The notes beneath the pieces are model-generated. The model ran no database searches and was not told the DNA's origin. It saw nothing but the letters and a program-made list of their open reading frames with translations. DNA of 64,000 nt from a virus: the IMG/VR virus record IMGVR_UViG_3300010885_052266, positions 36,880-100,879 of that record; one strand, given 5' to 3'. The first letter of the stretch is position 1; every line of letters begins with the position of its first letter. Below, piece by piece: positions 1-64,000 of the stretch. A program made the translations under genes and the position numbers.

Positions 1-2
1 TC

Positions 3-587
3 GCGTCCGACCGGGACGTCTTTGTCTTTCTGTGCGACGACACGCACCCCATTGAAATTGGCAAACTCGACAACGGCGATCCCGACCTTATTTTTCGCGG
101 TTTCTACTGTTGGAACAGCGAAGTCGGGACCCGCTCGCTCGGTATCGCGACCTTCTGGTTGCGGGGCGTTTGCCAGAATCGCAACCTTTGGGGAGTCGAG
201 GACTTCGACACCTTGCGGATCGTGCACACCAAGTACGGCAACGATCGCTTCGTTCGCGAGGCGGCGCCGGCGCTTGAGCGTTATGCCACCAGCGAGCCCA
301 CCAAGCTCCTGGCCGGCATCAATGCAGCGAAGAACGCCAAGGTGGCGAAGGATGATGAGGAGCGCACCAAGTTCCTCACATCCGACGCACTCGGCTTTTC
401 CTTCAAGCGTGCGCAGCAGATCATCGAGACCTGCGAGCGCGAGGACGGACGCAAACCCGAGACAGCGTGGGACATGGTCAACGGCATTACCGCCGTTGCT
501 CGGACCATTCCGCAACAGGACCTGCGCCTGGATGTCGAGAAAGTCGCATCCAAGCTGATGGACCGGGCCGCGCGCAACGCGGCTTGA
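3..587 (+). CDS. DUF932-family protein, 5' truncated by window edge
   Basis: Frame open from base 3: ASDRDVFVFLCDDTHPIEIG...FRGFYCWNSEVGTRSLGIATFWLRGVCQNRNLWG, typical DUF932 motifs. Confidence 0.75.
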   Translation, partial: ASDRDVFVFLCDDTHPIEIGKLDNGDPDLIFRGFYCWNSEVGTRSLGIATFWLRGVCQNRNLWGVEDFDTLRIVHTKYGNDRFVREAAPALERYATSEPTKLLAGINAAKNAKVAKDDEERTKFLTSDALGFSFKRAQQIIETCEREDGRKPETAWDMVNGITAVARTIPQQDLRLDVEKVASKLMDRAARNAA

Positions 588-590
588 CCA

Positions 591-637
591 CCTGAAACCC
601 GCTCCGGCGGGTCGCTGGCATTCACGCCAGCATGAGG
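591..637 (+). repeat. Structured intergenic element, copy 1
   Basis: CCT GAAAC CCGC-TCCG-GCGG GTC GCTGGC-attcac-GCCAGC ATGAGG; next ATG at 645. Confidence 0.9.
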
Positions 638-644
638 AGACAAT

Positions 645-971
645 ATGCCCCACACTCCAGGCCCTTGGGCCGCTGGCGCATCTCTGATCACGAATTGGTC
701 CCAGGAGCGGCAGGACAAGCGAAACACCGAGGGTAGAACGCGCACCGTTGAGATCGCGCTTGTCCGTGAACCCTTACGCATCGCGCGTAACGGTCCCGAC
801 ACCATGGGCGAATACGAGGCCAACGTGCGGCTGATCACGGCCGCGCCTGACCTGCTGGAAGCACTGCGTGCCATCGTGCATCAGGTGCTGCAGGGCTCAG
901 TCCTGGAACGTGATGCTTGCCTACGACAGGCCCAAGAAGCCATCGCCAAGGCGACCATGAAACCCGGCTGA
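645..971 (+). CDS. Phage hypothetical protein (HTPGPW...ANxRLIxAAPDLLEAL type)
   Basis: RBS GAGGAG; motif common in small phage proteins. Confidence 0.75.
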   Translation: MPHTPGPWAAGASLITNWSQERQDKRNTEGRTRTVEIALVREPLRIARNGPDTMGEYEANVRLITAAPDLLEALRAIVHQVLQGSVLERDACLRQAQEAIAKATMKPG

Positions 972-1008
972 GCCGGGTCGCGCCGCCACACCGCGGCGCC
1001 TGAAAAGG
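956..1008 (+). repeat. Structured intergenic element, copy 2 (variant)
   Basis: CAT GAAAC CCGGC-TGA-GCCGG GTC GCGCCGC-cacacc-GCGGCGC CTGAAAAGG; both stems changed but still paired. Confidence 0.85.
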
Positions 1009-1020
1009 ATACTCACATAA

Positions 1021-2028
1021 ATGCAAGAAACTGCTCTGGCTCATCACGAGCCGGATCTTCCATCGTACGACCACATCATTGTGGCGTTCAGTGGCGGCAA
1101 GGACTCACTCGCGTGCGTCCTGCATTTGCTTGAGCTGGGCGTGCCGGCGGACAAGATCGAGCTGCACCACCATCTCGTCGATGGTGGTGGCGGAACGGCT
1201 CTTATGGACTGGCCGGTGACCGAAGCCTACTGCGCGGCAGTCGCGCAGGCGCTTGAGATGCCATTGCTCCGCTCCTGGCGGTGCGGTGGCTTCTTGCGCG
1301 AGATGACCCGAGACAACCAGCCGACCGCCTCGATCATGTTCGAGCGGCTCGATGGCACACTCACAGAGGTCGGCGGCAATGGGCCAAAGGGGACGCGCCT
1401 GCGCTTCCCCCAGGTCTCTGCCGACCTCTCGGTGCGCTACTGTAGCGCCTATCTGAAAATCGACGTGTGCGACGCGTTGATCCGCAACGATGACCGCTTT
1501 CGCGGCACACGCACGCTGGTGGTAACCGGCGAGCGTGCCGAGGAAAGCTCGGCCCGGGCCCGCTATGCGGTGTTCGAGCCGCATCGGGCGGATCTGCGCG
1601 ACGGACGGCGCTACCAGCGCCACGTCGACGCCTGGCGGCCCGTCCACGGCTGGTCACGCGAACAGGTATGGGCGATCATCCAGCGCCACGGGATCATCCC
1701 GCACCCGGCCTATTACATCGGCTGGGGCAGGCTGTCCTGCTTGTGCTGCATCTTCGGAAGCCCGGACCAATGGGCTTCCATCAAAGCGATCGCGCCCTGG
1801 GAATTCGACCGGATCGCGCAATACGAGAGGCAATTCGGCACCACCATCCATCGGACCGAATCGGTGGTTGCGAGGGCCGCAAAGGGGAAACCCTACGCGG
1901 CAATCGAGGCCAACCCCGATCATGTCTCGACATGCCTGGATATGGCATTCTATGCCCCGGTTCGCTGCAACCCCGCTGACTGGCTCATGCCGGCCGGCGC
2001 GTTTGGCGAGAACACGGGGCCAACCTGA
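1021..2028 (+). CDS. PAPS-reductase-like (PP-loop adenine nucleotide alpha-hydrolase) family protein
   Basis: AFSGGKDS PP-loop, RYCSAYLK, GERAEESSAR, RPVHGWS, HPAY..GWGRLSCLCC. Confidence 0.85.
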   Translation: MQETALAHHEPDLPSYDHIIVAFSGGKDSLACVLHLLELGVPADKIELHHHLVDGGGGTALMDWPVTEAYCAAVAQALEMPLLRSWRCGGFLREMTRDNQPTASIMFERLDGTLTEVGGNGPKGTRLRFPQVSADLSVRYCSAYLKIDVCDALIRNDDRFRGTRTLVVTGERAEESSARARYAVFEPHRADLRDGRRYQRHVDAWRPVHGWSREQVWAIIQRHGIIPHPAYYIGWGRLSCLCCIFGSPDQWASIKAIAPWEFDRIAQYERQFGTTIHRTESVVARAAKGKPYAAIEANPDHVSTCLDMAFYAPVRCNPADWLMPAGAFGENTGPT

Positions 2029-2072
2029 AACCCGCTCCGGCGGGTCGCCTCGCAATCACGCGAGGCAAGAGG
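2024..2072 (+). repeat. Structured intergenic element, copy 3
   Basis: CCTGAAACCCGCTCCGGCGGGTC GCCTCGC-aatcac-GCGAGGC AAGAGG; its TGA is the upstream stop (2026-2028). Confidence 0.9.
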
Positions 2073-2080
2073 AATTCAAA

Positions 2081-2425
2081 ATGGAAAAAGAAGAACCATG
2101 GCGCCGGGAAATTGTCCGGCGTGACGTCGTATTCGCGTCACTCGATGAGCTGGGGAATATCCTCTCGAAAAAACAGGCCAAGGCGTTCGTCTGGCCGGAC
2201 GAGGGAGAATTCCGCGGCGGTGACTGGCACTTCAACGATGAGCACCGCGGCCAATACGAGCCTCTGATCATCGATCCGCAGACGGCGAAAGCGATGACCG
2301 TAATCCATGACTCCCTGAGCCCCAGGAACCAGGCGACGTTTGCCGGACATGTAAGCAAGGGGCGGGGCCACTTCGGGGTGTGCTTTGAATTCTCCTGGAA
2401 GCATGTTCGCTTTGGCTCGACCTGA
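2081..2425 (+). CDS. Phage hypothetical protein
   Basis: ATG 2081 after GAGGA; MEKEEPWRR...IDPQTAKAMTVIHDSLSPRNQATF; stop lies in the next repeat. Confidence 0.7.
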   Translation: MEKEEPWRREIVRRDVVFASLDELGNILSKKQAKAFVWPDEGEFRGGDWHFNDEHRGQYEPLIIDPQTAKAMTVIHDSLSPRNQATFAGHVSKGRGHFGVCFEFSWKHVRFGST

Positions 2426-2469
2426 AACCCGCTCCGGCGGGTCACCTAGCGCCGATGCGAGGCATGAGG
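2421..2469 (+). repeat. Structured intergenic element, copy 4
   Basis: CCTGAAACCCGCTCCGGCGGGTC ACCTAGC-gccgat-GCGAGGC ATGAGG (imperfect second stem). Confidence 0.88.
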
Positions 2470-2480
2470 AAACTGAAACT

Positions 2481-2717
2481 ATGACAGACTACCTTATCAC
2501 CGAACTCGACGACGGTTTCCACGTCCGCGTCCTTGCTGCTGCCAGGACCACAGAAACCGCCTATAAGAAGTTCGCCAAAGAGAGCCGGGCCCGATGGGCT
2601 GCAGGCCAGACTTTTTTTAGCCCTGTACGTCGCGTCCGCGGTGGCCGCTCGCAAGTTCACGGCATGCTGGACCGCGACGTAGCGGCGCTGCCCACTTGGG
2701 GCGATGACGCACCCTGA
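2481..2717 (+). CDS. Small hypothetical protein
   Basis: ATG 2481 after GAGGA; bounded by repeats. Confidence 0.65.
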   Translation: MTDYLITELDDGFHVRVLAAARTTETAYKKFAKESRARWAAGQTFFSPVRRVRGGRSQVHGMLDRDVAALPTWGDDAP

Positions 2718-2759
2718 AACCCGCTCCGGCGGGTCGCCCGCATCTCCGCGGGCCAGAGG
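2713..2759 (+). repeat. Structured intergenic element, copy 5
   Basis: CCTGAAACCCGCTCCGGCGGGTC GCCCGC-atctcc-GCGGGC CAGAGG; next ATG at 2768. Confidence 0.9.
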
Positions 2760-2767
2760 AAACCACG

Positions 2768-3091
2768 ATGGCCCGAAACGCCATGATCGGCTCCGGAGAG
2801 CGGTTGCGCAGCAAAACGCGGCGCTGGCTCTCTCCTTTTCCGACCATCAACACCCACACCGAGCGTTCCACCCGCGCCACCCTTGCGCGTGTGGCGACGT
2901 GGCTGGTCGAGGAGGCGCGTGCCGAGGCGCGAGCGACCCGAGATGATTGGGCCGCGACCCTGCTCAGGGGATGCAATCCCCGCAACCTGTCGCAGTCCGA
3001 CATGGACACGCTGAACCACTTTCTGTTCGGCGATGTCGACGGGCCCGGCCCTGAGCATCGCGAAGCGCCGCACCCCTCTCTATTCGAATAG
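2768..3091 (+). CDS. Hypothetical protein, last gene of the array
   Basis: RBS GAGGA; followed by a terminator. Confidence 0.65.
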   Translation: MARNAMIGSGERLRSKTRRWLSPFPTINTHTERSTRATLARVATWLVEEARAEARATRDDWAATLLRGCNPRNLSQSDMDTLNHFLFGDVDGPGPEHREAPHPSLFE

Positions 3092-3093
3092 CC

Positions 3094-3128
3094 TAGCCCC
3101 ACCGGGTCCGCCCGGTGGGGCTATTTTC
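3094..3128 (+). terminator. Rho-independent terminator
   Basis: TAGCCCCACCGGG-tccg-CCCGGTGGGGCTA followed by TTTT. Confidence 0.85.
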
Positions 3129-3241
3129 GTTTCAACATTTCGGTTGACTCGACACACTACAGCGTGGGATGGTGGCGGCGTTCGAGAGACACGGAGCGAA
3201 TTCATGATGCTGCTGAGCAGCTGCCCGCGGGGATACCCGCG

Positions 3242-3562
3242 ATGACGGACCGGCGAGACTGGAAGTCCAGGTCGGTAGCCCAGCCGGAACCCGGCTATTT
3301 CCGATACAGGATGGTCCGCAATGGGCCGTTTGTCCCTGCCCGCATTTGCCACGAGGATGGCCTCTGGTGGGCCATGATCGAAGGCAGGGCCAAAGAGAAG
3401 GCATCTGACCCGGCCGCTGCGCCGAAGGTCTACCCGATCTGGCACGGCGCCGAGATGATCTCCGAGCGGCAATACTGGGCCGATATGGCGAAACGCGGCC
3501 TGCCGAATGCCTTGCCCGCCAACAAGCCCATCGACCTGACCAACCTTCCCCCTTTGTTCTGA
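3242..3562 (+). CDS. Phage hypothetical protein
   Basis: PEPGYFRYRMVRNGPFVPARI...PIDLTNLPPLF; start uncertain (ORF open from 3164). Confidence 0.65.
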   Translation: MTDRRDWKSRSVAQPEPGYFRYRMVRNGPFVPARICHEDGLWWAMIEGRAKEKASDPAAAPKVYPIWHGAEMISERQYWADMAKRGLPNALPANKPIDLTNLPPLF

Positions 3563-3573
3563 AAGAAGAGGCA

Positions 3574-4584
3574 ATGAACGATTTCAATGTTCCGACGCGC
3601 GGCGTTGGCGACAATAGCGGCGATGTGCCTGAACTGTTTACACTCGATCCGGAGCTGATCCGGGAGCAGCTCGGCCAGGACTATGGGTCCATGGTGCGCA
3701 AGCGGGACGAGCTGCTCGCGGGAGTCGCTCGGCTCTGCCTCACGTACACGACAAAGGCGCGGTTCCCCACGCTCGAAGCGATTACCAACGCCACCGACAT
3801 TCAGGTCGGGGCAGTGTGCGTCGTCGACCGATCGGGGGAGTTGCCCCCATGTGCCGTGCTCATCGAACGGCGCAAGGAAGCAACCGGACGCCAGACCTCA
3901 ATCCTGACCGCCGCTGAGACGATCCGCCACCTGCTGAACACGATCGCGATCCCAGACGAAGAGGTTGCCGCCCGGGTCGTGTCGTTCGTCAGGCAGATCA
4001 AGGATCACCTCAAGCCGGTCGAAGCTGCTCGGGTCAAAGAGAAGGGCCCCTATGACGGAGCCGCCTCGGCCGTGCAGAGCTTCTTCAAGGCAACCATCGC
4101 CGACCCGCTCGGCGCGGCAGCCTCCGGGATCGAGACCGGTCCGCTCAAGACCTATGCCGCGGAGAAGGCGGCGGCCGAGAGGCGCCGGCGGGAGGCCGAG
4201 GCCGAGGAGGCCCGCCAGAAGGCCGAGCAGGCCAAGCAGGAGGCCGAGGCCGCGCGCAAGGCAGCCGAGGCGGTCATGACGGAGCGTGCCCTCGATCACG
4301 CCATCGATACGACGGACCGCGCCATTGTCGTGACCGAGGCGGCCGAACGCCTGGAGCGCCAGGCCGCGGCTCCGGTGCGGGATATGGCGCGCACACGCGG
4401 CTCGGCAGGCGGCGTGCTGTCGGCCCGATCGGTCTGGAAGCACCGGGTCGTGGATCCCGACAAGGTTCCGGATGATTTCTGGGTCATCGACCACGACAAG
4501 CTGGCCGCCCTGGCGCGGCAGGATAAGGCCGGCGCGTCCGTGCCCGGTGTCGAATTTTTCGACGATGTGACTGTGAGGGTGTGA
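3574..4584 (+). CDS. Coiled-coil protein of the recombination module (Gp157/Gam-like C-terminus)
   Basis: A/E/K-rich coil then WKHRVVDPDKVP...IDHDKL...VPGVEFF; directly upstream of ERF. Confidence 0.6.
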   Translation: MNDFNVPTRGVGDNSGDVPELFTLDPELIREQLGQDYGSMVRKRDELLAGVARLCLTYTTKARFPTLEAITNATDIQVGAVCVVDRSGELPPCAVLIERRKEATGRQTSILTAAETIRHLLNTIAIPDEEVAARVVSFVRQIKDHLKPVEAARVKEKGPYDGAASAVQSFFKATIADPLGAAASGIETGPLKTYAAEKAAAERRRREAEAEEARQKAEQAKQEAEAARKAAEAVMTERALDHAIDTTDRAIVVTEAAERLERQAAAPVRDMARTRGSAGGVLSARSVWKHRVVDPDKVPDDFWVIDHDKLAALARQDKAGASVPGVEFFDDVTVRV

Positions 4585-6149
4585 TGGATCAGCGCGTCGA
4601 AATTTCTCTCCCGAGCGATCCCGGCCCGGCCGAGCACATGACCGCGGAGGCGATGCTCAACCCGGCATTGTTCATGTCGCCCCGCATCGACCAATTATCC
4701 AAGGCGCTGAGCGCAGCGCAAGGGGAGATGCAAAATCCGAAAAAGAATGAGACCGCGACTGTTACGTCACGACGGACGGGCACAACCTTTCAGTATTCCT
4801 ATGCCACGTTGTCGGCAATACTTGACACGGTGCGCGCTCCTCTGAAGAACAACGGTTTATTCCTCTCGCAGATTGTGACGGGAAACGACCTGACCGTCAT
4901 GTTGTGCCATGAGTCTGGCCAATGGATGCGGGCCGGGATCCGCCTCCAACCCGCAGATTCCGGACCACAGGCGTTTGCCTCTGAGCTGACCGCATACCGC
5001 CGACATTTGATTCAAGGGCTGCTATCGATCAGCGCCGAGGATGACGATGACAGCAACATCGCCGAAGGCAACAATGTCACGCCAGGTCCCCGAGACCAGA
5101 GGCGCTGGGATCCCGAAGCGCCGGCCCAACCGGCCGAGGCGGACCCGTTGCTGGCCATGGCCCTTCGCACCCACAACGTCCGCGAGGGTGGTAACCTGCT
5201 GCGCCTCTGGATGGTCCAGGGCCGCGAGCGCGTCGAAAAGATGCGGCGGCAGGAGGACCAGCAGGAGCAGTTCTGCGCGGTCATCGACGCCGTTGCTAAG
5301 GCACTCCAACGAAGTTTAGGCACGGTGCTGGCCAGCGCCTGGAAGGCGATCATGGTCGCCACCACACGGGAGCAAGAGCGTGCTGTCGTGGAAAAGATGG
5401 ACGGCGAGTGGGCTGATACCCTGGCCGCGTTCCGGGCCGCCGAACCAGCGGTACACCAAGACCTGATGCGTCACGTGACCGCGCGGCGCGAGATCATCGC
5501 GGCCAATGTGAAGGCCGCCCAGGCCGAGGCCGATCGGATCGCGAAGGAGGATGCCGCGAAGGGGCCGCCGTTCGAGTATCGCGTGGCGGATTTCGTGGGT
5601 GATTTTTCGGACGAAATCTACACCAGTGCCGAGACCTGGGCGCGGGCATACGAGGCCATGTATCGCGCCACGCCGCCGGAGCACCTGCCGCTCCTCGCCG
5701 AGCACAATGCCGAAGCGTTGATGGATGCGGTGAAGCACTTCGGGGCAGAGGTTCTCCTGACCGACCTGCACCGGGAGGAAGCACCACGAGACGATGCGGG
5801 CGCGGCCCGTCCGATGGTCACGGCGACACGGATAGCCGACGGCTCTGTGACTACCCCGACGTTCACCACCAAGACACCCCCGGCACCGCCACTGTCCGAA
5901 GAGGAAGCCCTGGTAACGCTGCCGAAAGGGCGCGGCGAGGGCTACGACCTGGCCCTGTATCTGAAAGCGATCGGCGCATCCTTGGACGGGACGGTCCGCA
6001 CCATCGCCGACATGGACGTCTGGGAGCGGGTGAATTCGCCGATCTACCTGTCGGACAAGCTCCAAGGCGCGGATAGCACACGCATGCGGGTGTTCCGCGC
6101 CGTGGCGGCCCGCAAGCGTGGCCTCGGCATCCAGATCGACGCCGAGTGA
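4581..6149 (+). CDS. ERF-family single-strand annealing protein with long C-terminal extension
   Basis: LSKALSAAQGEM.NPKKN...YSYATLSAILDTVR..L...HESGQW...PQAFASELTAYRR...EDDDDSN. Confidence 0.8.
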   Translation: MMDQRVEISLPSDPGPAEHMTAEAMLNPALFMSPRIDQLSKALSAAQGEMQNPKKNETATVTSRRTGTTFQYSYATLSAILDTVRAPLKNNGLFLSQIVTGNDLTVMLCHESGQWMRAGIRLQPADSGPQAFASELTAYRRHLIQGLLSISAEDDDDSNIAEGNNVTPGPRDQRRWDPEAPAQPAEADPLLAMALRTHNVREGGNLLRLWMVQGRERVEKMRRQEDQQEQFCAVIDAVAKALQRSLGTVLASAWKAIMVATTREQERAVVEKMDGEWADTLAAFRAAEPAVHQDLMRHVTARREIIAANVKAAQAEADRIAKEDAAKGPPFEYRVADFVGDFSDEIYTSAETWARAYEAMYRATPPEHLPLLAEHNAEALMDAVKHFGAEVLLTDLHREEAPRDDAGAARPMVTATRIADGSVTTPTFTTKTPPAPPLSEEEALVTLPKGRGEGYDLALYLKAIGASLDGTVRTIADMDVWERVNSPIYLSDKLQGADSTRMRVFRAVAARKRGLGIQIDAE

Positions 6150-6164
6150 GACCGGAGCACGGCT

Positions 6165-6536
6165 ATGTCGGACGATTGGCGCGACGCCGACGGCAACCTC
6201 GATCCCCAGCTGATCGGCCACGATATCGAGACGCTGGGGCACGCCTGGGCCGGGCTGAGCCACGCGGCATCCCTCCTGGACAAGACCCAGACCGCGGTCT
6301 TTGCCCAGATGGTGTTGGCCCACATGGAGGAGCACTCCGGGGTGAGCCGGGCCACGGCAGAGCTGAAGGTGCGTGGCTCCGATGACTGGATGAACCACAT
6401 CTACGCGGCTCTCGATGCCCGTCGGAGAGCGAATGTGGCCCTGGTGAACTTCGAGGCAGGCAAGGCCCGGTTCGAGGCGATGCGGACGCAGGAAGCCAGC
6501 CGGCGTGTGGAAATGACAACTCTCGGGAGGCGGTGA
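6165..6536 (+). CDS. Hypothetical helical protein
   Basis: RBS GGAG; overlaps the ssb start. Confidence 0.65.
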   Translation: MSDDWRDADGNLDPQLIGHDIETLGHAWAGLSHAASLLDKTQTAVFAQMVLAHMEEHSGVSRATAELKVRGSDDWMNHIYAALDARRRANVALVNFEAGKARFEAMRTQEASRRVEMTTLGRR

Positions 6537-7078
6537 TGGCAGCGTCAATGAACAAGGTCCTACTGATCGGAAATCTGGGGAAAGACCCGGAAATCCGGAA
6601 CACCCAGGACGGCAAGAAGACCGCCAGCATGACCCTGGCCACGAGCGAGTCCTGGACCGACCGCGCCTCCGGTGAGCGCAAGGAGCGGACCGAGTGGCAC
6701 CGCGTCGTCGTGTTCAACGAGATGCTCGCCACGATCGCCGAGAAGTGGGCCAAGAAGGGTAGCAAGGTGATGGTCGAAGGCACCTTGCAGACCCGGAAAT
6801 GGACCGGCCAGGACGGCGTGGAGCGATACTCCACCGAGGTCGTGCTCGGCCCCTACAAGGCATCTCTGATTATCCTGCATAGCAGCCACCGGGACGATGG
6901 CCACGCCGGCGACGCCGATACGGGCGGGTCGGGACGTCGCGGCACCAGCGGGGCCGGCGGCGCGGCCGATCCTGCCCAGCGCGATGCAAGCGCACATTGG
7001 AGCCCAGGAGCGCCCACTCCCACCCAGCGTGCGGACGGCAAACGCCACTTCGGCGATAACGACGAAATACCGTTCTAA
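6533..7078 (+). CDS. ssb: Single-stranded DNA-binding protein
   Basis: MNKVLLIGNLGKDPEIR...TEWHRVV...EGTLQTRKW; C-terminal DEIPF. Confidence 0.95.
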   Translation: MMAASMNKVLLIGNLGKDPEIRNTQDGKKTASMTLATSESWTDRASGERKERTEWHRVVVFNEMLATIAEKWAKKGSKVMVEGTLQTRKWTGQDGVERYSTEVVLGPYKASLIILHSSHRDDGHAGDADTGGSGRRGTSGAGGAADPAQRDASAHWSPGAPTPTQRADGKRHFGDNDEIPF

Positions 7079-7137
7079 CCCGCAGGATTGGAATAATTCC
7101 AGAATAGCGTTTTTGCGCTTGCCAAACACACCGTAAT

Positions 7138-7172
7138 GTGTGACCTCATGTTTATAGCCAACCAGGTCACAC
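7138..7172. promoter_or_regulatory. Inverted repeat, possible operator
   Basis: GTGTGACCT-N17-AGGTCACAC in an AT-richer intergenic region before RBS GAAGGGGG. Confidence 0.4.
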
Positions 7173-7186
7173 CGAAGGGGGACACG

Positions 7187-7570
7187 ATGCCGCCGGCACC
7201 ACCACAACGAGATGACTCTAGCGGCTTTGCAAGCTTCGTGGATATGCTGGAGGCCCTGGAGGGCGGACAGCTCGTGCGCGACGCGACCGACGCGATGCAC
7301 ACGCTGTCTCATACGCTTCGCGACCACATGATAATGGGGCGAAAGGCCAAGGGCACGCTCAAGATTACGATCAATCTGAGCGCCGATCGCGGCCTGATCG
7401 AGGCGATCGCCGACGTTACCGTCAAGGAGCCGGCGCTGCCTCGCACGCGGTCGGCCTTCTACGCGACCGGATCAGGCCGCCTGACACGCGAGGACCCAAC
7501 CCAGCCGAACCTGCCGCTGCAGGGCGTGGACGATCATCCCAGCGTTCGGCGCCTTCGGGGGGTCGATTAA
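7187..7570 (+). CDS. Hypothetical protein, usual upstream partner of DUF2303
   Basis: KAKGTLKITINL...FYATGSGRLTREDPTQPNLPL; ATG 7187. Confidence 0.7.
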   Translation: MPPAPPQRDDSSGFASFVDMLEALEGGQLVRDATDAMHTLSHTLRDHMIMGRKAKGTLKITINLSADRGLIEAIADVTVKEPALPRTRSAFYATGSGRLTREDPTQPNLPLQGVDDHPSVRRLRGVD

Positions 7571-7621
7571 AGCGGCGCCAGCCAACCCACCACCAGCGCA
7601 ACAACCACAAGGAGCGCTATC

Positions 7622-8677
7622 ATGATCGATGCCGACTTCCTCACGAAACTGGACGAACTGACCAGCGCCAATACGGACATCCGTATGGTGAATGTCACGT
7701 CGCCCCCCGGACCGGAAGCTTTTATTGGCCGTGTCTACGGGATGGATGTGCCGCAGGGACGCAAATTTGAGGATTTGACAGCCAAGCTGCTGCAGACCCT
7801 GCCGAACCCGCTGTCCCGCACGGGAACGCAGACGCTGTTGGACCTCGACTCGTTCGCGGCCTATGTGAACCGCTACAAATTGCCCAACTCGGCGTTGTAC
7901 GCCGAGCAGGGCACCAACGGAAACGCGCCGAAGCTTGTCGCGATCTTCGATGAGCACGATGCTGTGAACGTGCCTGCGCCGCTCGACAAAGCCACGATCT
8001 TGGAGATGAGGGCCGCGCATGACGCCTTGAACGACGATGCCGCAGAAGACGAACAGGAACCGTTCGTCCTGCCGACGGTTTACACGTCGGCCGACACTCC
8101 CCGCCCGCAGTGGCGCCGGTTCCGCGCCGATTACCATTTCCCTGCGCACGACGCCTTCAAAGCCTGGTCAACTCAAAACAAGCAGCCCTTGTCGCAGTCT
8201 ACTCTCGCGGAGTGGATCGAGGATCACATCACCGATGTCATGGACATCAGCACGGCCGATCAGATCAAGGCGGTCAAAACGCGAGACCTGATCGGCCAGC
8301 TCAATCTGAGCTTGGGGAATCGTCTCCAGCTGCTGACCGCGGCGCGCGGGATGGCGGTGAAGGTGACCGAAGCGGTGCGGAGTGCCGTCAACACGAACGA
8401 CGGCAGCATTTCGGTGGCCTACGAGCAGACCCACGAGGCTGCCAGCAGGGACCCAGACCTGAAGGTTCCGACCGCGTTCGTGATCGCGCTGCCGGTGTTC
8501 GAAGGGGGCGCGGTGTTCCAGCTTCTGACCCGCCTGAAGTACCGGAAAGAAGGGCAGACGTTGAAGTGGTCCTTCGACGTGTACAACTTGAAGCGCGCCG
8601 TCGACGTCGCTTTCACATCCGCGTGCGACGACGTGGTCGCCGCGACGGGTCTGCCGCTCTACTACGCCAAAGTCTGA
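7622..8677 (+). CDS. DUF2303 (YfdQ-like) family protein
   Basis: LDSFAAYVNRYK...AIFDEH...W...AEWIEDH...PTAFVIALPVFEGG...RLKYR. Confidence 0.8.
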   Translation: MIDADFLTKLDELTSANTDIRMVNVTSPPGPEAFIGRVYGMDVPQGRKFEDLTAKLLQTLPNPLSRTGTQTLLDLDSFAAYVNRYKLPNSALYAEQGTNGNAPKLVAIFDEHDAVNVPAPLDKATILEMRAAHDALNDDAAEDEQEPFVLPTVYTSADTPRPQWRRFRADYHFPAHDAFKAWSTQNKQPLSQSTLAEWIEDHITDVMDISTADQIKAVKTRDLIGQLNLSLGNRLQLLTAARGMAVKVTEAVRSAVNTNDGSISVAYEQTHEAASRDPDLKVPTAFVIALPVFEGGAVFQLLTRLKYRKEGQTLKWSFDVYNLKRAVDVAFTSACDDVVAATGLPLYYAKV

Positions 8678-8680
8678 AGA

Positions 8681-8715
8681 ACAGGCCGGGCGCTTCGCGC
8701 GTCCGGCCTGTCTTC
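8681..8715 (+). terminator. Hairpin, probable terminator
   Basis: ACAGGCCGGGCGC...GCGTCCGGCCTGT; weak T-tract. Confidence 0.5.
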
Positions 8716-8731
8716 GTCTGGGAGGAAAACA

Positions 8732-8989
8732 ATGGAAAGAATACCAATGGTTCCGCCGTGGCGGGCCTATGTCTGGTCGACACCAGGAAGTACTGGCCTT
8801 GCGACAGTTATCGCCGAGATCAAGGCCGGTCCTATCACGGTCCAGTATGAAGTCAGGTGGGCAGACGGATGCACGGACTGCTTTGATCCGAGTGAAATCC
8901 AGCCCGCACCCAACGTATTTCCCTGGGGGCCAGTCGCCAGACTCCCCCTCTTTGAATCAGGAGAAGATCGTGTCACTGCCGCTTCATGA
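8732..8989 (+). CDS. Small hypothetical protein
   Basis: RBS GGAGG; YEVRWADG. Confidence 0.6.
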   Translation: MERIPMVPPWRAYVWSTPGSTGLATVIAEIKAGPITVQYEVRWADGCTDCFDPSEIQPAPNVFPWGPVARLPLFESGEDRVTAAS

Positions 8990-9320
8990 CGTTTTGCGCC
9001 CATTCGTGGAAGAGAATGACTTACTGTCAGTGCGGGCACTGACAATCCTGAGTTGGATCGTGGCGAACAGCGACGAACCCGAGAAGCGCACGGTCCGGGC
9101 CATCCACGGCGAATTCGGCATCCCGAAGCCGTCTGTGACCCGGGTGATGGATGCGCTGTTCCCCGTCTATGCAACGCGCGTGCCTGATCCGTCGGATCGA
9201 CGCTCGGTGCTGTGCCAGGCCACGCCCGTAGGCAGGCAGCTGATGGGCGCCCCTCCCGGTTCCGACGAGAGGGAAAGGACCCGCCCGAAGAGCCGCTCGG
9301 GGCAGGGGGCCGCGGTATGA
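8970..9320 (+). CDS. MarR-like winged-helix regulator
   Basis: GTG start after AGGAG; TVRAIHGEFGIPKPSVTRVMDAL...RVPDPSDRRSV...TPVG. Confidence 0.8.
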   Translation: MSLPLHDVLRPFVEENDLLSVRALTILSWIVANSDEPEKRTVRAIHGEFGIPKPSVTRVMDALFPVYATRVPDPSDRRSVLCQATPVGRQLMGAPPGSDERERTRPKSRSGQGAAV

Positions 9321-9976
9321 GGCTCCTGATCGCCAAGGAGCTTGCCGCCGAGCGGGAAGCCGCCCTCAAGCGTGCCCCGACCATGAGGCTCCTGATCGAC
9401 ACCGCCGGCACCGGAATTCAGAACTGGAAGCTGGACCGGCACCACCCCGATCAACCCTACCTGACCAGGCTGACTCTGCTCAGCGACGATCCGAGCGTCA
9501 CGCTGCCGATCTGCTCGCTGACGATGGCGCCGGTCGCCATCGATGAAGAGGCCCGGGCGTTCTACGGGATCAGCGACGAGGACCTCGCCGAGCGGGGCGA
9601 CCATGCGGGGGAAGTCTTTGCCGGCTTCCTCCACCAACTGGCGAAAGCTGACTCCGTCGCGGGATACTCGGTCAATTCCCACAAGCGCCTGCTCGACCGC
9701 ACCGCGCGTCACCTGGGCCTGCCCGATATCCCGTGGCCGCACAGCATCTGCCTGATGCAGCACGCCGCGCCGATCGTGCAGGTCCGCCGGGAGCGCGGGC
9801 GCTGGGTCTGGCCGAAGATGGAAGTTGCCTACCGGCACTTCGCCGGTACCAACCTGCCGCGCCCGTCTGACCCGCTCCAGGCGGGGATCGAGCTGATCAA
9901 GGCGGCTGGCGTGATCAATGCCGGGATCGAGGCGCACGGAACCGGCGCTCCGCCGGCGGGAGGCGACGGTGGATAG
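9317..9976 (+). CDS. DnaQ/DEDDh 3'-5' exonuclease-like protein with degenerate active site
   Basis: LLIDTAGTG...QPYL...FYGISDE...ICLMQ...WPKMEVAYRHF; ancestral start probably 9383. Confidence 0.65.
   Translation: MRLLIAKELAAEREAALKRAPTMRLLIDTAGTGIQNWKLDRHHPDQPYLTRLTLLSDDPSVTLPICSLTMAPVAIDEEARAFYGISDEDLAERGDHAGEVFAGFLHQLAKADSVAGYSVNSHKRLLDRTARHLGLPDIPWPHSICLMQHAAPIVQVRRERGRWVWPKMEVAYRHFAGTNLPRPSDPLQAGIELIKAAGVINAGIEAHGTGAPPAGGDGG
9333..9385 (+). repeat. 53-bp exact direct repeat; second copy at 10311-10363
   Basis: ccaaggagcttgccgccgagcgggaagccgccctcaagcgtgccccgaccatg at both sites. Confidence 0.92.
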
Positions 9977-10265
9977 TGCCACAACGGCTACCGCGCTCGA
10001 TCGCCTTACGCCCGAGCAAATGGCGCGCGTCGAGGAAGCCCACGCTTTGGCCACCGTTGTCCTGGAACTTCTGAAGCCACTCACCAGGGCCGATCCGAGA
10101 TCTCTGTTGGCGGTTTTGACGGTCGTGCTCGCCAACGTCGCGACATGGGTTCCGAACGCCACACCGGAGACCGACAAAGAGATGATGGACATCCTCGTGG
10201 CCAATGTCCATGCGACGTTGGCGAACGCTCGGCTCGAAGTAGCGCCACCGGCGGGGAACGCGTGA
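9969..10265 (+). CDS. Hypothetical protein
   Basis: GTG start after GGAGG, overlapping the upstream gene. Confidence 0.55.
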   Translation: MDSATTATALDRLTPEQMARVEEAHALATVVLELLKPLTRADPRSLLAVLTVVLANVATWVPNATPETDKEMMDILVANVHATLANARLEVAPPAGNA

Positions 10266-10468
10266 TGGCTGAGCGGGTAGCTGATGACTTCGCCCACATC
10301 GCGGCGCGGACCAAGGAGCTTGCCGCCGAGCGGGAAGCCGCCCTCAAGCGTGCCCCGACCATGGGCGACACGTGCCGGCATTGCTCGGTCGGTTCCCTGA
10401 CTTATCGGTCCGGAAAGCTGGTCTGCGATCGGTGCAGCCTCGACCCGGATGGAGGCCGGCATGGCTGA
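10265..10468 (+). CDS. Small zinc-ribbon protein
   Basis: CRHC...CDRC; TGATG coupling. Confidence 0.6.
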   Translation: MAERVADDFAHIAARTKELAAEREAALKRAPTMGDTCRHCSVGSLTYRSGKLVCDRCSLDPDGGRHG

Positions 10469-10580
10469 CGGCAGCAAGATCGAATGGACCAACGCGACCT
10501 GGAACCCCGTCACGGGATGCACCATCGATGCGGCCCATGAGCGGGTCGCGGCCCGACGGGGCCGGCGGGGGATGCCATGA
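10461..10580 (+). pseudogene. Truncated Gp37Gp68/DUF5131 remnant
   Basis: MADGSKIEWTNATWNPVTGCT, then unrelated sequence and stop after 39 codons. Confidence 0.75.
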
Positions 10581-10671
10581 CTTTCAGTGGTGACGCACAA
10601 GCCGACCTCTGCCGACTACTCGGAAACGGCTGCTGGCCTCGCGTGATCCTGACCACGCCTTTCGTGCTCGT

Positions 10672-11628
10672 ATGGGCGGTTCTCGCCGGGATCCGATTGG
10701 CAGGCAGGTGCGCGGGTTCGCTCTACGGCATGACGCGAGACGTCCAATGATACCGCCAGGCGCTGAAACACTCTTGCCGAACGCGCTGCTGATCGTGGCT
10801 GCGATCGATGCGGGACAACTCACTGGCTCACATTATAGCCAAATGAGCGACGAAATCGGAGGCGCGATCCACAAGAACGCGGCGTGGGTCCGACGTCACG
10901 GCAAGCCGATCGACTCGGAGCTGCGCAATTGCGCAGCTCCGCAATGGGCCAATCTGAGCCCTCGCAGCTACTGCTCTCTGCGGCTAGATGGCATCATGCT
11001 GGCTCGCCTGCTCCGTTCGGCTGAGCCCAACGAGCAACCTCTGCAGGGTTGCAGGTGGTGTGGAACCAGCCGCGGGCCGGTAGGCGATATCTATGGGTGT
11101 CGCCAACTATACTCGTGTGGCTCGGTTCAGCAGTGGTGTCCGGACCAGGTCCCCGGCCTGCCGAAGCCTGAAATCCCACCAAGGCTGCGCTCGGCTCAGC
11201 ACCAAGGCGTTTGGTTCCGAGCGTTTCCTTGTTCCAAGCTGCAACGGTCATTCGATCGGCCCAACGTCACCAGCGACGGCGTTGAACCGATTCCCGGCAT
11301 GCTGGTCGACCTGAACAGGGGAAGCGGCGCCTATGGCCTCTACCAGACAGGGACCGTCCTTGCCTCAGCGTCCGGCACGGCGCTGGTCTCTTGGCCTGAC
11401 CTGCCCGCCGATATCGTCGAGACCAGCCAGCTCATCACGCCCGGCGCCAAGGATAACACCGGGCTGACCGACTACCAGGCCAAGGTCTGCGCCGCGATCC
11501 GAGACGGCCGATTGGTTCTGACCAACGAAGGCGGCGTGCAGGTCGGTCGGATCGATGGCGCCAAGATTTGCGCCGATGCCCTTGCCGTGATGCGGGAGCG
11601 GGGCTTCCTCGCCGGGCTTGAGTCATGA
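10672..11628 (+). CDS. Hypothetical protein with Cys motifs (start may be 10747)
   Basis: Long ORF; stop overlaps the next start. Confidence 0.55.
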   Translation: MGGSRRDPIGRQVRGFALRHDARRPMIPPGAETLLPNALLIVAAIDAGQLTGSHYSQMSDEIGGAIHKNAAWVRRHGKPIDSELRNCAAPQWANLSPRSYCSLRLDGIMLARLLRSAEPNEQPLQGCRWCGTSRGPVGDIYGCRQLYSCGSVQQWCPDQVPGLPKPEIPPRLRSAQHQGVWFRAFPCSKLQRSFDRPNVTSDGVEPIPGMLVDLNRGSGAYGLYQTGTVLASASGTALVSWPDLPADIVETSQLITPGAKDNTGLTDYQAKVCAAIRDGRLVLTNEGGVQVGRIDGAKICADALAVMRERGFLAGLES

Positions 11629-12053
11629 AGCCGACGAACGCTGGCCGCTCGCTCGGAAATGTTCTGCAACGCGAGGCGCGCTTCAGGGCGTCTGGCCAAT
11701 GGCCGGCCTGGCGCTGGCAGGACTTGCCCGACGGCGTCCCCGGTGCCTCGGGCTGGTCGGCCGATGTCAGGCGGGTCGCCGAGAACGGTGTGTTCGTTGT
11801 CCTCGTCCGGGACCTGGACGCCGGGCCGTTTGGCAAGCTCCAGCACGCCATGATCAGAACGACGTCGGCGACCGAGGTCACATGGCGCGAGAAGCAGCGG
11901 ATCAAGGACGAGCTGTTCGGCCGGGAGCGCACCGCGATCGAGGTGTTCCCACCGGTCAGCGAGCTGATCGACGAAGCCAACGCCTACCACCTCTGGGTGT
12001 TCCCGCCCGGCACGCTGCTGCCGTTCACCCTGGCGAGGCGGCCTGCACAGTGA
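11625..12053 (+). CDS. Conserved phage hypothetical protein
   Basis: WREKQRIKDELFGRERTAIEVFPP.SELIDEANAYHLW. Confidence 0.7.
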   Translation: MKPTNAGRSLGNVLQREARFRASGQWPAWRWQDLPDGVPGASGWSADVRRVAENGVFVVLVRDLDAGPFGKLQHAMIRTTSATEVTWREKQRIKDELFGRERTAIEVFPPVSELIDEANAYHLWVFPPGTLLPFTLARRPAQ

Positions 12054-12301
12054 CGGCGTGCGCTTCCCTGCTGTGCGATGCCTGTGCCCATCCCGGTCGG
12101 TGCTGCACGGGCTTTGAACTGAATGGCGGCTCGTTCGGCGCCGGCGAGACTGCACTGGAGATGCTGGTGCGCATGGCAACAATCACGACCGCCACGAACG
12201 CGGATGGCAACCCGGCCGTGGTGCTCGGCAAGCAGCCCCTGCCTCAACCCCTACGACCGCGATCGCTGCCACCGCGCGGTCCTGATGGAGCTTGCAAACC
12301 G

Positions 12302-13291
12302 ATGAGCGAAGATCCGAAGCCAATCTATCTGCCGAGTCGGCTCCACTTCGCCGATCTGCCGGGCACAGTCAGCCTCGACCCGGGGAACGTCAAATTCCTT
12401 TGGCTGGGACCGACCATACCGGTTCCGGCCGGACCATACAGGCGCCCTATCCTGGGAGACGAGCCACTCCCGACTCCCCTGGCGACTCCCCTGGCGCCGC
12501 AAGCGGAAGCAGGGACAGTGTCCCAACCGCCGGTCGCGTCCGGGTTGGTCACGGATGCTCCGTCGAGCCAAGGCGCGGTGGCGACATCGGCCGATCCGGC
12601 CTCGTCCAACCCAGTGCCCGACTTTCCCGTCGAGACGTCGCCGCCTGTCGCAACCCCGGTCCCGGCGCCACTGCCCGGTCTGGAAGCCGCGATCCGTGCC
12701 TGCGCCCCGCGCCTGACCGATGCGCAGATCGCGTCCTGGGTCGACGCGCTGACGGAGACTCTGCGGCGCAACCGCATCGACACGCCGCGCCGGATTGCCG
12801 CGTTTGTCGGCCAGTGCGCGCATGAAAGCGGCGGCTTCACGGTGATGCAGGAAAACCTGAACTACCGCGCCGAACGCCTGTATCAGGTCTGGCCGGCACG
12901 GTTTCCGAACCTTGCGGCGGCGAACGAGTGCGCGCGCAACCCGGAACGGTTGGCCAACCGTGTCTATGCAAACCGTATGGGCAACGGCGATGAGGCTTCA
13001 GGCGATGGCTGGCGCTTTCGCGGTCGTGGCCTGATCCAGTTGACCGGTCGATCCAACTACCAGCGCTTCGCCAACAGCCTGGGCTGCACCATCGAGGAAG
13101 CGGCCCAGCGCGCCGAAACGCCGCGGGGCGCCGGGGAAAGCGCGGCGTTCTTCTGGTCGGCCAACAGCCTGAATACCCTGGCCGATGCCTGGTCCATCGA
13201 CGCCATGACCCGCAAGATCAATGGCGGCACCGCGGGCGCGGCCGAACGCCGCCACCTGTGCGACGCCGCCCTCGCCGCCATCGGAGAATAG
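12302..13291 (+). CDS. Glycoside hydrolase family 19 endolysin with P/A/S-rich N-terminal region
   Basis: RIAAFVGQCAHESGGF, ENLNY, ANRVYANRMGNG, GDGWRFRGRGLIQLTGRSNY, TRKINGG. Confidence 0.9.
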   Translation: MSEDPKPIYLPSRLHFADLPGTVSLDPGNVKFLWLGPTIPVPAGPYRRPILGDEPLPTPLATPLAPQAEAGTVSQPPVASGLVTDAPSSQGAVATSADPASSNPVPDFPVETSPPVATPVPAPLPGLEAAIRACAPRLTDAQIASWVDALTETLRRNRIDTPRRIAAFVGQCAHESGGFTVMQENLNYRAERLYQVWPARFPNLAAANECARNPERLANRVYANRMGNGDEASGDGWRFRGRGLIQLTGRSNYQRFANSLGCTIEEAAQRAETPRGAGESAAFFWSANSLNTLADAWSIDAMTRKINGGTAGAAERRHLCDAALAAIGE

Positions 13292-13292
13292 A

Positions 13293-13946
13293 ATGTTTGC
13301 AGCATTACTGCCGCTTGTCCTGAGCCTGGCCCCGCAACTCGCGGGCATGATCTTCGGATCGAAAGGCGGAGAGGCCGCCGATCAGGTCCTTGGCATCGTC
13401 AAGACCGTGGTCGGCGTCGATCCAACAACATCGGAAGGCGCCGCCGCCGCGGTCGCCGCCATCCAGGGCAACCCCGATGCGGCGCGGGAGTTGCAGACGA
13501 GGCTCGGGGAACTGCATCTGCGCATGCTGACCGAGCAGAACCGGGAACAGGACCAACAGCGCGAGGACGCCCTGAAGGAGCTGCAAAGACGGTTGACCGA
13601 TGTGGGGTCCGCGCGGTCCCATACAATCGCCCTGGCCGGAACGAACAGTCCACTGGCGTATGGCAGCATGATCCTGTCGGGTTTCATCCTGATCGCCTTT
13701 TCGATCATGCTGTACGTGGTACTGACCAGCCAAATGCCGCAGGACAACGCCGCCTTGGCCAACGTCCTGCTGGGCACCTTGGCCGCCATGGCAACCCAGG
13801 TCGCCAATTACTGGTTGGGATCGAGTTCAGGCAGTGCGGCAAAGAACTCGGCATTGGCCGGGGCGCATAATGCGCTGGCCAACAGCGTGCCGGCCGATCT
13901 GGCGCGCTCGGTCGGCCCCAGCGAGCCGCCCGGTCGGTTCCAGTAA
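13293..13946 (+). CDS. Holin-like membrane protein
   Basis: Follows endolysin; N-terminal hydrophobic segment, coil, two TM helices, YWLGSSSGS motif. Confidence 0.7.
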   Translation: MFAALLPLVLSLAPQLAGMIFGSKGGEAADQVLGIVKTVVGVDPTTSEGAAAAVAAIQGNPDAARELQTRLGELHLRMLTEQNREQDQQREDALKELQRRLTDVGSARSHTIALAGTNSPLAYGSMILSGFILIAFSIMLYVVLTSQMPQDNAALANVLLGTLAAMATQVANYWLGSSSGSAAKNSALAGAHNALANSVPADLARSVGPSEPPGRFQ

Positions 13947-14176
13947 ACGTCGCGGGAAATTGCGCCCCGGTTCGCACCGGCTGAGTCCGATGCACGGCAG
14001 TCGGTTCGTCGTTTGGGAGAGATTTACTGGCGTCAGGCGACGCTCAAGCATTACCGCATCGGGGGACGGTGGCGGCTACCTAGCGACGGTGGCGGCAGCG
14101 AAGAAGCTGCACCAGATCGCGCCGCTTCAGTTGGTGCGGGCCCTCGGACCGGCGACGGGATGGTACCGGCCAGTGT

Positions 14177-14254
14177 GCGAGCTTCGCTGGCCACCCTTTG
14201 ATGAATCCCCACACGGCGAGCTTCGCTGGCCGCCTTTTGATGACCTCTTACACG
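14177..14254 (+). repeat. Imperfect tandem repeat, 39-bp period
   Basis: gcgagcttcgctggcc(a/g)cc(c/t)tttgatga...acacgg twice. Confidence 0.8.
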
Positions 14255-14270
14255 GGAAGGAACCCTGATA

Positions 14271-15368
14271 ATGGACGACGTATCAGACGATATGCGAGAG
14301 ATTTTCCAGGCGGCCGGGATGTCGGAAGACCAGGCCGATGATTTGCTAAAAGCCGCTGAGATGCTCGTGGGGGGGGATGGCCGATTGCTCGTGAAGCCAT
14401 GGCGGCTGACGCCAGAGGCGACACGGAAGGCACTTCTGGAAGAACAGGTGTCGACGGAGCTCGGCGGCGCGTGGGAAGATCAAGACGACACGGAAGAGGC
14501 CACACAGGCCGGCCTGGAAAGCGCGATTACTCTGCTCAGGCAGGGGCGACTCATCTGGCTGGACGAGGTGCCGCCGCTTGATGTGCTGGAGCGGGAATCG
14601 GGCCGCGGACAACAGATGTTTTTTGATGGCTTCATTCGCCATCCCTTTCAGGACGGCTATATCCTGGCGTTCAACAACAGCAGCTTTAACCGCGAAAACG
14701 CGGCAGGCATGAAGGAATTTGCAGAGGTATTCGAGAAGCTAGGCGTCACCGACGCCGCTAGCGGTCACGTCATGGTGATCGAGCCACGGGCCGCCGAAAA
14801 GGATGACCTCGGTCCGCCGAAAGTCGACGTATTCGCTTTTGCCGCGATGGAAGTACAGGGGGAGAAGTTACTCACGCCGTCCGTGGAATTCATATTTCAT
14901 GTGACGAAAGACGGTCTCAAGGCCGAAGACCCGGACGGCCTTGATGACGCCTTCCTCGAACCGCAGCAGCGTTTGGCTGTGAACCACCTGCGTCACCAAT
15001 GCTCGCACATGCTGTTCTATGGGTTGATGATCTTGAATACCGAGTTCGTGCCAATCGAGGCCGTGCCAGCCCCTGAGAAGCTCAACAAGCAACGGGTTAA
15101 AAGTGGAAAGGACCCACTGCCTGGCTTCACCAAAGTCCACACCGAAGACTACATCACGGCTCTGACCGGCAAACCCAAGGCGCGATCCGAGGATGCGCAG
15201 GGCGGAACGCACGCCTCCCCTGTCCCGCATCTGCGCCGCGGCCATCGTCGATGGCTGGACGCCGAGCATACCCGCTCGACATGGGTTAGGGATTCGCTCG
15301 TCAACGTCCGCAAGCAGGTGTTCGGCGACCGGACGCGGTCATTTTACGACGCCAGTAAGCTGCATTGA
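14271..15368 (+). CDS. Phage hypothetical protein with C-terminal SPxPHxRRGH motif
   Basis: PEKLNKQRVKSGK...GGTHASPVPHLRRGHRR. Confidence 0.7.
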   Translation: MDDVSDDMREIFQAAGMSEDQADDLLKAAEMLVGGDGRLLVKPWRLTPEATRKALLEEQVSTELGGAWEDQDDTEEATQAGLESAITLLRQGRLIWLDEVPPLDVLERESGRGQQMFFDGFIRHPFQDGYILAFNNSSFNRENAAGMKEFAEVFEKLGVTDAASGHVMVIEPRAAEKDDLGPPKVDVFAFAAMEVQGEKLLTPSVEFIFHVTKDGLKAEDPDGLDDAFLEPQQRLAVNHLRHQCSHMLFYGLMILNTEFVPIEAVPAPEKLNKQRVKSGKDPLPGFTKVHTEDYITALTGKPKARSEDAQGGTHASPVPHLRRGHRRWLDAEHTRSTWVRDSLVNVRKQVFGDRTRSFYDASKLH

Positions 15369-15379
15369 GTAGGACGGGA

Positions 15380-15412
15380 GGCGAGGCCGGCTCCACCTGA
15401 GCCGGCCTCGCC
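15380..15412. terminator. Hairpin between the convergent arms
   Basis: GGCGAGGCCGGCTC-cacct-GAGCCGGCCTCGCC. Confidence 0.6.
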
Positions 15413-15511
15413 CTAGCATCAGGAGCGGCGCGGTGGCGTCTTTTTCACCGTGGCCTTATCGGCCCCACTGGCCGTATCCGTCTCCGTTGCTGCGGCCTCG
15501 GCGGCCGGCGT

Positions 15512-15886
15512 TTACGCAGTCTCCTCCTCCGCCGGCGCGACGACAGGCGCCTCGGTCGAGGCGCCCTCGATCGCATCGATCAAAGCCATCACCCCGCTCG
15601 ACGCCACGGTGAAGTTCACCTTGTCCAGACGCATCCGCAGGTATTCGTAGTCCGCATCCTCCAGCGCGAGGTGCGTCTGGCCAAGCTGGGCGTCGAGGGT
15701 GTTCAGGACACGCATCGCGCTGCGCACGCCCTGGACATTCATGCCGTTCGGGTCGAACTGGCACATGTTCCTGATGTGCTCCGCAAAGACGACATCCGGG
15801 TGAATCACCGCTTCGCCTTTGTCGGTAAAGCCCCGGATCGCCCCGCTCGGGACCGTCTTCAGTTCGATGTATTTCATGCCTGCCAT
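15512..15886 (-). CDS. Hypothetical protein, end of tail operon
   Basis: MKYIELKTV...HLALEDADYEYL; start uncertain. Confidence 0.6.
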   Translation of the reverse strand: MAGMKYIELKTVPSGAIRGFTDKGEAVIHPDVVFAEHIRNMCQFDPNGMNVQGVRSAMRVLNTLDAQLGQTHLALEDADYEYLRMRLDKVNFTVASSGVMALIDAIEGASTEAPVVAPAEEETA

Positions 15887-15950
15887 CCATGATTTGTGAC
15901 ACGGCACAGGGAAATGTGGGCGGTCGCCGGGTCAAAGGGCTCGGACGGAG

Positions 15951-16271
15951 TCAGCCCTCCTCGGCGCCGACGAACTGAGGCATGTCAGCGATCACCTGAT
16001 ACAGCGCGCCGCGCGGGTCGGCGGACCACGGCACGATGGCCCCGGCAAGGTCTTCCATCGGAATGCCTATCACCCTGGTGTCGACGTGGTCCTTCTTGTC
16101 CATCCTGGCCGCCTGGTTCATGTATCCGAGCAGGGTGACCCGGACCACGCCGGTCTTTTCGACCCCGTCCAGCTCGAACGCCTCATCGTAGTTCCAGTGC
16201 GCCGTTTCGATCCTCCAATACTGGAGTGTCATCCCTGTCCGCTGGTATTCGAGGGCCTTCAGAAGTGCCAT
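15951..16271 (-). CDS. Hypothetical protein, possible fibre-associated chaperone
   Basis: Directly after the fibre gene; TGMTLQYWRI. Confidence 0.6.
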   Translation of the reverse strand: MALLKALEYQRTGMTLQYWRIETAHWNYDEAFELDGVEKTGVVRVTLLGYMNQAARMDKKDHVDTRVIGIPMEDLAGAIVPWSADPRGALYQVIADMPQFVGAEEG

Positions 16272-16273
16272 GG

Positions 16274-19200
16274 TTAAGCTCCGATCAGACCGTGGGTGGT
16301 CGCCGCCGCTTGAAGGGCCATCACGCGGCCGGCGAGCTGCGCCAGCGTGACAGTGGCCGTGTCGTAGACCGTCGCCTTGTTGGTGGTCCCGGTCATGGCG
16401 GCCCAGCCGGTGTCGTGGGCGCCGACCACCTGCGTGCCGTTGATCTGTAGCACTTTCCCGGACGCGAGGTTGATATGGTCGAGTGCGCTGATGATGCCCG
16501 TGCCCTTGGCATCCAGGATCAGGTTTACATCGGCATTCGCGCCGAGAGCCGAGACGGTCACCCCATTGCCGGTGGCGCCGCCGGTGATCGCGACGTAGTT
16601 GACAGCGGACGCGGTGTTGGTGACGGCCAACTGGACGCCGCCTGACGCCGCAAAGGTCATGCCGCCCGTGCCGCCTCCAGCTATCGCAATAGCCGTACCG
16701 CTTGTCGTGTTAGGTGTTATCGACACCGTATTGCCGGACGATCCGATAGTTACCACACCATTCGGCGATATGCTCAGCGCCGACACTGGCGGTGCAGCAT
16801 TGGAGGTTAAAAAATCCAATGTAATCTGATTGCTGCCATTGTTAGTAGCTCTAATCAATGCGTCGCGTGTATTTACGCCGTTGTTCCCCGGATCGAGCGA
16901 AATTGCAACCGCAGTGCTGGCCGTCAAAGAGGCATTTATTAACCTCATCGAATAAATTGTCGCCCCCGCAGCGGTTCCACTGACTTGAACCGGACCCGAA
17001 GCGGTCAGCAACCCAGCCGAATGCGTGAGGGTGTAATTGCCCGCGTTGAAGTTGATAACCGCGCCCGAGGCCAAAAACGCATCCGCCCACATGAGCGACG
17101 TTGTTCCGAGCGCGGTGCCGTCTGAAACTGCTGGCGAAAGTGCCGACAATGTTAGCTGCATCTCGGCCGCGCTGTTGACCGCCCATCCAAGGGTATTCGC
17201 CGCAGGTAGGTACATACCATTGGTCGGCACGGTTGAACTGGACGGTATGAACGCCGTTGCAGTGAATGCAGCCGACCCGGTGACGGCTGGAGTGATCGCT
17301 ACGACACCAGACCCCTTAGCATTTAGGATCAGGTTGATATTAGTGTCACTGCCAAGCGCTGATATCGTCACGCCGCTCCCGGTAGCACCCCCCGTCAGGC
17401 TTGCATAATTAACAGAACTGGCGGTATTCGTGATCTGGAATTGGATTCCCCCCGCTGTGGCAAAGTTTATACCACCCGTGCCAGCGCCCGTGATGGTGGC
17501 TGCCGTGGACGACGACGTGTTCGGCGCGATTGTGATCGTGTTGCCAGACGCACCGAACGTGGTGATCCCGGCGGCGTCGATCACCACCCGGTCCACCAGT
17601 GTCGTGGTGCCGAGGGTCGTCGTGCTGAAAACGATCGCCGTGCCATGCGCCGTCCCCGACCACGCCTCGTCGGTTCGCAACGCTATACGGACCTGCTCAC
17701 CGCTGTAGGCCGATCCGTCGTACCCTCGACCCGATATCGACCCCAAAATACTGCCGGTGCCGAGGCCAACTGGAGCCGCATTCGTGCCTAGCGATTTCCG
17801 GAATGTCAGGTATCCCTGCCCGGCGAACGTATCGACCAACAGGTATGCGTTGGCAGAATCCGCCTGAGTGGCCCGGAAGACCGTGCCGGACAGGTTCCCA
17901 GGAGCGGTCGCGGCGTTCAGGTTTAGAGCAATCGAGCCCAGGGCCTGGATCATGTGGACGCCGTCGTCCGCCACACCGCCTACCAACATCCGTCCCGCGC
18001 TGGTCAGCGCCCATTTTTCGAGAAAAGTGTTGGCCGTCGCGGCTTGGAAGATCGAGAACCGAGACGCGCCCCCGAGGGTGGACTCCGCGACCGGGCCGAT
18101 CCGCACGCGCCCGCCCGGTCCGCCGGTCGAAACATCAAGGCTATTAAATTCGAGTTTTGCCCAAAGGTTCCCCGTGTCCCAGCCCGAGCCATTGGCTGAG
18201 TCCACGATCACAATACCGTTCGCGACGGCTGTCCCGGACGTGCCGTTTGACGCCGTGTTGATCGTCAGAAGTCCACCGTTCGAGCCAGACGGTCCGACAA
18301 GAACCAGTGTCGATGACGTGATAGTCATCGCCGCAGACCCCGAGGTGGCTGATCCGCCTGACACCACAATACGAGCGTCGTAGTCAGGCGAAGATGCACT
18401 CGAATGGAAGTCAATGAACGGCGTTGACGTGCCGACACGTCCCGTCAAACCTATTTCGATGCTACTCGACCCGAAATGTACTTGATTATCTGTGCCGTAG
18501 TAGGCGAATACGGCTCCGTCCGAGCGGAGGCTGCTACCCGCATATACTGTCCCTACCACCCCCAACCCACCAGCAACAGTCAGGGCGCCCGTGGTGGAAG
18601 AAGTCGACGCCGTGGTCGGTTTCACCGCGATGACCGTTGATGTTCCGGTCAGGATCTGCGTCGTGTTGGCCGCCAACGCCACCGTGTTCCCCGAGGACAG
18701 ATACATCCCGTTCACCGGGACGGTGCTCCCGGTCACGATCAGGGACGCAGCCGTAGCCGAACCCGTCACCCCTAGCGTGCCGCCCACCGTCGTCGCACCG
18801 CCGCTGCCCTGGATCGCCAGGACCGACACCCCGGACTTCGTCAGATTGACGGTCAGCCCGGCCCCGTAGCTTCTCCCGATCCGGATCAGAGCCTCGGTCG
18901 CCACGTTGGTTTCGGTCGATGCGGAGGCGGTCCACGCCGATCGAAAGAGTTCGACGCCGTCCGGGATCGTCGTGGTGATGGTGCCGCCCGAGACGTAGGC
19001 GGTCCACCCCGAGGCGTTGATCGTGCCCCCCTCGGCGGTCTGCAACTCGAACGTGTTCGTGGTCGCGTTTGCGACGCGATAGGAAATCTTGATCGTCCCA
19101 CCACCCGTATAGGTGCCGAAATTCGTGGTATCGACCGCAACCCCGCTCGGATAGGTCAGTGTGAACGTGTCGTTCGTCCGGTTCGCCACGACATAGTACG

Positions 19201-22200
19201 GATTGCCCACCAGCTGATACATTGACGTTTTGGAGGTAGAGCTGCCGAACCCGCTCAGTCTCACCCTTGCGCCGTTGGGCAGGCCGTGCCCTGTCTTGGT
19301 GAATACTCCCGGGTTGGCCTGGGTGACCGACGCGATGGTCTGCTGGTTGACCTGCGTCATGCCGACGACTGCCGTGGCATCGAACACGGTGCCGTTTGCC
19401 AGCCCGTGCGCGTTTGACGTCACGACCGGCGGGTTGGCCGCTGTGATCCCGGTGATGGTCTTGTTGATGACCGAGGTCACCTTGATGAACACATCGCCTC
19501 CGGTCTTGACCAACGAGCCAATCCAGTAGCCGGTACCGGGCGTAGAGCCGATCGAGACCGTCGCGGTCTTGAACCTGTTGACATTCAGGCTGGCGCCGGT
19601 CGACGTTCCGGTCAGGGCGACATAGCCGACTTGTAGCTCGCCGCCGTACGTGCCTTGAGTCAGCTCTCCACCGTCCCACTGCATGATCTGCCCGGTGAAG
19701 ATCGCCTCCCGGAAGTGAAAGCCCTTCGCGAGTTGTGCCGGGGCGTTGATGTAGTCAGACCCGCCCGTCAGGTGCATCAACACCCCGTCGGAAGCGGCAG
19801 GGAAGGCCGACCCGTACGTTGCTACGGCAAATATGGTCTTGAAGCGGCCGTTGTATTTATCCGGAGCTGCGGCCGTACCGGCGTTCGAAACGCTTATCGC
19901 GGTCCAGTCACGCACTGGCTGAACCGCATGATCACCGATTGTCGTGATGAGAAGACCGGTACCGTTGACGAAGCTCGTCCCGACGACGGCCATCAAGTCG
20001 ATTTCCATGCCGGTCAGGCCGCGGCGAAAGGTCGCCCCTGCGTTCAAGGTCGCCTGGAGGTTGGCAGCGTAGATGTTGCCCCACCCGTAATTGTTATCTA
20101 AGCCAAAGCCTTCAGCAATCCCACCGGCGTTGTTCGACGCGTTGTGCGAGAATTTCCCGCCGATCATGCCGGTGGAGTCGTTGATCAGCTGGGTGTCGCC
20201 CATTTCCGATATCGACGCGTCGATCGCGGTGCGGCCGCCGTTGTACCCTGCGTTCAGGATGCCGGCGATATTCAGGTAATCGAGCGAACCGCCGGTCAGC
20301 AGCTTGGCTGTGTCGTCGAGAGACCCCATGCCGACATAGTAGCCGGAGGTCGTGCTGACGCCAGAATAGGACGACTTGAAAAACGCGAGAGGCGGCACTA
20401 CCGACGCCGTCGAAGCTAAGGTGAGGGCCGGATAATGCGAGGTATATGTGGAGAAGCTCCGCGCCTTGACCCCCCCCTTTACGTCTACGTTGAGCGCCTC
20501 TGTGGTCGCAAGGTCCGGCCCAAAGTAGGCCATGTGCGGGTCAGCCAGCGTCCCCAGGTTGCGGCGCAGGTCCAGCATGGTTTCCCCCGCGCCGCTCTGG
20601 TTGTATATACTGGCCTGGAATCTTTGGGAGAACTCCACGGAGACGGTGGCGCCGGTCAGCCCGCCGCCCGTGACCGGCTCAACGGCGAGACTGGTCGGCA
20701 GCACGCTATAGTTGCCCTGCACGGTGATCGTCAGTGCCCCGGTCAGCGCTCCGTCGCTGATCGTGCCCGTGGCCTGGAACTTCGTGCCTGTGCCGGTCGT
20801 GCCGGTCACCGTCACGGCACCGTTCGACCCGCCAGAACCGCCCGATACGACAGTGGCCGAAATCACATTCGTAGTCGGCGGCGTCCGGATCTTCGCTTTG
20901 CGGGTAGACCCGGTGTACCATTCGATGGCGCGGTCCGCCGTGCCGTCGCCGACCAGCTTCAGGGTCGATGACGTCCCGGAGGAGCGCCCGATCGCCAGGC
21001 TCCCCACGACCTCGGTTGCCCCGCCGCTGGTGTTCAGCGACAGCGTGTTGGCCGCGGCCCAGGTCGGGGTCAGCACGGCACCACTGCCTGAGCCGCCGCT
21101 GACCGTGATTGTGCCTGGCGCGGCCGCGGAGACGTCCGGGGCCAGCACGGACACGGTGAGCAGGCCGATGCCCAGCGAGACCGTTGTCCCGACCAGACTC
21201 CCGCCCGTGACAGGCTCGACGGCCGTGTTGGTCGGATTGACCGTGTAATTGCCCACCACCGTCACGGTCGGCACCAGGACCAGCGAGACCGTTGCCCCGG
21301 TCAGCCCGCCGCCCGTAACGGGCTCGACAGCGGCATTGGTCGGGGCAACGGTGTAGGCGCCCACCACCGCCACGATGAGCGCGCCGGTCAGCACCCCAGA
21401 GCCGTTGATCGTGCCCGTGGCCTGGAACCGGGTTCCTGTCCCGGTCGTTCCGGTCAGAGTCACCGCCCCTGGCGTGCCGCCGGTGCCGCCCGCCACCACT
21501 GCCGCGGACAGCACCTGGTTCCCACCCAACACCCCGCCGGCCGATATGATGCCCGTCGCTTGGAACTTCGTCCCGGTGCCGGTCGTGCCGGTCACGGTAA
21601 CCGCCCCTGGCGTGCCGGAGCCGCCGCCGGCGACGATGCGCGCGTTCAACACCTTGGTATTGGTCACGCGATACTGCGACCGCACGCCCGAGGTCAGCTC
21701 GGCATAAAGGATGTCGCCCGGGTAGTAGTTCCCCACGCCAGCCGCGCCTGACCCGGCGGTTGAGACGGAAACCGCGCTGACCTTGGCGAGCGGGATATCA
21801 ATCTCGATCCCGCCCGCGACCTGCTTGATGAACAGGTTGGCCGAGCGGAACTGGCCTGTCCCGTCGATCGAGGCGCCGGGGACATGGATGGAGTGGCCTG
21901 ATTGCTGGGAGAAATTGACGTTGCCGAACGCCACGCCCCGGGTAGCAAGGGGCGGCGGCAGGATGGCGTTCAGGGTCGCCCCGTCGCCGTTGTTCGTCTG
22001 AAAATTAGCGGTGATGAGTTCGGCCGTGGCTGCCATGGCCCAGCGACGGTCCCGCGTCCCGAACGCGATGCCTTGCGCCCAGGTGGCGGTCGCTCCGACC
22101 CCGTCGACCGCAATGGCCTCGCCGTCGATCGCGAAGACGATGTTACTCCGGCTCGCGGCGGTCCGATGCGCGGCGAGCAGGGTGACCCCGATCCCTCGCG

Positions 22201-23578
22201 CGTCCCGCACGCTGGCGCCGGAGCGGATCGCCAGACCGGCCTCGCCCCAGGCGGCGACCTCCGCGTAGTTCGTCGCACCTGAGTTCAGCGTGATCTGAGG
22301 ACGCAGGGTGTGCACCGATCCGGCCGCGCCAGTCGTAAGGTCCGTGCCTCCCTGGCTGTAGGACCAACTCGACGTGAACTTGCCGATCGCGTGCAGCATG
22401 TCGCCGCGCACACCAATGGCGCCGGCCTGGGTCAGGGCGACCCGGAACGGAACGCGCCCGCCCTTGGCTGATCCGCCGCCCACCGTGTGCCCCACGAGCA
22501 GGACGCCAGCCCCTGTCGCTGCGTCGGGCGTGATGTCGGCAGTATCGGCCGAGATGGCGAGCTGGTGCAGCGCGTCCGCTGTGGTCCCGGTATAGGTCGC
22601 CCCGGTTGTGTTCCAGGCCATAGCGAGAGCGGACACGGCATGGACGCTGGACTTGCCGGTCAAGTCATAGGTGGCAGCGGGACTCTGATACGCGACGGCC
22701 GACAGGACGTTTCCGACCGTCACCGTGCTGGGAGAGGCAGCGCCTGGCGTGTTAAGGCCGGTGTTCGGTTGCACGATGAGCGCCGAGACGGAACCGGACA
22801 CCCCGACCCGCAGACGATACCCGTTGGGGACCCGCAGGGCCATCTCGCGACCCGCCGGCACGGTCAGGGCCACCCCGACGATCGAGGAGACGGTCTCGTT
22901 GGCGATCGTGAGCGGCGCGGTGCTTGAGTTGAGCAGCGTGGTGGTCCCACCCACCGAGAGGGTCGTGCCGATCGTCGCGGCGTTCGCGATGACCAGGCCC
23001 GTGCCAGACCCGTTGCCCGTGATGGTCCCGGACGCGGTGATGGCCGCTGCCGTCGTGGTGCCCGCAATCGCCAGGGTCGAGGACAGCGACACGGGATGCG
23101 AGAACTGGATTGCCCCCGAGCCGCTGCGGGTAATCAAGACGGGGTTGGAGCTGGTCGCGCCAGGGGCAATCGAGAGCGTGTTTCCGGTCGTGCCGACCGT
23201 CACGCCGGAGTTGCTGGATACCGTGCCGGAAGAGCCGGTCGTGCCTTTGATCGAGCCGATCAGGTTCCAGGCCCCGAGCGTCTTCTGGTAGACGTTCCCG
23301 GTCACGATATCGAGATTGTAGTCGTAGTCCGCCCCGGTATCGGCCGACGGGGCGCCCGACGAATGGAGCCACGTGGCCGAGGTCGCATCGATCACGCCGT
23401 CCGAACTGATCGAGACGTTGTGGCCGGGCCGCACGAGATGCGACCTGATCTGCGAAAGCGAGGCGCGCCGGCCCGTCGAGACGCCGCTGACCACCTGGAT
23501 CAGCAGCGTCTGGTCGGTATTGGCCAGCGTCGAGGCGGCGTCCAGTGCGTCGAACTGGATCAGGGTCGTATCGGCCAC
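16274..23578 (-). CDS. Giant tail fibre / receptor-binding protein (2434 aa)
   Basis: G/T/S/A-rich beta repeats, FCCH-like domains, C-terminal QINGTQVVG...GWAAMTG...HGLI motif; GTG start after GGAG. Confidence 0.85.
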   Translation of the reverse strand: MADTTLIQFDALDAASTLANTDQTLLIQVVSGVSTGRRASLSQIRSHLVRPGHNVSISSDGVIDATSATWLHSSGAPSADTGADYDYNLDIVTGNVYQKTLGAWNLIGSIKGTTGSSGTVSSNSGVTVGTTGNTLSIAPGATSSNPVLITRSGSGAIQFSHPVSLSSTLAIAGTTTAAAITASGTITGNGSGTGLVIANAATIGTTLSVGGTTTLLNSSTAPLTIANETVSSIVGVALTVPAGREMALRVPNGYRLRVGVSGSVSALIVQPNTGLNTPGAASPSTVTVGNVLSAVAYQSPAATYDLTGKSSVHAVSALAMAWNTTGATYTGTTADALHQLAISADTADITPDAATGAGVLLVGHTVGGGSAKGGRVPFRVALTQAGAIGVRGDMLHAIGKFTSSWSYSQGGTDLTTGAAGSVHTLRPQITLNSGATNYAEVAAWGEAGLAIRSGASVRDARGIGVTLLAAHRTAASRSNIVFAIDGEAIAVDGVGATATWAQGIAFGTRDRRWAMAATAELITANFQTNNGDGATLNAILPPPLATRGVAFGNVNFSQQSGHSIHVPGASIDGTGQFRSANLFIKQVAGGIEIDIPLAKVSAVSVSTAGSGAAGVGNYYPGDILYAELTSGVRSQYRVTNTKVLNARIVAGGGSGTPGAVTVTGTTGTGTKFQATGIISAGGVLGGNQVLSAAVVAGGTGGTPGAVTLTGTTGTGTRFQATGTINGSGVLTGALIVAVVGAYTVAPTNAAVEPVTGGGLTGATVSLVLVPTVTVVGNYTVNPTNTAVEPVTGGSLVGTTVSLGIGLLTVSVLAPDVSAAAPGTITVSGGSGSGAVLTPTWAAANTLSLNTSGGATEVVGSLAIGRSSGTSSTLKLVGDGTADRAIEWYTGSTRKAKIRTPPTTNVISATVVSGGSGGSNGAVTVTGTTGTGTKFQATGTISDGALTGALTITVQGNYSVLPTSLAVEPVTGGGLTGATVSVEFSQRFQASIYNQSGAGETMLDLRRNLGTLADPHMAYFGPDLATTEALNVDVKGGVKARSFSTYTSHYPALTLASTASVVPPLAFFKSSYSGVSTTSGYYVGMGSLDDTAKLLTGGSLDYLNIAGILNAGYNGGRTAIDASISEMGDTQLINDSTGMIGGKFSHNASNNAGGIAEGFGLDNNYGWGNIYAANLQATLNAGATFRRGLTGMEIDLMAVVGTSFVNGTGLLITTIGDHAVQPVRDWTAISVSNAGTAAAPDKYNGRFKTIFAVATYGSAFPAASDGVLMHLTGGSDYINAPAQLAKGFHFREAIFTGQIMQWDGGELTQGTYGGELQVGYVALTGTSTGASLNVNRFKTATVSIGSTPGTGYWIGSLVKTGGDVFIKVTSVINKTITGITAANPPVVTSNAHGLANGTVFDATAVVGMTQVNQQTIASVTQANPGVFTKTGHGLPNGARVRLSGFGSSTSKTSMYQLVGNPYYVVANRTNDTFTLTYPSGVAVDTTNFGTYTGGGTIKISYRVANATTNTFELQTAEGGTINASGWTAYVSGGTITTTIPDGVELFRSAWTASASTETNVATEALIRIGRSYGAGLTVNLTKSGVSVLAIQGSGGATTVGGTLGVTGSATAASLIVTGSTVPVNGMYLSSGNTVALAANTTQILTGTSTVIAVKPTTASTSSTTGALTVAGGLGVVGTVYAGSSLRSDGAVFAYYGTDNQVHFGSSSIEIGLTGRVGTSTPFIDFHSSASSPDYDARIVVSGGSATSGSAAMTITSSTLVLVGPSGSNGGLLTINTASNGTSGTAVANGIVIVDSANGSGWDTGNLWAKLEFNSLDVSTGGPGGRVRIGPVAESTLGGASRFSIFQAATANTFLEKWALTSAGRMLVGGVADDGVHMIQALGSIALNLNAATAPGNLSGTVFRATQADSANAYLLVDTFAGQGYLTFRKSLGTNAAPVGLGTGSILGSISGRGYDGSAYSGEQVRIALRTDEAWSGTAHGTAIVFSTTTLGTTTLVDRVVIDAAGITTFGASGNTITIAPNTSSSTAATITGAGTGGINFATAGGIQFQITNTASSVNYASLTGGATGSGVTISALGSDTNINLILNAKGSGVVAITPAVTGSAAFTATAFIPSSSTVPTNGMYLPAANTLGWAVNSAAEMQLTLSALSPAVSDGTALGTTSLMWADAFLASGAVINFNAGNYTLTHSAGLLTASGPVQVSGTAAGATIYSMRLINASLTASTAVAISLDPGNNGVNTRDALIRATNNGSNQITLDFLTSNAAPPVSALSISPNGVVTIGSSGNTVSITPNTTSGTAIAIAGGGTGGMTFAASGGVQLAVTNTASAVNYVAITGGATGNGVTVSALGANADVNLILDAKGTGIISALDHINLASGKVLQINGTQVVGAHDTGWAAMTGTTNKATVYDTATVTLAQLAGRVMALQAAATTHGLIGA

Positions 23579-23647
23579 GGCCTACTCCGAGACGGTCAGG
23601 GTGCTCATGGCCCGAAGGCGAACATCCCCGGTCGCCGGCTCAAGGCT

Positions 23648-23788
23648 TCAACGCAGAAGGTGAGCGATCCAGATTGCCGGGGCGGGGTTGAAGGTCAGAA
23701 ACATGCTGACGGTGACGCCACCGAAAGCGGCCCAGTCCCTGACGCGCCGCCATGGCTTTTCGGCGTGGTATTCGGCGAATCGCCGCAT
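23648..23788 (-). CDS. Small membrane protein
   Basis: RBS GGAGGGAG; hydrophobic C-terminus. Confidence 0.4.
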   Translation of the reverse strand: MRRFAEYHAEKPWRRVRDWAAFGGVTVSMFLTFNPAPAIWIAHLLR

Positions 23789-23799
23789 CGCTCCCTCCA

Positions 23800-24063
23800 T
23801 CAATGCAACTGCGTCCAGACCCAGGCGGCGAAGGCTGCCGCGCCCCCCAACAGTGCGCTGCTGACTGCCCCGATGGCTCCCTTGGTCAGCACGCCGCCGA
23901 TCCACCGCAAGGCGATCCCGCCCCAATTGAGCCAGGTCAGAAGGCATCGCAGCAGCCTGATGTCGTCGGTTGATAGCGTCCGGGAGGCCGGTGCCCCGCG
24001 ATCCTGATTTTGTCGTCCATTGTTGTCGGTGCCCCTCAGCTGGTTGTCCTTATCGTCGCCCAT
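23800..24063 (-). CDS. Small membrane protein
   Basis: C-terminal TM segment GAIGAVSSALLGGAAAFAAWVW. Confidence 0.55.
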   Translation of the reverse strand: MGDDKDNQLRGTDNNGRQNQDRGAPASRTLSTDDIRLLRCLLTWLNWGGIALRWIGGVLTKGAIGAVSSALLGGAAAFAAWVWTQLH

Positions 24064-24084
24064 TCCGTGCCCCGCCTGAACGCG

Positions 24085-24708
24085 CTAAGGCGTGGGCCAG
24101 ATCACCGCGCCCACAATGGAAGAGATTTCATCGCCGTCGGTCGCTTGCGCAATTCGGAGCTTGGCCTCACGCCGGAGCGCCTTGATCTGGGCGCCCGCGC
24201 TGTGCCAGGCGGCCCGCGCGGCCAGGGTAGCCTCCGCTATCTCGCGGATCGATTTCTCACGCCCGACCGCGGCCTGGGCGGCCTGCTCAGCGACGAGCCA
24301 GGGATAGTCGGCAGGGTCGAGGGGATCGGCCGCGGCCAGGGCACGCTCCGCGTCCGCCGCGCTGGCCTCGTATTCCAGGGATTGGCCCGCGCCGGGAGTG
24401 AGCCAACGCTGCCGCGCTCTTTCGGCTTGGGTGTCGATGTCTCGCTCCGCGCGAGAACGGAGCACCGACAGGGTGGGATCGGCTCGCGGCGCGGGAATCA
24501 ACTCACCTTCCACGAGCCGCCAATTGGTGGAGCCGTCGAGCCGGGCCGCCTGGGCCGCTAGCAGGGGGATCAGGTCCGGCTTACGTTCCCACCGGCCCGA
24601 GGCAGCGTCGGGCGACGTGTACCCGATGTTCGTCAGCTGTCCGTCAGGCGCGACTCTGACGAAACAAACCTTTCCGTCGGCGCCGATATAGTCGGTCCAA
24701 TCCATCAC
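24085..24708 (-). CDS. Tail fibre assembly-like protein
   Basis: IDTQAERARQRWLTPGAGQSLEY...YPWL...IKALRREAK...IW. Confidence 0.65.
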   Translation of the reverse strand: MMDWTDYIGADGKVCFVRVAPDGQLTNIGYTSPDAASGRWERKPDLIPLLAAQAARLDGSTNWRLVEGELIPAPRADPTLSVLRSRAERDIDTQAERARQRWLTPGAGQSLEYEASAADAERALAAADPLDPADYPWLVAEQAAQAAVGREKSIREIAEATLAARAAWHSAGAQIKALRREAKLRIAQATDGDEISSIVGAVIWPTP

Positions 24709-24902
24709 CGCTTGATCACCATCCCGACCATATGTACTTCTTTGATGGTGGAATCCGCACTCGCTCCATCGTATTTCATTTGGACGTCGTAGTCATAAGT
24801 CCCAGCAGCGGGGAAATCTATCTTGAACGAGCAAGAATCCGCTGCGACGTACGGGCCTAAGACAACCTGCCCATCAGACCGCAGCACTCTATAAACGATC
24901 AT
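24705..24902 (-). CDS. Small protein resembling the second half of the J C-terminal beta domain
   Basis: ATGA overlap with the J stop; PAAGTYDYDVQMKY...MVIKR. Confidence 0.55.
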   Translation of the reverse strand: MIVYRVLRSDGQVVLGPYVAADSCSFKIDFPAAGTYDYDVQMKYDGASADSTIKEVHMVGMVIKR

Positions 24903-27900
24903 ACACCAGCCCCTCCTCCGTCGCCCTCTCCGCCACCGCCACCACCGTTGTTGCCGCCTTGCGCGACCGCTGAAACGCCATCCGTCACGGTGCGCACATC
25001 GATGCGCACCTTGGCATTTGCCGGAACCACCAGGCTCACGCTGGCATAGGTGACCCAGGACGCCGTCGGGGTGGTCGCCGTTCCCATGTAGTCCGTATCA
25101 GTTGCGGTGATGCTCTGCGTCTGGATCTCCGAAGTCCCAACCGCAAGATTGTCGATTTGCGCGCTCTTGATGACTGCCGTGCCGATCTGGGCGCTGTTTG
25201 CCAGGATGAAGTTGGCCGCGAGATGGGTTGCCGAGATCGCGGCGGCGCTGATCTCTGTCGCCCGAACGGCACCGGCCGCGATCTTGCCGAACGTCACCGC
25301 GTTGGCGGCGATTTCGCCCGCCGTGATCGACAAGGCAGCGATCTTGCCGGCGGTGATGGCACCAGCCGCAATCTCCGAAGCCGTGATAGCGCCGGCCGCA
25401 ATCTTGGCCGTGGTAATGGCCCCGGCGTTGATCTCGGCCGTGGTGACCGCGTTGGCCGCGATTTCGTTGGCCGTGACAGCGTCCGCCGCGATCTTGGCGG
25501 TGGTGATGGAGCCGGCGCTGATCGCCGTGGCCGTGACAGCGTTGGCCGCGATCTCGCCTGCCGTGATGGACCCGGCGGCGATCTTGGCGGTGGTGATCGA
25601 TCCGGCTGCCAGCTCGGCGGCCGTGATCGACAGGGCGGCGATCTTGCCAGCCGTCACCGACCCGGCGGCCAACTCGTTGGCCGTGACCGCGCCGGCCGCC
25701 AGTTTAGCGGTGGTGATGGCCCCTGCGGCTATTTCGCCTGCCGTGATAGCGCCGGCGGCGATTTTGGCGGTGATGATCGATCCCGCTGCCAGCTCGGTGG
25801 CCGTGATCGATAGTGCGGCGATCTTGCCGGCCGTGACCGATCCGGCGGCCAACTCGTTGGCCGTGACCGCGCCGGCCGCCAGTTTAGCGGTGGTGATGGC
25901 CCCTGCGGCTATTTCGCCTGCGGTGATGGCGCCGGCAACGATTTTGGCGGTGGTGATCGATCCGGCTGCCAGCTCGGTGGCCGTGATCGAAAGGGCGGAG
26001 ATCTTGCCGGCTGTGATCGCCCCGGCCGCTATTTCGTTGGCGGTGACCGCGCCGGCTGCCAGTTTGGCGGTGGTGATGGCCCCAGCCGCGATCTCACCCG
26101 CCGTGACGGAATTGGCCGCCAGTTTTGCCGTGGTGATCGATCCGGCTGCCAGCTCGGCGGCCGTGATCGAAAGGGCGGCGATCTTGCCGGCTGTGATCGC
26201 CCCGGCCGCTATTTCGTTGGCCGTGACCGCGCCGACTGCCAGTTTGGCAGTAGAGATCGAGTTGTCCGTGATCTGGGTTGAAGTTATCTGCCCGGTGATC
26301 TTGGTCGCGGCTATTGCTGCGATCTGGGCATTGCTGATCTGGCCGGATATTTTCGCCGCCGCGAGGTCCGCAATCTGCGCGTCGGTGAGCTGCCCGGTGA
26401 TCTTGGTAGAAGCGATCGCGGCCAACTGTGCGTCGGTGAGCTGCCCCGAGACCTTTGCCGCCGCGATTGCCTGGATCTGGGCATCGGTCAGTTGGCCGGT
26501 GATCTTGGTAGAAGCGATCGCGGCCAACTGTGCGTCGGTGAGCTGGCCAGATATCTTCGCCGCGGCGAGGTCGGCGATCTGGGCGTCGGTCAGTTGCCCA
26601 GTGATCTTCGTCGCAGCGATCGCGGCCAGCTGCGCGTCGGTGAGTTGCCCCGAGACTTTGGCGGCCGCGATCGCGGCCAACTGTGCGTCGGTGAGCTGGC
26701 CGGAAATCTTCGCCGCGGCGAGGTCGGCGATCTGGGCGTCGGTGAGCTGCCCGGTCACCTTCGACGCTGCCACACCCACGATCTGGGCGTTGTTGACCTG
26801 CCCCGTGATCTCGCCGAGGTTGATCAACTCGACCCATACCCCGGCTCGGTACTGGTAGAGCTTGTTGTCCACCGTGTTGAAGGAAACGGCGTCCTCGACT
26901 CCCGGCTCGGAAGTCCCCGTCATCAGCAAGACAGGCTTGATCGATGCAGCGAATTTCGCGGTGTTGATGATCCCGTCGGCCAGATCGTCGGTGATCAGCA
27001 GCGTCGTGGTGGCGGAAACCGGGCCGGCGAAGGCCCCGGCGACTACCGGGGTGCCAAGCGCGATCCCCCGGACCCAGTAGAACCAGGTGCTGTTCGGCAC
27101 GAGGACGGCGCTGTCCGCATCGAGGAACGTCGTGCTGCCCGACACGCCGATCTGGGTTGCTCCGACACCCGGGCCGTTCTGGCTGGAATTCCCACGCCAG
27201 ATTTCATACTGCAGGATGTCTCGCCGGTTCGTGACGGGCTGCCAGCGCAGCTGGACGCGGCGCGTGCCGCCGGTCGCGGAGAGACCCCCGGGGGCGGCTG
27301 GGGGATCGACCTTGCCGTCTACCAGCAGCGCCGAGCTGGTCAGGGTCCAGGAGGAAGTCTTGCCGTCCCGCCCGATCGAGCGGACCCCGAACGTGAACGA
27401 GCCGCCGGCGGGCAGCGAGTCGATATCGAACGAGGACGAAACCGCGACGGTCCAAATCTGGTAGAAATTGCTGGCCGTGGCCATGACCTGGAAGCTCTCG
27501 ATGCGCGGATCGAGAGGGGCGCTCCAGGACACGGTGACGCGGATCACCTGGGTCACGCCGACGCCAGTCATGTAGTCCCGAGCCGTGACGTTGGTGGGTG
27601 GCGGCATAGCCGCGGTCAGCAGGGCCGGGAGGATCGAATAGTTCGGCTCGTCGAGCTTGAGGCCCAGCTCGATGTAACCGAACTTGCTCGGGTTGTGGCT
27701 GACAGCGGTGACCGAATAGATGCCCTTGGACTCTTCGCCAAGCGCGAGAACCTGAAACTGCCGGGGCGCGACCTGGGTGGACTGAACGATCCATTCAGCG
27801 TTCGGACTGGGCGTCAGAGCCAGGGCGCGATTCAGCTTCGCGATCGAGAAATCGGGGGTCGTGCCGGCGGAGACGAACGCATCAACCGGGACTGCGCTGT

Positions 27901-30900
27901 CGAGCGTGCCATCCGGCAGGACGACCGAAATCTTGTAGGTTTCGCCCGGGACGGTTTCGAACACCTTGTCAAGGTGCAGCTCGTGCGCGACCCGCACGCC
28001 GGCAACCTGGTGGACAAAGGCGGTCAAGCCGGTGTCGTCGATCTGCCACGCGGTCGAATAGACGGTCTGACCGCTGCCCGCGACCACGTCGAGCCGGGTC
28101 GTGACCGTCGTTTGAGACGCGAGCACGACCTTATGCGAGATACGCTGCCACTGGTCCCGCTTGGTCAGGTCAGCGTCGTAACTCGGTCTCGACGATCCGA
28201 AGAGTTGCAGACCGATGCCAGGAGATAGGCCAAAAATCAGTCCGGACAGTGCGAGGGCTTCCTCCACCACGGTGAATGTGCTGGTGGAGGACAGCCGGAC
28301 CGTGGTGCCGCTGAACGCGGCAGGAATCCAAACGTAGCACGACACGTAATAGGTGCCCGCTGGCAGCGAGACCGAGATATGTCCGGTGTCCGTCGACGCG
28401 CCGTTGCCGAACCCGTGGTTGAATACTGTTGCGGCCTGGAACAACGCGCCTGGCGGGCCTGCCACCGTCACCGTGTTCGGCGCGACCGGGATCAGCGTGG
28501 GCGTGCCCGAGTCCGCGATATAGTTGTTGCCCGACGGGACGGTGGTGCGCCGGAGCCGCCCGCCCATCCTGGCCCCGACATAGGCGGGGTCGGTGAGCTG
28601 GATGATGTCGCCGGGCCGGAGATCGATGTGATACGGGCCCGCCTTGTAGGACACGGTCTCGTCCTGGTACTGCCCGGTGTAGATCATCCAAAGGCCGAGC
28701 CGGTGCGCCGCGCCGCGGGTCGTGCAGCCCCAGGCGACGATGTCGGTCGAGACGACACCGCGCTTGGCGATGTCCAGCGCGTCCGACACCTGCTCATAGG
28801 CCGGGATGTATCGGTTTGCGCGATCGAGGTAGGCGATCCGGACCATATTGTGGCGGGTCTTGAGGCTGGTGCTTTCGTAGGCAAAATCACCGTTAATCAC
28901 GTTGGTCTGGTTAACCAGCTTGACCGGATCGGCCGGCATGTCGGCGGTGACGACGATCTGGCCAGATCCCCAATACGACATGCCCCGAAACGTCGAGACC
29001 ATCATCTGGATGAGCCTGTACGCATCGTCCTGGTTGGCGATCACCACGTTGACCGAGTAGCGCGGCTCCTGGCCGCCAAACCCATCCTGGACAAAACCAT
29101 CAGCGTATTGGGCGATGTTGTAGAGGTCGGCCCGGGTGCTTGAGAGGTAATTCTGCGGACAGGCTGCCCCGTATCGGGTGTTGGAGAGCATATCGAGCAG
29201 CACGAACGCCGCGTTGTCGCTGGGCCGCTGATGCATCGACACCAGGTCCCACACGCCGCCCGTCGTGCCGGGCCCGGAGTTCGCATAGGTCCGGGTCGAA
29301 GGCTCGTAGTTCAGCGGCACCTCGATCGTGCGGCCGTAGATTTCATAGGTCCTGGCTGGCAGGTTGGATCCGAACGTCTCCGCGTCCAGGGTCACCGCGA
29401 TATAGGCGCTGTCCGGATAGATCAGGCGGTGGTCGTTGATGATGTCCAGCAGATCGAAGTAGAGGTCGTTTTGCAGGTTGGTTGGATCAGCGCTGTCCGC
29501 GGTGACCCGGGTGAGCCGCACGTCCCAGGTATTCGCGCCATTATCCGATGGCAGGTCGAAGCGATGACTCCGCTGGTACGCCGACATACACTTGCCGCCG
29601 ACGATGTGGACATCGGCCGTCATCTTGTAGGAGCCGACCCATCCATTGCTGCCAGACTTGCTGGGACGGACTTCTACTTTGTAGTGCAACTCTGGCGCTG
29701 CGTCGATGTTCCCCGAACTCGTGTCGCGCTGATACATCGCGGGCAGCCGGATCGTGACCCGTGCCGCGGTCGCCGTGATGCTGGTGAAGGTCTGCACCAC
29801 CGGGTCGGACTGCTGCACGCGGCGCCCGACCTGCACGGCGGTCTCCGATGCCGGAAAACCGGTAACGGGGTCCTGATCCGGCAGGCCGTACCGTATCTCC
29901 CAGGTCACGCCCTTGTAGTTGTAGGTTCCGTCCGATGCCTGAAGCGGCGTGTCGTTGAAGTAGATCGACTTCGCACCATCGGTCAGCCCGCCGATCGGCC
30001 CTTCCGACAGGAAATCAATGATTCGGACGATGGCCTTGCTGCGGAGCGTATTGGGCGCTTCCGTGCCGCCACCACCGCCACCGCCACCCTTGCCCCCGCC
30101 GCCGCCTGCGCCGCTTTCGCCACCGCTGCGGTCGTCCGCTCCCACGGTAACCGTGCCTTGGCCATCGCTGACCTGCCCGGTCGTGCCGATCGACTCGGTC
30201 TGACCACCGTCTAGCGTGGTGCCTCCGTAGGCTGACACCTCGTATCCGGAACCACTCGGGTCTGGCTGGGTCAGGGACTGGCCCGGCGAGAAATCCTCGG
30301 CAGAGTAGCCCAGGCTGCCCACGACGGACCCGACCCGCATTCGGCCGTACACGACCGGCATCGGGCCGCCCTGATAAGCGACATTGGTCAGGCCGCTTAT
30401 CAGGAACGAGTTGGTGGCCTGCGCCGTCTGGGCCGCTTTGGGCTGCGGCGAGAGGAGTTGGGTGATGCCGGTCAGCATCAGCGCCCCGCCGAACAGCGCC
30501 AAGTTGCCGATCGTGAAGCTGCCGATCAGCGAGGCCCCGAAACCCCCTCCGACGACGCCCATGCCGAATTCGGCACCGCCGACGATCGCAGCCTCGGCAA
30601 TAGCCGACGCGCCAAAGGTCGGGATTGCCATAATGACCGAGGCAATGACAAGCACCGCACCCAGGATCGTCTTTCCGCCACCACTGTTTTTCGCACCGGC
30701 TGCCACCGGCACGATGTGCAACTCGCTGCCCGGCACGACCCGCAGGCCGAGGCCGGAGACCGGCAGATCAACCCCGGACCGGAACTTGCCACGCCTGACC
30801 CGGTACTGGCCCTTCTCCAGCTCGGCACGAAAGTCCGGGACCAGTTTGGTCAGCGCGTAGACTGCCCCGGAAGCCGAGCCCGCGCCGATATTGAACTCCG

Positions 30901-30976
30901 CCCCGAATTTTCGGCGGAGCCGGCCATGCAGGACGACTCGGACCGTTGCAGGAGCGGCGGCGAGGCGGTTACTCAT
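24899..30976 (-). CDS. Fused tail assembly protein I + host-specificity/tail-tip protein J
   Basis: N-term VVLHGRLRRKFG...LHIVPVAAG...PVVYGRMRVGS (lambda I); IIDFLSEGPIGGL, YPDSAYI, EPRYS, AWGCTTRGAAHRLG, FN3 domains (lambda J). Confidence 0.88.
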   Translation of the reverse strand: MSNRLAAAPATVRVVLHGRLRRKFGAEFNIGAGSASGAVYALTKLVPDFRAELEKGQYRVRRGKFRSGVDLPVSGLGLRVVPGSELHIVPVAAGAKNSGGGKTILGAVLVIASVIMAIPTFGASAIAEAAIVGGAEFGMGVVGGGFGASLIGSFTIGNLALFGGALMLTGITQLLSPQPKAAQTAQATNSFLISGLTNVAYQGGPMPVVYGRMRVGSVVGSLGYSAEDFSPGQSLTQPDPSGSGYEVSAYGGTTLDGGQTESIGTTGQVSDGQGTVTVGADDRSGGESGAGGGGGKGGGGGGGGTEAPNTLRSKAIVRIIDFLSEGPIGGLTDGAKSIYFNDTPLQASDGTYNYKGVTWEIRYGLPDQDPVTGFPASETAVQVGRRVQQSDPVVQTFTSITATAARVTIRLPAMYQRDTSSGNIDAAPELHYKVEVRPSKSGSNGWVGSYKMTADVHIVGGKCMSAYQRSHRFDLPSDNGANTWDVRLTRVTADSADPTNLQNDLYFDLLDIINDHRLIYPDSAYIAVTLDAETFGSNLPARTYEIYGRTIEVPLNYEPSTRTYANSGPGTTGGVWDLVSMHQRPSDNAAFVLLDMLSNTRYGAACPQNYLSSTRADLYNIAQYADGFVQDGFGGQEPRYSVNVVIANQDDAYRLIQMMVSTFRGMSYWGSGQIVVTADMPADPVKLVNQTNVINGDFAYESTSLKTRHNMVRIAYLDRANRYIPAYEQVSDALDIAKRGVVSTDIVAWGCTTRGAAHRLGLWMIYTGQYQDETVSYKAGPYHIDLRPGDIIQLTDPAYVGARMGGRLRRTTVPSGNNYIADSGTPTLIPVAPNTVTVAGPPGALFQAATVFNHGFGNGASTDTGHISVSLPAGTYYVSCYVWIPAAFSGTTVRLSSTSTFTVVEEALALSGLIFGLSPGIGLQLFGSSRPSYDADLTKRDQWQRISHKVVLASQTTVTTRLDVVAGSGQTVYSTAWQIDDTGLTAFVHQVAGVRVAHELHLDKVFETVPGETYKISVVLPDGTLDSAVPVDAFVSAGTTPDFSIAKLNRALALTPSPNAEWIVQSTQVAPRQFQVLALGEESKGIYSVTAVSHNPSKFGYIELGLKLDEPNYSILPALLTAAMPPPTNVTARDYMTGVGVTQVIRVTVSWSAPLDPRIESFQVMATASNFYQIWTVAVSSSFDIDSLPAGGSFTFGVRSIGRDGKTSSWTLTSSALLVDGKVDPPAAPGGLSATGGTRRVQLRWQPVTNRRDILQYEIWRGNSSQNGPGVGATQIGVSGSTTFLDADSAVLVPNSTWFYWVRGIALGTPVVAGAFAGPVSATTTLLITDDLADGIINTAKFAASIKPVLLMTGTSEPGVEDAVSFNTVDNKLYQYRAGVWVELINLGEITGQVNNAQIVGVAASKVTGQLTDAQIADLAAAKISGQLTDAQLAAIAAAKVSGQLTDAQLAAIAATKITGQLTDAQIADLAAAKISGQLTDAQLAAIASTKITGQLTDAQIQAIAAAKVSGQLTDAQLAAIASTKITGQLTDAQIADLAAAKISGQISNAQIAAIAATKITGQITSTQITDNSISTAKLAVGAVTANEIAAGAITAGKIAALSITAAELAAGSITTAKLAANSVTAGEIAAGAITTAKLAAGAVTANEIAAGAITAGKISALSITATELAAGSITTAKIVAGAITAGEIAAGAITTAKLAAGAVTANELAAGSVTAGKIAALSITATELAAGSIITAKIAAGAITAGEIAAGAITTAKLAAGAVTANELAAGSVTAGKIAALSITAAELAAGSITTAKIAAGSITAGEIAANAVTATAISAGSITTAKIAADAVTANEIAANAVTTAEINAGAITTAKIAAGAITASEIAAGAITAGKIAALSITAGEIAANAVTFGKIAAGAVRATEISAAAISATHLAANFILANSAQIGTAVIKSAQIDNLAVGTSEIQTQSITATDTDYMGTATTPTASWVTYASVSLVVPANAKVRIDVRTVTDGVSAVAQGGNNGGGGGGEGDGGGAGV
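25150..26810 (-). repeat. Coding tandem repeats in J: ~10-aa (ITAGEIAAGA/ITTAKLAAGA) and 17-aa (KISGQLTDAQLAAIAAA) units
   Basis: 30-bp and 51-bp periodicity in DNA and protein. Confidence 0.9.
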
Positions 30977-31707
30977 AGCGGAACCTCATAGCGGAACCAG
31001 TCGGTGACGTGGCCCAGCCAGCGCACCAGGGGTTCGCGCCGCGACAGGCGGTTCTCCAGGTGATGGAGGATCATCCCGCGCCCGTCGCAGATCGCGACAT
31101 GGTTCGGCTCGTTGTGCCGGATCTGCATCAGCACGACATCGCCGTCGCGGGGATCGTCCGATCTGCCGCCGATGCGCGTGAATCCGGCCGCGAGCAGGTT
31201 CCCCCGGTAGAGATCAGGCTTGCCGATCCAGCACCGGTCGGCCCGCGGGAACTCGGGCAGGATGATCTGACGTGTGAGCCGGTACCAGTCGCGCACCAGG
31301 GCCGCGCAATCGCCCCGCCCATCCGTCCCGCTCGGGCCATACCGGAAATCCCGACCCAGCAACGCAGGCGGTTCGAGTTGGTCGCCCCAGAAGTAGGGGA
31401 GAAGCGCTGCCTCGGCGTCGCAGGCCACGATCCCCCAGGGCACGTCCATGACGATCTGCTGCTGGATGTCGAATTCCGACGGCTCGACAGGCCCGTCGGG
31501 ATGCGAATGGATCAGGGCCAGCAACTCGCCGGCCTGCAGGAGCGGCTCGATCTGATCGTCGCAGCGGAAATACTCGCGCGGGCGTTTCGACCTGTTCTCC
31601 AGCGGCATGTAGCCGCCCGCCGTGATCGCGCCGCACGATTCGTTGGGATAGTCCCGGATCGCGTGTTCCCGCGCGGCCTGGGCAACATCGGGGGCCAGGA
31701 ATCTCAT
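30973..31707 (-). CDS. Tail assembly protein K (JAB/Mov34 + NlpC/P60)
   Basis: YPNESCG, HSHPDG..EPSEFD, DCAALVRDWY, PNHVAI, ILHH. Confidence 0.9.
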   Translation of the reverse strand: MRFLAPDVAQAAREHAIRDYPNESCGAITAGGYMPLENRSKRPREYFRCDDQIEPLLQAGELLALIHSHPDGPVEPSEFDIQQQIVMDVPWGIVACDAEAALLPYFWGDQLEPPALLGRDFRYGPSGTDGRGDCAALVRDWYRLTRQIILPEFPRADRCWIGKPDLYRGNLLAAGFTRIGGRSDDPRDGDVVLMQIRHNEPNHVAICDGRGMILHHLENRLSRREPLVRWLGHVTDWFRYEVPL

Positions 31708-32723
31708 CGGCCGATCGACAGGCCGGGGAAGGCGTTGAAGGGTAGCCGGGCGCCGGGACCGAACCGCGCCACGCAGCTGCTCTGCCGGAGCCCGCAAACA
31801 TCCAGGGAAGCTGTGCCGGTCGACGTGTCGTCGGCCTTGAAATAGGCGCCGCCACTGTACGGACACGTGCCCGGCACGAAACCGGCAATCCCGTCCACGT
31901 CCGTCACATACTGGCGATAGAGAAAGCTGCACGTGTCCCGGATCATGGTCCGGCGCGGCAGTTTGAGGCCTTGCTGATCCAGCGCGGCGGTCAGCTCCAG
32001 CTCCACGGAAACGCGGGTCTGCGCGGATTTTCTGTCCACGAAATAAATATCAGGCTCGAAGAACGCGGTGGGATCAGGCGTTTCGCCATCATCCAGGAAG
32101 CCCCGGAACGTCCTGATGCGCGTCACCTGGGCGCCGAGCAGGTCGTTATTCGCAATTACCAAAGCGCCGGCGAGACCGCTTATATTCGAAACACTCAGCT
32201 TGGGTCTCGGTATTTTCCCGGTTCCAGACCATTCGAACCCTTGCACGTCGATCGGCATGGGAATGTAGTCGTTTCCCCTGAAACGAACCGCCTTAGTGCC
32301 TATAAATGTCCAGGCGGCGCCGGATGCGGGAATAGCCGTCAGCGGGACGGTAAGGGTGATCTCCGTGGCCGAGATGTTGCCGCTCCCGTAAGGGTTGGCG
32401 ATCGTCACGGTCGTAACGGCGGATACCAGCGTCGGGGCATATACCTCGCCATCGCCGACGTCGACCACGATGCTATACGGGCGGCCCTCGACCAGCGGCA
32501 ACAGCTTGTCCAGGGTGACGACCGACGCTGTCCGCGTCCCGGTTGGCGCGAGCAGACCGGACGAGCGGAGATCGATGATCCCGGAGGTCCAGCGATAGAC
32601 CTCGCCCTGCTGGGTCGCGACCCCGTTCACCGTGAACAGCGGCGACGTGTCCAGCTCGAAGAGTTCGATGTAGCCGTCGGCTTCAAGCTGCTGCGCCGCG
32701 GCCAGGACCGGATTGGCGGCCAT
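31704..32723 (-). CDS. Minor tail protein L
   Basis: IELFELD, FRGNDYIPMPI..GFE, PRPKLSVSNI, GAQVTRIRT, C-terminal Cys cluster. Confidence 0.88.
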   Translation of the reverse strand: MAANPVLAAAQQLEADGYIELFELDTSPLFTVNGVATQQGEVYRWTSGIIDLRSSGLLAPTGTRTASVVTLDKLLPLVEGRPYSIVVDVGDGEVYAPTLVSAVTTVTIANPYGSGNISATEITLTVPLTAIPASGAAWTFIGTKAVRFRGNDYIPMPIDVQGFEWSGTGKIPRPKLSVSNISGLAGALVIANNDLLGAQVTRIRTFRGFLDDGETPDPTAFFEPDIYFVDRKSAQTRVSVELELTAALDQQGLKLPRRTMIRDTCSFLYRQYVTDVDGIAGFVPGTCPYSGGAYFKADDTSTGTASLDVCGLRQSSCVARFGPGARLPFNAFPGLSIGR

Positions 32724-33004
32724 CAGGGCAGCTCAGGCAGATCAACGGTCTGCCCCCGAAGCGCGTGGGTGCAGTCGTCGAGGAATTGGATTTCCCCGGC
32801 GGTCAGGAAATAGTGACACCGCGTGGCGACCACCATGCTGGGCTTGAAGGTCGGCGCCTCGGCATTGTTGTCCCAGGTCCAGCGCGCGCCGGACGGGGCG
32901 GGCCGCGAGACGTGGAAGACGTGCATCTCTTCGCAGCCAGGGCACCAATGCGCGTATCCGCCCGCGACGCTGCGCAACACTGGACTGATTCTTGCCACCC
33001 GCAC
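32723..33004 (-). CDS. DUF6527-like Cys/His protein
   Basis: HWCPGCEEMH...WTWDNN.EAPTFKPS...CHYFLTAGEIQFLDDCTH. Confidence 0.7.
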   Translation of the reverse strand: MRVARISPVLRSVAGGYAHWCPGCEEMHVFHVSRPAPSGARWTWDNNAEAPTFKPSMVVATRCHYFLTAGEIQFLDDCTHALRGQTVDLPELP

Positions 33005-33075
33005 CTCGATCTGTTGATCGAGGCCGGGGTGCGGGGCGCCGGTTCCCGGGGCAAAAGCCTATTGCCGGGGGTCCG

Positions 33076-33423
33076 TCAGAAGACGGGGCGCTCCTCCAAG
33101 GAGATCATGAACGAGTCCTCGGTAGGCAGCGGATGCCCGCGCTGTGTTTTGAGCCACACCCAGGTGCGAGGGGCCTGTTCCCTGGGTAGCCGGAAATAGA
33201 ACGGCGTCCCGACATGCGTTTCGAGGAAGTCCGTGATCGCGTTCACCTCCTCGACCGTCATGAACTCCCAATAGAGACTCTGGGTCCGATCGTAGGGCCT
33301 TGCCCCATCTGGCGCCGACGTCTTGAATCCGTCGCCATAGGCTGACGTGAGCATCCTGGCCGTAACATCCTGCATGGTCCCGTTGGACGATGGCGCCCTG
33401 GGCACCGAGAGCGTATCGGTCAT
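33076..33423 (-). CDS. Minor tail protein M (distal tail)
   Basis: YGDGF...DG...ITDFLETHVGTPFYF; follows tape measure. Confidence 0.75.
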   Translation of the reverse strand: MTDTLSVPRAPSSNGTMQDVTARMLTSAYGDGFKTSAPDGARPYDRTQSLYWEFMTVEEVNAITDFLETHVGTPFYFRLPREQAPRTWVWLKTQRGHPLPTEDSFMISLEERPVF

Positions 33424-33425
33424 GA

Positions 33426-36400
33426 TCAGATCCCCACGGTCAGATCGCCGCCGTCCCGGCGCTCGTTGGTGAGCGTGTTGCGCACCGCCTGGTTGATCAG
33501 CATCTCGATCTGACGTTGGGTGTTCGCAGCAGCGGACGGGTCCATCCGTCCGTCGCGGCCCGTGGCGCCACCCTGAATGGTGATCGGCGCGTTGATCGTG
33601 ATCGCGTTGCGGCCACCGCCGCCGGACGCCTGGACGCCCAGGTTGCCGCTCGACAGCCGCTTCAGCGGCAGGATCGCCTCGTTGTCGATCTCTCCTGCCA
33701 TCACCGCGCCGCTGGCGGCCTGAAACAGGGTGGGGCGGTCGATCACGCCGCCTGATGCGAGATAGCGGATCGGTTGACCCGGGCCAGGCATCAGTGATGC
33801 GGGCTCCGGCATTGGCAATGAGGCGTCGTGCCGCCCGGAGATCACGCCACCCTGGGCGAGGAAGATCGGCCTGTCCGGCGCTGGCATCATCGACGGCGAG
33901 GCCGGCGTGCTGCCCACACGGTCCGACAGGCCGGGCTTATGGAACGAAGGGCTATCCGCCCTCGCCAGCTCGCGCGCATCCAAATCGACCCCTAGCGCTC
34001 CGCCTGCGTGTCGCTTCAGTGGCAGGATCAATTCGCGGTCAACCCCATCCTTGCCACGGCTCGCCGCCTGGATACCAAATTTCCCATCTCCCAGCCGCTT
34101 CAGCGGCAGGATCGCCTCGTTGTCGATCTCTCCTGCCATCACCGCGCCGCTGGCGGCCTGAAACAGGGTGGGGCGGTCGATCACGCCGCCTGATGCGAGA
34201 TAGCGGATCGGCTGGCCGCCGACGACCACGCCGCCCTCGGCGAACAAGCCCATGAACGCGCTGAATAGGCTCCCGATGATGGATGATCCGCTGCCGGAGG
34301 CGGCGGCCCCGGCGGCTGATCCCACGGCGGATGCGGCGGTCCCGGCCGCCGAAGTGGAGCTGCTGGAGAACAGGCCCTTGGCCGCCTTCCCCGCGAACTC
34401 CGTGGCGCCGTCCACCACGTTCTCGAACCCTTTCATCAACGGGCGCGTAACGAAGCTCCGGAGCATGAACCGCTCAAGGTCGCGCAGCAGAGAGTTCAAG
34501 ACGTCGGACGTTTTCCCTCCACCCAGCACCGCGGCCTCGAAGGCCTGCATCGCCGACTCTTTCATCTGGAGGTAGCCCTGCCGGACCTGCTGCTGGTCCT
34601 GCATGAGCTGCTTCAGGCTCTCGTTGCGCTCGTAGACGGGTAGGACATCTTCGCGCTTCAGGGCCGCGCTCTTGCCATCTTTGTCTACTGCGTCTTTGGT
34701 GGCGATGACGGCGCGGTCTGCCAGAAGGGAGGCGCGTTCTCGACCCAAACGCGCCGCCGATGCGAATGGTCCGGCGCTGGCGTCCACCTCCAGCATCTCG
34801 TTCTCTTCGTCCATTTGCACGCGGCGTTTCTGGAAGTTCGCCTTCGCCTGGTTTCCGGCGACCTGATCCGTCTGAGGTTTGAACGCCTCGTATTTTTTGG
34901 TCACCTCATCGATTTCTTTGGCGAGACCTGGCATCTCCTTTTTGAGCGCCTCAAGTGCCCGGATCATGTTGTTGCTGGTCAGGTGGCGCTCGAACTGTTC
35001 GCCGGCCTCCTTGCCATGGTCGTATGCCTCGGCCAGCTCGTACAGACCACGAATCTGAGTGTCGTAATTGGCCGTCTGCCCAGCAAGGCTAAGCCTCTGA
35101 TTGTCGATGATGGACCCGACCCGGCGCTGGGCATCCTCCCTAGCGTTGGGAGAGCTAGGGTCCTCAAATCTTGCCGTCATAATCTGGCGGCCGAAATCCC
35201 CCGTGCCGGCCAGGATGGCGCTTATGCCTGCGGCATTCCGCCCGCGCTCGGAACCGTAGGCTTCGTTCGCCTGGATGTTACGGAACCGTTCGTCCTGCTG
35301 CTGCGCGACGCGCGCCGCATCCACGGCCCCGACAACCGAGGGGTCGTTCGACGAGCGGAGCCGCGCCATTGCGAGGGCCGGATCGCCGCTTTGGCTCCCC
35401 AGGGCACGCTCGTAGAGCTGGTTGATCTGGGGCGTGAAGGACGAGCCATACCCGCCCGCACCGAGGATGCGGTGCAGGGTCGGCAGATCGGTGACCGGGC
35501 CGGTGATTCCCTGTCGATCCAGGATCTGGCCGATGTATCGGCCAGCCGCGGGGATCGCGCGGCTCGGATCGAGGCGATCGTCCGTGGTATCGTTGACCGT
35601 CAGGCCCACGCCGCGGCGTTGGGCCGTGGCGGCATCGAACTGCATCATCCCGCGATGCTCGGTGCCGCCCGTGCCGTTGGTCGGAGGGTCGGCCAGAAGG
35701 CTCCCCTCGCGGTATGCCAGGACAGCCATCACCTCGGGCGTGATGCGGCCTCCTGTCGCGTTGGCGGCTTGCAGGAAGTAGGGATCGTATCGCGCGCCAC
35801 GCTGTTCCTCACCGCGCGGCAACACCTCGCTCGGCGATCCCATGATGGCTGGGTTGGTGCGGTTCTGCTCCAGGACGGGGGCGAGATATTGGAACTCCCG
35901 GCGCTGCGGCGGGGTCATCTCATTGATCTGGCCCTGCACCCCGGCTCGCCAGTTCGTGTCGCGCGCAGAGGTCAGGTTGGCCGCGGTGGTGCGGAGGCTT
36001 TCCATTTCGCCGCGCACCTCCTTCATCAAGCCGATCGTCTCGCGCAGCCCCCTTATCTGTGCCTCATCCTTGCTCGCGATGGCCTGCATCAGCAGACCGT
36101 GGTACTCGCGCTCAACCTGCAGGTCACTGATGAGGCGTTTCTGGACGTCGCCCCGCATGCCGGCCGCCGCCGTGATCTGGCGCTCCTGCTCGATCATCAC
36201 CTGCGCGTCGGCGCGACGTTGCTCAGCGGTGCCGGCGACCTGGATCGCCAGGGCCCCCCGGCGCTCGGTCCGGAAGGCCTCCGGATCGGTGGCGGGCAGT
36301 CTCAGCTGCTCCTGCTTGAGATCGGCCTCGATCCCTGCGTTGATGGCGGCGACGTCGCGCGCCGGGCCGAAGCCGGCAGCCGTGATACTGGCGGCCCTGG

Positions 36401-38528
36401 TCCGGGCCTGCTCGTTCGATTGGCGCATCGCGACTTCGGACGCACGCGCTGCCGTCGTCTGACGTTCGATGACTGCTGTCTCGGCCGCCCTGGCATCGGC
36501 ACCGGCCTGCGCCTCGGTTTTCTGCGCGCGCATCGCGGCGGTCCAGGCCTGCCAGCGTGCCGTGGCCCGCTCGACCGCCGCCGAACCTTCCTCGATCGCG
36601 TCCCGGATGCGCTGCTGGATCTGCACATCCTCGTCTGTCGTCTGCTGGGCGCGTGTCAGGTAGTTCTGATCTTCCCCCGCCTCGATCTGACGGAACGACT
36701 CCTTCTGACGCGGACTGAACGACCCAGGACCCTGGCCCAGGGCCATGATGCCGCTCGGCATCAGGTTCTGCTCGGCCCACCGGCTGGTGGAGATGCCGTT
36801 CTCCGGTGCTTGTCCGAACCGCAGCATGGCTCTGGCCCGGCCGCGCTGTTCGGGCGGCACTGACAGCATCCAGCGATCTTCTTCGACCTGGGCCAGGGTG
36901 GAGCCGCCCGGGGTTTCTATGCGCTGGCGGGCGACCCTGGCGAGGTCCAGCATGTTGTCGTAGCGGGGCGTGGCCTCCTGACTGGCTTCGATGCGGTCGC
37001 TCATCTGCGGCCTGCCGTCTGGGCCGGTTCCTCTGATGTATGCCTTGATCAGGTTGTTCAACACGTCGGCGTTGGCGCCGGAGTCCGGTTCCGGGACTTT
37101 GGAGTAGTTGAAGGGCACCAACGGCTTGAAATCCGGAGATTCCAAAACCTTATTGCTGTAGTTGCCAGGCTTATAGCCGCGCGTAAGCGCCTCGATACGC
37201 TGGTCGGCCTGGACGATCCGCGCCGGTTCCGTGAACCCCACCCCGGCCAGTCCATCGGCGAGACCGGCCTGCTGGCGCTGCAGCTCCACGGCGGACATGG
37301 GCCGGCTGTCGGCTTCCAGGGGCCGCGTCGCGTCCCGCCCCACCGCGTTCTGTGCCGAGTTGGTTACCCATCGGCCCAGCGCGCTGTCCCAGATGCTGTT
37401 CGCGCCGTTCAGCCGGAACAGACCGGTGAAGCCTCCAGGTCCGAAAATGCTGCCGTCGCGTCCGATCTGCTCGCCGCGCTGCGCCTGAATGTTCATCTGG
37501 CGCGCCCGGTACGTCGCCATGGCATCATCGGGGCCCTCCCCGATGCCGGGATCGTAGAACGGATCAGGTGAAGTGCGTGGCCGACGCCCGGCCTTTCGAA
37601 GATCGGCCGGCGCGTCACGATCGAGAAACCGCAACATCGCAAGTTCGTTGCGGGGGTCTTGCAGAGACAATGGACGCACGTCCATACCTCTGTAGATAGA
37701 CTGCATCTGGTCAGGAGAGAACTGTTTGAAATCGTAGTTGGAGCGGAGGTCCGATAGCGCGTCAATATCGGTACGTGACGATAGTATAGACGCAGTGGCC
37801 CGCTCGATCATCTCCGCCCGGGATCGATCTACTGCCTCGACCCGGAGCCTGCGCTCCCGGTCCTGGACCGGCTCATGTCCCTGGTTCAACACCGAGGTCA
37901 GGCTTTCAACCCCGAGCGGCCCCAGGACTTCCTGCACGATGCGAGAATTGCCCTGGCTTGGCTGGTACGAGCGGGCCTTCGCGACGAACTCGGCGAAGAC
38001 CCGGTCGGCGTCCCCCGCGGTTCGCCCGGTCATGGACACGCCATACTCCTGCATGATCTCACGCAGCTGGCGGCCCGCGGCGGTCTGCGCCTCAATCGCG
38101 CTGGTAACCCGCTGGATGCCGGCAGCGGTCTCCATCGACGTCATGTGCATTCGCGAGGCGGCGCTCGCATAAGCCTCCATCGCGACCACGCCTGTCCCAA
38201 GGGACGTCGCCAACGCCTCCGCCCTGTCCCGCGCGGTGGAGAAGTCACGGAACGACCGCTCAGTGAGGCCCAATCCGGCGCGGAGGTTCTGAAGATCCCG
38301 GACTACGCCTTGGAGCGACGCAGCCATCTGACCGAGCTGGGTGGAAGACTCCCCCGCACCGCGCGAGAACGATGCGACGCTGTTGTTGGTTAGGTACGCC
38401 CTCTCGCCAAACCCCTGCAAGGCGCGGTCGGCCCGGACGGCCTGGGTGGCGAACTGGTCCAGGGCCTGGTGCCCTTGGACCACCGGCGCACTGTCGATAT
38501 TAAAGCTGAGGGTAGCGAGGTCTTGCAT
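33426..38528 (-). CDS. Tape measure protein with SLT/lysozyme-like domain
   Basis: MQDLATLSFNIDS start, long helical body, REGS...GMMQF...DPSRAIPAAGRYI, C-terminal AxGGV..PT...GE..EAILPLKR. Confidence 0.88.
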   Translation of the reverse strand: MQDLATLSFNIDSAPVVQGHQALDQFATQAVRADRALQGFGERAYLTNNSVASFSRGAGESSTQLGQMAASLQGVVRDLQNLRAGLGLTERSFRDFSTARDRAEALATSLGTGVVAMEAYASAASRMHMTSMETAAGIQRVTSAIEAQTAAGRQLREIMQEYGVSMTGRTAGDADRVFAEFVAKARSYQPSQGNSRIVQEVLGPLGVESLTSVLNQGHEPVQDRERRLRVEAVDRSRAEMIERATASILSSRTDIDALSDLRSNYDFKQFSPDQMQSIYRGMDVRPLSLQDPRNELAMLRFLDRDAPADLRKAGRRPRTSPDPFYDPGIGEGPDDAMATYRARQMNIQAQRGEQIGRDGSIFGPGGFTGLFRLNGANSIWDSALGRWVTNSAQNAVGRDATRPLEADSRPMSAVELQRQQAGLADGLAGVGFTEPARIVQADQRIEALTRGYKPGNYSNKVLESPDFKPLVPFNYSKVPEPDSGANADVLNNLIKAYIRGTGPDGRPQMSDRIEASQEATPRYDNMLDLARVARQRIETPGGSTLAQVEEDRWMLSVPPEQRGRARAMLRFGQAPENGISTSRWAEQNLMPSGIMALGQGPGSFSPRQKESFRQIEAGEDQNYLTRAQQTTDEDVQIQQRIRDAIEEGSAAVERATARWQAWTAAMRAQKTEAQAGADARAAETAVIERQTTAARASEVAMRQSNEQARTRAASITAAGFGPARDVAAINAGIEADLKQEQLRLPATDPEAFRTERRGALAIQVAGTAEQRRADAQVMIEQERQITAAAGMRGDVQKRLISDLQVEREYHGLLMQAIASKDEAQIRGLRETIGLMKEVRGEMESLRTTAANLTSARDTNWRAGVQGQINEMTPPQRREFQYLAPVLEQNRTNPAIMGSPSEVLPRGEEQRGARYDPYFLQAANATGGRITPEVMAVLAYREGSLLADPPTNGTGGTEHRGMMQFDAATAQRRGVGLTVNDTTDDRLDPSRAIPAAGRYIGQILDRQGITGPVTDLPTLHRILGAGGYGSSFTPQINQLYERALGSQSGDPALAMARLRSSNDPSVVGAVDAARVAQQQDERFRNIQANEAYGSERGRNAAGISAILAGTGDFGRQIMTARFEDPSSPNAREDAQRRVGSIIDNQRLSLAGQTANYDTQIRGLYELAEAYDHGKEAGEQFERHLTSNNMIRALEALKKEMPGLAKEIDEVTKKYEAFKPQTDQVAGNQAKANFQKRRVQMDEENEMLEVDASAGPFASAARLGRERASLLADRAVIATKDAVDKDGKSAALKREDVLPVYERNESLKQLMQDQQQVRQGYLQMKESAMQAFEAAVLGGGKTSDVLNSLLRDLERFMLRSFVTRPLMKGFENVVDGATEFAGKAAKGLFSSSSTSAAGTAASAVGSAAGAAASGSGSSIIGSLFSAFMGLFAEGGVVVGGQPIRYLASGGVIDRPTLFQAASGAVMAGEIDNEAILPLKRLGDGKFGIQAASRGKDGVDRELILPLKRHAGGALGVDLDARELARADSPSFHKPGLSDRVGSTPASPSMMPAPDRPIFLAQGGVISGRHDASLPMPEPASLMPGPGQPIRYLASGGVIDRPTLFQAASGAVMAGEIDNEAILPLKRLSSGNLGVQASGGGGRNAITINAPITIQGGATGRDGRMDPSAAANTQRQIEMLINQAVRNTLTNERRDGGDLTVGI
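33654..34211 (-). repeat. 120-bp exact duplication within the tape measure gene (33654-33773 and 34092-34211)
   Basis: Encodes PIRYLASGGVIDRPTLFQAASGAVMAGEIDNEAILPLKRL twice. Confidence 0.9.
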
Positions 38529-38891
38529 CTACGGTTCGCCCATGACTTTCCGGAATTTCATTTCAAGGCCGATGATGGCGGTGATTTCCCATTGTCGAAG
38601 CTTGATGTTCCGCATCCCGCACCAGTCGGTGATGTCACGAGGCGAAAGAGGATTGCACCCTTTCTCCGTGACGGTCCGCCCCATGCTCATCTCCCAGAAC
38701 CAGTTGAGCAGGTAGACCGCTTCGTCCGGGCACTCGACATCACCTTTGTCCTTTGGGTGGGGGAACCCTGACTGTCGCTTGAACGATGCGTAGGCGTCTC
38801 TCAGTGTCGGCCCGTCGGCCTTCGGCCTCGACAGGCGGAAATCGTGTTCCGCCCATTCGAGGAGCCGTGCCGTCAGGCTGGCAAAAAATTT
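38529..38891 (-). CDS. Tail assembly chaperone, -1 frameshift extension (gpGT-like)
   Basis: FASLTARLLEW...YLLNWFWEMS..R...PLSPRDITDWC...WEITAI, in the -1 frame after AAATTTT. Confidence 0.8.
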   Translation of the reverse strand, partial: KFFASLTARLLEWAEHDFRLSRPKADGPTLRDAYASFKRQSGFPHPKDKGDVECPDEAVYLLNWFWEMSMGRTVTEKGCNPLSPRDITDWCGMRNIKLRQWEITAIIGLEMKFRKVMGEP

Positions 38892-39289
38892 CCATCCGCC
38901 TGGATGAACCCGATGGCCTGGTCGCGCAGCCACGCGAACCGTGTGTCGCTCCACAACCGGCGCGCATTGTCATCGGAGTAGGCGAAAGGCTTACCATCCA
39001 GCTCAGGGATGTTCCATGCCACGGTGCATGCGGCAAGGAGTTCGGTCTCGTCCCTCGCGAATTCATCCTGGGTGGTGATGACACCGCGGGCCCGGCGCTC
39101 GGCGCGGCGCTCCTGCATCGCGCGCTCAGCGTTGCAATAAATGTCGGAGGCGCGGCCGTGCAGGGTGACGGTGACGAGTTCGCCGGCATCGGTGCGCACC
39201 GGCCCGCGGTCGCGCGGGTGGATCAGCTGCATCGGCACGCCGGATTGGGCTCGGGTGCGGGTATCGAGACTTGCGAGATCGAACGTCAT
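38873..39289 (-). CDS. Tail assembly chaperone (gpG-like)
   Basis: FDLASLDT...LIHP...LAACTVAWN...WLRDQAIGFI..DGNFL. Confidence 0.8.
   Translation of the reverse strand: MTFDLASLDTRTRAQSGVPMQLIHPRDRGPVRTDAGELVTVTLHGRASDIYCNAERAMQERRAERRARGVITTQDEFARDETELLAACTVAWNIPELDGKPFAYSDDNARRLWSDTRFAWLRDQAIGFIQADGNFLPA
38885..38891 (-). other. Programmed -1 ribosomal frameshift site A AAT TTT
   Basis: X XXY YYZ heptamer in the correct phase just before the chaperone stop. Confidence 0.8.
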
Positions 39290-39355
39290 GGGAAAGGCCT
39301 CTCTGCCATTGAGGTAGCGGCCTCAAGGCAGACGGGGCCTGTTCCCGGGGCAAGG

Positions 39356-39565
39356 TCATGTTGTGGCGGCGCTCTCGCGGAGGTGGACTTCGTCATTCCA
39401 GCGCTTCTCCAGCGCGCGCCGCCATCCGGCCGGCGGTGGCCATGGAACGCCCCAGCCGGCCAGAGACTTCGCCGTCCACCCCCCGCCCGGCGTCTGTGCG
39501 GCCGCAATCTCTTCTGGTGAGGGCAGCGAGACTTTGCTGGGCCCGACTTTGTCGCGGTCAGCCAT
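39356..39565 (-). CDS. Small conserved phage protein
   Basis: EEIAAAQTPGGGWT..SLAGWGVPWPPPAGWRRAL. Confidence 0.65.
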   Translation of the reverse strand: MADRDKVGPSKVSLPSPEEIAAAQTPGGGWTAKSLAGWGVPWPPPAGWRRALEKRWNDEVHLRESAATT

Positions 39566-39567
39566 CG

Positions 39568-40395
39568 CTACGACACGAGCTTCGGCTTCTTGAAGGTCAG
39601 CACCCCCTGCCCTTCGATCGCGGCGCGATGCTCGGCGATCAGGGTCGCTCCTTCAGCTTTCATCCACCCCTGGATCGCGCTCGGTTGGAAAAGGTACCGG
39701 CCCGACTCTCTGCTGATGCGAACCGCGTCAGGAAGCTCTCGGTCCAGGCACCAGCGCGTAAGTCGGCGGCTGCATTTCTGGGATAGCGCCCGGCGGCGCT
39801 TGGTTCCGATACCGTGCTCGATCAGAACCTCCAGCATGGGACGGTACGCGATGGCCGCTATGCGGGGATCGGCTTCGACGATCATCGTCCGCACCTGGTC
39901 GGCGAGATTTTGAACCACCGCATCGGTGGTGTGTGCCTGAACGGCGAGGTGTTGAATCGCCGTGGCCTGTTCGGTCAGCATCTTCCCGACAACCGCCTTG
40001 ACGATACCGCCGATGGCGTTTCGGACTTCGTCGGGCAGAGACGGGCCTTGACCTGGCGCGGCGTAAGAGCCGGTCTGGCGAATCGAGGGGAGGACGTCAT
40101 GGCGGATCCAACGGTCGAACCGTCGAGCCTCGGGCTTTCGGCTGCGTAGGATGACGGAGTAGAGGCCGGGCTCGTTAATGAGGGTGACGGTCTTCGCTCC
40201 GTTGAAGCCTGGGACTCCCTCATTATTAGTGAGGGAGGTCTTCTCATCGTCGTCCAGTTTGGTCGCGGCCTGAGACGGATTGTTAATGCCCAGCGCGCGG
40301 CACACGTCGGCCAGCACCCACCATGGAGCGTTGTCACGCACCATAAGGCGCACGCGGGCCTCCTCGAACATGAGCGGAAGCAAACTACCTGCCAC
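39568..40395 (-). CDS. BRO-N domain antirepressor-like protein
   Basis: AGGAGG + GTG; PWWVLADVCRAL...INEPGLYSVILRSRKPEARRFDRWIRHDVLPSIRQTGSY. Confidence 0.88.
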   Translation of the reverse strand: MAGSLLPLMFEEARVRLMVRDNAPWWVLADVCRALGINNPSQAATKLDDDEKTSLTNNEGVPGFNGAKTVTLINEPGLYSVILRSRKPEARRFDRWIRHDVLPSIRQTGSYAAPGQGPSLPDEVRNAIGGIVKAVVGKMLTEQATAIQHLAVQAHTTDAVVQNLADQVRTMIVEADPRIAAIAYRPMLEVLIEHGIGTKRRRALSQKCSRRLTRWCLDRELPDAVRISRESGRYLFQPSAIQGWMKAEGATLIAEHRAAIEGQGVLTFKKPKLVS

Positions 40396-40466
40396 AACGA
40401 CCTCCTGCATATAATGCGGACACCACATTGATATGTAGCACGACATCGCGCAACCCCCGTCGCCCA

Positions 40467-40781
40467 CAGGACCTCGGCGGTGACCCACTTCTTGAAACGC
40501 CTCGCCGCAGGCTTGCGGCTGCGGAAGATCAAGGAGTAGAGGCCGGGCTCGTTGATTATGGTCGGAAGCGAGGCGCCGGCCGCTAACCCATTGATTTTGG
40601 CACCCTCGGCATTACCGAGGGTCTCCTTCTCGTCGTCGTCGAGGCGGCCGGCAGCATCACTCGGATTGCTGATCTCCAGCACGCGACACACATCCGCTAG
40701 CAGCCACCATGGAGCGTTGTCACGCACCATAAGGCGCACGCGAGACTCCTCGAACACGAGCGGAAGCAAGCTACCTGCCGC
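40467..40781 (-). pseudogene. Second, truncated BRO-N copy lacking its GTG start
   Basis: Same leader but GTG>GCG; similarity stops at FKKWVTAEVL. Confidence 0.7.
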
Positions 40782-40867
40782 AACGACCTCCTACATATAA
40801 TGTTAATACCGCACTGATATGTGTCGCGGCTTCGCGCAAGCCCCGTCGCCCAGGGAACCCGGAACGC

Positions 40868-40907
40868 AAAAAGGGCCGTCGCCCGGGGATTCCGGACGAC
40901 GGCCCTT
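40868..40907 (-). terminator. Rho-independent terminator
   Basis: AAGGGCCGTCG...CGACGGCCCTT with a T-tract on -. Confidence 0.75.
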
Positions 40908-40914
40908 CAGCCGT

Positions 40915-41448
40915 TCAGAGTCTGCCGCGAACGGTCTCGCTGCGCACACTCTCGTAACTGCGACCCAATGCCTGGGCTGCTGCAATGATGGACGGATAGA
41001 CCTTTCCATCGACATGGACCGGGCGGGATCGGCGATCGACCCGGATTTTCGGGGCGACAGGCTGGGCAGTCTGGACGGGTGCCGCCGCTCCACCGGCCTT
41101 GGGCGCCGGACCCTGGGGAACAGGGGCTGGTGCCAGATCGGGTTCGGGTGCGGGGGTGCCGCCGGGCGCTTCCTGCAACGCCTCGATAAACGCCTCGATA
41201 TCGGCGATGATGGAGGCGATCATGGCCTTCTCCGAAGCGGTACCATCCTCGCTGATCCACTCCTGAAGCTCGGCGAGCTTATAGAGCACTTCTTCGAGGG
41301 TGGCGCTTCGCGCCTGGATCAGGTCGTCGCCGGCCTGCTGGCCCAGCTCCAGGTATAGGTCGGAATTGGGGTCGGATATACGGGTCTCCGCCCAAAGTTG
41401 CTTGATTCTCGCGTTGGTCGCGTATAGCCTCGTGACATGGTTTGGCAT
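40915..41448 (-). CDS. Hypothetical protein with C-terminal NUMOD1-like HTH
   Basis: PVHVDGKVYPSIIAAAQALGRSYESVR; RBS AGGAAAAGG. Confidence 0.65.
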   Translation of the reverse strand: MPNHVTRLYATNARIKQLWAETRISDPNSDLYLELGQQAGDDLIQARSATLEEVLYKLAELQEWISEDGTASEKAMIASIIADIEAFIEALQEAPGGTPAPEPDLAPAPVPQGPAPKAGGAAAPVQTAQPVAPKIRVDRRSRPVHVDGKVYPSIIAAAQALGRSYESVRSETVRGRL

Positions 41449-41614
41449 GGTATTGCCTTTTCCTACGGGGTCGCTGGTGTTTGTTACACCAGCGACCCCG
41501 CCTTTGGGTCATACTGTGACCTCGTCAGCCTCCGCTCGATGCGGAGAAAGGCACAACTAGAATATAGTAATTATATTACATTATTCAATGCGATGGGCGC
41601 TATTGTGTCGGCTT

Positions 41615-42049
41615 TTATTTCGGAAGCCACTCGCATTCGTGCTTGATCTTCTCGTCATAATCGCCTCTCTCTTCCCGTAGAGGCCACTCGTCGGATATTA
41701 GTACTTTGTCGACTTGCCATTCGATACCATCAAATGTGAGACGGGCGGCAAATGGCGACCGTCCTGCATACCCGCCAAAGCCATTCTTAGAGTTGACCAT
41801 CCCGCATACAAAGACCCCACCAATTTTCCAGGTAGCTGGGCCACGCCCTGTCAGTAAGGGGGAGGACCAAAAGGGTGTAATGACCCCTCGCGCCCATGGA
41901 TCGAACGAATATCGAGCCGACTCTGGATCCCGAAGAGTCTTCTCGAAGTGCCGCTTGACTGCGGCCTCAGCGACCTTCTGACTTGGAGGGGATTTGTCCT
42001 TCGCGGCATTCTCCTCGGCTTTCTGTGCCGCTGCGTTACGGAGCGCCAC
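41615..42049 (-). CDS. Moron-like envelope protein (5' end uncertain)
   Basis: LRDPESARY...VCGMVNSKNGFGGYAG motif; visibly lower GC. Confidence 0.6.
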   Translation of the reverse strand: MALRNAAAQKAEENAAKDKSPPSQKVAEAAVKRHFEKTLRDPESARYSFDPWARGVITPFWSSPLLTGRGPATWKIGGVFVCGMVNSKNGFGGYAGRSPFAARLTFDGIEWQVDKVLISDEWPLREERGDYDEKIKHECEWLPK

Positions 42050-42210
42050 TTCATTCTCAGCCCGTTCAACGTCCGGTCGATAATTGCGCCCCGCGTATAA
42101 ATGGGATGGCGAGCATCCCGCCGCTGAACACCGGACCGCGCATCTCGCCTGCCCTCATTGCCATCACACTATAATAGGTGAGCCCAAGCCGATCACCAAC
42201 CCCCCAACAG

Positions 42211-42247
42211 AAAACGGCCCCGGGGGTCGCACACCCCAGGGCCGTTC
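42211..42247 (-). terminator. Terminator after tail tube gene
   Basis: AACGGCCCCTGGGG...CCCCGGGGCCGTT then TT on -. Confidence 0.7.
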
Positions 42248-42280
42248 CCTTCTTGCCCGAGCCTATTGGCAGGACAGGCG

Positions 42281-43516
42281 TCAGGCGAGGCTGTCTTGCA
42301 TCATGAGCGTGGTGTTCACCCAGGCGGACCCGGAACCGGCCGTGGACTTGCGATACCCGGCAAAGCCGTAAGAGCGCATGATGGCGCGGTCCGAGTCGGT
42401 GCGCTGGGCGGACACCAGGCGCATGCGCGGGAGATGCAGAGCCAGGAAATCGGCCCCGACCGCCGCCGAGTTCGGGATGACGACCGTGACCTCGACATCG
42501 TTCTGCTGGAAGAAGTCGTCGTCGAAATTGTCGTCCGTGGTCAGCATGGTGATAGTGCCGCGCACCCCCATCATCCCGGTGGAGATCTTCGGCACCCCAT
42601 CCGACGCCCCGATTGTCGGCACGGGCTGGAGCGCCTGGCTGATCTGGATGTTGAACCCGGTGATGTAACCGATGATCGCGCCGGCCGAACCGACGCGGTC
42701 ATAGACCACGGTTCCGTTTACCGGCCTGATGCCGTCCGCTGTGGATTCCGCCGTTGGGGTGGCGTAGACGCGGCTCCCGGCACGGACGAGCCTCTTCCCG
42801 GCCAAGCTTGCTTGCAGGTTCACGAACCCGTTGGGTTGAACGGCCAAGCCAATCGAACCGACCTTGAGGCCGAGGCCGAGACGCGAGCGGGCATTGGCCG
42901 CGTCCCAGTCTTCCATCGTGTAGGATCGCTGCACCTGGGCGGCGAGCAAAGGCTGGATCAGCGTCTTACCGGTAACCGTGACGACAACGGCTGCCTGACC
43001 GGACGCCCACGCCACCGCTATCGGGTTCGGCGCACAGGTCAGCACCGTCGCGGTGACGCCGTTTACAAACAGGTTGACGTTGTTCAGAACCGCCGGGGCG
43101 CCGGTGATGCCGCTCAATCGGATGGTGTGACCGATCTTGATGTTCGAGGTCAGGTAGTTTGACGTCGCCGACGTGATGGTGATCACAGTCCCGCTGGTGG
43201 TAAGGGCCGTGTCAGCCTTGGCCGACACCGTCGGGCCGGCGGTCCACGTGCCGCGCGTGACGCCCTCGAAAAGCTGCTTGTAGGTCCCTGGCGCGGCCTC
43301 GCCGGCAATGGTGCTGACAAGGCTCGGCACTCCGACAAACCCGTCGATTGCCTGAGCGTCGGGCAAGATCAACTGGCTCTGTGCCTCGGGGAGTTGATCC
43401 TCCAGCGTGAAGTTGGCGCGTCGGATGATCTGCCCCGGCCCCGATGCCTGGGTGCCGAAGGTCGACTCCTCGGCCAGAACGATGACCCGCTGATAACCGT
43501 CCGCATATTCTGTCAT
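42281..43516 (-). CDS. Major tail tube protein
   Basis: AEESTFGT, RSYTMEDW, inserted beta domain; lies between tail terminator and chaperone. Confidence 0.8.
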   Translation of the reverse strand: MTEYADGYQRVIVLAEESTFGTQASGPGQIIRRANFTLEDQLPEAQSQLILPDAQAIDGFVGVPSLVSTIAGEAAPGTYKQLFEGVTRGTWTAGPTVSAKADTALTTSGTVITITSATSNYLTSNIKIGHTIRLSGITGAPAVLNNVNLFVNGVTATVLTCAPNPIAVAWASGQAAVVVTVTGKTLIQPLLAAQVQRSYTMEDWDAANARSRLGLGLKVGSIGLAVQPNGFVNLQASLAGKRLVRAGSRVYATPTAESTADGIRPVNGTVVYDRVGSAGAIIGYITGFNIQISQALQPVPTIGASDGVPKISTGMMGVRGTITMLTTDDNFDDDFFQQNDVEVTVVIPNSAAVGADFLALHLPRMRLVSAQRTDSDRAIMRSYGFAGYRKSTAGSGSAWVNTTLMMQDSLA

Positions 43517-43526
43517 GTGCCGCTCC

Positions 43527-43943
43527 TCAGTCGGTGCCGTAAAAGACGACCAGGATCGGCACCGTGATCCAGTCCCCCGCTCTGATCTCGGGTTGCTCAG
43601 ACGCTGAAATCACCGTGAGAACGGGGCCGGTCTCCGTGACAATCGCCGTGCCCCGGGTGAAGTGGCGCGCTACGCGGCCCGCTATGGAATCAGCCATGTC
43701 GGCCCCCTCTGTCGCGGGCCGGTTCACGTTGATCTGATAGGTTCCGTCGATGCGGTGTGCCGTGCTCGCCCCGACCCCGAGCGGCGCGCGGACAAAAGCC
43801 GAGACCCGGCCCGTGATGTAGGGCACGCCGCCCTGCGGCTGGTACGGCACGCCACCGGTGATGATCGCAGCGCCGCCGGCATTGAACGTGGCGAGACGGG
43901 CATCGAACGCGCGCCGCACCGCGCCTTGCGTGGTCTGCACCAT
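43527..43943 (-). CDS. Tail terminator protein
   Basis: GTYQINVNRP..EGA...A.HF.RGT; synteny. Confidence 0.7.
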   Translation of the reverse strand: MVQTTQGAVRRAFDARLATFNAGGAAIITGGVPYQPQGGVPYITGRVSAFVRAPLGVGASTAHRIDGTYQINVNRPATEGADMADSIAGRVARHFTRGTAIVTETGPVLTVISASEQPEIRAGDWITVPILVVFYGTD

Positions 43944-44377
43944 CAGCCTGTTCCCCCGCCCTGTCCCTGGTCCGCCATGACGCGCTGGACCGCGCGGCGC
44001 GCGATTTCTGGCATGGCCGCCATGGTCTGCTGGGCCATGCCACGCCCGGGCTGGTCGAAATTCCGCCCCAGGCTGTCCTGACCCACGAAGCCGAACTCGA
44101 TCCGGCGCGCATAGACGACCGGGTTGACGATCAGGATGCGATCGCCGGCCCGTATGTGTTTTATGACTTCTTCGGGGCGCGGCACCCGACCCGGCAGGGG
44201 GATCGGGTCGTTGTTGCGCACGATGGTCCAGTTGGCCCGCAGGTAGCCGGTGTTGACCGGGGTCAGGGATTTGACATGGTTCACCGCGTCCAGCGCGATG
44301 GCTTGGAACGCGAGATCGGACCGAGCCTTGGCGGCCTGGACCCACTGCTCGACCGCAACGGAGAATTCCAGGGGCAT
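43943..44377 (-). CDS. HK97 gp10-like tail completion protein
   Basis: TPVNTGYLRANW, NPVVYARRIEFG. Confidence 0.8.
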   Translation of the reverse strand: MPLEFSVAVEQWVQAAKARSDLAFQAIALDAVNHVKSLTPVNTGYLRANWTIVRNNDPIPLPGRVPRPEEVIKHIRAGDRILIVNPVVYARRIEFGFVGQDSLGRNFDQPGRGMAQQTMAAMPEIARRAVQRVMADQGQGGGTG

Positions 44378-44985
44378 TACCGGGCCTGCACGTCCCAGGC
44401 GCTGGTCAGCACACCCCAGAAGACCGGCCGGACATTGACCACGGTGCGCCATGCTTCATCGACGTAGAGCTGCTGGTCCATGAGCGGCTTCGTCGTGTTG
44501 AAGGACGGCATCCTGACGAACAGGTCGCCGGCCAGGATACGATCGTTCGTCATGCTGATCGGCGCGCCCGTGAGAACGACCCAAACCTGCTGGTCGGCCA
44601 CCCAGGTCGGCACGATCACGGCGCCATCGGCCTGGTTGGATGGCAGCGGGGCGGCGAGGGAGACGGCGGCGAACCCCGGGTTTGGCGTGACGCTCGGGTC
44701 CATGGACGGGAGCCGGGCAGTCGCCGTGGCGGAGACGGTGATCGGATCGAGTGCACCGATCTTCAGCTTGTCGCCCGCAATGATACGGCCCGTGGCCTGG
44801 CCGGCCCGGATCGCGATGGTGGTGGCGCCGGACGAGTGGTTCCCATCAAGCACTGGCGAGACCAGCACGGCCGGGTTCGGCGAGACGCCGTTGACCAGCG
44901 TGGTCCGGCGCAGCGTCACCCGAGTCCCGCGTCGCTCGACCGCGTCAGCGTAGCGGCGGATGATGGTATCGTCGCCGGTCGTCAC
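44377..44985 (-). CDS. Head-closure/neck protein with inserted beta domain
   Basis: GTG overlaps upstream stop; GTRVTLRR...ILAGD...WDVQAR. Confidence 0.6.
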   Translation of the reverse strand: MTTGDDTIIRRYADAVERRGTRVTLRRTTLVNGVSPNPAVLVSPVLDGNHSSGATTIAIRAGQATGRIIAGDKLKIGALDPITVSATATARLPSMDPSVTPNPGFAAVSLAAPLPSNQADGAVIVPTWVADQQVWVVLTGAPISMTNDRILAGDLFVRMPSFNTTKPLMDQQLYVDEAWRTVVNVRPVFWGVLTSAWDVQAR

Positions 44986-45536
44986 GAGACCCAGGCCCGC
45001 GATACCGAGCCTTGCAGCAGGGAGACCGCTTGTGGTGGCACCGAGCCTGGACCGGTCGGCCAGAAGCCGGCCCCGCCGACACCGACCCAGGACTCGCTGG
45101 TGGCGTTCATGTCGATCTTCCTGGCGTCCCACATGGCCTTGACCGTGTATTTCGTGGCCAGCTTCACGGTCGCGGGAACAGCGTCCTCGCCGCCGGAAAA
45201 CACCACGGTCACGTTCTTGATCCCGCGCGGGAACTTGCCCTGCTTCCAGATGACCATGTGATCGTCGAACGTGAGCTGCGCGACCGGGATCGCGCTCTGC
45301 CCGTCGATCGTCACCGATGTCAGGGACCGGATCGGCCAGCCATTGACCGGCAGGGTCGGCCCACCCCCGCCGCTCAGGGCCTCGGTGCGGGTCGCTTGGA
45401 GGAGACTGCGCCGGCCCAGGATGTGCAGGCACTCATCCGATGCGGCCGTGACCAGGGTCGCGATCAGCGCGTCCCTGGCCGAGTCCGTGATGTCCAGCCA
45501 ATCCTTGGCTTCGGCGAGGGTGATCAGATCCGGCAC
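44982..45536 (-). CDS. Head-tail connector (gp6-like adaptor)
   Basis: LITLAEAKDWL...DALIATLVTAAS...FPRGIKNVTV...VP. Confidence 0.8.
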   Translation of the reverse strand: MPDLITLAEAKDWLDITDSARDALIATLVTAASDECLHILGRRSLLQATRTEALSGGGGPTLPVNGWPIRSLTSVTIDGQSAIPVAQLTFDDHMVIWKQGKFPRGIKNVTVVFSGGEDAVPATVKLATKYTVKAMWDARKIDMNATSESWVGVGGAGFWPTGPGSVPPQAVSLLQGSVSRAWVS

Positions 45537-45541
45537 AGGGG

Positions 45542-46117
45542 TTATTCAGCCTTCGGCGTGTCGGTCGTGATGGCCCCAGCCGCGATCTCATTGGCGATCG
45601 GCGGCGTCTCTGGTTCGATGACCAGCCCATGCGGATCGAAGGTGAGGGTAGCGGCCTCGGCATCCGGCGTGTCGGGGCGAGGCTTCGATTTTCGCCCGGG
45701 GGCGCCGCCTTTCTTTGCACCCGGGGCATCACGTCCGCCCGCGCCAGTCGCGTCATCGCTGGGAGGTTCTGATAGCGCTGGGGCAGAGCCGGCGGACGGT
45801 TCGCGCTCATCGAGCGTATTGACCACCAGTTCGCGCAGATATGGGAGCGTGGCGCGCCCGTCGAGGACAACGCCGTGCATCCGCAGCAGCTCGCGGAGCA
45901 GGCGCTTCTCGGCCAAGGGGTCGCCCGCGACCTCGGCATCTCGGGCGTGGACCGGTTCCGCGATGCCTTTGAGGTTGTGATGATGGGGTGATTCGAGATC
46001 GCTGTAGACCTCGGGGGGAAGCCCGTCGGGAACGGTGATCTGGTCGTCGTCATCGCCGACGAACGACATGCCCTGCACCGAAACCGAGGCGACGCCTGGT
46101 GGTAGCTGATATCGCAT
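45542..46117 (-). CDS. Hypothetical head-associated protein
   Basis: Between capsid and adaptor; RBS GAGG. Confidence 0.6.
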   Translation of the reverse strand: MRYQLPPGVASVSVQGMSFVGDDDDQITVPDGLPPEVYSDLESPHHHNLKGIAEPVHARDAEVAGDPLAEKRLLRELLRMHGVVLDGRATLPYLRELVVNTLDEREPSAGSAPALSEPPSDDATGAGGRDAPGAKKGGAPGRKSKPRPDTPDAEAATLTFDPHGLVIEPETPPIANEIAAGAITTDTPKAE

Positions 46118-46136
46118 TGCTGCCTCACTGCGAGTG

Positions 46137-46170
46137 AAAAGAAGGCGAGGAGCGGATCACCGCCCCTCGC
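46137..46170 (-). terminator. Terminator after major capsid gene
   Basis: GCGAGGGGCGG-tgat-CCGCTCCTCGC then CTTCTTTT. Confidence 0.75.
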
Positions 46171-46180
46171 AAGCCGAGGA

Positions 46181-47656
46181 TCAGGCGGCGGACAGGTTGG
46201 TGATGATCCCCATCGACGGCGGGAAATAGTGCTGCAACACTTGGTTCGAGTAGACGCCATACTCGTAGGAGCGGGTTCGAATGGGCCATTCGACTTGGTG
46301 ATAGTCACGCAACGTCTTGATTTGCAGAATGTTGTTGACGTTGTTCATGGCGTAGGGAAGCGTGTTGGTCAGGAACATCACCGTGCCCGGCGGCATGTGG
46401 GGATGTTGCGTGATCGTCAGCGACTTCTGAGTCCCGTACGCGTTGGTGTACCCCAGCGGCGCCGCTGCCCCGATGACCTGCCCTTGCGGATTGAAGGTGA
46501 AGGTGAAGCGCGCGAGAGATGTTGCCGCCCCCTGCTGCACCATAATCTTCTTCAGGGTCGTGACTTCCTGCGTCGAGATCAGGATTTCATCCGGAACCAG
46601 GCGATGGGTGTCGTACCAGTAGCGGAGCGCGTCATCGAACTCGACGATGCCGCCCGCGCCGTCTGGGGTCAGCGACGAGCCGGCCGTCACCGCCTTGTAG
46701 TACGCCCCCATGGCGGTCTTGCCGACCATCCCCAGCAATCCGTCGTGGATCAGCGAGTCGGCCGAGAAGTCGAACGCGGTCAGGAGCGAAGCCAGCTGCG
46801 TGCCGCTTGGCAATGCCGTGATCACGGCCTGCGACACGGTGGTGATGGAGTGGAACCGCTCCGCCCCCGCCGTTCCCGCGTACCACGCATAGCCGCACGC
46901 GCCGCGCAGTGGGGTCACCTTGGCCGTCACCATGTTGGCCGAACCGGAGGCCGTTGCCGCCGAACCAGCCGCGGACGGGAGCGCCGTGCCACCGTTGATC
47001 GTCTCGACGGTGCCGTCCATGTTCTGGCGCTGGAACTGCTGGACGATCGACGATGTGCCGTTGAAGCGGCGCCACGCGTCGAAGGTCAGAGCGACACAGA
47101 TCACAGAGACAGTGGTCGGGTGGGCGATGGTCCCGCCGGAGGTCGCAACCGTCAGGCTTGGCGTCGGGGTCTGGCCGATCGGGTTGGTCGCATTGGCGCC
47201 GAGGATGATCTTCTCCTCCTCCTCGAACATGGAGTTCGTCAGCCCCATGACCGCACGGGCGCGGATGTCATCGAACCCTTGCGCCTGTTCTTCCGCCGTC
47301 ATCGTGGCGGACGATTCAAGGCCGATGGTTCGATACGCGGCATAGTATTCCGCAGTAACGGCATCGATCTGGCCACCACGGCGACCGTCACTGATACCTG
47401 CGTTGATCTGGTTGCTGTTATACTTCAAAATAGCCTTCCAGTTTGCTTGCGATCCCCCGACACCGGCCACTCGCGGGATTCTGTTCCGCAGCGGCGAGTT
47501 CCATGGGACCAGGTTCTTCACGGCCTGATCTAGGTCGTAAGTCTGGAGGCCCTGGGTCGGATTGGAATTGGCGGTGAAGGTCGCGGCCTTTGCCAGATCG
47601 CCCGCGCTCTTCGAGAGCGCATTGCGGACCAGGGCCAGGGTTTCAGCAGTACTCAT
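46181..47656 (-). CDS. Major capsid protein
   Basis: YDL...LVP..SPLRNRIPRV.G.G, EEEKIILG, HPHMPPGT, YHQVEWP...YEYGVY; synteny. Confidence 0.85.
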   Translation of the reverse strand: MSTAETLALVRNALSKSAGDLAKAATFTANSNPTQGLQTYDLDQAVKNLVPWNSPLRNRIPRVAGVGGSQANWKAILKYNSNQINAGISDGRRGGQIDAVTAEYYAAYRTIGLESSATMTAEEQAQGFDDIRARAVMGLTNSMFEEEEKIILGANATNPIGQTPTPSLTVATSGGTIAHPTTVSVICVALTFDAWRRFNGTSSIVQQFQRQNMDGTVETINGGTALPSAAGSAATASGSANMVTAKVTPLRGACGYAWYAGTAGAERFHSITTVSQAVITALPSGTQLASLLTAFDFSADSLIHDGLLGMVGKTAMGAYYKAVTAGSSLTPDGAGGIVEFDDALRYWYDTHRLVPDEILISTQEVTTLKKIMVQQGAATSLARFTFTFNPQGQVIGAAAPLGYTNAYGTQKSLTITQHPHMPPGTVMFLTNTLPYAMNNVNNILQIKTLRDYHQVEWPIRTRSYEYGVYSNQVLQHYFPPSMGIITNLSAA

Positions 47657-47759
47657 ATCACATCTCGATGTGACTTAAAGCCGCGACCCGACGGCGTAGA
47701 TGGGCCGGTCCTGTTGCTCTTCAGGGGTTTGACGAGCGCGCCGCGATCACTCGCTGGCA

Positions 47760-47864
47760 CGGCTCAGGCGCCGGGGCCGGTGTACCCGTGTCAAGGACAC
47801 ATTTTTATGTTTTTGAGGATAAAATTCCGGGCAAAGAAAAACGGCGGCTTTGGGAGCCGCCGTT
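47760..47864 (-). promoter_or_regulatory. Terminator after scaffold, then putative capsid promoter
   Basis: AACGGCGGC-tcccaaa-GCCGCCGTT-TTT hairpin, then A-rich tract and TTGACA on -; -10 box not clear. Confidence 0.5.
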
Positions 47865-47887
47865 ATCTCAGCGCGAGGGTCGAAGGA

Positions 47888-49405
47888 TCAGCGGTACTTG
47901 GCGAGTGCTACCTCGGGCGGTGTGCCGCGCTGGATTTTGTAGAGTGCCACAGCCCTGTCGTTCGGGTCCGTCATCTTCTCAAGCGTGTCCGCGATGGCCT
48001 CCTCGGTCATCGCGTCGGGATCGCCGCCGGTATCGACCTGCTTCTCCAGCTTGCCCCCCTTGCCCAGGACGGCTTTCGGCACCTGCGGCAGCCCCATCAC
48101 CTTTTCGAGCGTGGCGGTCAGGCTGGTCACCTGCCTCTGCAGTTCGGTGACCGCCGGGTCTCGCTTTGCCAATGTGCCGGTCGGGGCAGCCTTGGCGAAC
48201 GGGTTCTTTTTCTTCTTGTCCTCTTCGCTTTCACCGTCCGCGCCGGCCGTCGGTTCTTCCTTGTCCGCGCCGTCGCCCTGATCTTGCTCGGCGCCCTGCT
48301 CCGCGCCAGCCATTTGGTCCGGATCGTCTCCGGTCGCCGCAGGGTCAGCACCCGCATCGCCGCCTTGCAGCTGGCCCAACACGCCGTCGAGCTGGATCAG
48401 GGCTGCCGAGAGGCAGCGGCCGACGATGTGCAGAGCGCCGATCATGTCGGTCGGCTCTTCCTCGCCCTCGGCCGCCTCGTCGTCCGGCGCACCTTGTCCG
48501 CCTGGGGCACCCCCACCGGCACCACCCGTCATGCTGGGGTCCAACTTGCTGAGCTTGTCGTCACCATCGGGCTCGAACAGCTTGTTCAGCGCGGCCTCTT
48601 CCACGCCCACGGCCAGCAGCACACCGCATGCCTGATCCAGCATGGCCTGATCCAGCACGTCGGGATGGGTCGCGAACTTGGCCAGCTCCTCGGGCAGCGC
48701 CGTCATCAGCCTGACATCCGCGCCGTCGGCGGATTTCACCACCAGTTCCTGCATGCCATCGGGAGGGTCGTCATCGGTCAGGATGTCGACATGCTCATTG
48801 ACCGCGGCCCGCATCGCCAGTTCCGCGCCAGCCAGGCAGTAATCGAGATACGCCTCGACTTCCTCGGACGGCGTGTCGGTGGCCTCCTTGCCGCCCCCCG
48901 GTGCAGCGTTGCCGTACCACTCCTTGCCTTCCTTGATCGCGGCGATGTCGGCGGCGAGGCGGGAGACCATATTTGCGATGCGTCCGACCGTACCCATCCC
49001 CTTGAACAAGGGATCGGCTTCCTCGGGCGCCATCTTCGCGAGCGCATCGGCGACGACCGCCTCCTGCTCATCACTGATCGCCTCGGTCAAAGCATCGGTG
49101 AACTCGGTGAAGCTCTTTGCCAGCAGCTCGTCGCGGTCGTCACCGCCGGCGCCTACAATGTCCGTCACGCTCCTCGAAAGCGTGTCGACCATCGCCTGGA
49201 GGGTCGCGTCGGGCATACCAATGTCCTTCTTTAGTGTGGATGTGCCGTCCTTCGCCTTCGCGCGTCTGTTCCGGACGGCCCGCAACAAGCGCATGTTCAG
49301 GAGATGGCTGGTCGCCGGGACAAGGTGCTTCACCTTGCGCTCCAGATCGTAGCCTTGCAGGCCAACGGTCGGATTGGGATTGGCGGAGAAGGTGGCGCCG
49401 CTCAT
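47888..49405 (-). CDS. Acidic scaffold-like head protein (alternative start 49216)
   Basis: D/E/A-rich, directly before capsid; about 14 L-x-K motifs. Confidence 0.7.
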   Translation of the reverse strand: MSGATFSANPNPTVGLQGYDLERKVKHLVPATSHLLNMRLLRAVRNRRAKAKDGTSTLKKDIGMPDATLQAMVDTLSRSVTDIVGAGGDDRDELLAKSFTEFTDALTEAISDEQEAVVADALAKMAPEEADPLFKGMGTVGRIANMVSRLAADIAAIKEGKEWYGNAAPGGGKEATDTPSEEVEAYLDYCLAGAELAMRAAVNEHVDILTDDDPPDGMQELVVKSADGADVRLMTALPEELAKFATHPDVLDQAMLDQACGVLLAVGVEEAALNKLFEPDGDDKLSKLDPSMTGGAGGGAPGGQGAPDDEAAEGEEEPTDMIGALHIVGRCLSAALIQLDGVLGQLQGGDAGADPAATGDDPDQMAGAEQGAEQDQGDGADKEEPTAGADGESEEDKKKKNPFAKAAPTGTLAKRDPAVTELQRQVTSLTATLEKVMGLPQVPKAVLGKGGKLEKQVDTGGDPDAMTEEAIADTLEKMTDPNDRAVALYKIQRGTPPEVALAKYR

Positions 49406-52400
49406 TCGGCTGGCCCCGAGAAACGGGTCATGGCGCGCTGCACTGCATTCGGATCGTATCCGGTGAACCAGGAGTGCGCGGCCCGCCCGAGTTCGGCCCC
49501 GGCCCATGATCCCGCGACCCCGCCGGCAAAGGCGCCGACGCCCCCGGCAAACCCTCCGGCGATGCCCCCGATCGTGCTACCCACGATCTGCCCCCCGGTC
49601 TCCGCCGCCATTCGACCCAGGGAGAATTCTTCCTCGACGCGCTCCGGTACGGGCTTCCCCGCGACGCGATACGCGGCTCGGGCCGCCGCATCCCCGGCAA
49701 AGTTCCCAACCGCGCCGCCGACCGCTGCCGCGGCCAGTTTGACCCCGGCTGACACGATCTGCGCCGGCCCAGGGAGGAACCGCTCGGCGATCGACATGGC
49801 GGCCCCGGCAGGAAAACCCGCCGCGACCTTGCTCGCCAGTTTGTTCGCAACCCCCACAACGGCCTGCTTTCCCGCCAGGTGATGCGCGCCTTGTTCGGCC
49901 AGGCGCTCCCCCGCGATGGCCGATACCTCGGTCGTGACGATATCGGCCTTCTTTCCCGCTACCGCACCCAGGAATCGGCTCGCGATCTCCGACGCCGCCT
50001 CCATCCCGGCGTTGTATCCCAGTTCACCGGAAATCCGGACCGGGTGGAGGCTCCCCATCGGGGCAGCGGCGACGGGTTTCGGGGCAGCGGCGACGGGTTT
50101 CGGGCGAGCATGCCGGACCATAGCGGCCCGACCCGGCGTCTGTCGGCGCTGAGTGGGTTGCCGCGGCGCTCCGGCCGATCCGCCGCCCGCGGGCGCAAAC
50201 TCACCGCCCTCGGAACTGCCCGCGCCGTGGCGCTGGTGCTTGGTTGAGTCGAACGCCTTGATCAGATCGTCGATGTCGTCCAGCTTCTCGACGCGGGCGG
50301 CCCGCTTGAGCTTCCGCGCTTCCGCGTCCAGTGAGTCATACAGGGCCGCGTCGGTTTCCCAGTGGCCTTCCTTGATGTGGTCCGCCGCGTTTCGACGCGA
50401 CTCCTGGCTCGATCCGGCGAACGCGTTCAGCGCATTCGCCGCGACGGTGACCGAGTCCTGCAAGCCAAGGCCGTGGACGCGCCCGACATGGGACGCTAAG
50501 ACCTTCACGACGTTCTGCACGTCCCGGTTCGATCCGGGCCAGTTGTTCGTGAGGGACCGCCCGAACCGGTTCGCGTGCCCCGCTGTCAGGTTTTCGAACT
50601 CTTCGTCGTCCCAGTCCTTCGGCTGACTGGCCGACTTCCGGACATTGTCCCGCACGCTCGGCCCGGCATCACCTTGCCCCGGGTTGCCCTGGCGCTGCTC
50701 TCCGCCCTGGCTCTGGCCTGCGATCTTCTTGTGGATCCCGAGCATCGTCTCCGGGGACAAGCCTTTCTGCACACCAACGATGTGCGCGGCCCGGTGCAGG
50801 TTCGCCTTTTCCTCGCGGTTCGGGTTGAACCGCAGCGCGCGATCCATCTCTGACGTCAAAGCGCGAGCGATCGCGCCCCTGTCGTCGGTGTTGAAGTCGG
50901 CCGCGTTCGGGAAGATCGAGTGATGGTTTCGAGGGACCTCGTTGGCCTTGGCCCGATTGGTCAGCAGGACGTAGCGCTGCTGCGGGGTCAGGACCTGCGC
51001 CTCATTGGCGAACAGCGATTTCAGCGCATGGAAATATGTGCGCTGATCATCACCACCCTTCTTGTCCGGCGTGAGATACAGGTTCTCGATATGCTGGCGC
51101 ACGGGCTGGCTCGCGCCCTTCGCGTCGCTGCCCATCTTGAGGTAGGCGACCCGCACATCGCCGGCGCCTGGGATGTTCTCCCGCACGATCGCGCCGGCCT
51201 TGCCGATCTCCGACAGGGCGCTCTTGACCATGTCCTTCACGGCCTGCGGCAGATTGTGGAGATCGCCGGTATCGAGCGCGCCACCGCCGCCTCCGCCGCC
51301 TCCGCCGCCCTCGGGACGTTCCCAGCGCCCGTCGCGGAGCGCGCCCTTGACTTGCGACATCTTGCCGCCCGACACGATCGGCCTGACCTGACCGTTCGTG
51401 CTGTCCTGTCGCTCGCCGTAGACGACGATTCGCTCGCCCTTTTCGGTGGGGTGCGGCGCGGTCAGGGCGGAGAACGACGCGCCGGTCAGCGCATTGGTGT
51501 CGGTTTCGATACTCAGGCCACGCGGGAACGGAGCCGGGGTCTTGCCGTCCTCCGGGCCGAGCACTCTGTCCTTGCCCCAGTTGAAGAGGTCCTTTGCCCC
51601 ATCCCCCGCCAACCCGATCAAGCCGATATTGCGGGTGGTTTTGATCCACGACGGCGAGAATCCACCCTTGCCGTCGGGCGTGAAGAATAGTTCGTGCGCC
51701 AGATCGGTCGCACCCGCGCGCGCCAGAGCCGTCTTGTCCGCGGCAAACGCGGCAAGGCGCTGCATGGTCGGGCGTTGCAGGAAGTCCCGAGCCGCCCCGG
51801 TCATCTGGGCCGTGGCCTGGCGCAGATCCTGCCGGATGTCAGCCGCCAGGGACTCCGGCATCAGGCGGATGCGCGAGCCAGGGGCCGGGTTGTCGAGCGC
51901 GTTCTGGTAATCGGTCACCGCCGAAGCGCGCCGGGCCCGCGCCAGGGCCAGTTCGCCACTGACCTCGTCCCAGGATGCTGTGGCGGCCGAGACGCGAGAA
52001 TCCAGGTCGGCCCGGACCGTCGGATCGATGTTCCTGCCGCGCAGAGCCGCCCGGGCATCCCGTACGGTTTGCAGCTCGCGCTGGACCTGGGACGCCTTGC
52101 GCTGGAGGCCCCGCACCTCGCGATGCAGCGCGGCCACTTTGGCCGTGGCGGACTTTGCCCCGCGCGGAACGCCGTGGGCCTCGGACATAACGGCAAGCGC
52201 GCCGAGGTTTCGGTTGGCCCGCTCCGCGATCATCTGGGCCTGCTTGCCCCGCGTCTCGGCAACAGTGGCATCGAAGACCCGCGCCGCCTTGTCCCTGGCC
52301 TTGGCACTGATGTCGGAGATGATCACGGCCTGATCCATGGCGGACGCGGCCGGGATTTTCTTGCCGGTGATCGGCGATACGATCCCGGCGCCGGCATCCT

Positions 52401-60410: not shown

Positions 60411-62287
60411 CGCCTTCCCCTCTTCAATTTGCCCTCGACGTCCCGCAGCGTGCGCAGCACGGTGGGGTGGAACACGACGTTCGAAAGGGGGTCGGATCGG
60501 AACGTATCGTCGTCGGTCACGTCGATGCGTCGCGCTGCCTCGCCCTTGGCGCCCAGGCCGACCGCCTCCAGCAGGGTGGGGTCGATATCGTTCAGCAGCT
60601 GCGCGGCCTTGGGATGCACGCCCGGCGCCACGTTGGGCGCACCGGCACCGTCCATGGGCGGCCCGCCGTTGTGGCCCATCATGCCGGGCATGCCGCCCAT
60701 CGCGTCCGGCGCCATCGGAGCCCGTGGCATCATCAGGCCCATCTTCTGGGCCTTGAGGATGTCCGTGACGAACATCATCCCCATCGGGCCGATACCCCAC
60801 ACGGCATGATCCATGCCGATCGGGGCTTCGCCGCGCGCGATTCGCACCTCGTCGATGGACTTGCGCCCGATCTGGATCAGCGCCAGGTCGCGTTGATCCT
60901 GCTCGGCCGGATCCGCGCGCCGCGCGTCGTCCCAGACCAGCTCCAGGTCGGTGTAGCCGAACACGTTCTGGATGATGTGGTCCATCAGGGACTTGAACCA
61001 CATCATCATCGGCTGGAGCCCCTCCGCCAGCGCGGCCTCATAGGCGTTGTCCGCCGTGGCTCGGTTCATCATCTTGACGAACGGCATCGGCGGCAGGGAG
61101 AAGGCATAGCAGACGACCCTGGCGAGCCATTCGTCGTTGCCGTCCCCCAGACTCTGCTCCGACCTGGTGGGCTGGTAGTTCATCTCGCCCGGGATGAACT
61201 TCATCTTCCGGCGCGTGTTCTGGTCGGCCAGCATGGCGTCCCAGACTTTCTGGAAGTGCTCGATCTGCTCGGGCGTCCAGGTCTTTGGCACGCTGACCAG
61301 CGCCTCGGGCACATTGCCCTCGGTGAAGTAGGACAGCTTCGCGACCTCGCGCCGGATCGCGATGTTGACCGTCATGATGATCTGCTCGACCGGCGAGAAG
61401 CCGTATCGGTGGCCGACCCGGATGTTCCTGGGCCAGTAGATCAACTCGTCGGTCGTATAGTTGACGGCGGGCAAGCCCTTCAGGATGTGCTGGTAGGCGG
61501 GATAGGGCGGCTCCGGCACGCGCCCCGTGTGATCCAGCAGCACGTTGATGTCCGCCCCTTGGATCAGTTCAAGGCTATGGACCTTCCCGCCGACGGTCCG
61601 ACGCACGTAGATGGCGGGCGCGTCGGTGACGAGCTGGGCGTCGATCAGCGATCTGGCCCACAGGGTCCAGGGCGTGCGCCGGTCTGGGCGACGCATTATG
61701 GCTTCGATTTCGTCGCTCCGCTCGTCCGCGTCACGCCGGACCTTCTCGTTCCTGTCCTTGATCGGCAGGCAGCTCCACGTGAGATTCCCAAATTGATCTT
61801 TCCGGGTCTCGATCGCGAGGCGCAGGATGTCGAGGTTCTGGGCGAGCGCCTCCAGTTGCGCGAAGCTGGTCCCCTCGAACCGGCGCGGCGTGACCCCGAT
61901 ATTGGCAGCAGCCGGGTAGTCCCACTCTCGGCCCCTGACCTCTTCGGGGTTTTGGACCACAGGGCGAAGCGGGTTGCCCGGCCCCATCCACGGATCGCGC
62001 AGCTGGACCGTAAAGCTGGTGCCGGTGACCCGAGACACGGCGGTTGACTGCCAGTCCAGCAGCGACGTTCCCGGCGCCTGCCCGCCCACGGGTGCGACCT
62101 GCTGGGGCTGGTGCTGCGCCGGGTCGGGTTGGTTCGCCTGGGTCTGTGACGCGGCGCCCCCGTTGAACACGGCAGCCAGCGTGTCCTTGGCGCGCTGGAA
62201 CCAGCTCGCCTCGATCGGCCGCTCTTTCCCATCGCTGCGCCAGTTGCGCCGCGGATCAGGGACGTGGTTCGGGTCGCCCAGTGCCAT
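60407..62287 (-). CDS. Phage portal protein
   Basis: LRLAIETRKDQ, DELIYWPRN, YGFSPVEQI, YFTEGNVP, EWLARVVCYAFSLPP, SIDEVR..RGEAP. Confidence 0.88.
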   Translation of the reverse strand: MALGDPNHVPDPRRNWRSDGKERPIEASWFQRAKDTLAAVFNGGAASQTQANQPDPAQHQPQQVAPVGGQAPGTSLLDWQSTAVSRVTGTSFTVQLRDPWMGPGNPLRPVVQNPEEVRGREWDYPAAANIGVTPRRFEGTSFAQLEALAQNLDILRLAIETRKDQFGNLTWSCLPIKDRNEKVRRDADERSDEIEAIMRRPDRRTPWTLWARSLIDAQLVTDAPAIYVRRTVGGKVHSLELIQGADINVLLDHTGRVPEPPYPAYQHILKGLPAVNYTTDELIYWPRNIRVGHRYGFSPVEQIIMTVNIAIRREVAKLSYFTEGNVPEALVSVPKTWTPEQIEHFQKVWDAMLADQNTRRKMKFIPGEMNYQPTRSEQSLGDGNDEWLARVVCYAFSLPPMPFVKMMNRATADNAYEAALAEGLQPMMMWFKSLMDHIIQNVFGYTDLELVWDDARRADPAEQDQRDLALIQIGRKSIDEVRIARGEAPIGMDHAVWGIGPMGMMFVTDILKAQKMGLMMPRAPMAPDAMGGMPGMMGHNGGPPMDGAGAPNVAPGVHPKAAQLLNDIDPTLLEAVGLGAKGEAARRIDVTDDDTFRSDPLSNVVFHPTVLRTLRDVEGKLKRGRR

Positions 62288-62298
62288 GCCGGCGGGCC

Positions 62299-62568
62299 TT
62301 ACTGCAGCGCGATGATATAGGTGGCCGTGGTGCCGGTCTGGAGGACGCGGCGCGCATACATCGGCAGTAGCGTGCCGGCCGGGACCGCCTTCAGGGTGAC
62401 GGGCTGGGCGTCGTCGTCATTGCGCAGGATCACGGTCACATCGCCCAATCCGCCCACCCACAGGCTGCGAGCCGTGAGCGGCAGATCGAGACCATCGCTG
62501 GGCGTGACGGCCTGCCCCTTGATGAACGGCCCGTTCATGCCGGGGTGCGCGCCGTGATACATGTCGGG
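62299..62568 (-). CDS. Head spike base protein (RcGTA Rcc01079-like); start approximate
   Basis: AVTPSD..DL...RSLWVGG.GDV.V...VTLKAVPAGTLLP...RRVLQTGTTAT.IIAL. Confidence 0.8.
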   Translation of the reverse strand, partial: PDMYHGAHPGMNGPFIKGQAVTPSDGLDLPLTARSLWVGGLGDVTVILRNDDDAQPVTLKAVPAGTLLPMYARRVLQTGTTATYIIALQ

Positions 62569-62634
62569 CATCGCCGCGATCTCCAATAATTGTGGAGACC
62601 TCGGTGGCGGGCGCCTGTCGCCGCGACAAGGCTG

Positions 62635-62901
62635 CTAGGCCGCTCTGAGCCGTTCCTTGTCAGCCGGAGATTCGCATTCGCTTGCATCCGTCGCCACCGC
62701 GGCCAGAATCTGCCCGATGGCGTCGGCAACCTCGCCAGCAGCTGCTGGCGGCAGCTCCAGGAGCGCGCGCGTCAGTATCGTCAGGCCAACTTCTAGCCTG
62801 GCGCCGATGGAAAAGGTTCCCCCGTCAACGGCTGCGTTGATCCTGACGAGCGCGGCCCGCGCTTCCTTATCTGAGCAGAATGTCGGTAGAATCTCGGTCA
62901 C
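62635..62901 (-). CDS. Hypothetical protein
   Basis: GTG after GGGAG. Confidence 0.55.
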   Translation of the reverse strand: MTEILPTFCSDKEARAALVRINAAVDGGTFSIGARLEVGLTILTRALLELPPAAAGEVADAIGQILAAVATDASECESPADKERLRAA

Positions 62902-63048
62902 AAGGTGTCTCCCTTATTGGTGTGCGTGACAGTTTCTTCATCAGGCGAGGGACGTTTTTGTTTTGTCGCGGCATTATCTGAGGATTGTTCGTTGATATTA
63001 TCCAAACGTCAACCGGCCGTTCGCAACAATTTGGCGCCGGATGCTTGG

Positions 63049-63876
63049 CTAGACTGACGATTCGGCGGATTTACGCTCATTTCCTGGTCTTGTCCGGGCT
63101 GGTATGCGCGAAATGCGCTGATGCTCGGGGCAATATGAAAAGCCCGCTTGACGCAAGTCATGGGGCACCGGGCAGTCACAGAACGGATACGCCGGGTAGG
63201 CGGGCGTCTCGTCGTTGCTCCACAACGGCCAGCAGCAGGTCGGGCTTGGTCCGGCAGCGACGAGCTTCTGTGGCTCCACCCTGTACCGGAACGGCTCGCC
63301 CTCGACCGGCTCGTAGTCGATGCGTTTGACCTCGGGCTTGACCTCGGGGGTCGCTTCGCCGCGCGCCCGGGCCGAGTAGGGTGCGTGTGGGTTGCGGGTG
63401 AACGGCCCCCAGGCCGTAACAGCCCCGGTTGCGATGATCCGCACCCGACGCCGGCTGTCCTTGATCTCCACCGTGATGCGCCCGGCGATGGCGAGACGCT
63501 CCAGCGCGCGGTGGACCGAGTTTCGACCGCGTCCGCCCGCAAGTTGCCCGAGTTCCGGGTTTCCTGGCATGGGCTGGATGCTGCGGGCCAGGCGCTGAAC
63601 GATGGCCTCGACCTGGGCCATAAGGGGCGTGACGGCGTGGGTCGTGACTGGCGCCGCGGGGAGGGCGAGTGGCGCGGGATCTGCGATGAAGCGCAGGCCG
63701 GCCGGCGCAATGAGGCGCAGCATCCCCTCGGAGAAGGCTGCGAGGACATGGGCCGGGATGTGGCGCTCAAGCGGAAGGCGCCTCTGGCCGCTCCGGAAAT
63801 CGACCGGCTCCGGGAAGCATGGTATCGCGAACCGGCCATGAACGCTTGTGGAGAGGATAGCTGATGTGGCTGACAC
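63049..63876 (-). CDS. wHTH + GcrA-like C-terminal domain regulator
   Basis: PGNPELGQLAG...SVHRALERLAIAGRI (LexA-like wHTH); CCWPLW...FCD.P...SYCPEH (GcrA-type). Confidence 0.65.
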   Translation of the reverse strand: MSATSAILSTSVHGRFAIPCFPEPVDFRSGQRRLPLERHIPAHVLAAFSEGMLRLIAPAGLRFIADPAPLALPAAPVTTHAVTPLMAQVEAIVQRLARSIQPMPGNPELGQLAGGRGRNSVHRALERLAIAGRITVEIKDSRRRVRIIATGAVTAWGPFTRNPHAPYSARARGEATPEVKPEVKRIDYEPVEGEPFRYRVEPQKLVAAGPSPTCCWPLWSNDETPAYPAYPFCDCPVPHDLRQAGFSYCPEHQRISRIPARTRPGNERKSAESSV

Positions 63877-64000
63877 AGGAGCCGGCTCCCAGTGATTCCC
63901 GCAAATCAGGCGGCACGGGATGGCTACGTCACATTTCTGTGTCCCGTCAAATACATTATCATGTTCGGGTTAGCGGGCGTTCTTCCCGAGAAGGGCCGCC

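Follow-up and report, generated by a model that had tools for sequence, protein, structure and literature searches.

A hammerhead-related two-hairpin RNA element at the gene junctions of a single-gene cassette array in a freshwater phage

Introduction

What does a two-hairpin repeat, laid out like a hammerhead ribozyme that lacks stem II, do at the junctions between consecutive phage genes? The role of hammerheads in bacteria and phages is still open (2019 review, PMC6765202). Clustered type II hammerheads at phage gene junctions were described in 2011, with a proposed role in the processing of phage transcripts (Perreault et al. 2011, PMC3088659). In the window analyzed here (64,000 nucleotides, positions 36,880 to 100,879 of the IMG/VR record IMGVR_UViG_3300010885_052266), an earlier note had described five such repeats in an accessory gene array. 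We followed up this description computationally in the window, in the whole phage, and in other viral contigs. With moderate confidence, we read the element as a degenerate form, specific to this lineage, that descends from the type II hammerhead and would serve as intercistronic punctuation in a long early operon.

Distribution of the element in the window and the whole phage

The five copies were found again by the covariance model R1, all on the plus strand (Table 1). A re-check of the sequence agreed with the earlier note in several respects. The 23-mer CCTGAAACCCGCTCCGGCGGGTC is the same in four copies, the arms of hairpin B (stem I) are as described with copy 4 imperfect, hairpin A (stem III) is rewritten in copy 2, the five heptamers at the CUGANGA position read as reported, and the TGA stop codon overlaps GAAAC in three copies, at the ends of the upstream ORFs (2028, 2425, and 2717). 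The 20-mer core gave four matches against 0.07 expected. The copies are thus real, but the count of five was too low, as the window shows only the tail of the array of a 33-copy family.

Table 1 Features of the array tail and its downstream flank, in window coordinates.
Feature	Position	Strand	Evidence	Details
Last six single-gene cassettes of the 29-gene array	3..3091	+	ORFs, Pfam, PHROGs	
DUF932, C-terminal part	3-587	+	Pfam/PHROGs	
Element copy 1	588..652	+	R1 63.8 bits; fold z = -3.1	GAAA 594-597; stem III with UCCG loop, last base U612; H17 = C613, predicted hammerhead cleavage site 613/614; stem I GCUGGC/GCCAGC; third strand AUGAGGA, also the SD; ATG at 645
phrog_1273 gene	645-971	+	Pfam/PHROGs	
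Element copy 2	953..1022	+	R1 32.5 bits; fold z = -3.7	GAAA 959-962; stem III rewritten as CCCGGC/GCCGGG, its loop holding the stop UGA (969-971) of upstream ORF 645-971; H17 = C979; stem I GCGCCGC/GCGGCGC; third strand CUGAAAA, G8 lost; SD shifted downstream (AAGGA); ATG at 1021
PAPS-reductase-like gene	1021-2028	+	Pfam/PHROGs	
Element copy 3	2021..2088	+	R1 67.1 bits; fold z = -4.3	Stop UGA (2026-2028) overlaps G12-A13; H17 = C2046; stem I GCCUCGC/GCGAGGC; third strand AAGAGGA, U4 lost; ATG at 2081
ORFs without family match	2081-2425, 2481-2717, 2768-3091	+	Pfam/PHROGs	
Element copy 4	2418..2485	+	R1 54.8 bits; fold z = -2.2	Stop UGA (2423-2425) overlaps G12-A13; H17 = C2443; stem I imperfect; third strand AUGAGGA; ATG at 2481
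Element copy 5, final one of the array	2710..2775	+	R1 72.8 bits, top score; fold z = -3.2	Stop UGA (2715-2717) overlaps G12-A13; H17 = C2735; stem I GCCCGC/GCGGGC; third strand CAGAGGA, U4 lost; ATG at 2768
Strong intrinsic terminator closing the predicted transcription unit of the array	3097..3126	+	13-bp stem, then U run	
ERF-family single-strand annealing protein, just downstream of the array	4581..6149	+	Pfam PF04404, E = 5e-12	

The host of the elements is a 100,879-bp freshwater phage from IMG/VR. Across it, R1 detected 31 strong and 2 weak copies between genome positions 16348 and 39614, all on the plus strand and none on the other, and a script-based search gave 31. The 20-mer at up to two mismatches matched 18 times, always in the forward orientation, against 0 for a reversed control; its identical form is common to 14 copies.

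Twenty-nine of the 33 copies precede consecutive small accessory genes in a single unit of about 15 kb, bracketed by a terminator, a promoter-like site, and the strong terminator of Table 1. No terminator comparable to these was found within the array. The upstream stop codon and the start of the element are no more than about 14 nt apart at most of the 29 junctions, UGA overlaps G12-A13 at 11 of them, and the distance from the end of the element to the ATG is 5-10 nt.

We rejected the roles of intrinsic terminator and promoter, as the array copies show neither a U-run after hairpin B nor a sigma-70-like motif; only the copies at genome positions 16348 and 17230 precede a promoter-like sequence, TTGATA-N17/18-TATCTA. 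A promoter for a phage RNA polymerase is also unlikely. ORFs in genome 1-20,000 do not exceed 565 aa and those in 19,500-25,300 do not exceed 466 aa, and no RNA polymerase family was detected among the 44 proteins scanned, which were a minority of the ORFs and did not include one of 1691 aa. The three largest scanned ORFs in the window carry tail-type or lytic-transglycosylase domains.

Folding and covariation of the two hairpins

In RNAfold predictions, four of the five window copies take the two-hairpin form as their minimum-energy structure (z = -3.1 to -4.3), and copy 4 adopts a different one. The covariation of both hairpins noticed among the five copies held up in an alignment of 70 copies from three phages, where 90.4% of the cells pair, compared with 76% in shuffled and 33-48% in slid controls. 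Changes on both sides occurred in 10 of 12 pairs, and none of 500 shuffles reached as high. Within the studied phage, stem I has 25 distinct sequences and stem III has eight. Compensation of this kind in both stems speaks for selection on pairing.

Two further pairings were looked for and rejected. When the 5' flank was compared with the third strand at offsets 0-10, neither a cis stem II nor any other closing helix was more frequent than with permuted flanks. Type II hammerheads usually make their tertiary contact through a pseudoknot between loop I and the 3' tail; here, the best complementary run for it did not differ between true and permuted loop-tail pairs in any of the three phages. Across these diverged phages, loop I has similar pyrimidine-rich sequences (AUCCC and relatives).

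Homologues in other phages

The exact 20-mer, which covers GAAA, stem III, and UC, was found in 29 stretches of 28 other IMG/VR viral contigs. At 22 of the 29, stem I and CUGANGA come next, which makes the 20-mer part of a type II hammerhead; a contiguous stem II (2-7 bp) is present at 16, and RF02276 matches are found among these contigs. The description of the element as hammerhead-related was therefore borne out by homology, with the same 20-mer lying within canonical type II hammerheads of other phages.

Two related phages, whose major capsid proteins are 45-51% identical to that of the studied phage, have arrays of 26 and 15 copies. The larger array belongs to the 93-kb contig IMGVR_UViG_3300012974_000540 (G001; capsid protein 45% identical). 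It shares the clade, the layout, a very short stem II, and the use of the AUGAGGAG strand as the SD. Its copies read HUGANGAG with N7 free, and G10.1-C11.1 is kept in 25 of 26. Two exceed the RF02276 gathering threshold of 37 bits, and eight more match with lower scores. Most copies have a stem II of 1-2 bp, 16 of the 26 carry A at position 3, and one is a U3-A8 covariant with a 5-bp stem II; a stem II of 6 bp also occurs. The HUGANGAG strand with free N7, G10.1-C11.1, the U3-A8 covariant, and the above-threshold copies are all lost in the studied phage. A strict core combined with a stem II of only 1-2 bp suggests that a very short stem II is tolerated in this clade, and the related phages, two of whose copies pass the threshold, show intermediate forms.

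Among GenBank phages, no nucleotide match to the studied phage was obtained. The best capsid match was 40% identical, to two Brevundimonas phages, and phages with DUF932 homologues (52-54% identical) contained no elements.

Core of the element and the question of cleavage

We compared the copies with the type II hammerhead consensus (RF02276). The order GAAA, stem III, UH, stem I, and third strand is seen in all copies, with both strands of stem II absent. G12-A13-A14 and A15.1-U16.1 are kept (GAAA and U16.1 in 33/33 copies), H17 is never G among the 32 parsed copies (24 C, 7 U, and 1 A), and stems I and III are both intact and supported by covariation. The core strand departs from the consensus: CUGANGA is found in 5 of the 33 copies and HUGANGA in 19, the most common form being AUGAGGA (14 copies), and position 3 is mostly A. 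U4, G5, or G8 is changed in 12 of the 33 copies, and the third strand is altogether absent in two. Three of the five window copies are broken at one of these positions and only two read HUGANGA. By hand count, 12 of 29 copies allow a pair between positions 10.1 and 11.1, approximately the chance level, and covariation was absent at every offset. At least two base pairs at the canonical stem II offset occur in one of 31 copies, compared with 1.2 when flanks were permuted.

A match to an Rfam hammerhead family, which the earlier note had left to a scan, was not obtained at the gathering score or at E ≤ 10, neither in the window, nor for the three CUGAGGA copies, nor in the rest of the genome. 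The absence of stem II, A at position 3, the 12 broken cores, and the lack of an Rfam match together make efficient self-cleavage by these predicted ribozyme relics doubtful. The suggestion in the earlier note that the mRNA is cut into single-gene units is weakened by the lost stem II and the broken cores.

A less likely reading is that the copies are still self-cleaving, as minimal hammerheads that can dispense with stem II and accept A, U, or C at position 3. Cleavage after H17 would then yield single-gene mRNAs ending in a 3' stem III hairpin with a 2',3'-cyclic phosphate and beginning with a 5'-OH stem I hairpin, and cutting with release of the products would free the SD for the ribosome because the SD is part of the core. 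G12-A14, A15.1-U16.1, and H17 (never G) have remained invariant despite the turnover of both stems, and HUGANGA is retained in more than half of the copies. Such strictness at GAAA, U16.1, and H17 is what catalysis demands, and a purely structural role would not obviously need it; U4 is conserved beyond the needs of the SD, and catalysis would demand it too. The array of G001 speaks for cleavage as well, given its strict core, free N7, and two copies passing RF02276 despite a 1-2-bp stem II and frequent A3. Perreault et al. (2011, PMC3088659) reported hammerheads that are active although their stem II has only two base pairs or even a single one. However, the active core contains a C3-G8 pair, for which U3-A8 is the only covariation reported as tolerated, and A3 cannot pair with G8. 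The changed or missing third strands, the pairing of 10.1 with 11.1 at no more than chance and without covariation, the lack of a copy-specific pseudoknot between loop I and the tail as compensation, and the missing Rfam match even at E ≤ 10 all argue against continued cleavage. Because positions of the catalytic type are conserved, the loss of cleavage is what we infer from consensus rules.

The third strand as Shine-Dalgarno sequence

The next gene has its SD in the third core strand, which mostly reads AUGAGGA. T precedes GAGGA in 16 of 21 array SDs, compared with 1 of 11 GAGGA-type SDs elsewhere in the genome. A coupling of translation through pairing of CCT with the AGG of the SD had also been proposed. 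The helix was predicted by RNAfold in four of the five window copies, but YCU is present in only about one-third of all copies, and no copy-specific covariation was seen. We rejected the CCU:AGG pairing as a real closing helix, as it arises from constant, compositionally biased sequence and only YCU copies can form it.

If the copies do cleave, they could form a new minimal hammerhead class that cuts without stem II and with A3, and whose catalytic strand is the SD, which would link cleavage to translation initiation; the same units would also be recombination borders of anti-defense cassettes. We consider this combination unlikely.

A dead core would leave the invariant GAAA, U16.1, and H17 in need of a non-catalytic explanation, and a protein could provide it. 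GAAAC-hairpin-GUY would then be a recognition site for a protein (an endoribonuclease of phage or host origin, or a regulator of translation) that has replaced the lost catalytic core, with which the resemblance of the pyrimidine-rich loop I in three diverged phages would agree. We regard this as improbable. The search for a conserved protein partner yielded no candidate: the sole gene common to the three arrays encodes the Crn4-like ring nuclease, which has its own known role, and an RNase-like family was absent among the 31 genes scanned.

Exchange of single-gene cassettes

The earlier note had suggested that the repeats make each gene an exchangeable cassette, and comparisons with related strains and phages agree with it. 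In contigs from related strains, precisely one gene is missing and the joints lie inside elements; the skipped stretches measure 526, 778, 807, 687, or 1374 nt, with both ends within elements. In total, 18 of 26 joint ends fall inside elements, which make up 12% of the sequence (binomial p = 2.5e-11). The joints come from short-read contigs, and two share 27-41 nt at the joint, a repeat length able to cause mis-joins; among the remaining joints, the shared sequence is in some cases as short as 0-8 nt. In the related phages, the elements are conserved and the genes between them mostly differ: only 4 of the 29 array proteins have a homologue in the array of either related phage (G001 or G002). 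The Crn4-like ring nuclease is the only array gene common to all three phages, and with it among the cassettes the array behaves as a swappable early or anti-defense island.

The strain contigs show the 20-50-nt repeat units to be sites of homologous exchange, by which single-gene cassettes are added, deleted, and reordered. We infer no more than a candidate role for the ERF-family protein as the catalyst of such short-homology exchange between elements. The varied positions of the joints in the shared sequence led us to reject integron-like site-specific exchange.

That the repeats matter as DNA only (as recombination sites, phage RNA polymerase promoters, or protein-binding sites) and their folds are irrelevant is very improbable: the strain-level deletions joined inside repeats, the identical 20-mer in 14 copies, and the ERF annealing protein gene adjoining the array would fit, but the compensatory changes in both stems, the sense orientation of all 33 copies, their fixed position relative to stop codon, SD, and ATG, the homology-driven rather than site-specific joints, the absence of sigma-70-like motifs from the array copies, and the polymerase and ORF-length results given above stand against it.

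Comparison with known systems

Phage and prophage clusters of type II hammerheads (PMC3088659; RF02276) share with the studied array the order GAAA, stem III, UH, stem I, and core strand, the bases G12-A14, A15.1-U16.1, and H17, a literally identical stem III 20-mer, and the placement of one element per gene junction directly before the ribosome-binding site. The studied array differs from them in lacking stem II, in having mostly A in place of C3 and a broken U4, G5, or G8 in 12 of 33 copies, in the fusion of the core strand with the SD, and in showing neither a supported pseudoknot between loop I and the tail nor an Rfam match. With 33 copies, it far exceeds any cluster that we found described in PMC3088659.

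PeSL (promoter-stem-loop) cassettes of T4-type phages combine an early promoter with a terminator-like stem-loop, making each gene its own transcription unit (Arbiol et al. 2010, PMC2839356; Comeau et al. 2014, PMC4122927). They are likewise short conserved intergenic repeats that flank small accessory genes in hyperplastic regions, and they form borders for insertion, deletion, or replacement of single genes between close relatives, as do the elements here (18 of 26 joint ends). In contrast to PeSL, the studied repeat derives from a ribozyme and lies within one predicted operon, and its array copies lack a promoter motif.

The early genes of T7 are separated by RNase III sites, intercistronic hairpins at which the polycistronic mRNA is processed into single-gene messages with protective end hairpins. 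T7 processing depends on a host protein enzyme and on longer, irregular hairpins; these share the intercistronic position with the element but have no sequence relation to it. RiboJ-type insulators are engineered and consist of an active type III hammerhead with a hairpin that exposes the ribosome-binding site, making expression independent of the upstream context. Both place a hammerhead scaffold directly upstream of the SD; the SD lies outside the core in RiboJ and inside the core strand in the phage element.

Discussion

As a degenerate hammerhead descendant with a punctuating role, the element would act within polycistronic RNA. Its two stable hairpins may separate neighboring cistrons, capping the 3' end of the upstream message and the 5' end of the downstream message, and may keep the stop codon and the following SD adjacent. 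Most copies have probably lost classical cleavage after H17 or retain it weakly, and slow cleavage may survive in the 19 that retain HUGANGA.

The clade provides a natural series from the canonical type II hammerhead, through forms with a stem II of 1-2 bp and a relaxed position 3, to a form without stem II whose core strand is the ribosome-binding site, and all members of the series occupy the same kind of gene junction. The element resembles the ribozyme-plus-hairpin insulators that synthetic biologists designed independently. As cassette borders in an early or anti-defense island, ribozyme-derived repeats link RNA punctuation with the turnover of accessory genes. Should the degenerate copies turn out to cut, what is accepted as the minimal hammerhead would be too strict; should they not, the array would be a clear case of a ribozyme scaffold retained for a non-catalytic job.

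Distribution of the element and its position at gene junctions

The virus record is a genome of 100,879 bp (64% G+C) with a 123-bp terminal overlap, and the window is its right-hand 64 kb. It represents a tailed phage from freshwater metagenomes, in which tail-protein, portal, MuF-like, and endolysin families were found. The capsid protein is only 40% identical to those of the nearest GenBank phages, whose hosts are Brevundimonas.

The five copies of a two-hairpin, hammerhead-like element listed in the earlier note are real and start at window positions 591, 956, 2024, 2421, and 2713. The 23-mer CCTGAAACCCGCTCCGGCGGGTC is identical in four of them, the arms of hairpin B (stem I) are as described, and TGA stops overlap GAAAC in three; the 20-mer core matches the window 4 times, where 0.07 matches would be expected. 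However, these copies are only the end of the array. Searching the whole phage with a hairpin-aware script, beside a covariance model built from the element copies themselves, yielded 33 copies, of which 31 are strong and 2 weak; every one lies on the + strand at genome positions 16348–39614, and none was found outside this range.

Twenty-nine consecutive small genes are each preceded by one copy. The element starts at most ~14 nt from the upstream stop in most of these junctions, a UGA shares its last two bases with the start of GAAA in 11, and the ATG sits 5–10 nt past the element end. In three copies (window 969–971; genome 25730 and 28700), the upstream ORF extends as far as the hairpin A (stem III) loop and terminates there at a UGA, which explains why hairpin A of the second window copy is rewritten, as had been noted. 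A strong terminator and a promoter-like site lie upstream of the array block, and another terminator closes it downstream; none of comparable strength was found within the block, which looks like one transcription unit of ~15 kb. The early region also carries tRNA-Arg (CCG) (Rfam 37.4 bits; also ARAGORN).

Positions of features in the array and in other contigs. L159 is the ~16-kb array stretch of the phage, L009 gives its genome coordinates, and the other L numbers are other IMG/VR contigs.
Feature	Position	Remark
Terminator, 13-bp stem	window 3097–3126	closes array block downstream
Crn4b-like ring nuclease, 130 aa	L159:3496–3888 (genome 27996–28388)	array cassette, outside the window
Single-gene joint	L159 2113>2640	
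Single-gene joint	L159 6313>7092	
Single-gene joint	L159 10901>11709	two runs
Single-gene joint	L159 14447>15135	two runs
Fifth joint	L159 9867>11242	skips 1374 nt, several cassettes
ERF-family protein gene	window 4581–6149	1.5 kb downstream of array
Copies lacking the third strand	L009:16348–16460, L009:17230–17345	adjoin promoter-like repeat
Duplicated weak copies	L009:16712–16793, L009:17986–18067	canonical CUGAUGA
tRNA-Arg (CCG)	L009:18509–18594	
Half-hammerheads	L014:8043–8124, L019:322–388, L025:3823–3904, L028:5677–5743, L032:8442–8508, L030:6450–6522, L031:2769–2843	no CUGANGA strand

Arrays in related phages

Using a gapped pattern and the covariance model, we found the variant form seen in the window as arrays in other large viral contigs. 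The 93-kb phage IMGVR_UViG_3300012974_000540 (G001) has 26 copies, a second phage of 95.5 kb (G002) has 15, and the element is present on two fragments close to G002 as well. Major capsid protein identity to the window's phage is 45% for G001 and 51% for G002, which makes the array a trait of a phage clade. When the 70 copies of the three phages were pooled, pairing was seen in 90.4% of cells, compared with 76% in shuffled and 33–48% in slid controls. Both sides had changed in 10 of 12 stem pairs, and 0 of 500 shuffles reached the observed values.

Hammerhead ancestry of the element

The element's exact 20-mer (GAAA, stem III with a UCCG loop, and UC) is shared by 28 other IMG/VR contigs, in a total of 29 stretches. 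Stem I and CUGANGA come next in 22 of these, and 16 stretches have a contiguous stem II of 2–7 bp, paired with the bases just 5′ of GAAA. Such stretches are textbook type II hammerheads, often arrayed, and several scored above the threshold of Rfam RF02276. Judged from sequence, the element of the window's phage is hammerhead-derived. Two further RNAs, at L038:5388–5440 and L018:13482–13528, were detected on other phage contigs bearing type II hammerheads: one is a type III hammerhead (51.8 bits), the other a Mu-gpT-DE RNA (57.6 bits).

In the copies of G001, the third strand (the CUGANGA position) reads HUGANGAG, in which U4, G5, A6, G8, and A9 are nearly invariant and N7 can be any base (G, U, C, or A). 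The G10.1-C11.1 pair is present in 25 of 26 copies, and stem II is in most cases 1–2 bp long; one copy has a 5-bp stem II together with U3-A8, a known covariation, and another has a stem II of 6 bp. Two copies, at 42.7 and 41.4 bits, passed the RF02276 gathering score of 37 bits, and another eight scored 22–34 bits. These features indicate that G001 still obeys the hammerhead rules except at position 3, which is A in 16 copies, U in 7, and C in 3.

The window's phage has moved further from these rules, and no copy matched an Rfam hammerhead, even at E ≤ 10. Its third strand is CUGANGA in only 5 copies and AUGAGGA in 14; U4, G5, or G8 is broken in twelve, three of them in the window (CUGAAAA, AAGAGGA, and CAGAGGA). 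Two further copies lack this strand and directly adjoin a repeat of ~85 nt that contains a GGACCG/CGGTCC hairpin and a promoter-like TTGATA-N17/18-TATCTA. In a strain contig, this repeat is joined to the final element of the array (loose end, L159 15118). The duplicated weak copies have a 12-nt loop III, U at position 17, no stem II, and an SD ~40 nt further downstream. Pairing between the base 5′ of GAAA and that after the third strand did not exceed chance, none of the offsets gave a closing helix that surpassed permuted flanks, and no copy-specific loop I–tail pseudoknot was found. Stem III comes in eight different sequences, and all 33 copies have GAAA and the A15.1-U16.1 pair; position 17 is C, U, or A, never G. 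Among ribosome-binding sites of the array, GAGGA has a T before it in 16 of 21, compared with 1 of 11 elsewhere in the genome. Thus, a hammerhead-specific constraint is visible on both core strands.

Half-hammerheads, in which the same 20-mer is followed by a hairpin and SD, occur in several other IMG/VR contigs; therefore, the catalytic strand seems to have been lost repeatedly while the hairpins were kept.

Gene content and cassette exchange

Most array cassettes have no family; the others include DUF3085, an N6-adenine methylase, DUF932, and a PAPS-reductase-like protein. The Crn4b-like ring nuclease is the only array gene common to all three phages. Its profile (40 relatives) matched Crn4b (PDB 9r7b, E = 1.2e-13) and Crn4a (9sma, 4e-11). 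His18 is invariant and Arg111 nearly so, corresponding to catalytic H17 and R103 of Crn4b, and the AlphaFold model had a pLDDT of 96. It is likely an anti-type III CRISPR or anti-cyclic-oligoadenylate gene, and this gene content fits an early or anti-defence island.

Contigs of related strains from four metagenome runs were compared against the 16-kb array, and those from three runs skipped exactly one gene. Further joints link distant elements. Joint ends lay inside elements in 18 of 26 cases, where elements make up 12% of the stretch (p = 2.5e-11). The joint positions within the element vary and the shared sequence is 0–41 nt, as would be expected if exchange were driven by homology and not by a specific site; assembly mis-joins could also account for the two joints that share the longest sequence. 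The nearby ERF-family single-strand annealing protein could promote exchange between short repeats. Only 4 of 29 array proteins have homologues in the G001 or G002 arrays, in partly different order. PeSL cassettes of T4-type phages (PMC2839356, PMC4122927) are a functional parallel as cassette borders, but the repeat described here differs in kind.

Possible function of the elements

Type II hammerheads flank single genes in prophages, and their processing of long phage transcripts was proposed by Perreault et al. (PMC3088659), who showed that stem II can shrink to two base pairs, even one; of changes to the C3-G8 core pair, only the U3-A8 covariation was reported as tolerated. The biological role of hammerheads is still unsettled (2019 review, PMC6765202). 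Under these core and stem II rules, little or no cutting is expected of most copies in the window's phage. Selection nevertheless maintains both hairpins and the 5′ core strand.

Our best reading, to which we give an even chance as a whole, is that the hammerhead scaffold has been kept to punctuate the operon at the RNA level. The two stable hairpins would separate the cistrons, leaving a hairpin at the 3′ end of the upstream message and, on the downstream one, a free SD and a 5′ hairpin. The layout of the junction would place the stop codon beside the following SD, and slow cleavage may persist in the 19 HUGANGA copies. The main competing explanation, which we hold to be possible and clearly less probable, is that the copies remain competent as ribozymes, with an unusually minimal architecture; the invariance of GAAA, U16.1, and H17 favors it, and the published rules predict poor cutting. 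Recognition of the conserved module by a protein is unlikely, and a DNA-only role of the repeats is more improbable still.

Hammerhead clusters between phage genes were already known. To these, the array of the window's phage adds the most degenerate member of the series, lacking stem II and an Rfam signal, a graded comparison showing the origin of this degenerate element, and direct population evidence for the elements as cassette borders.
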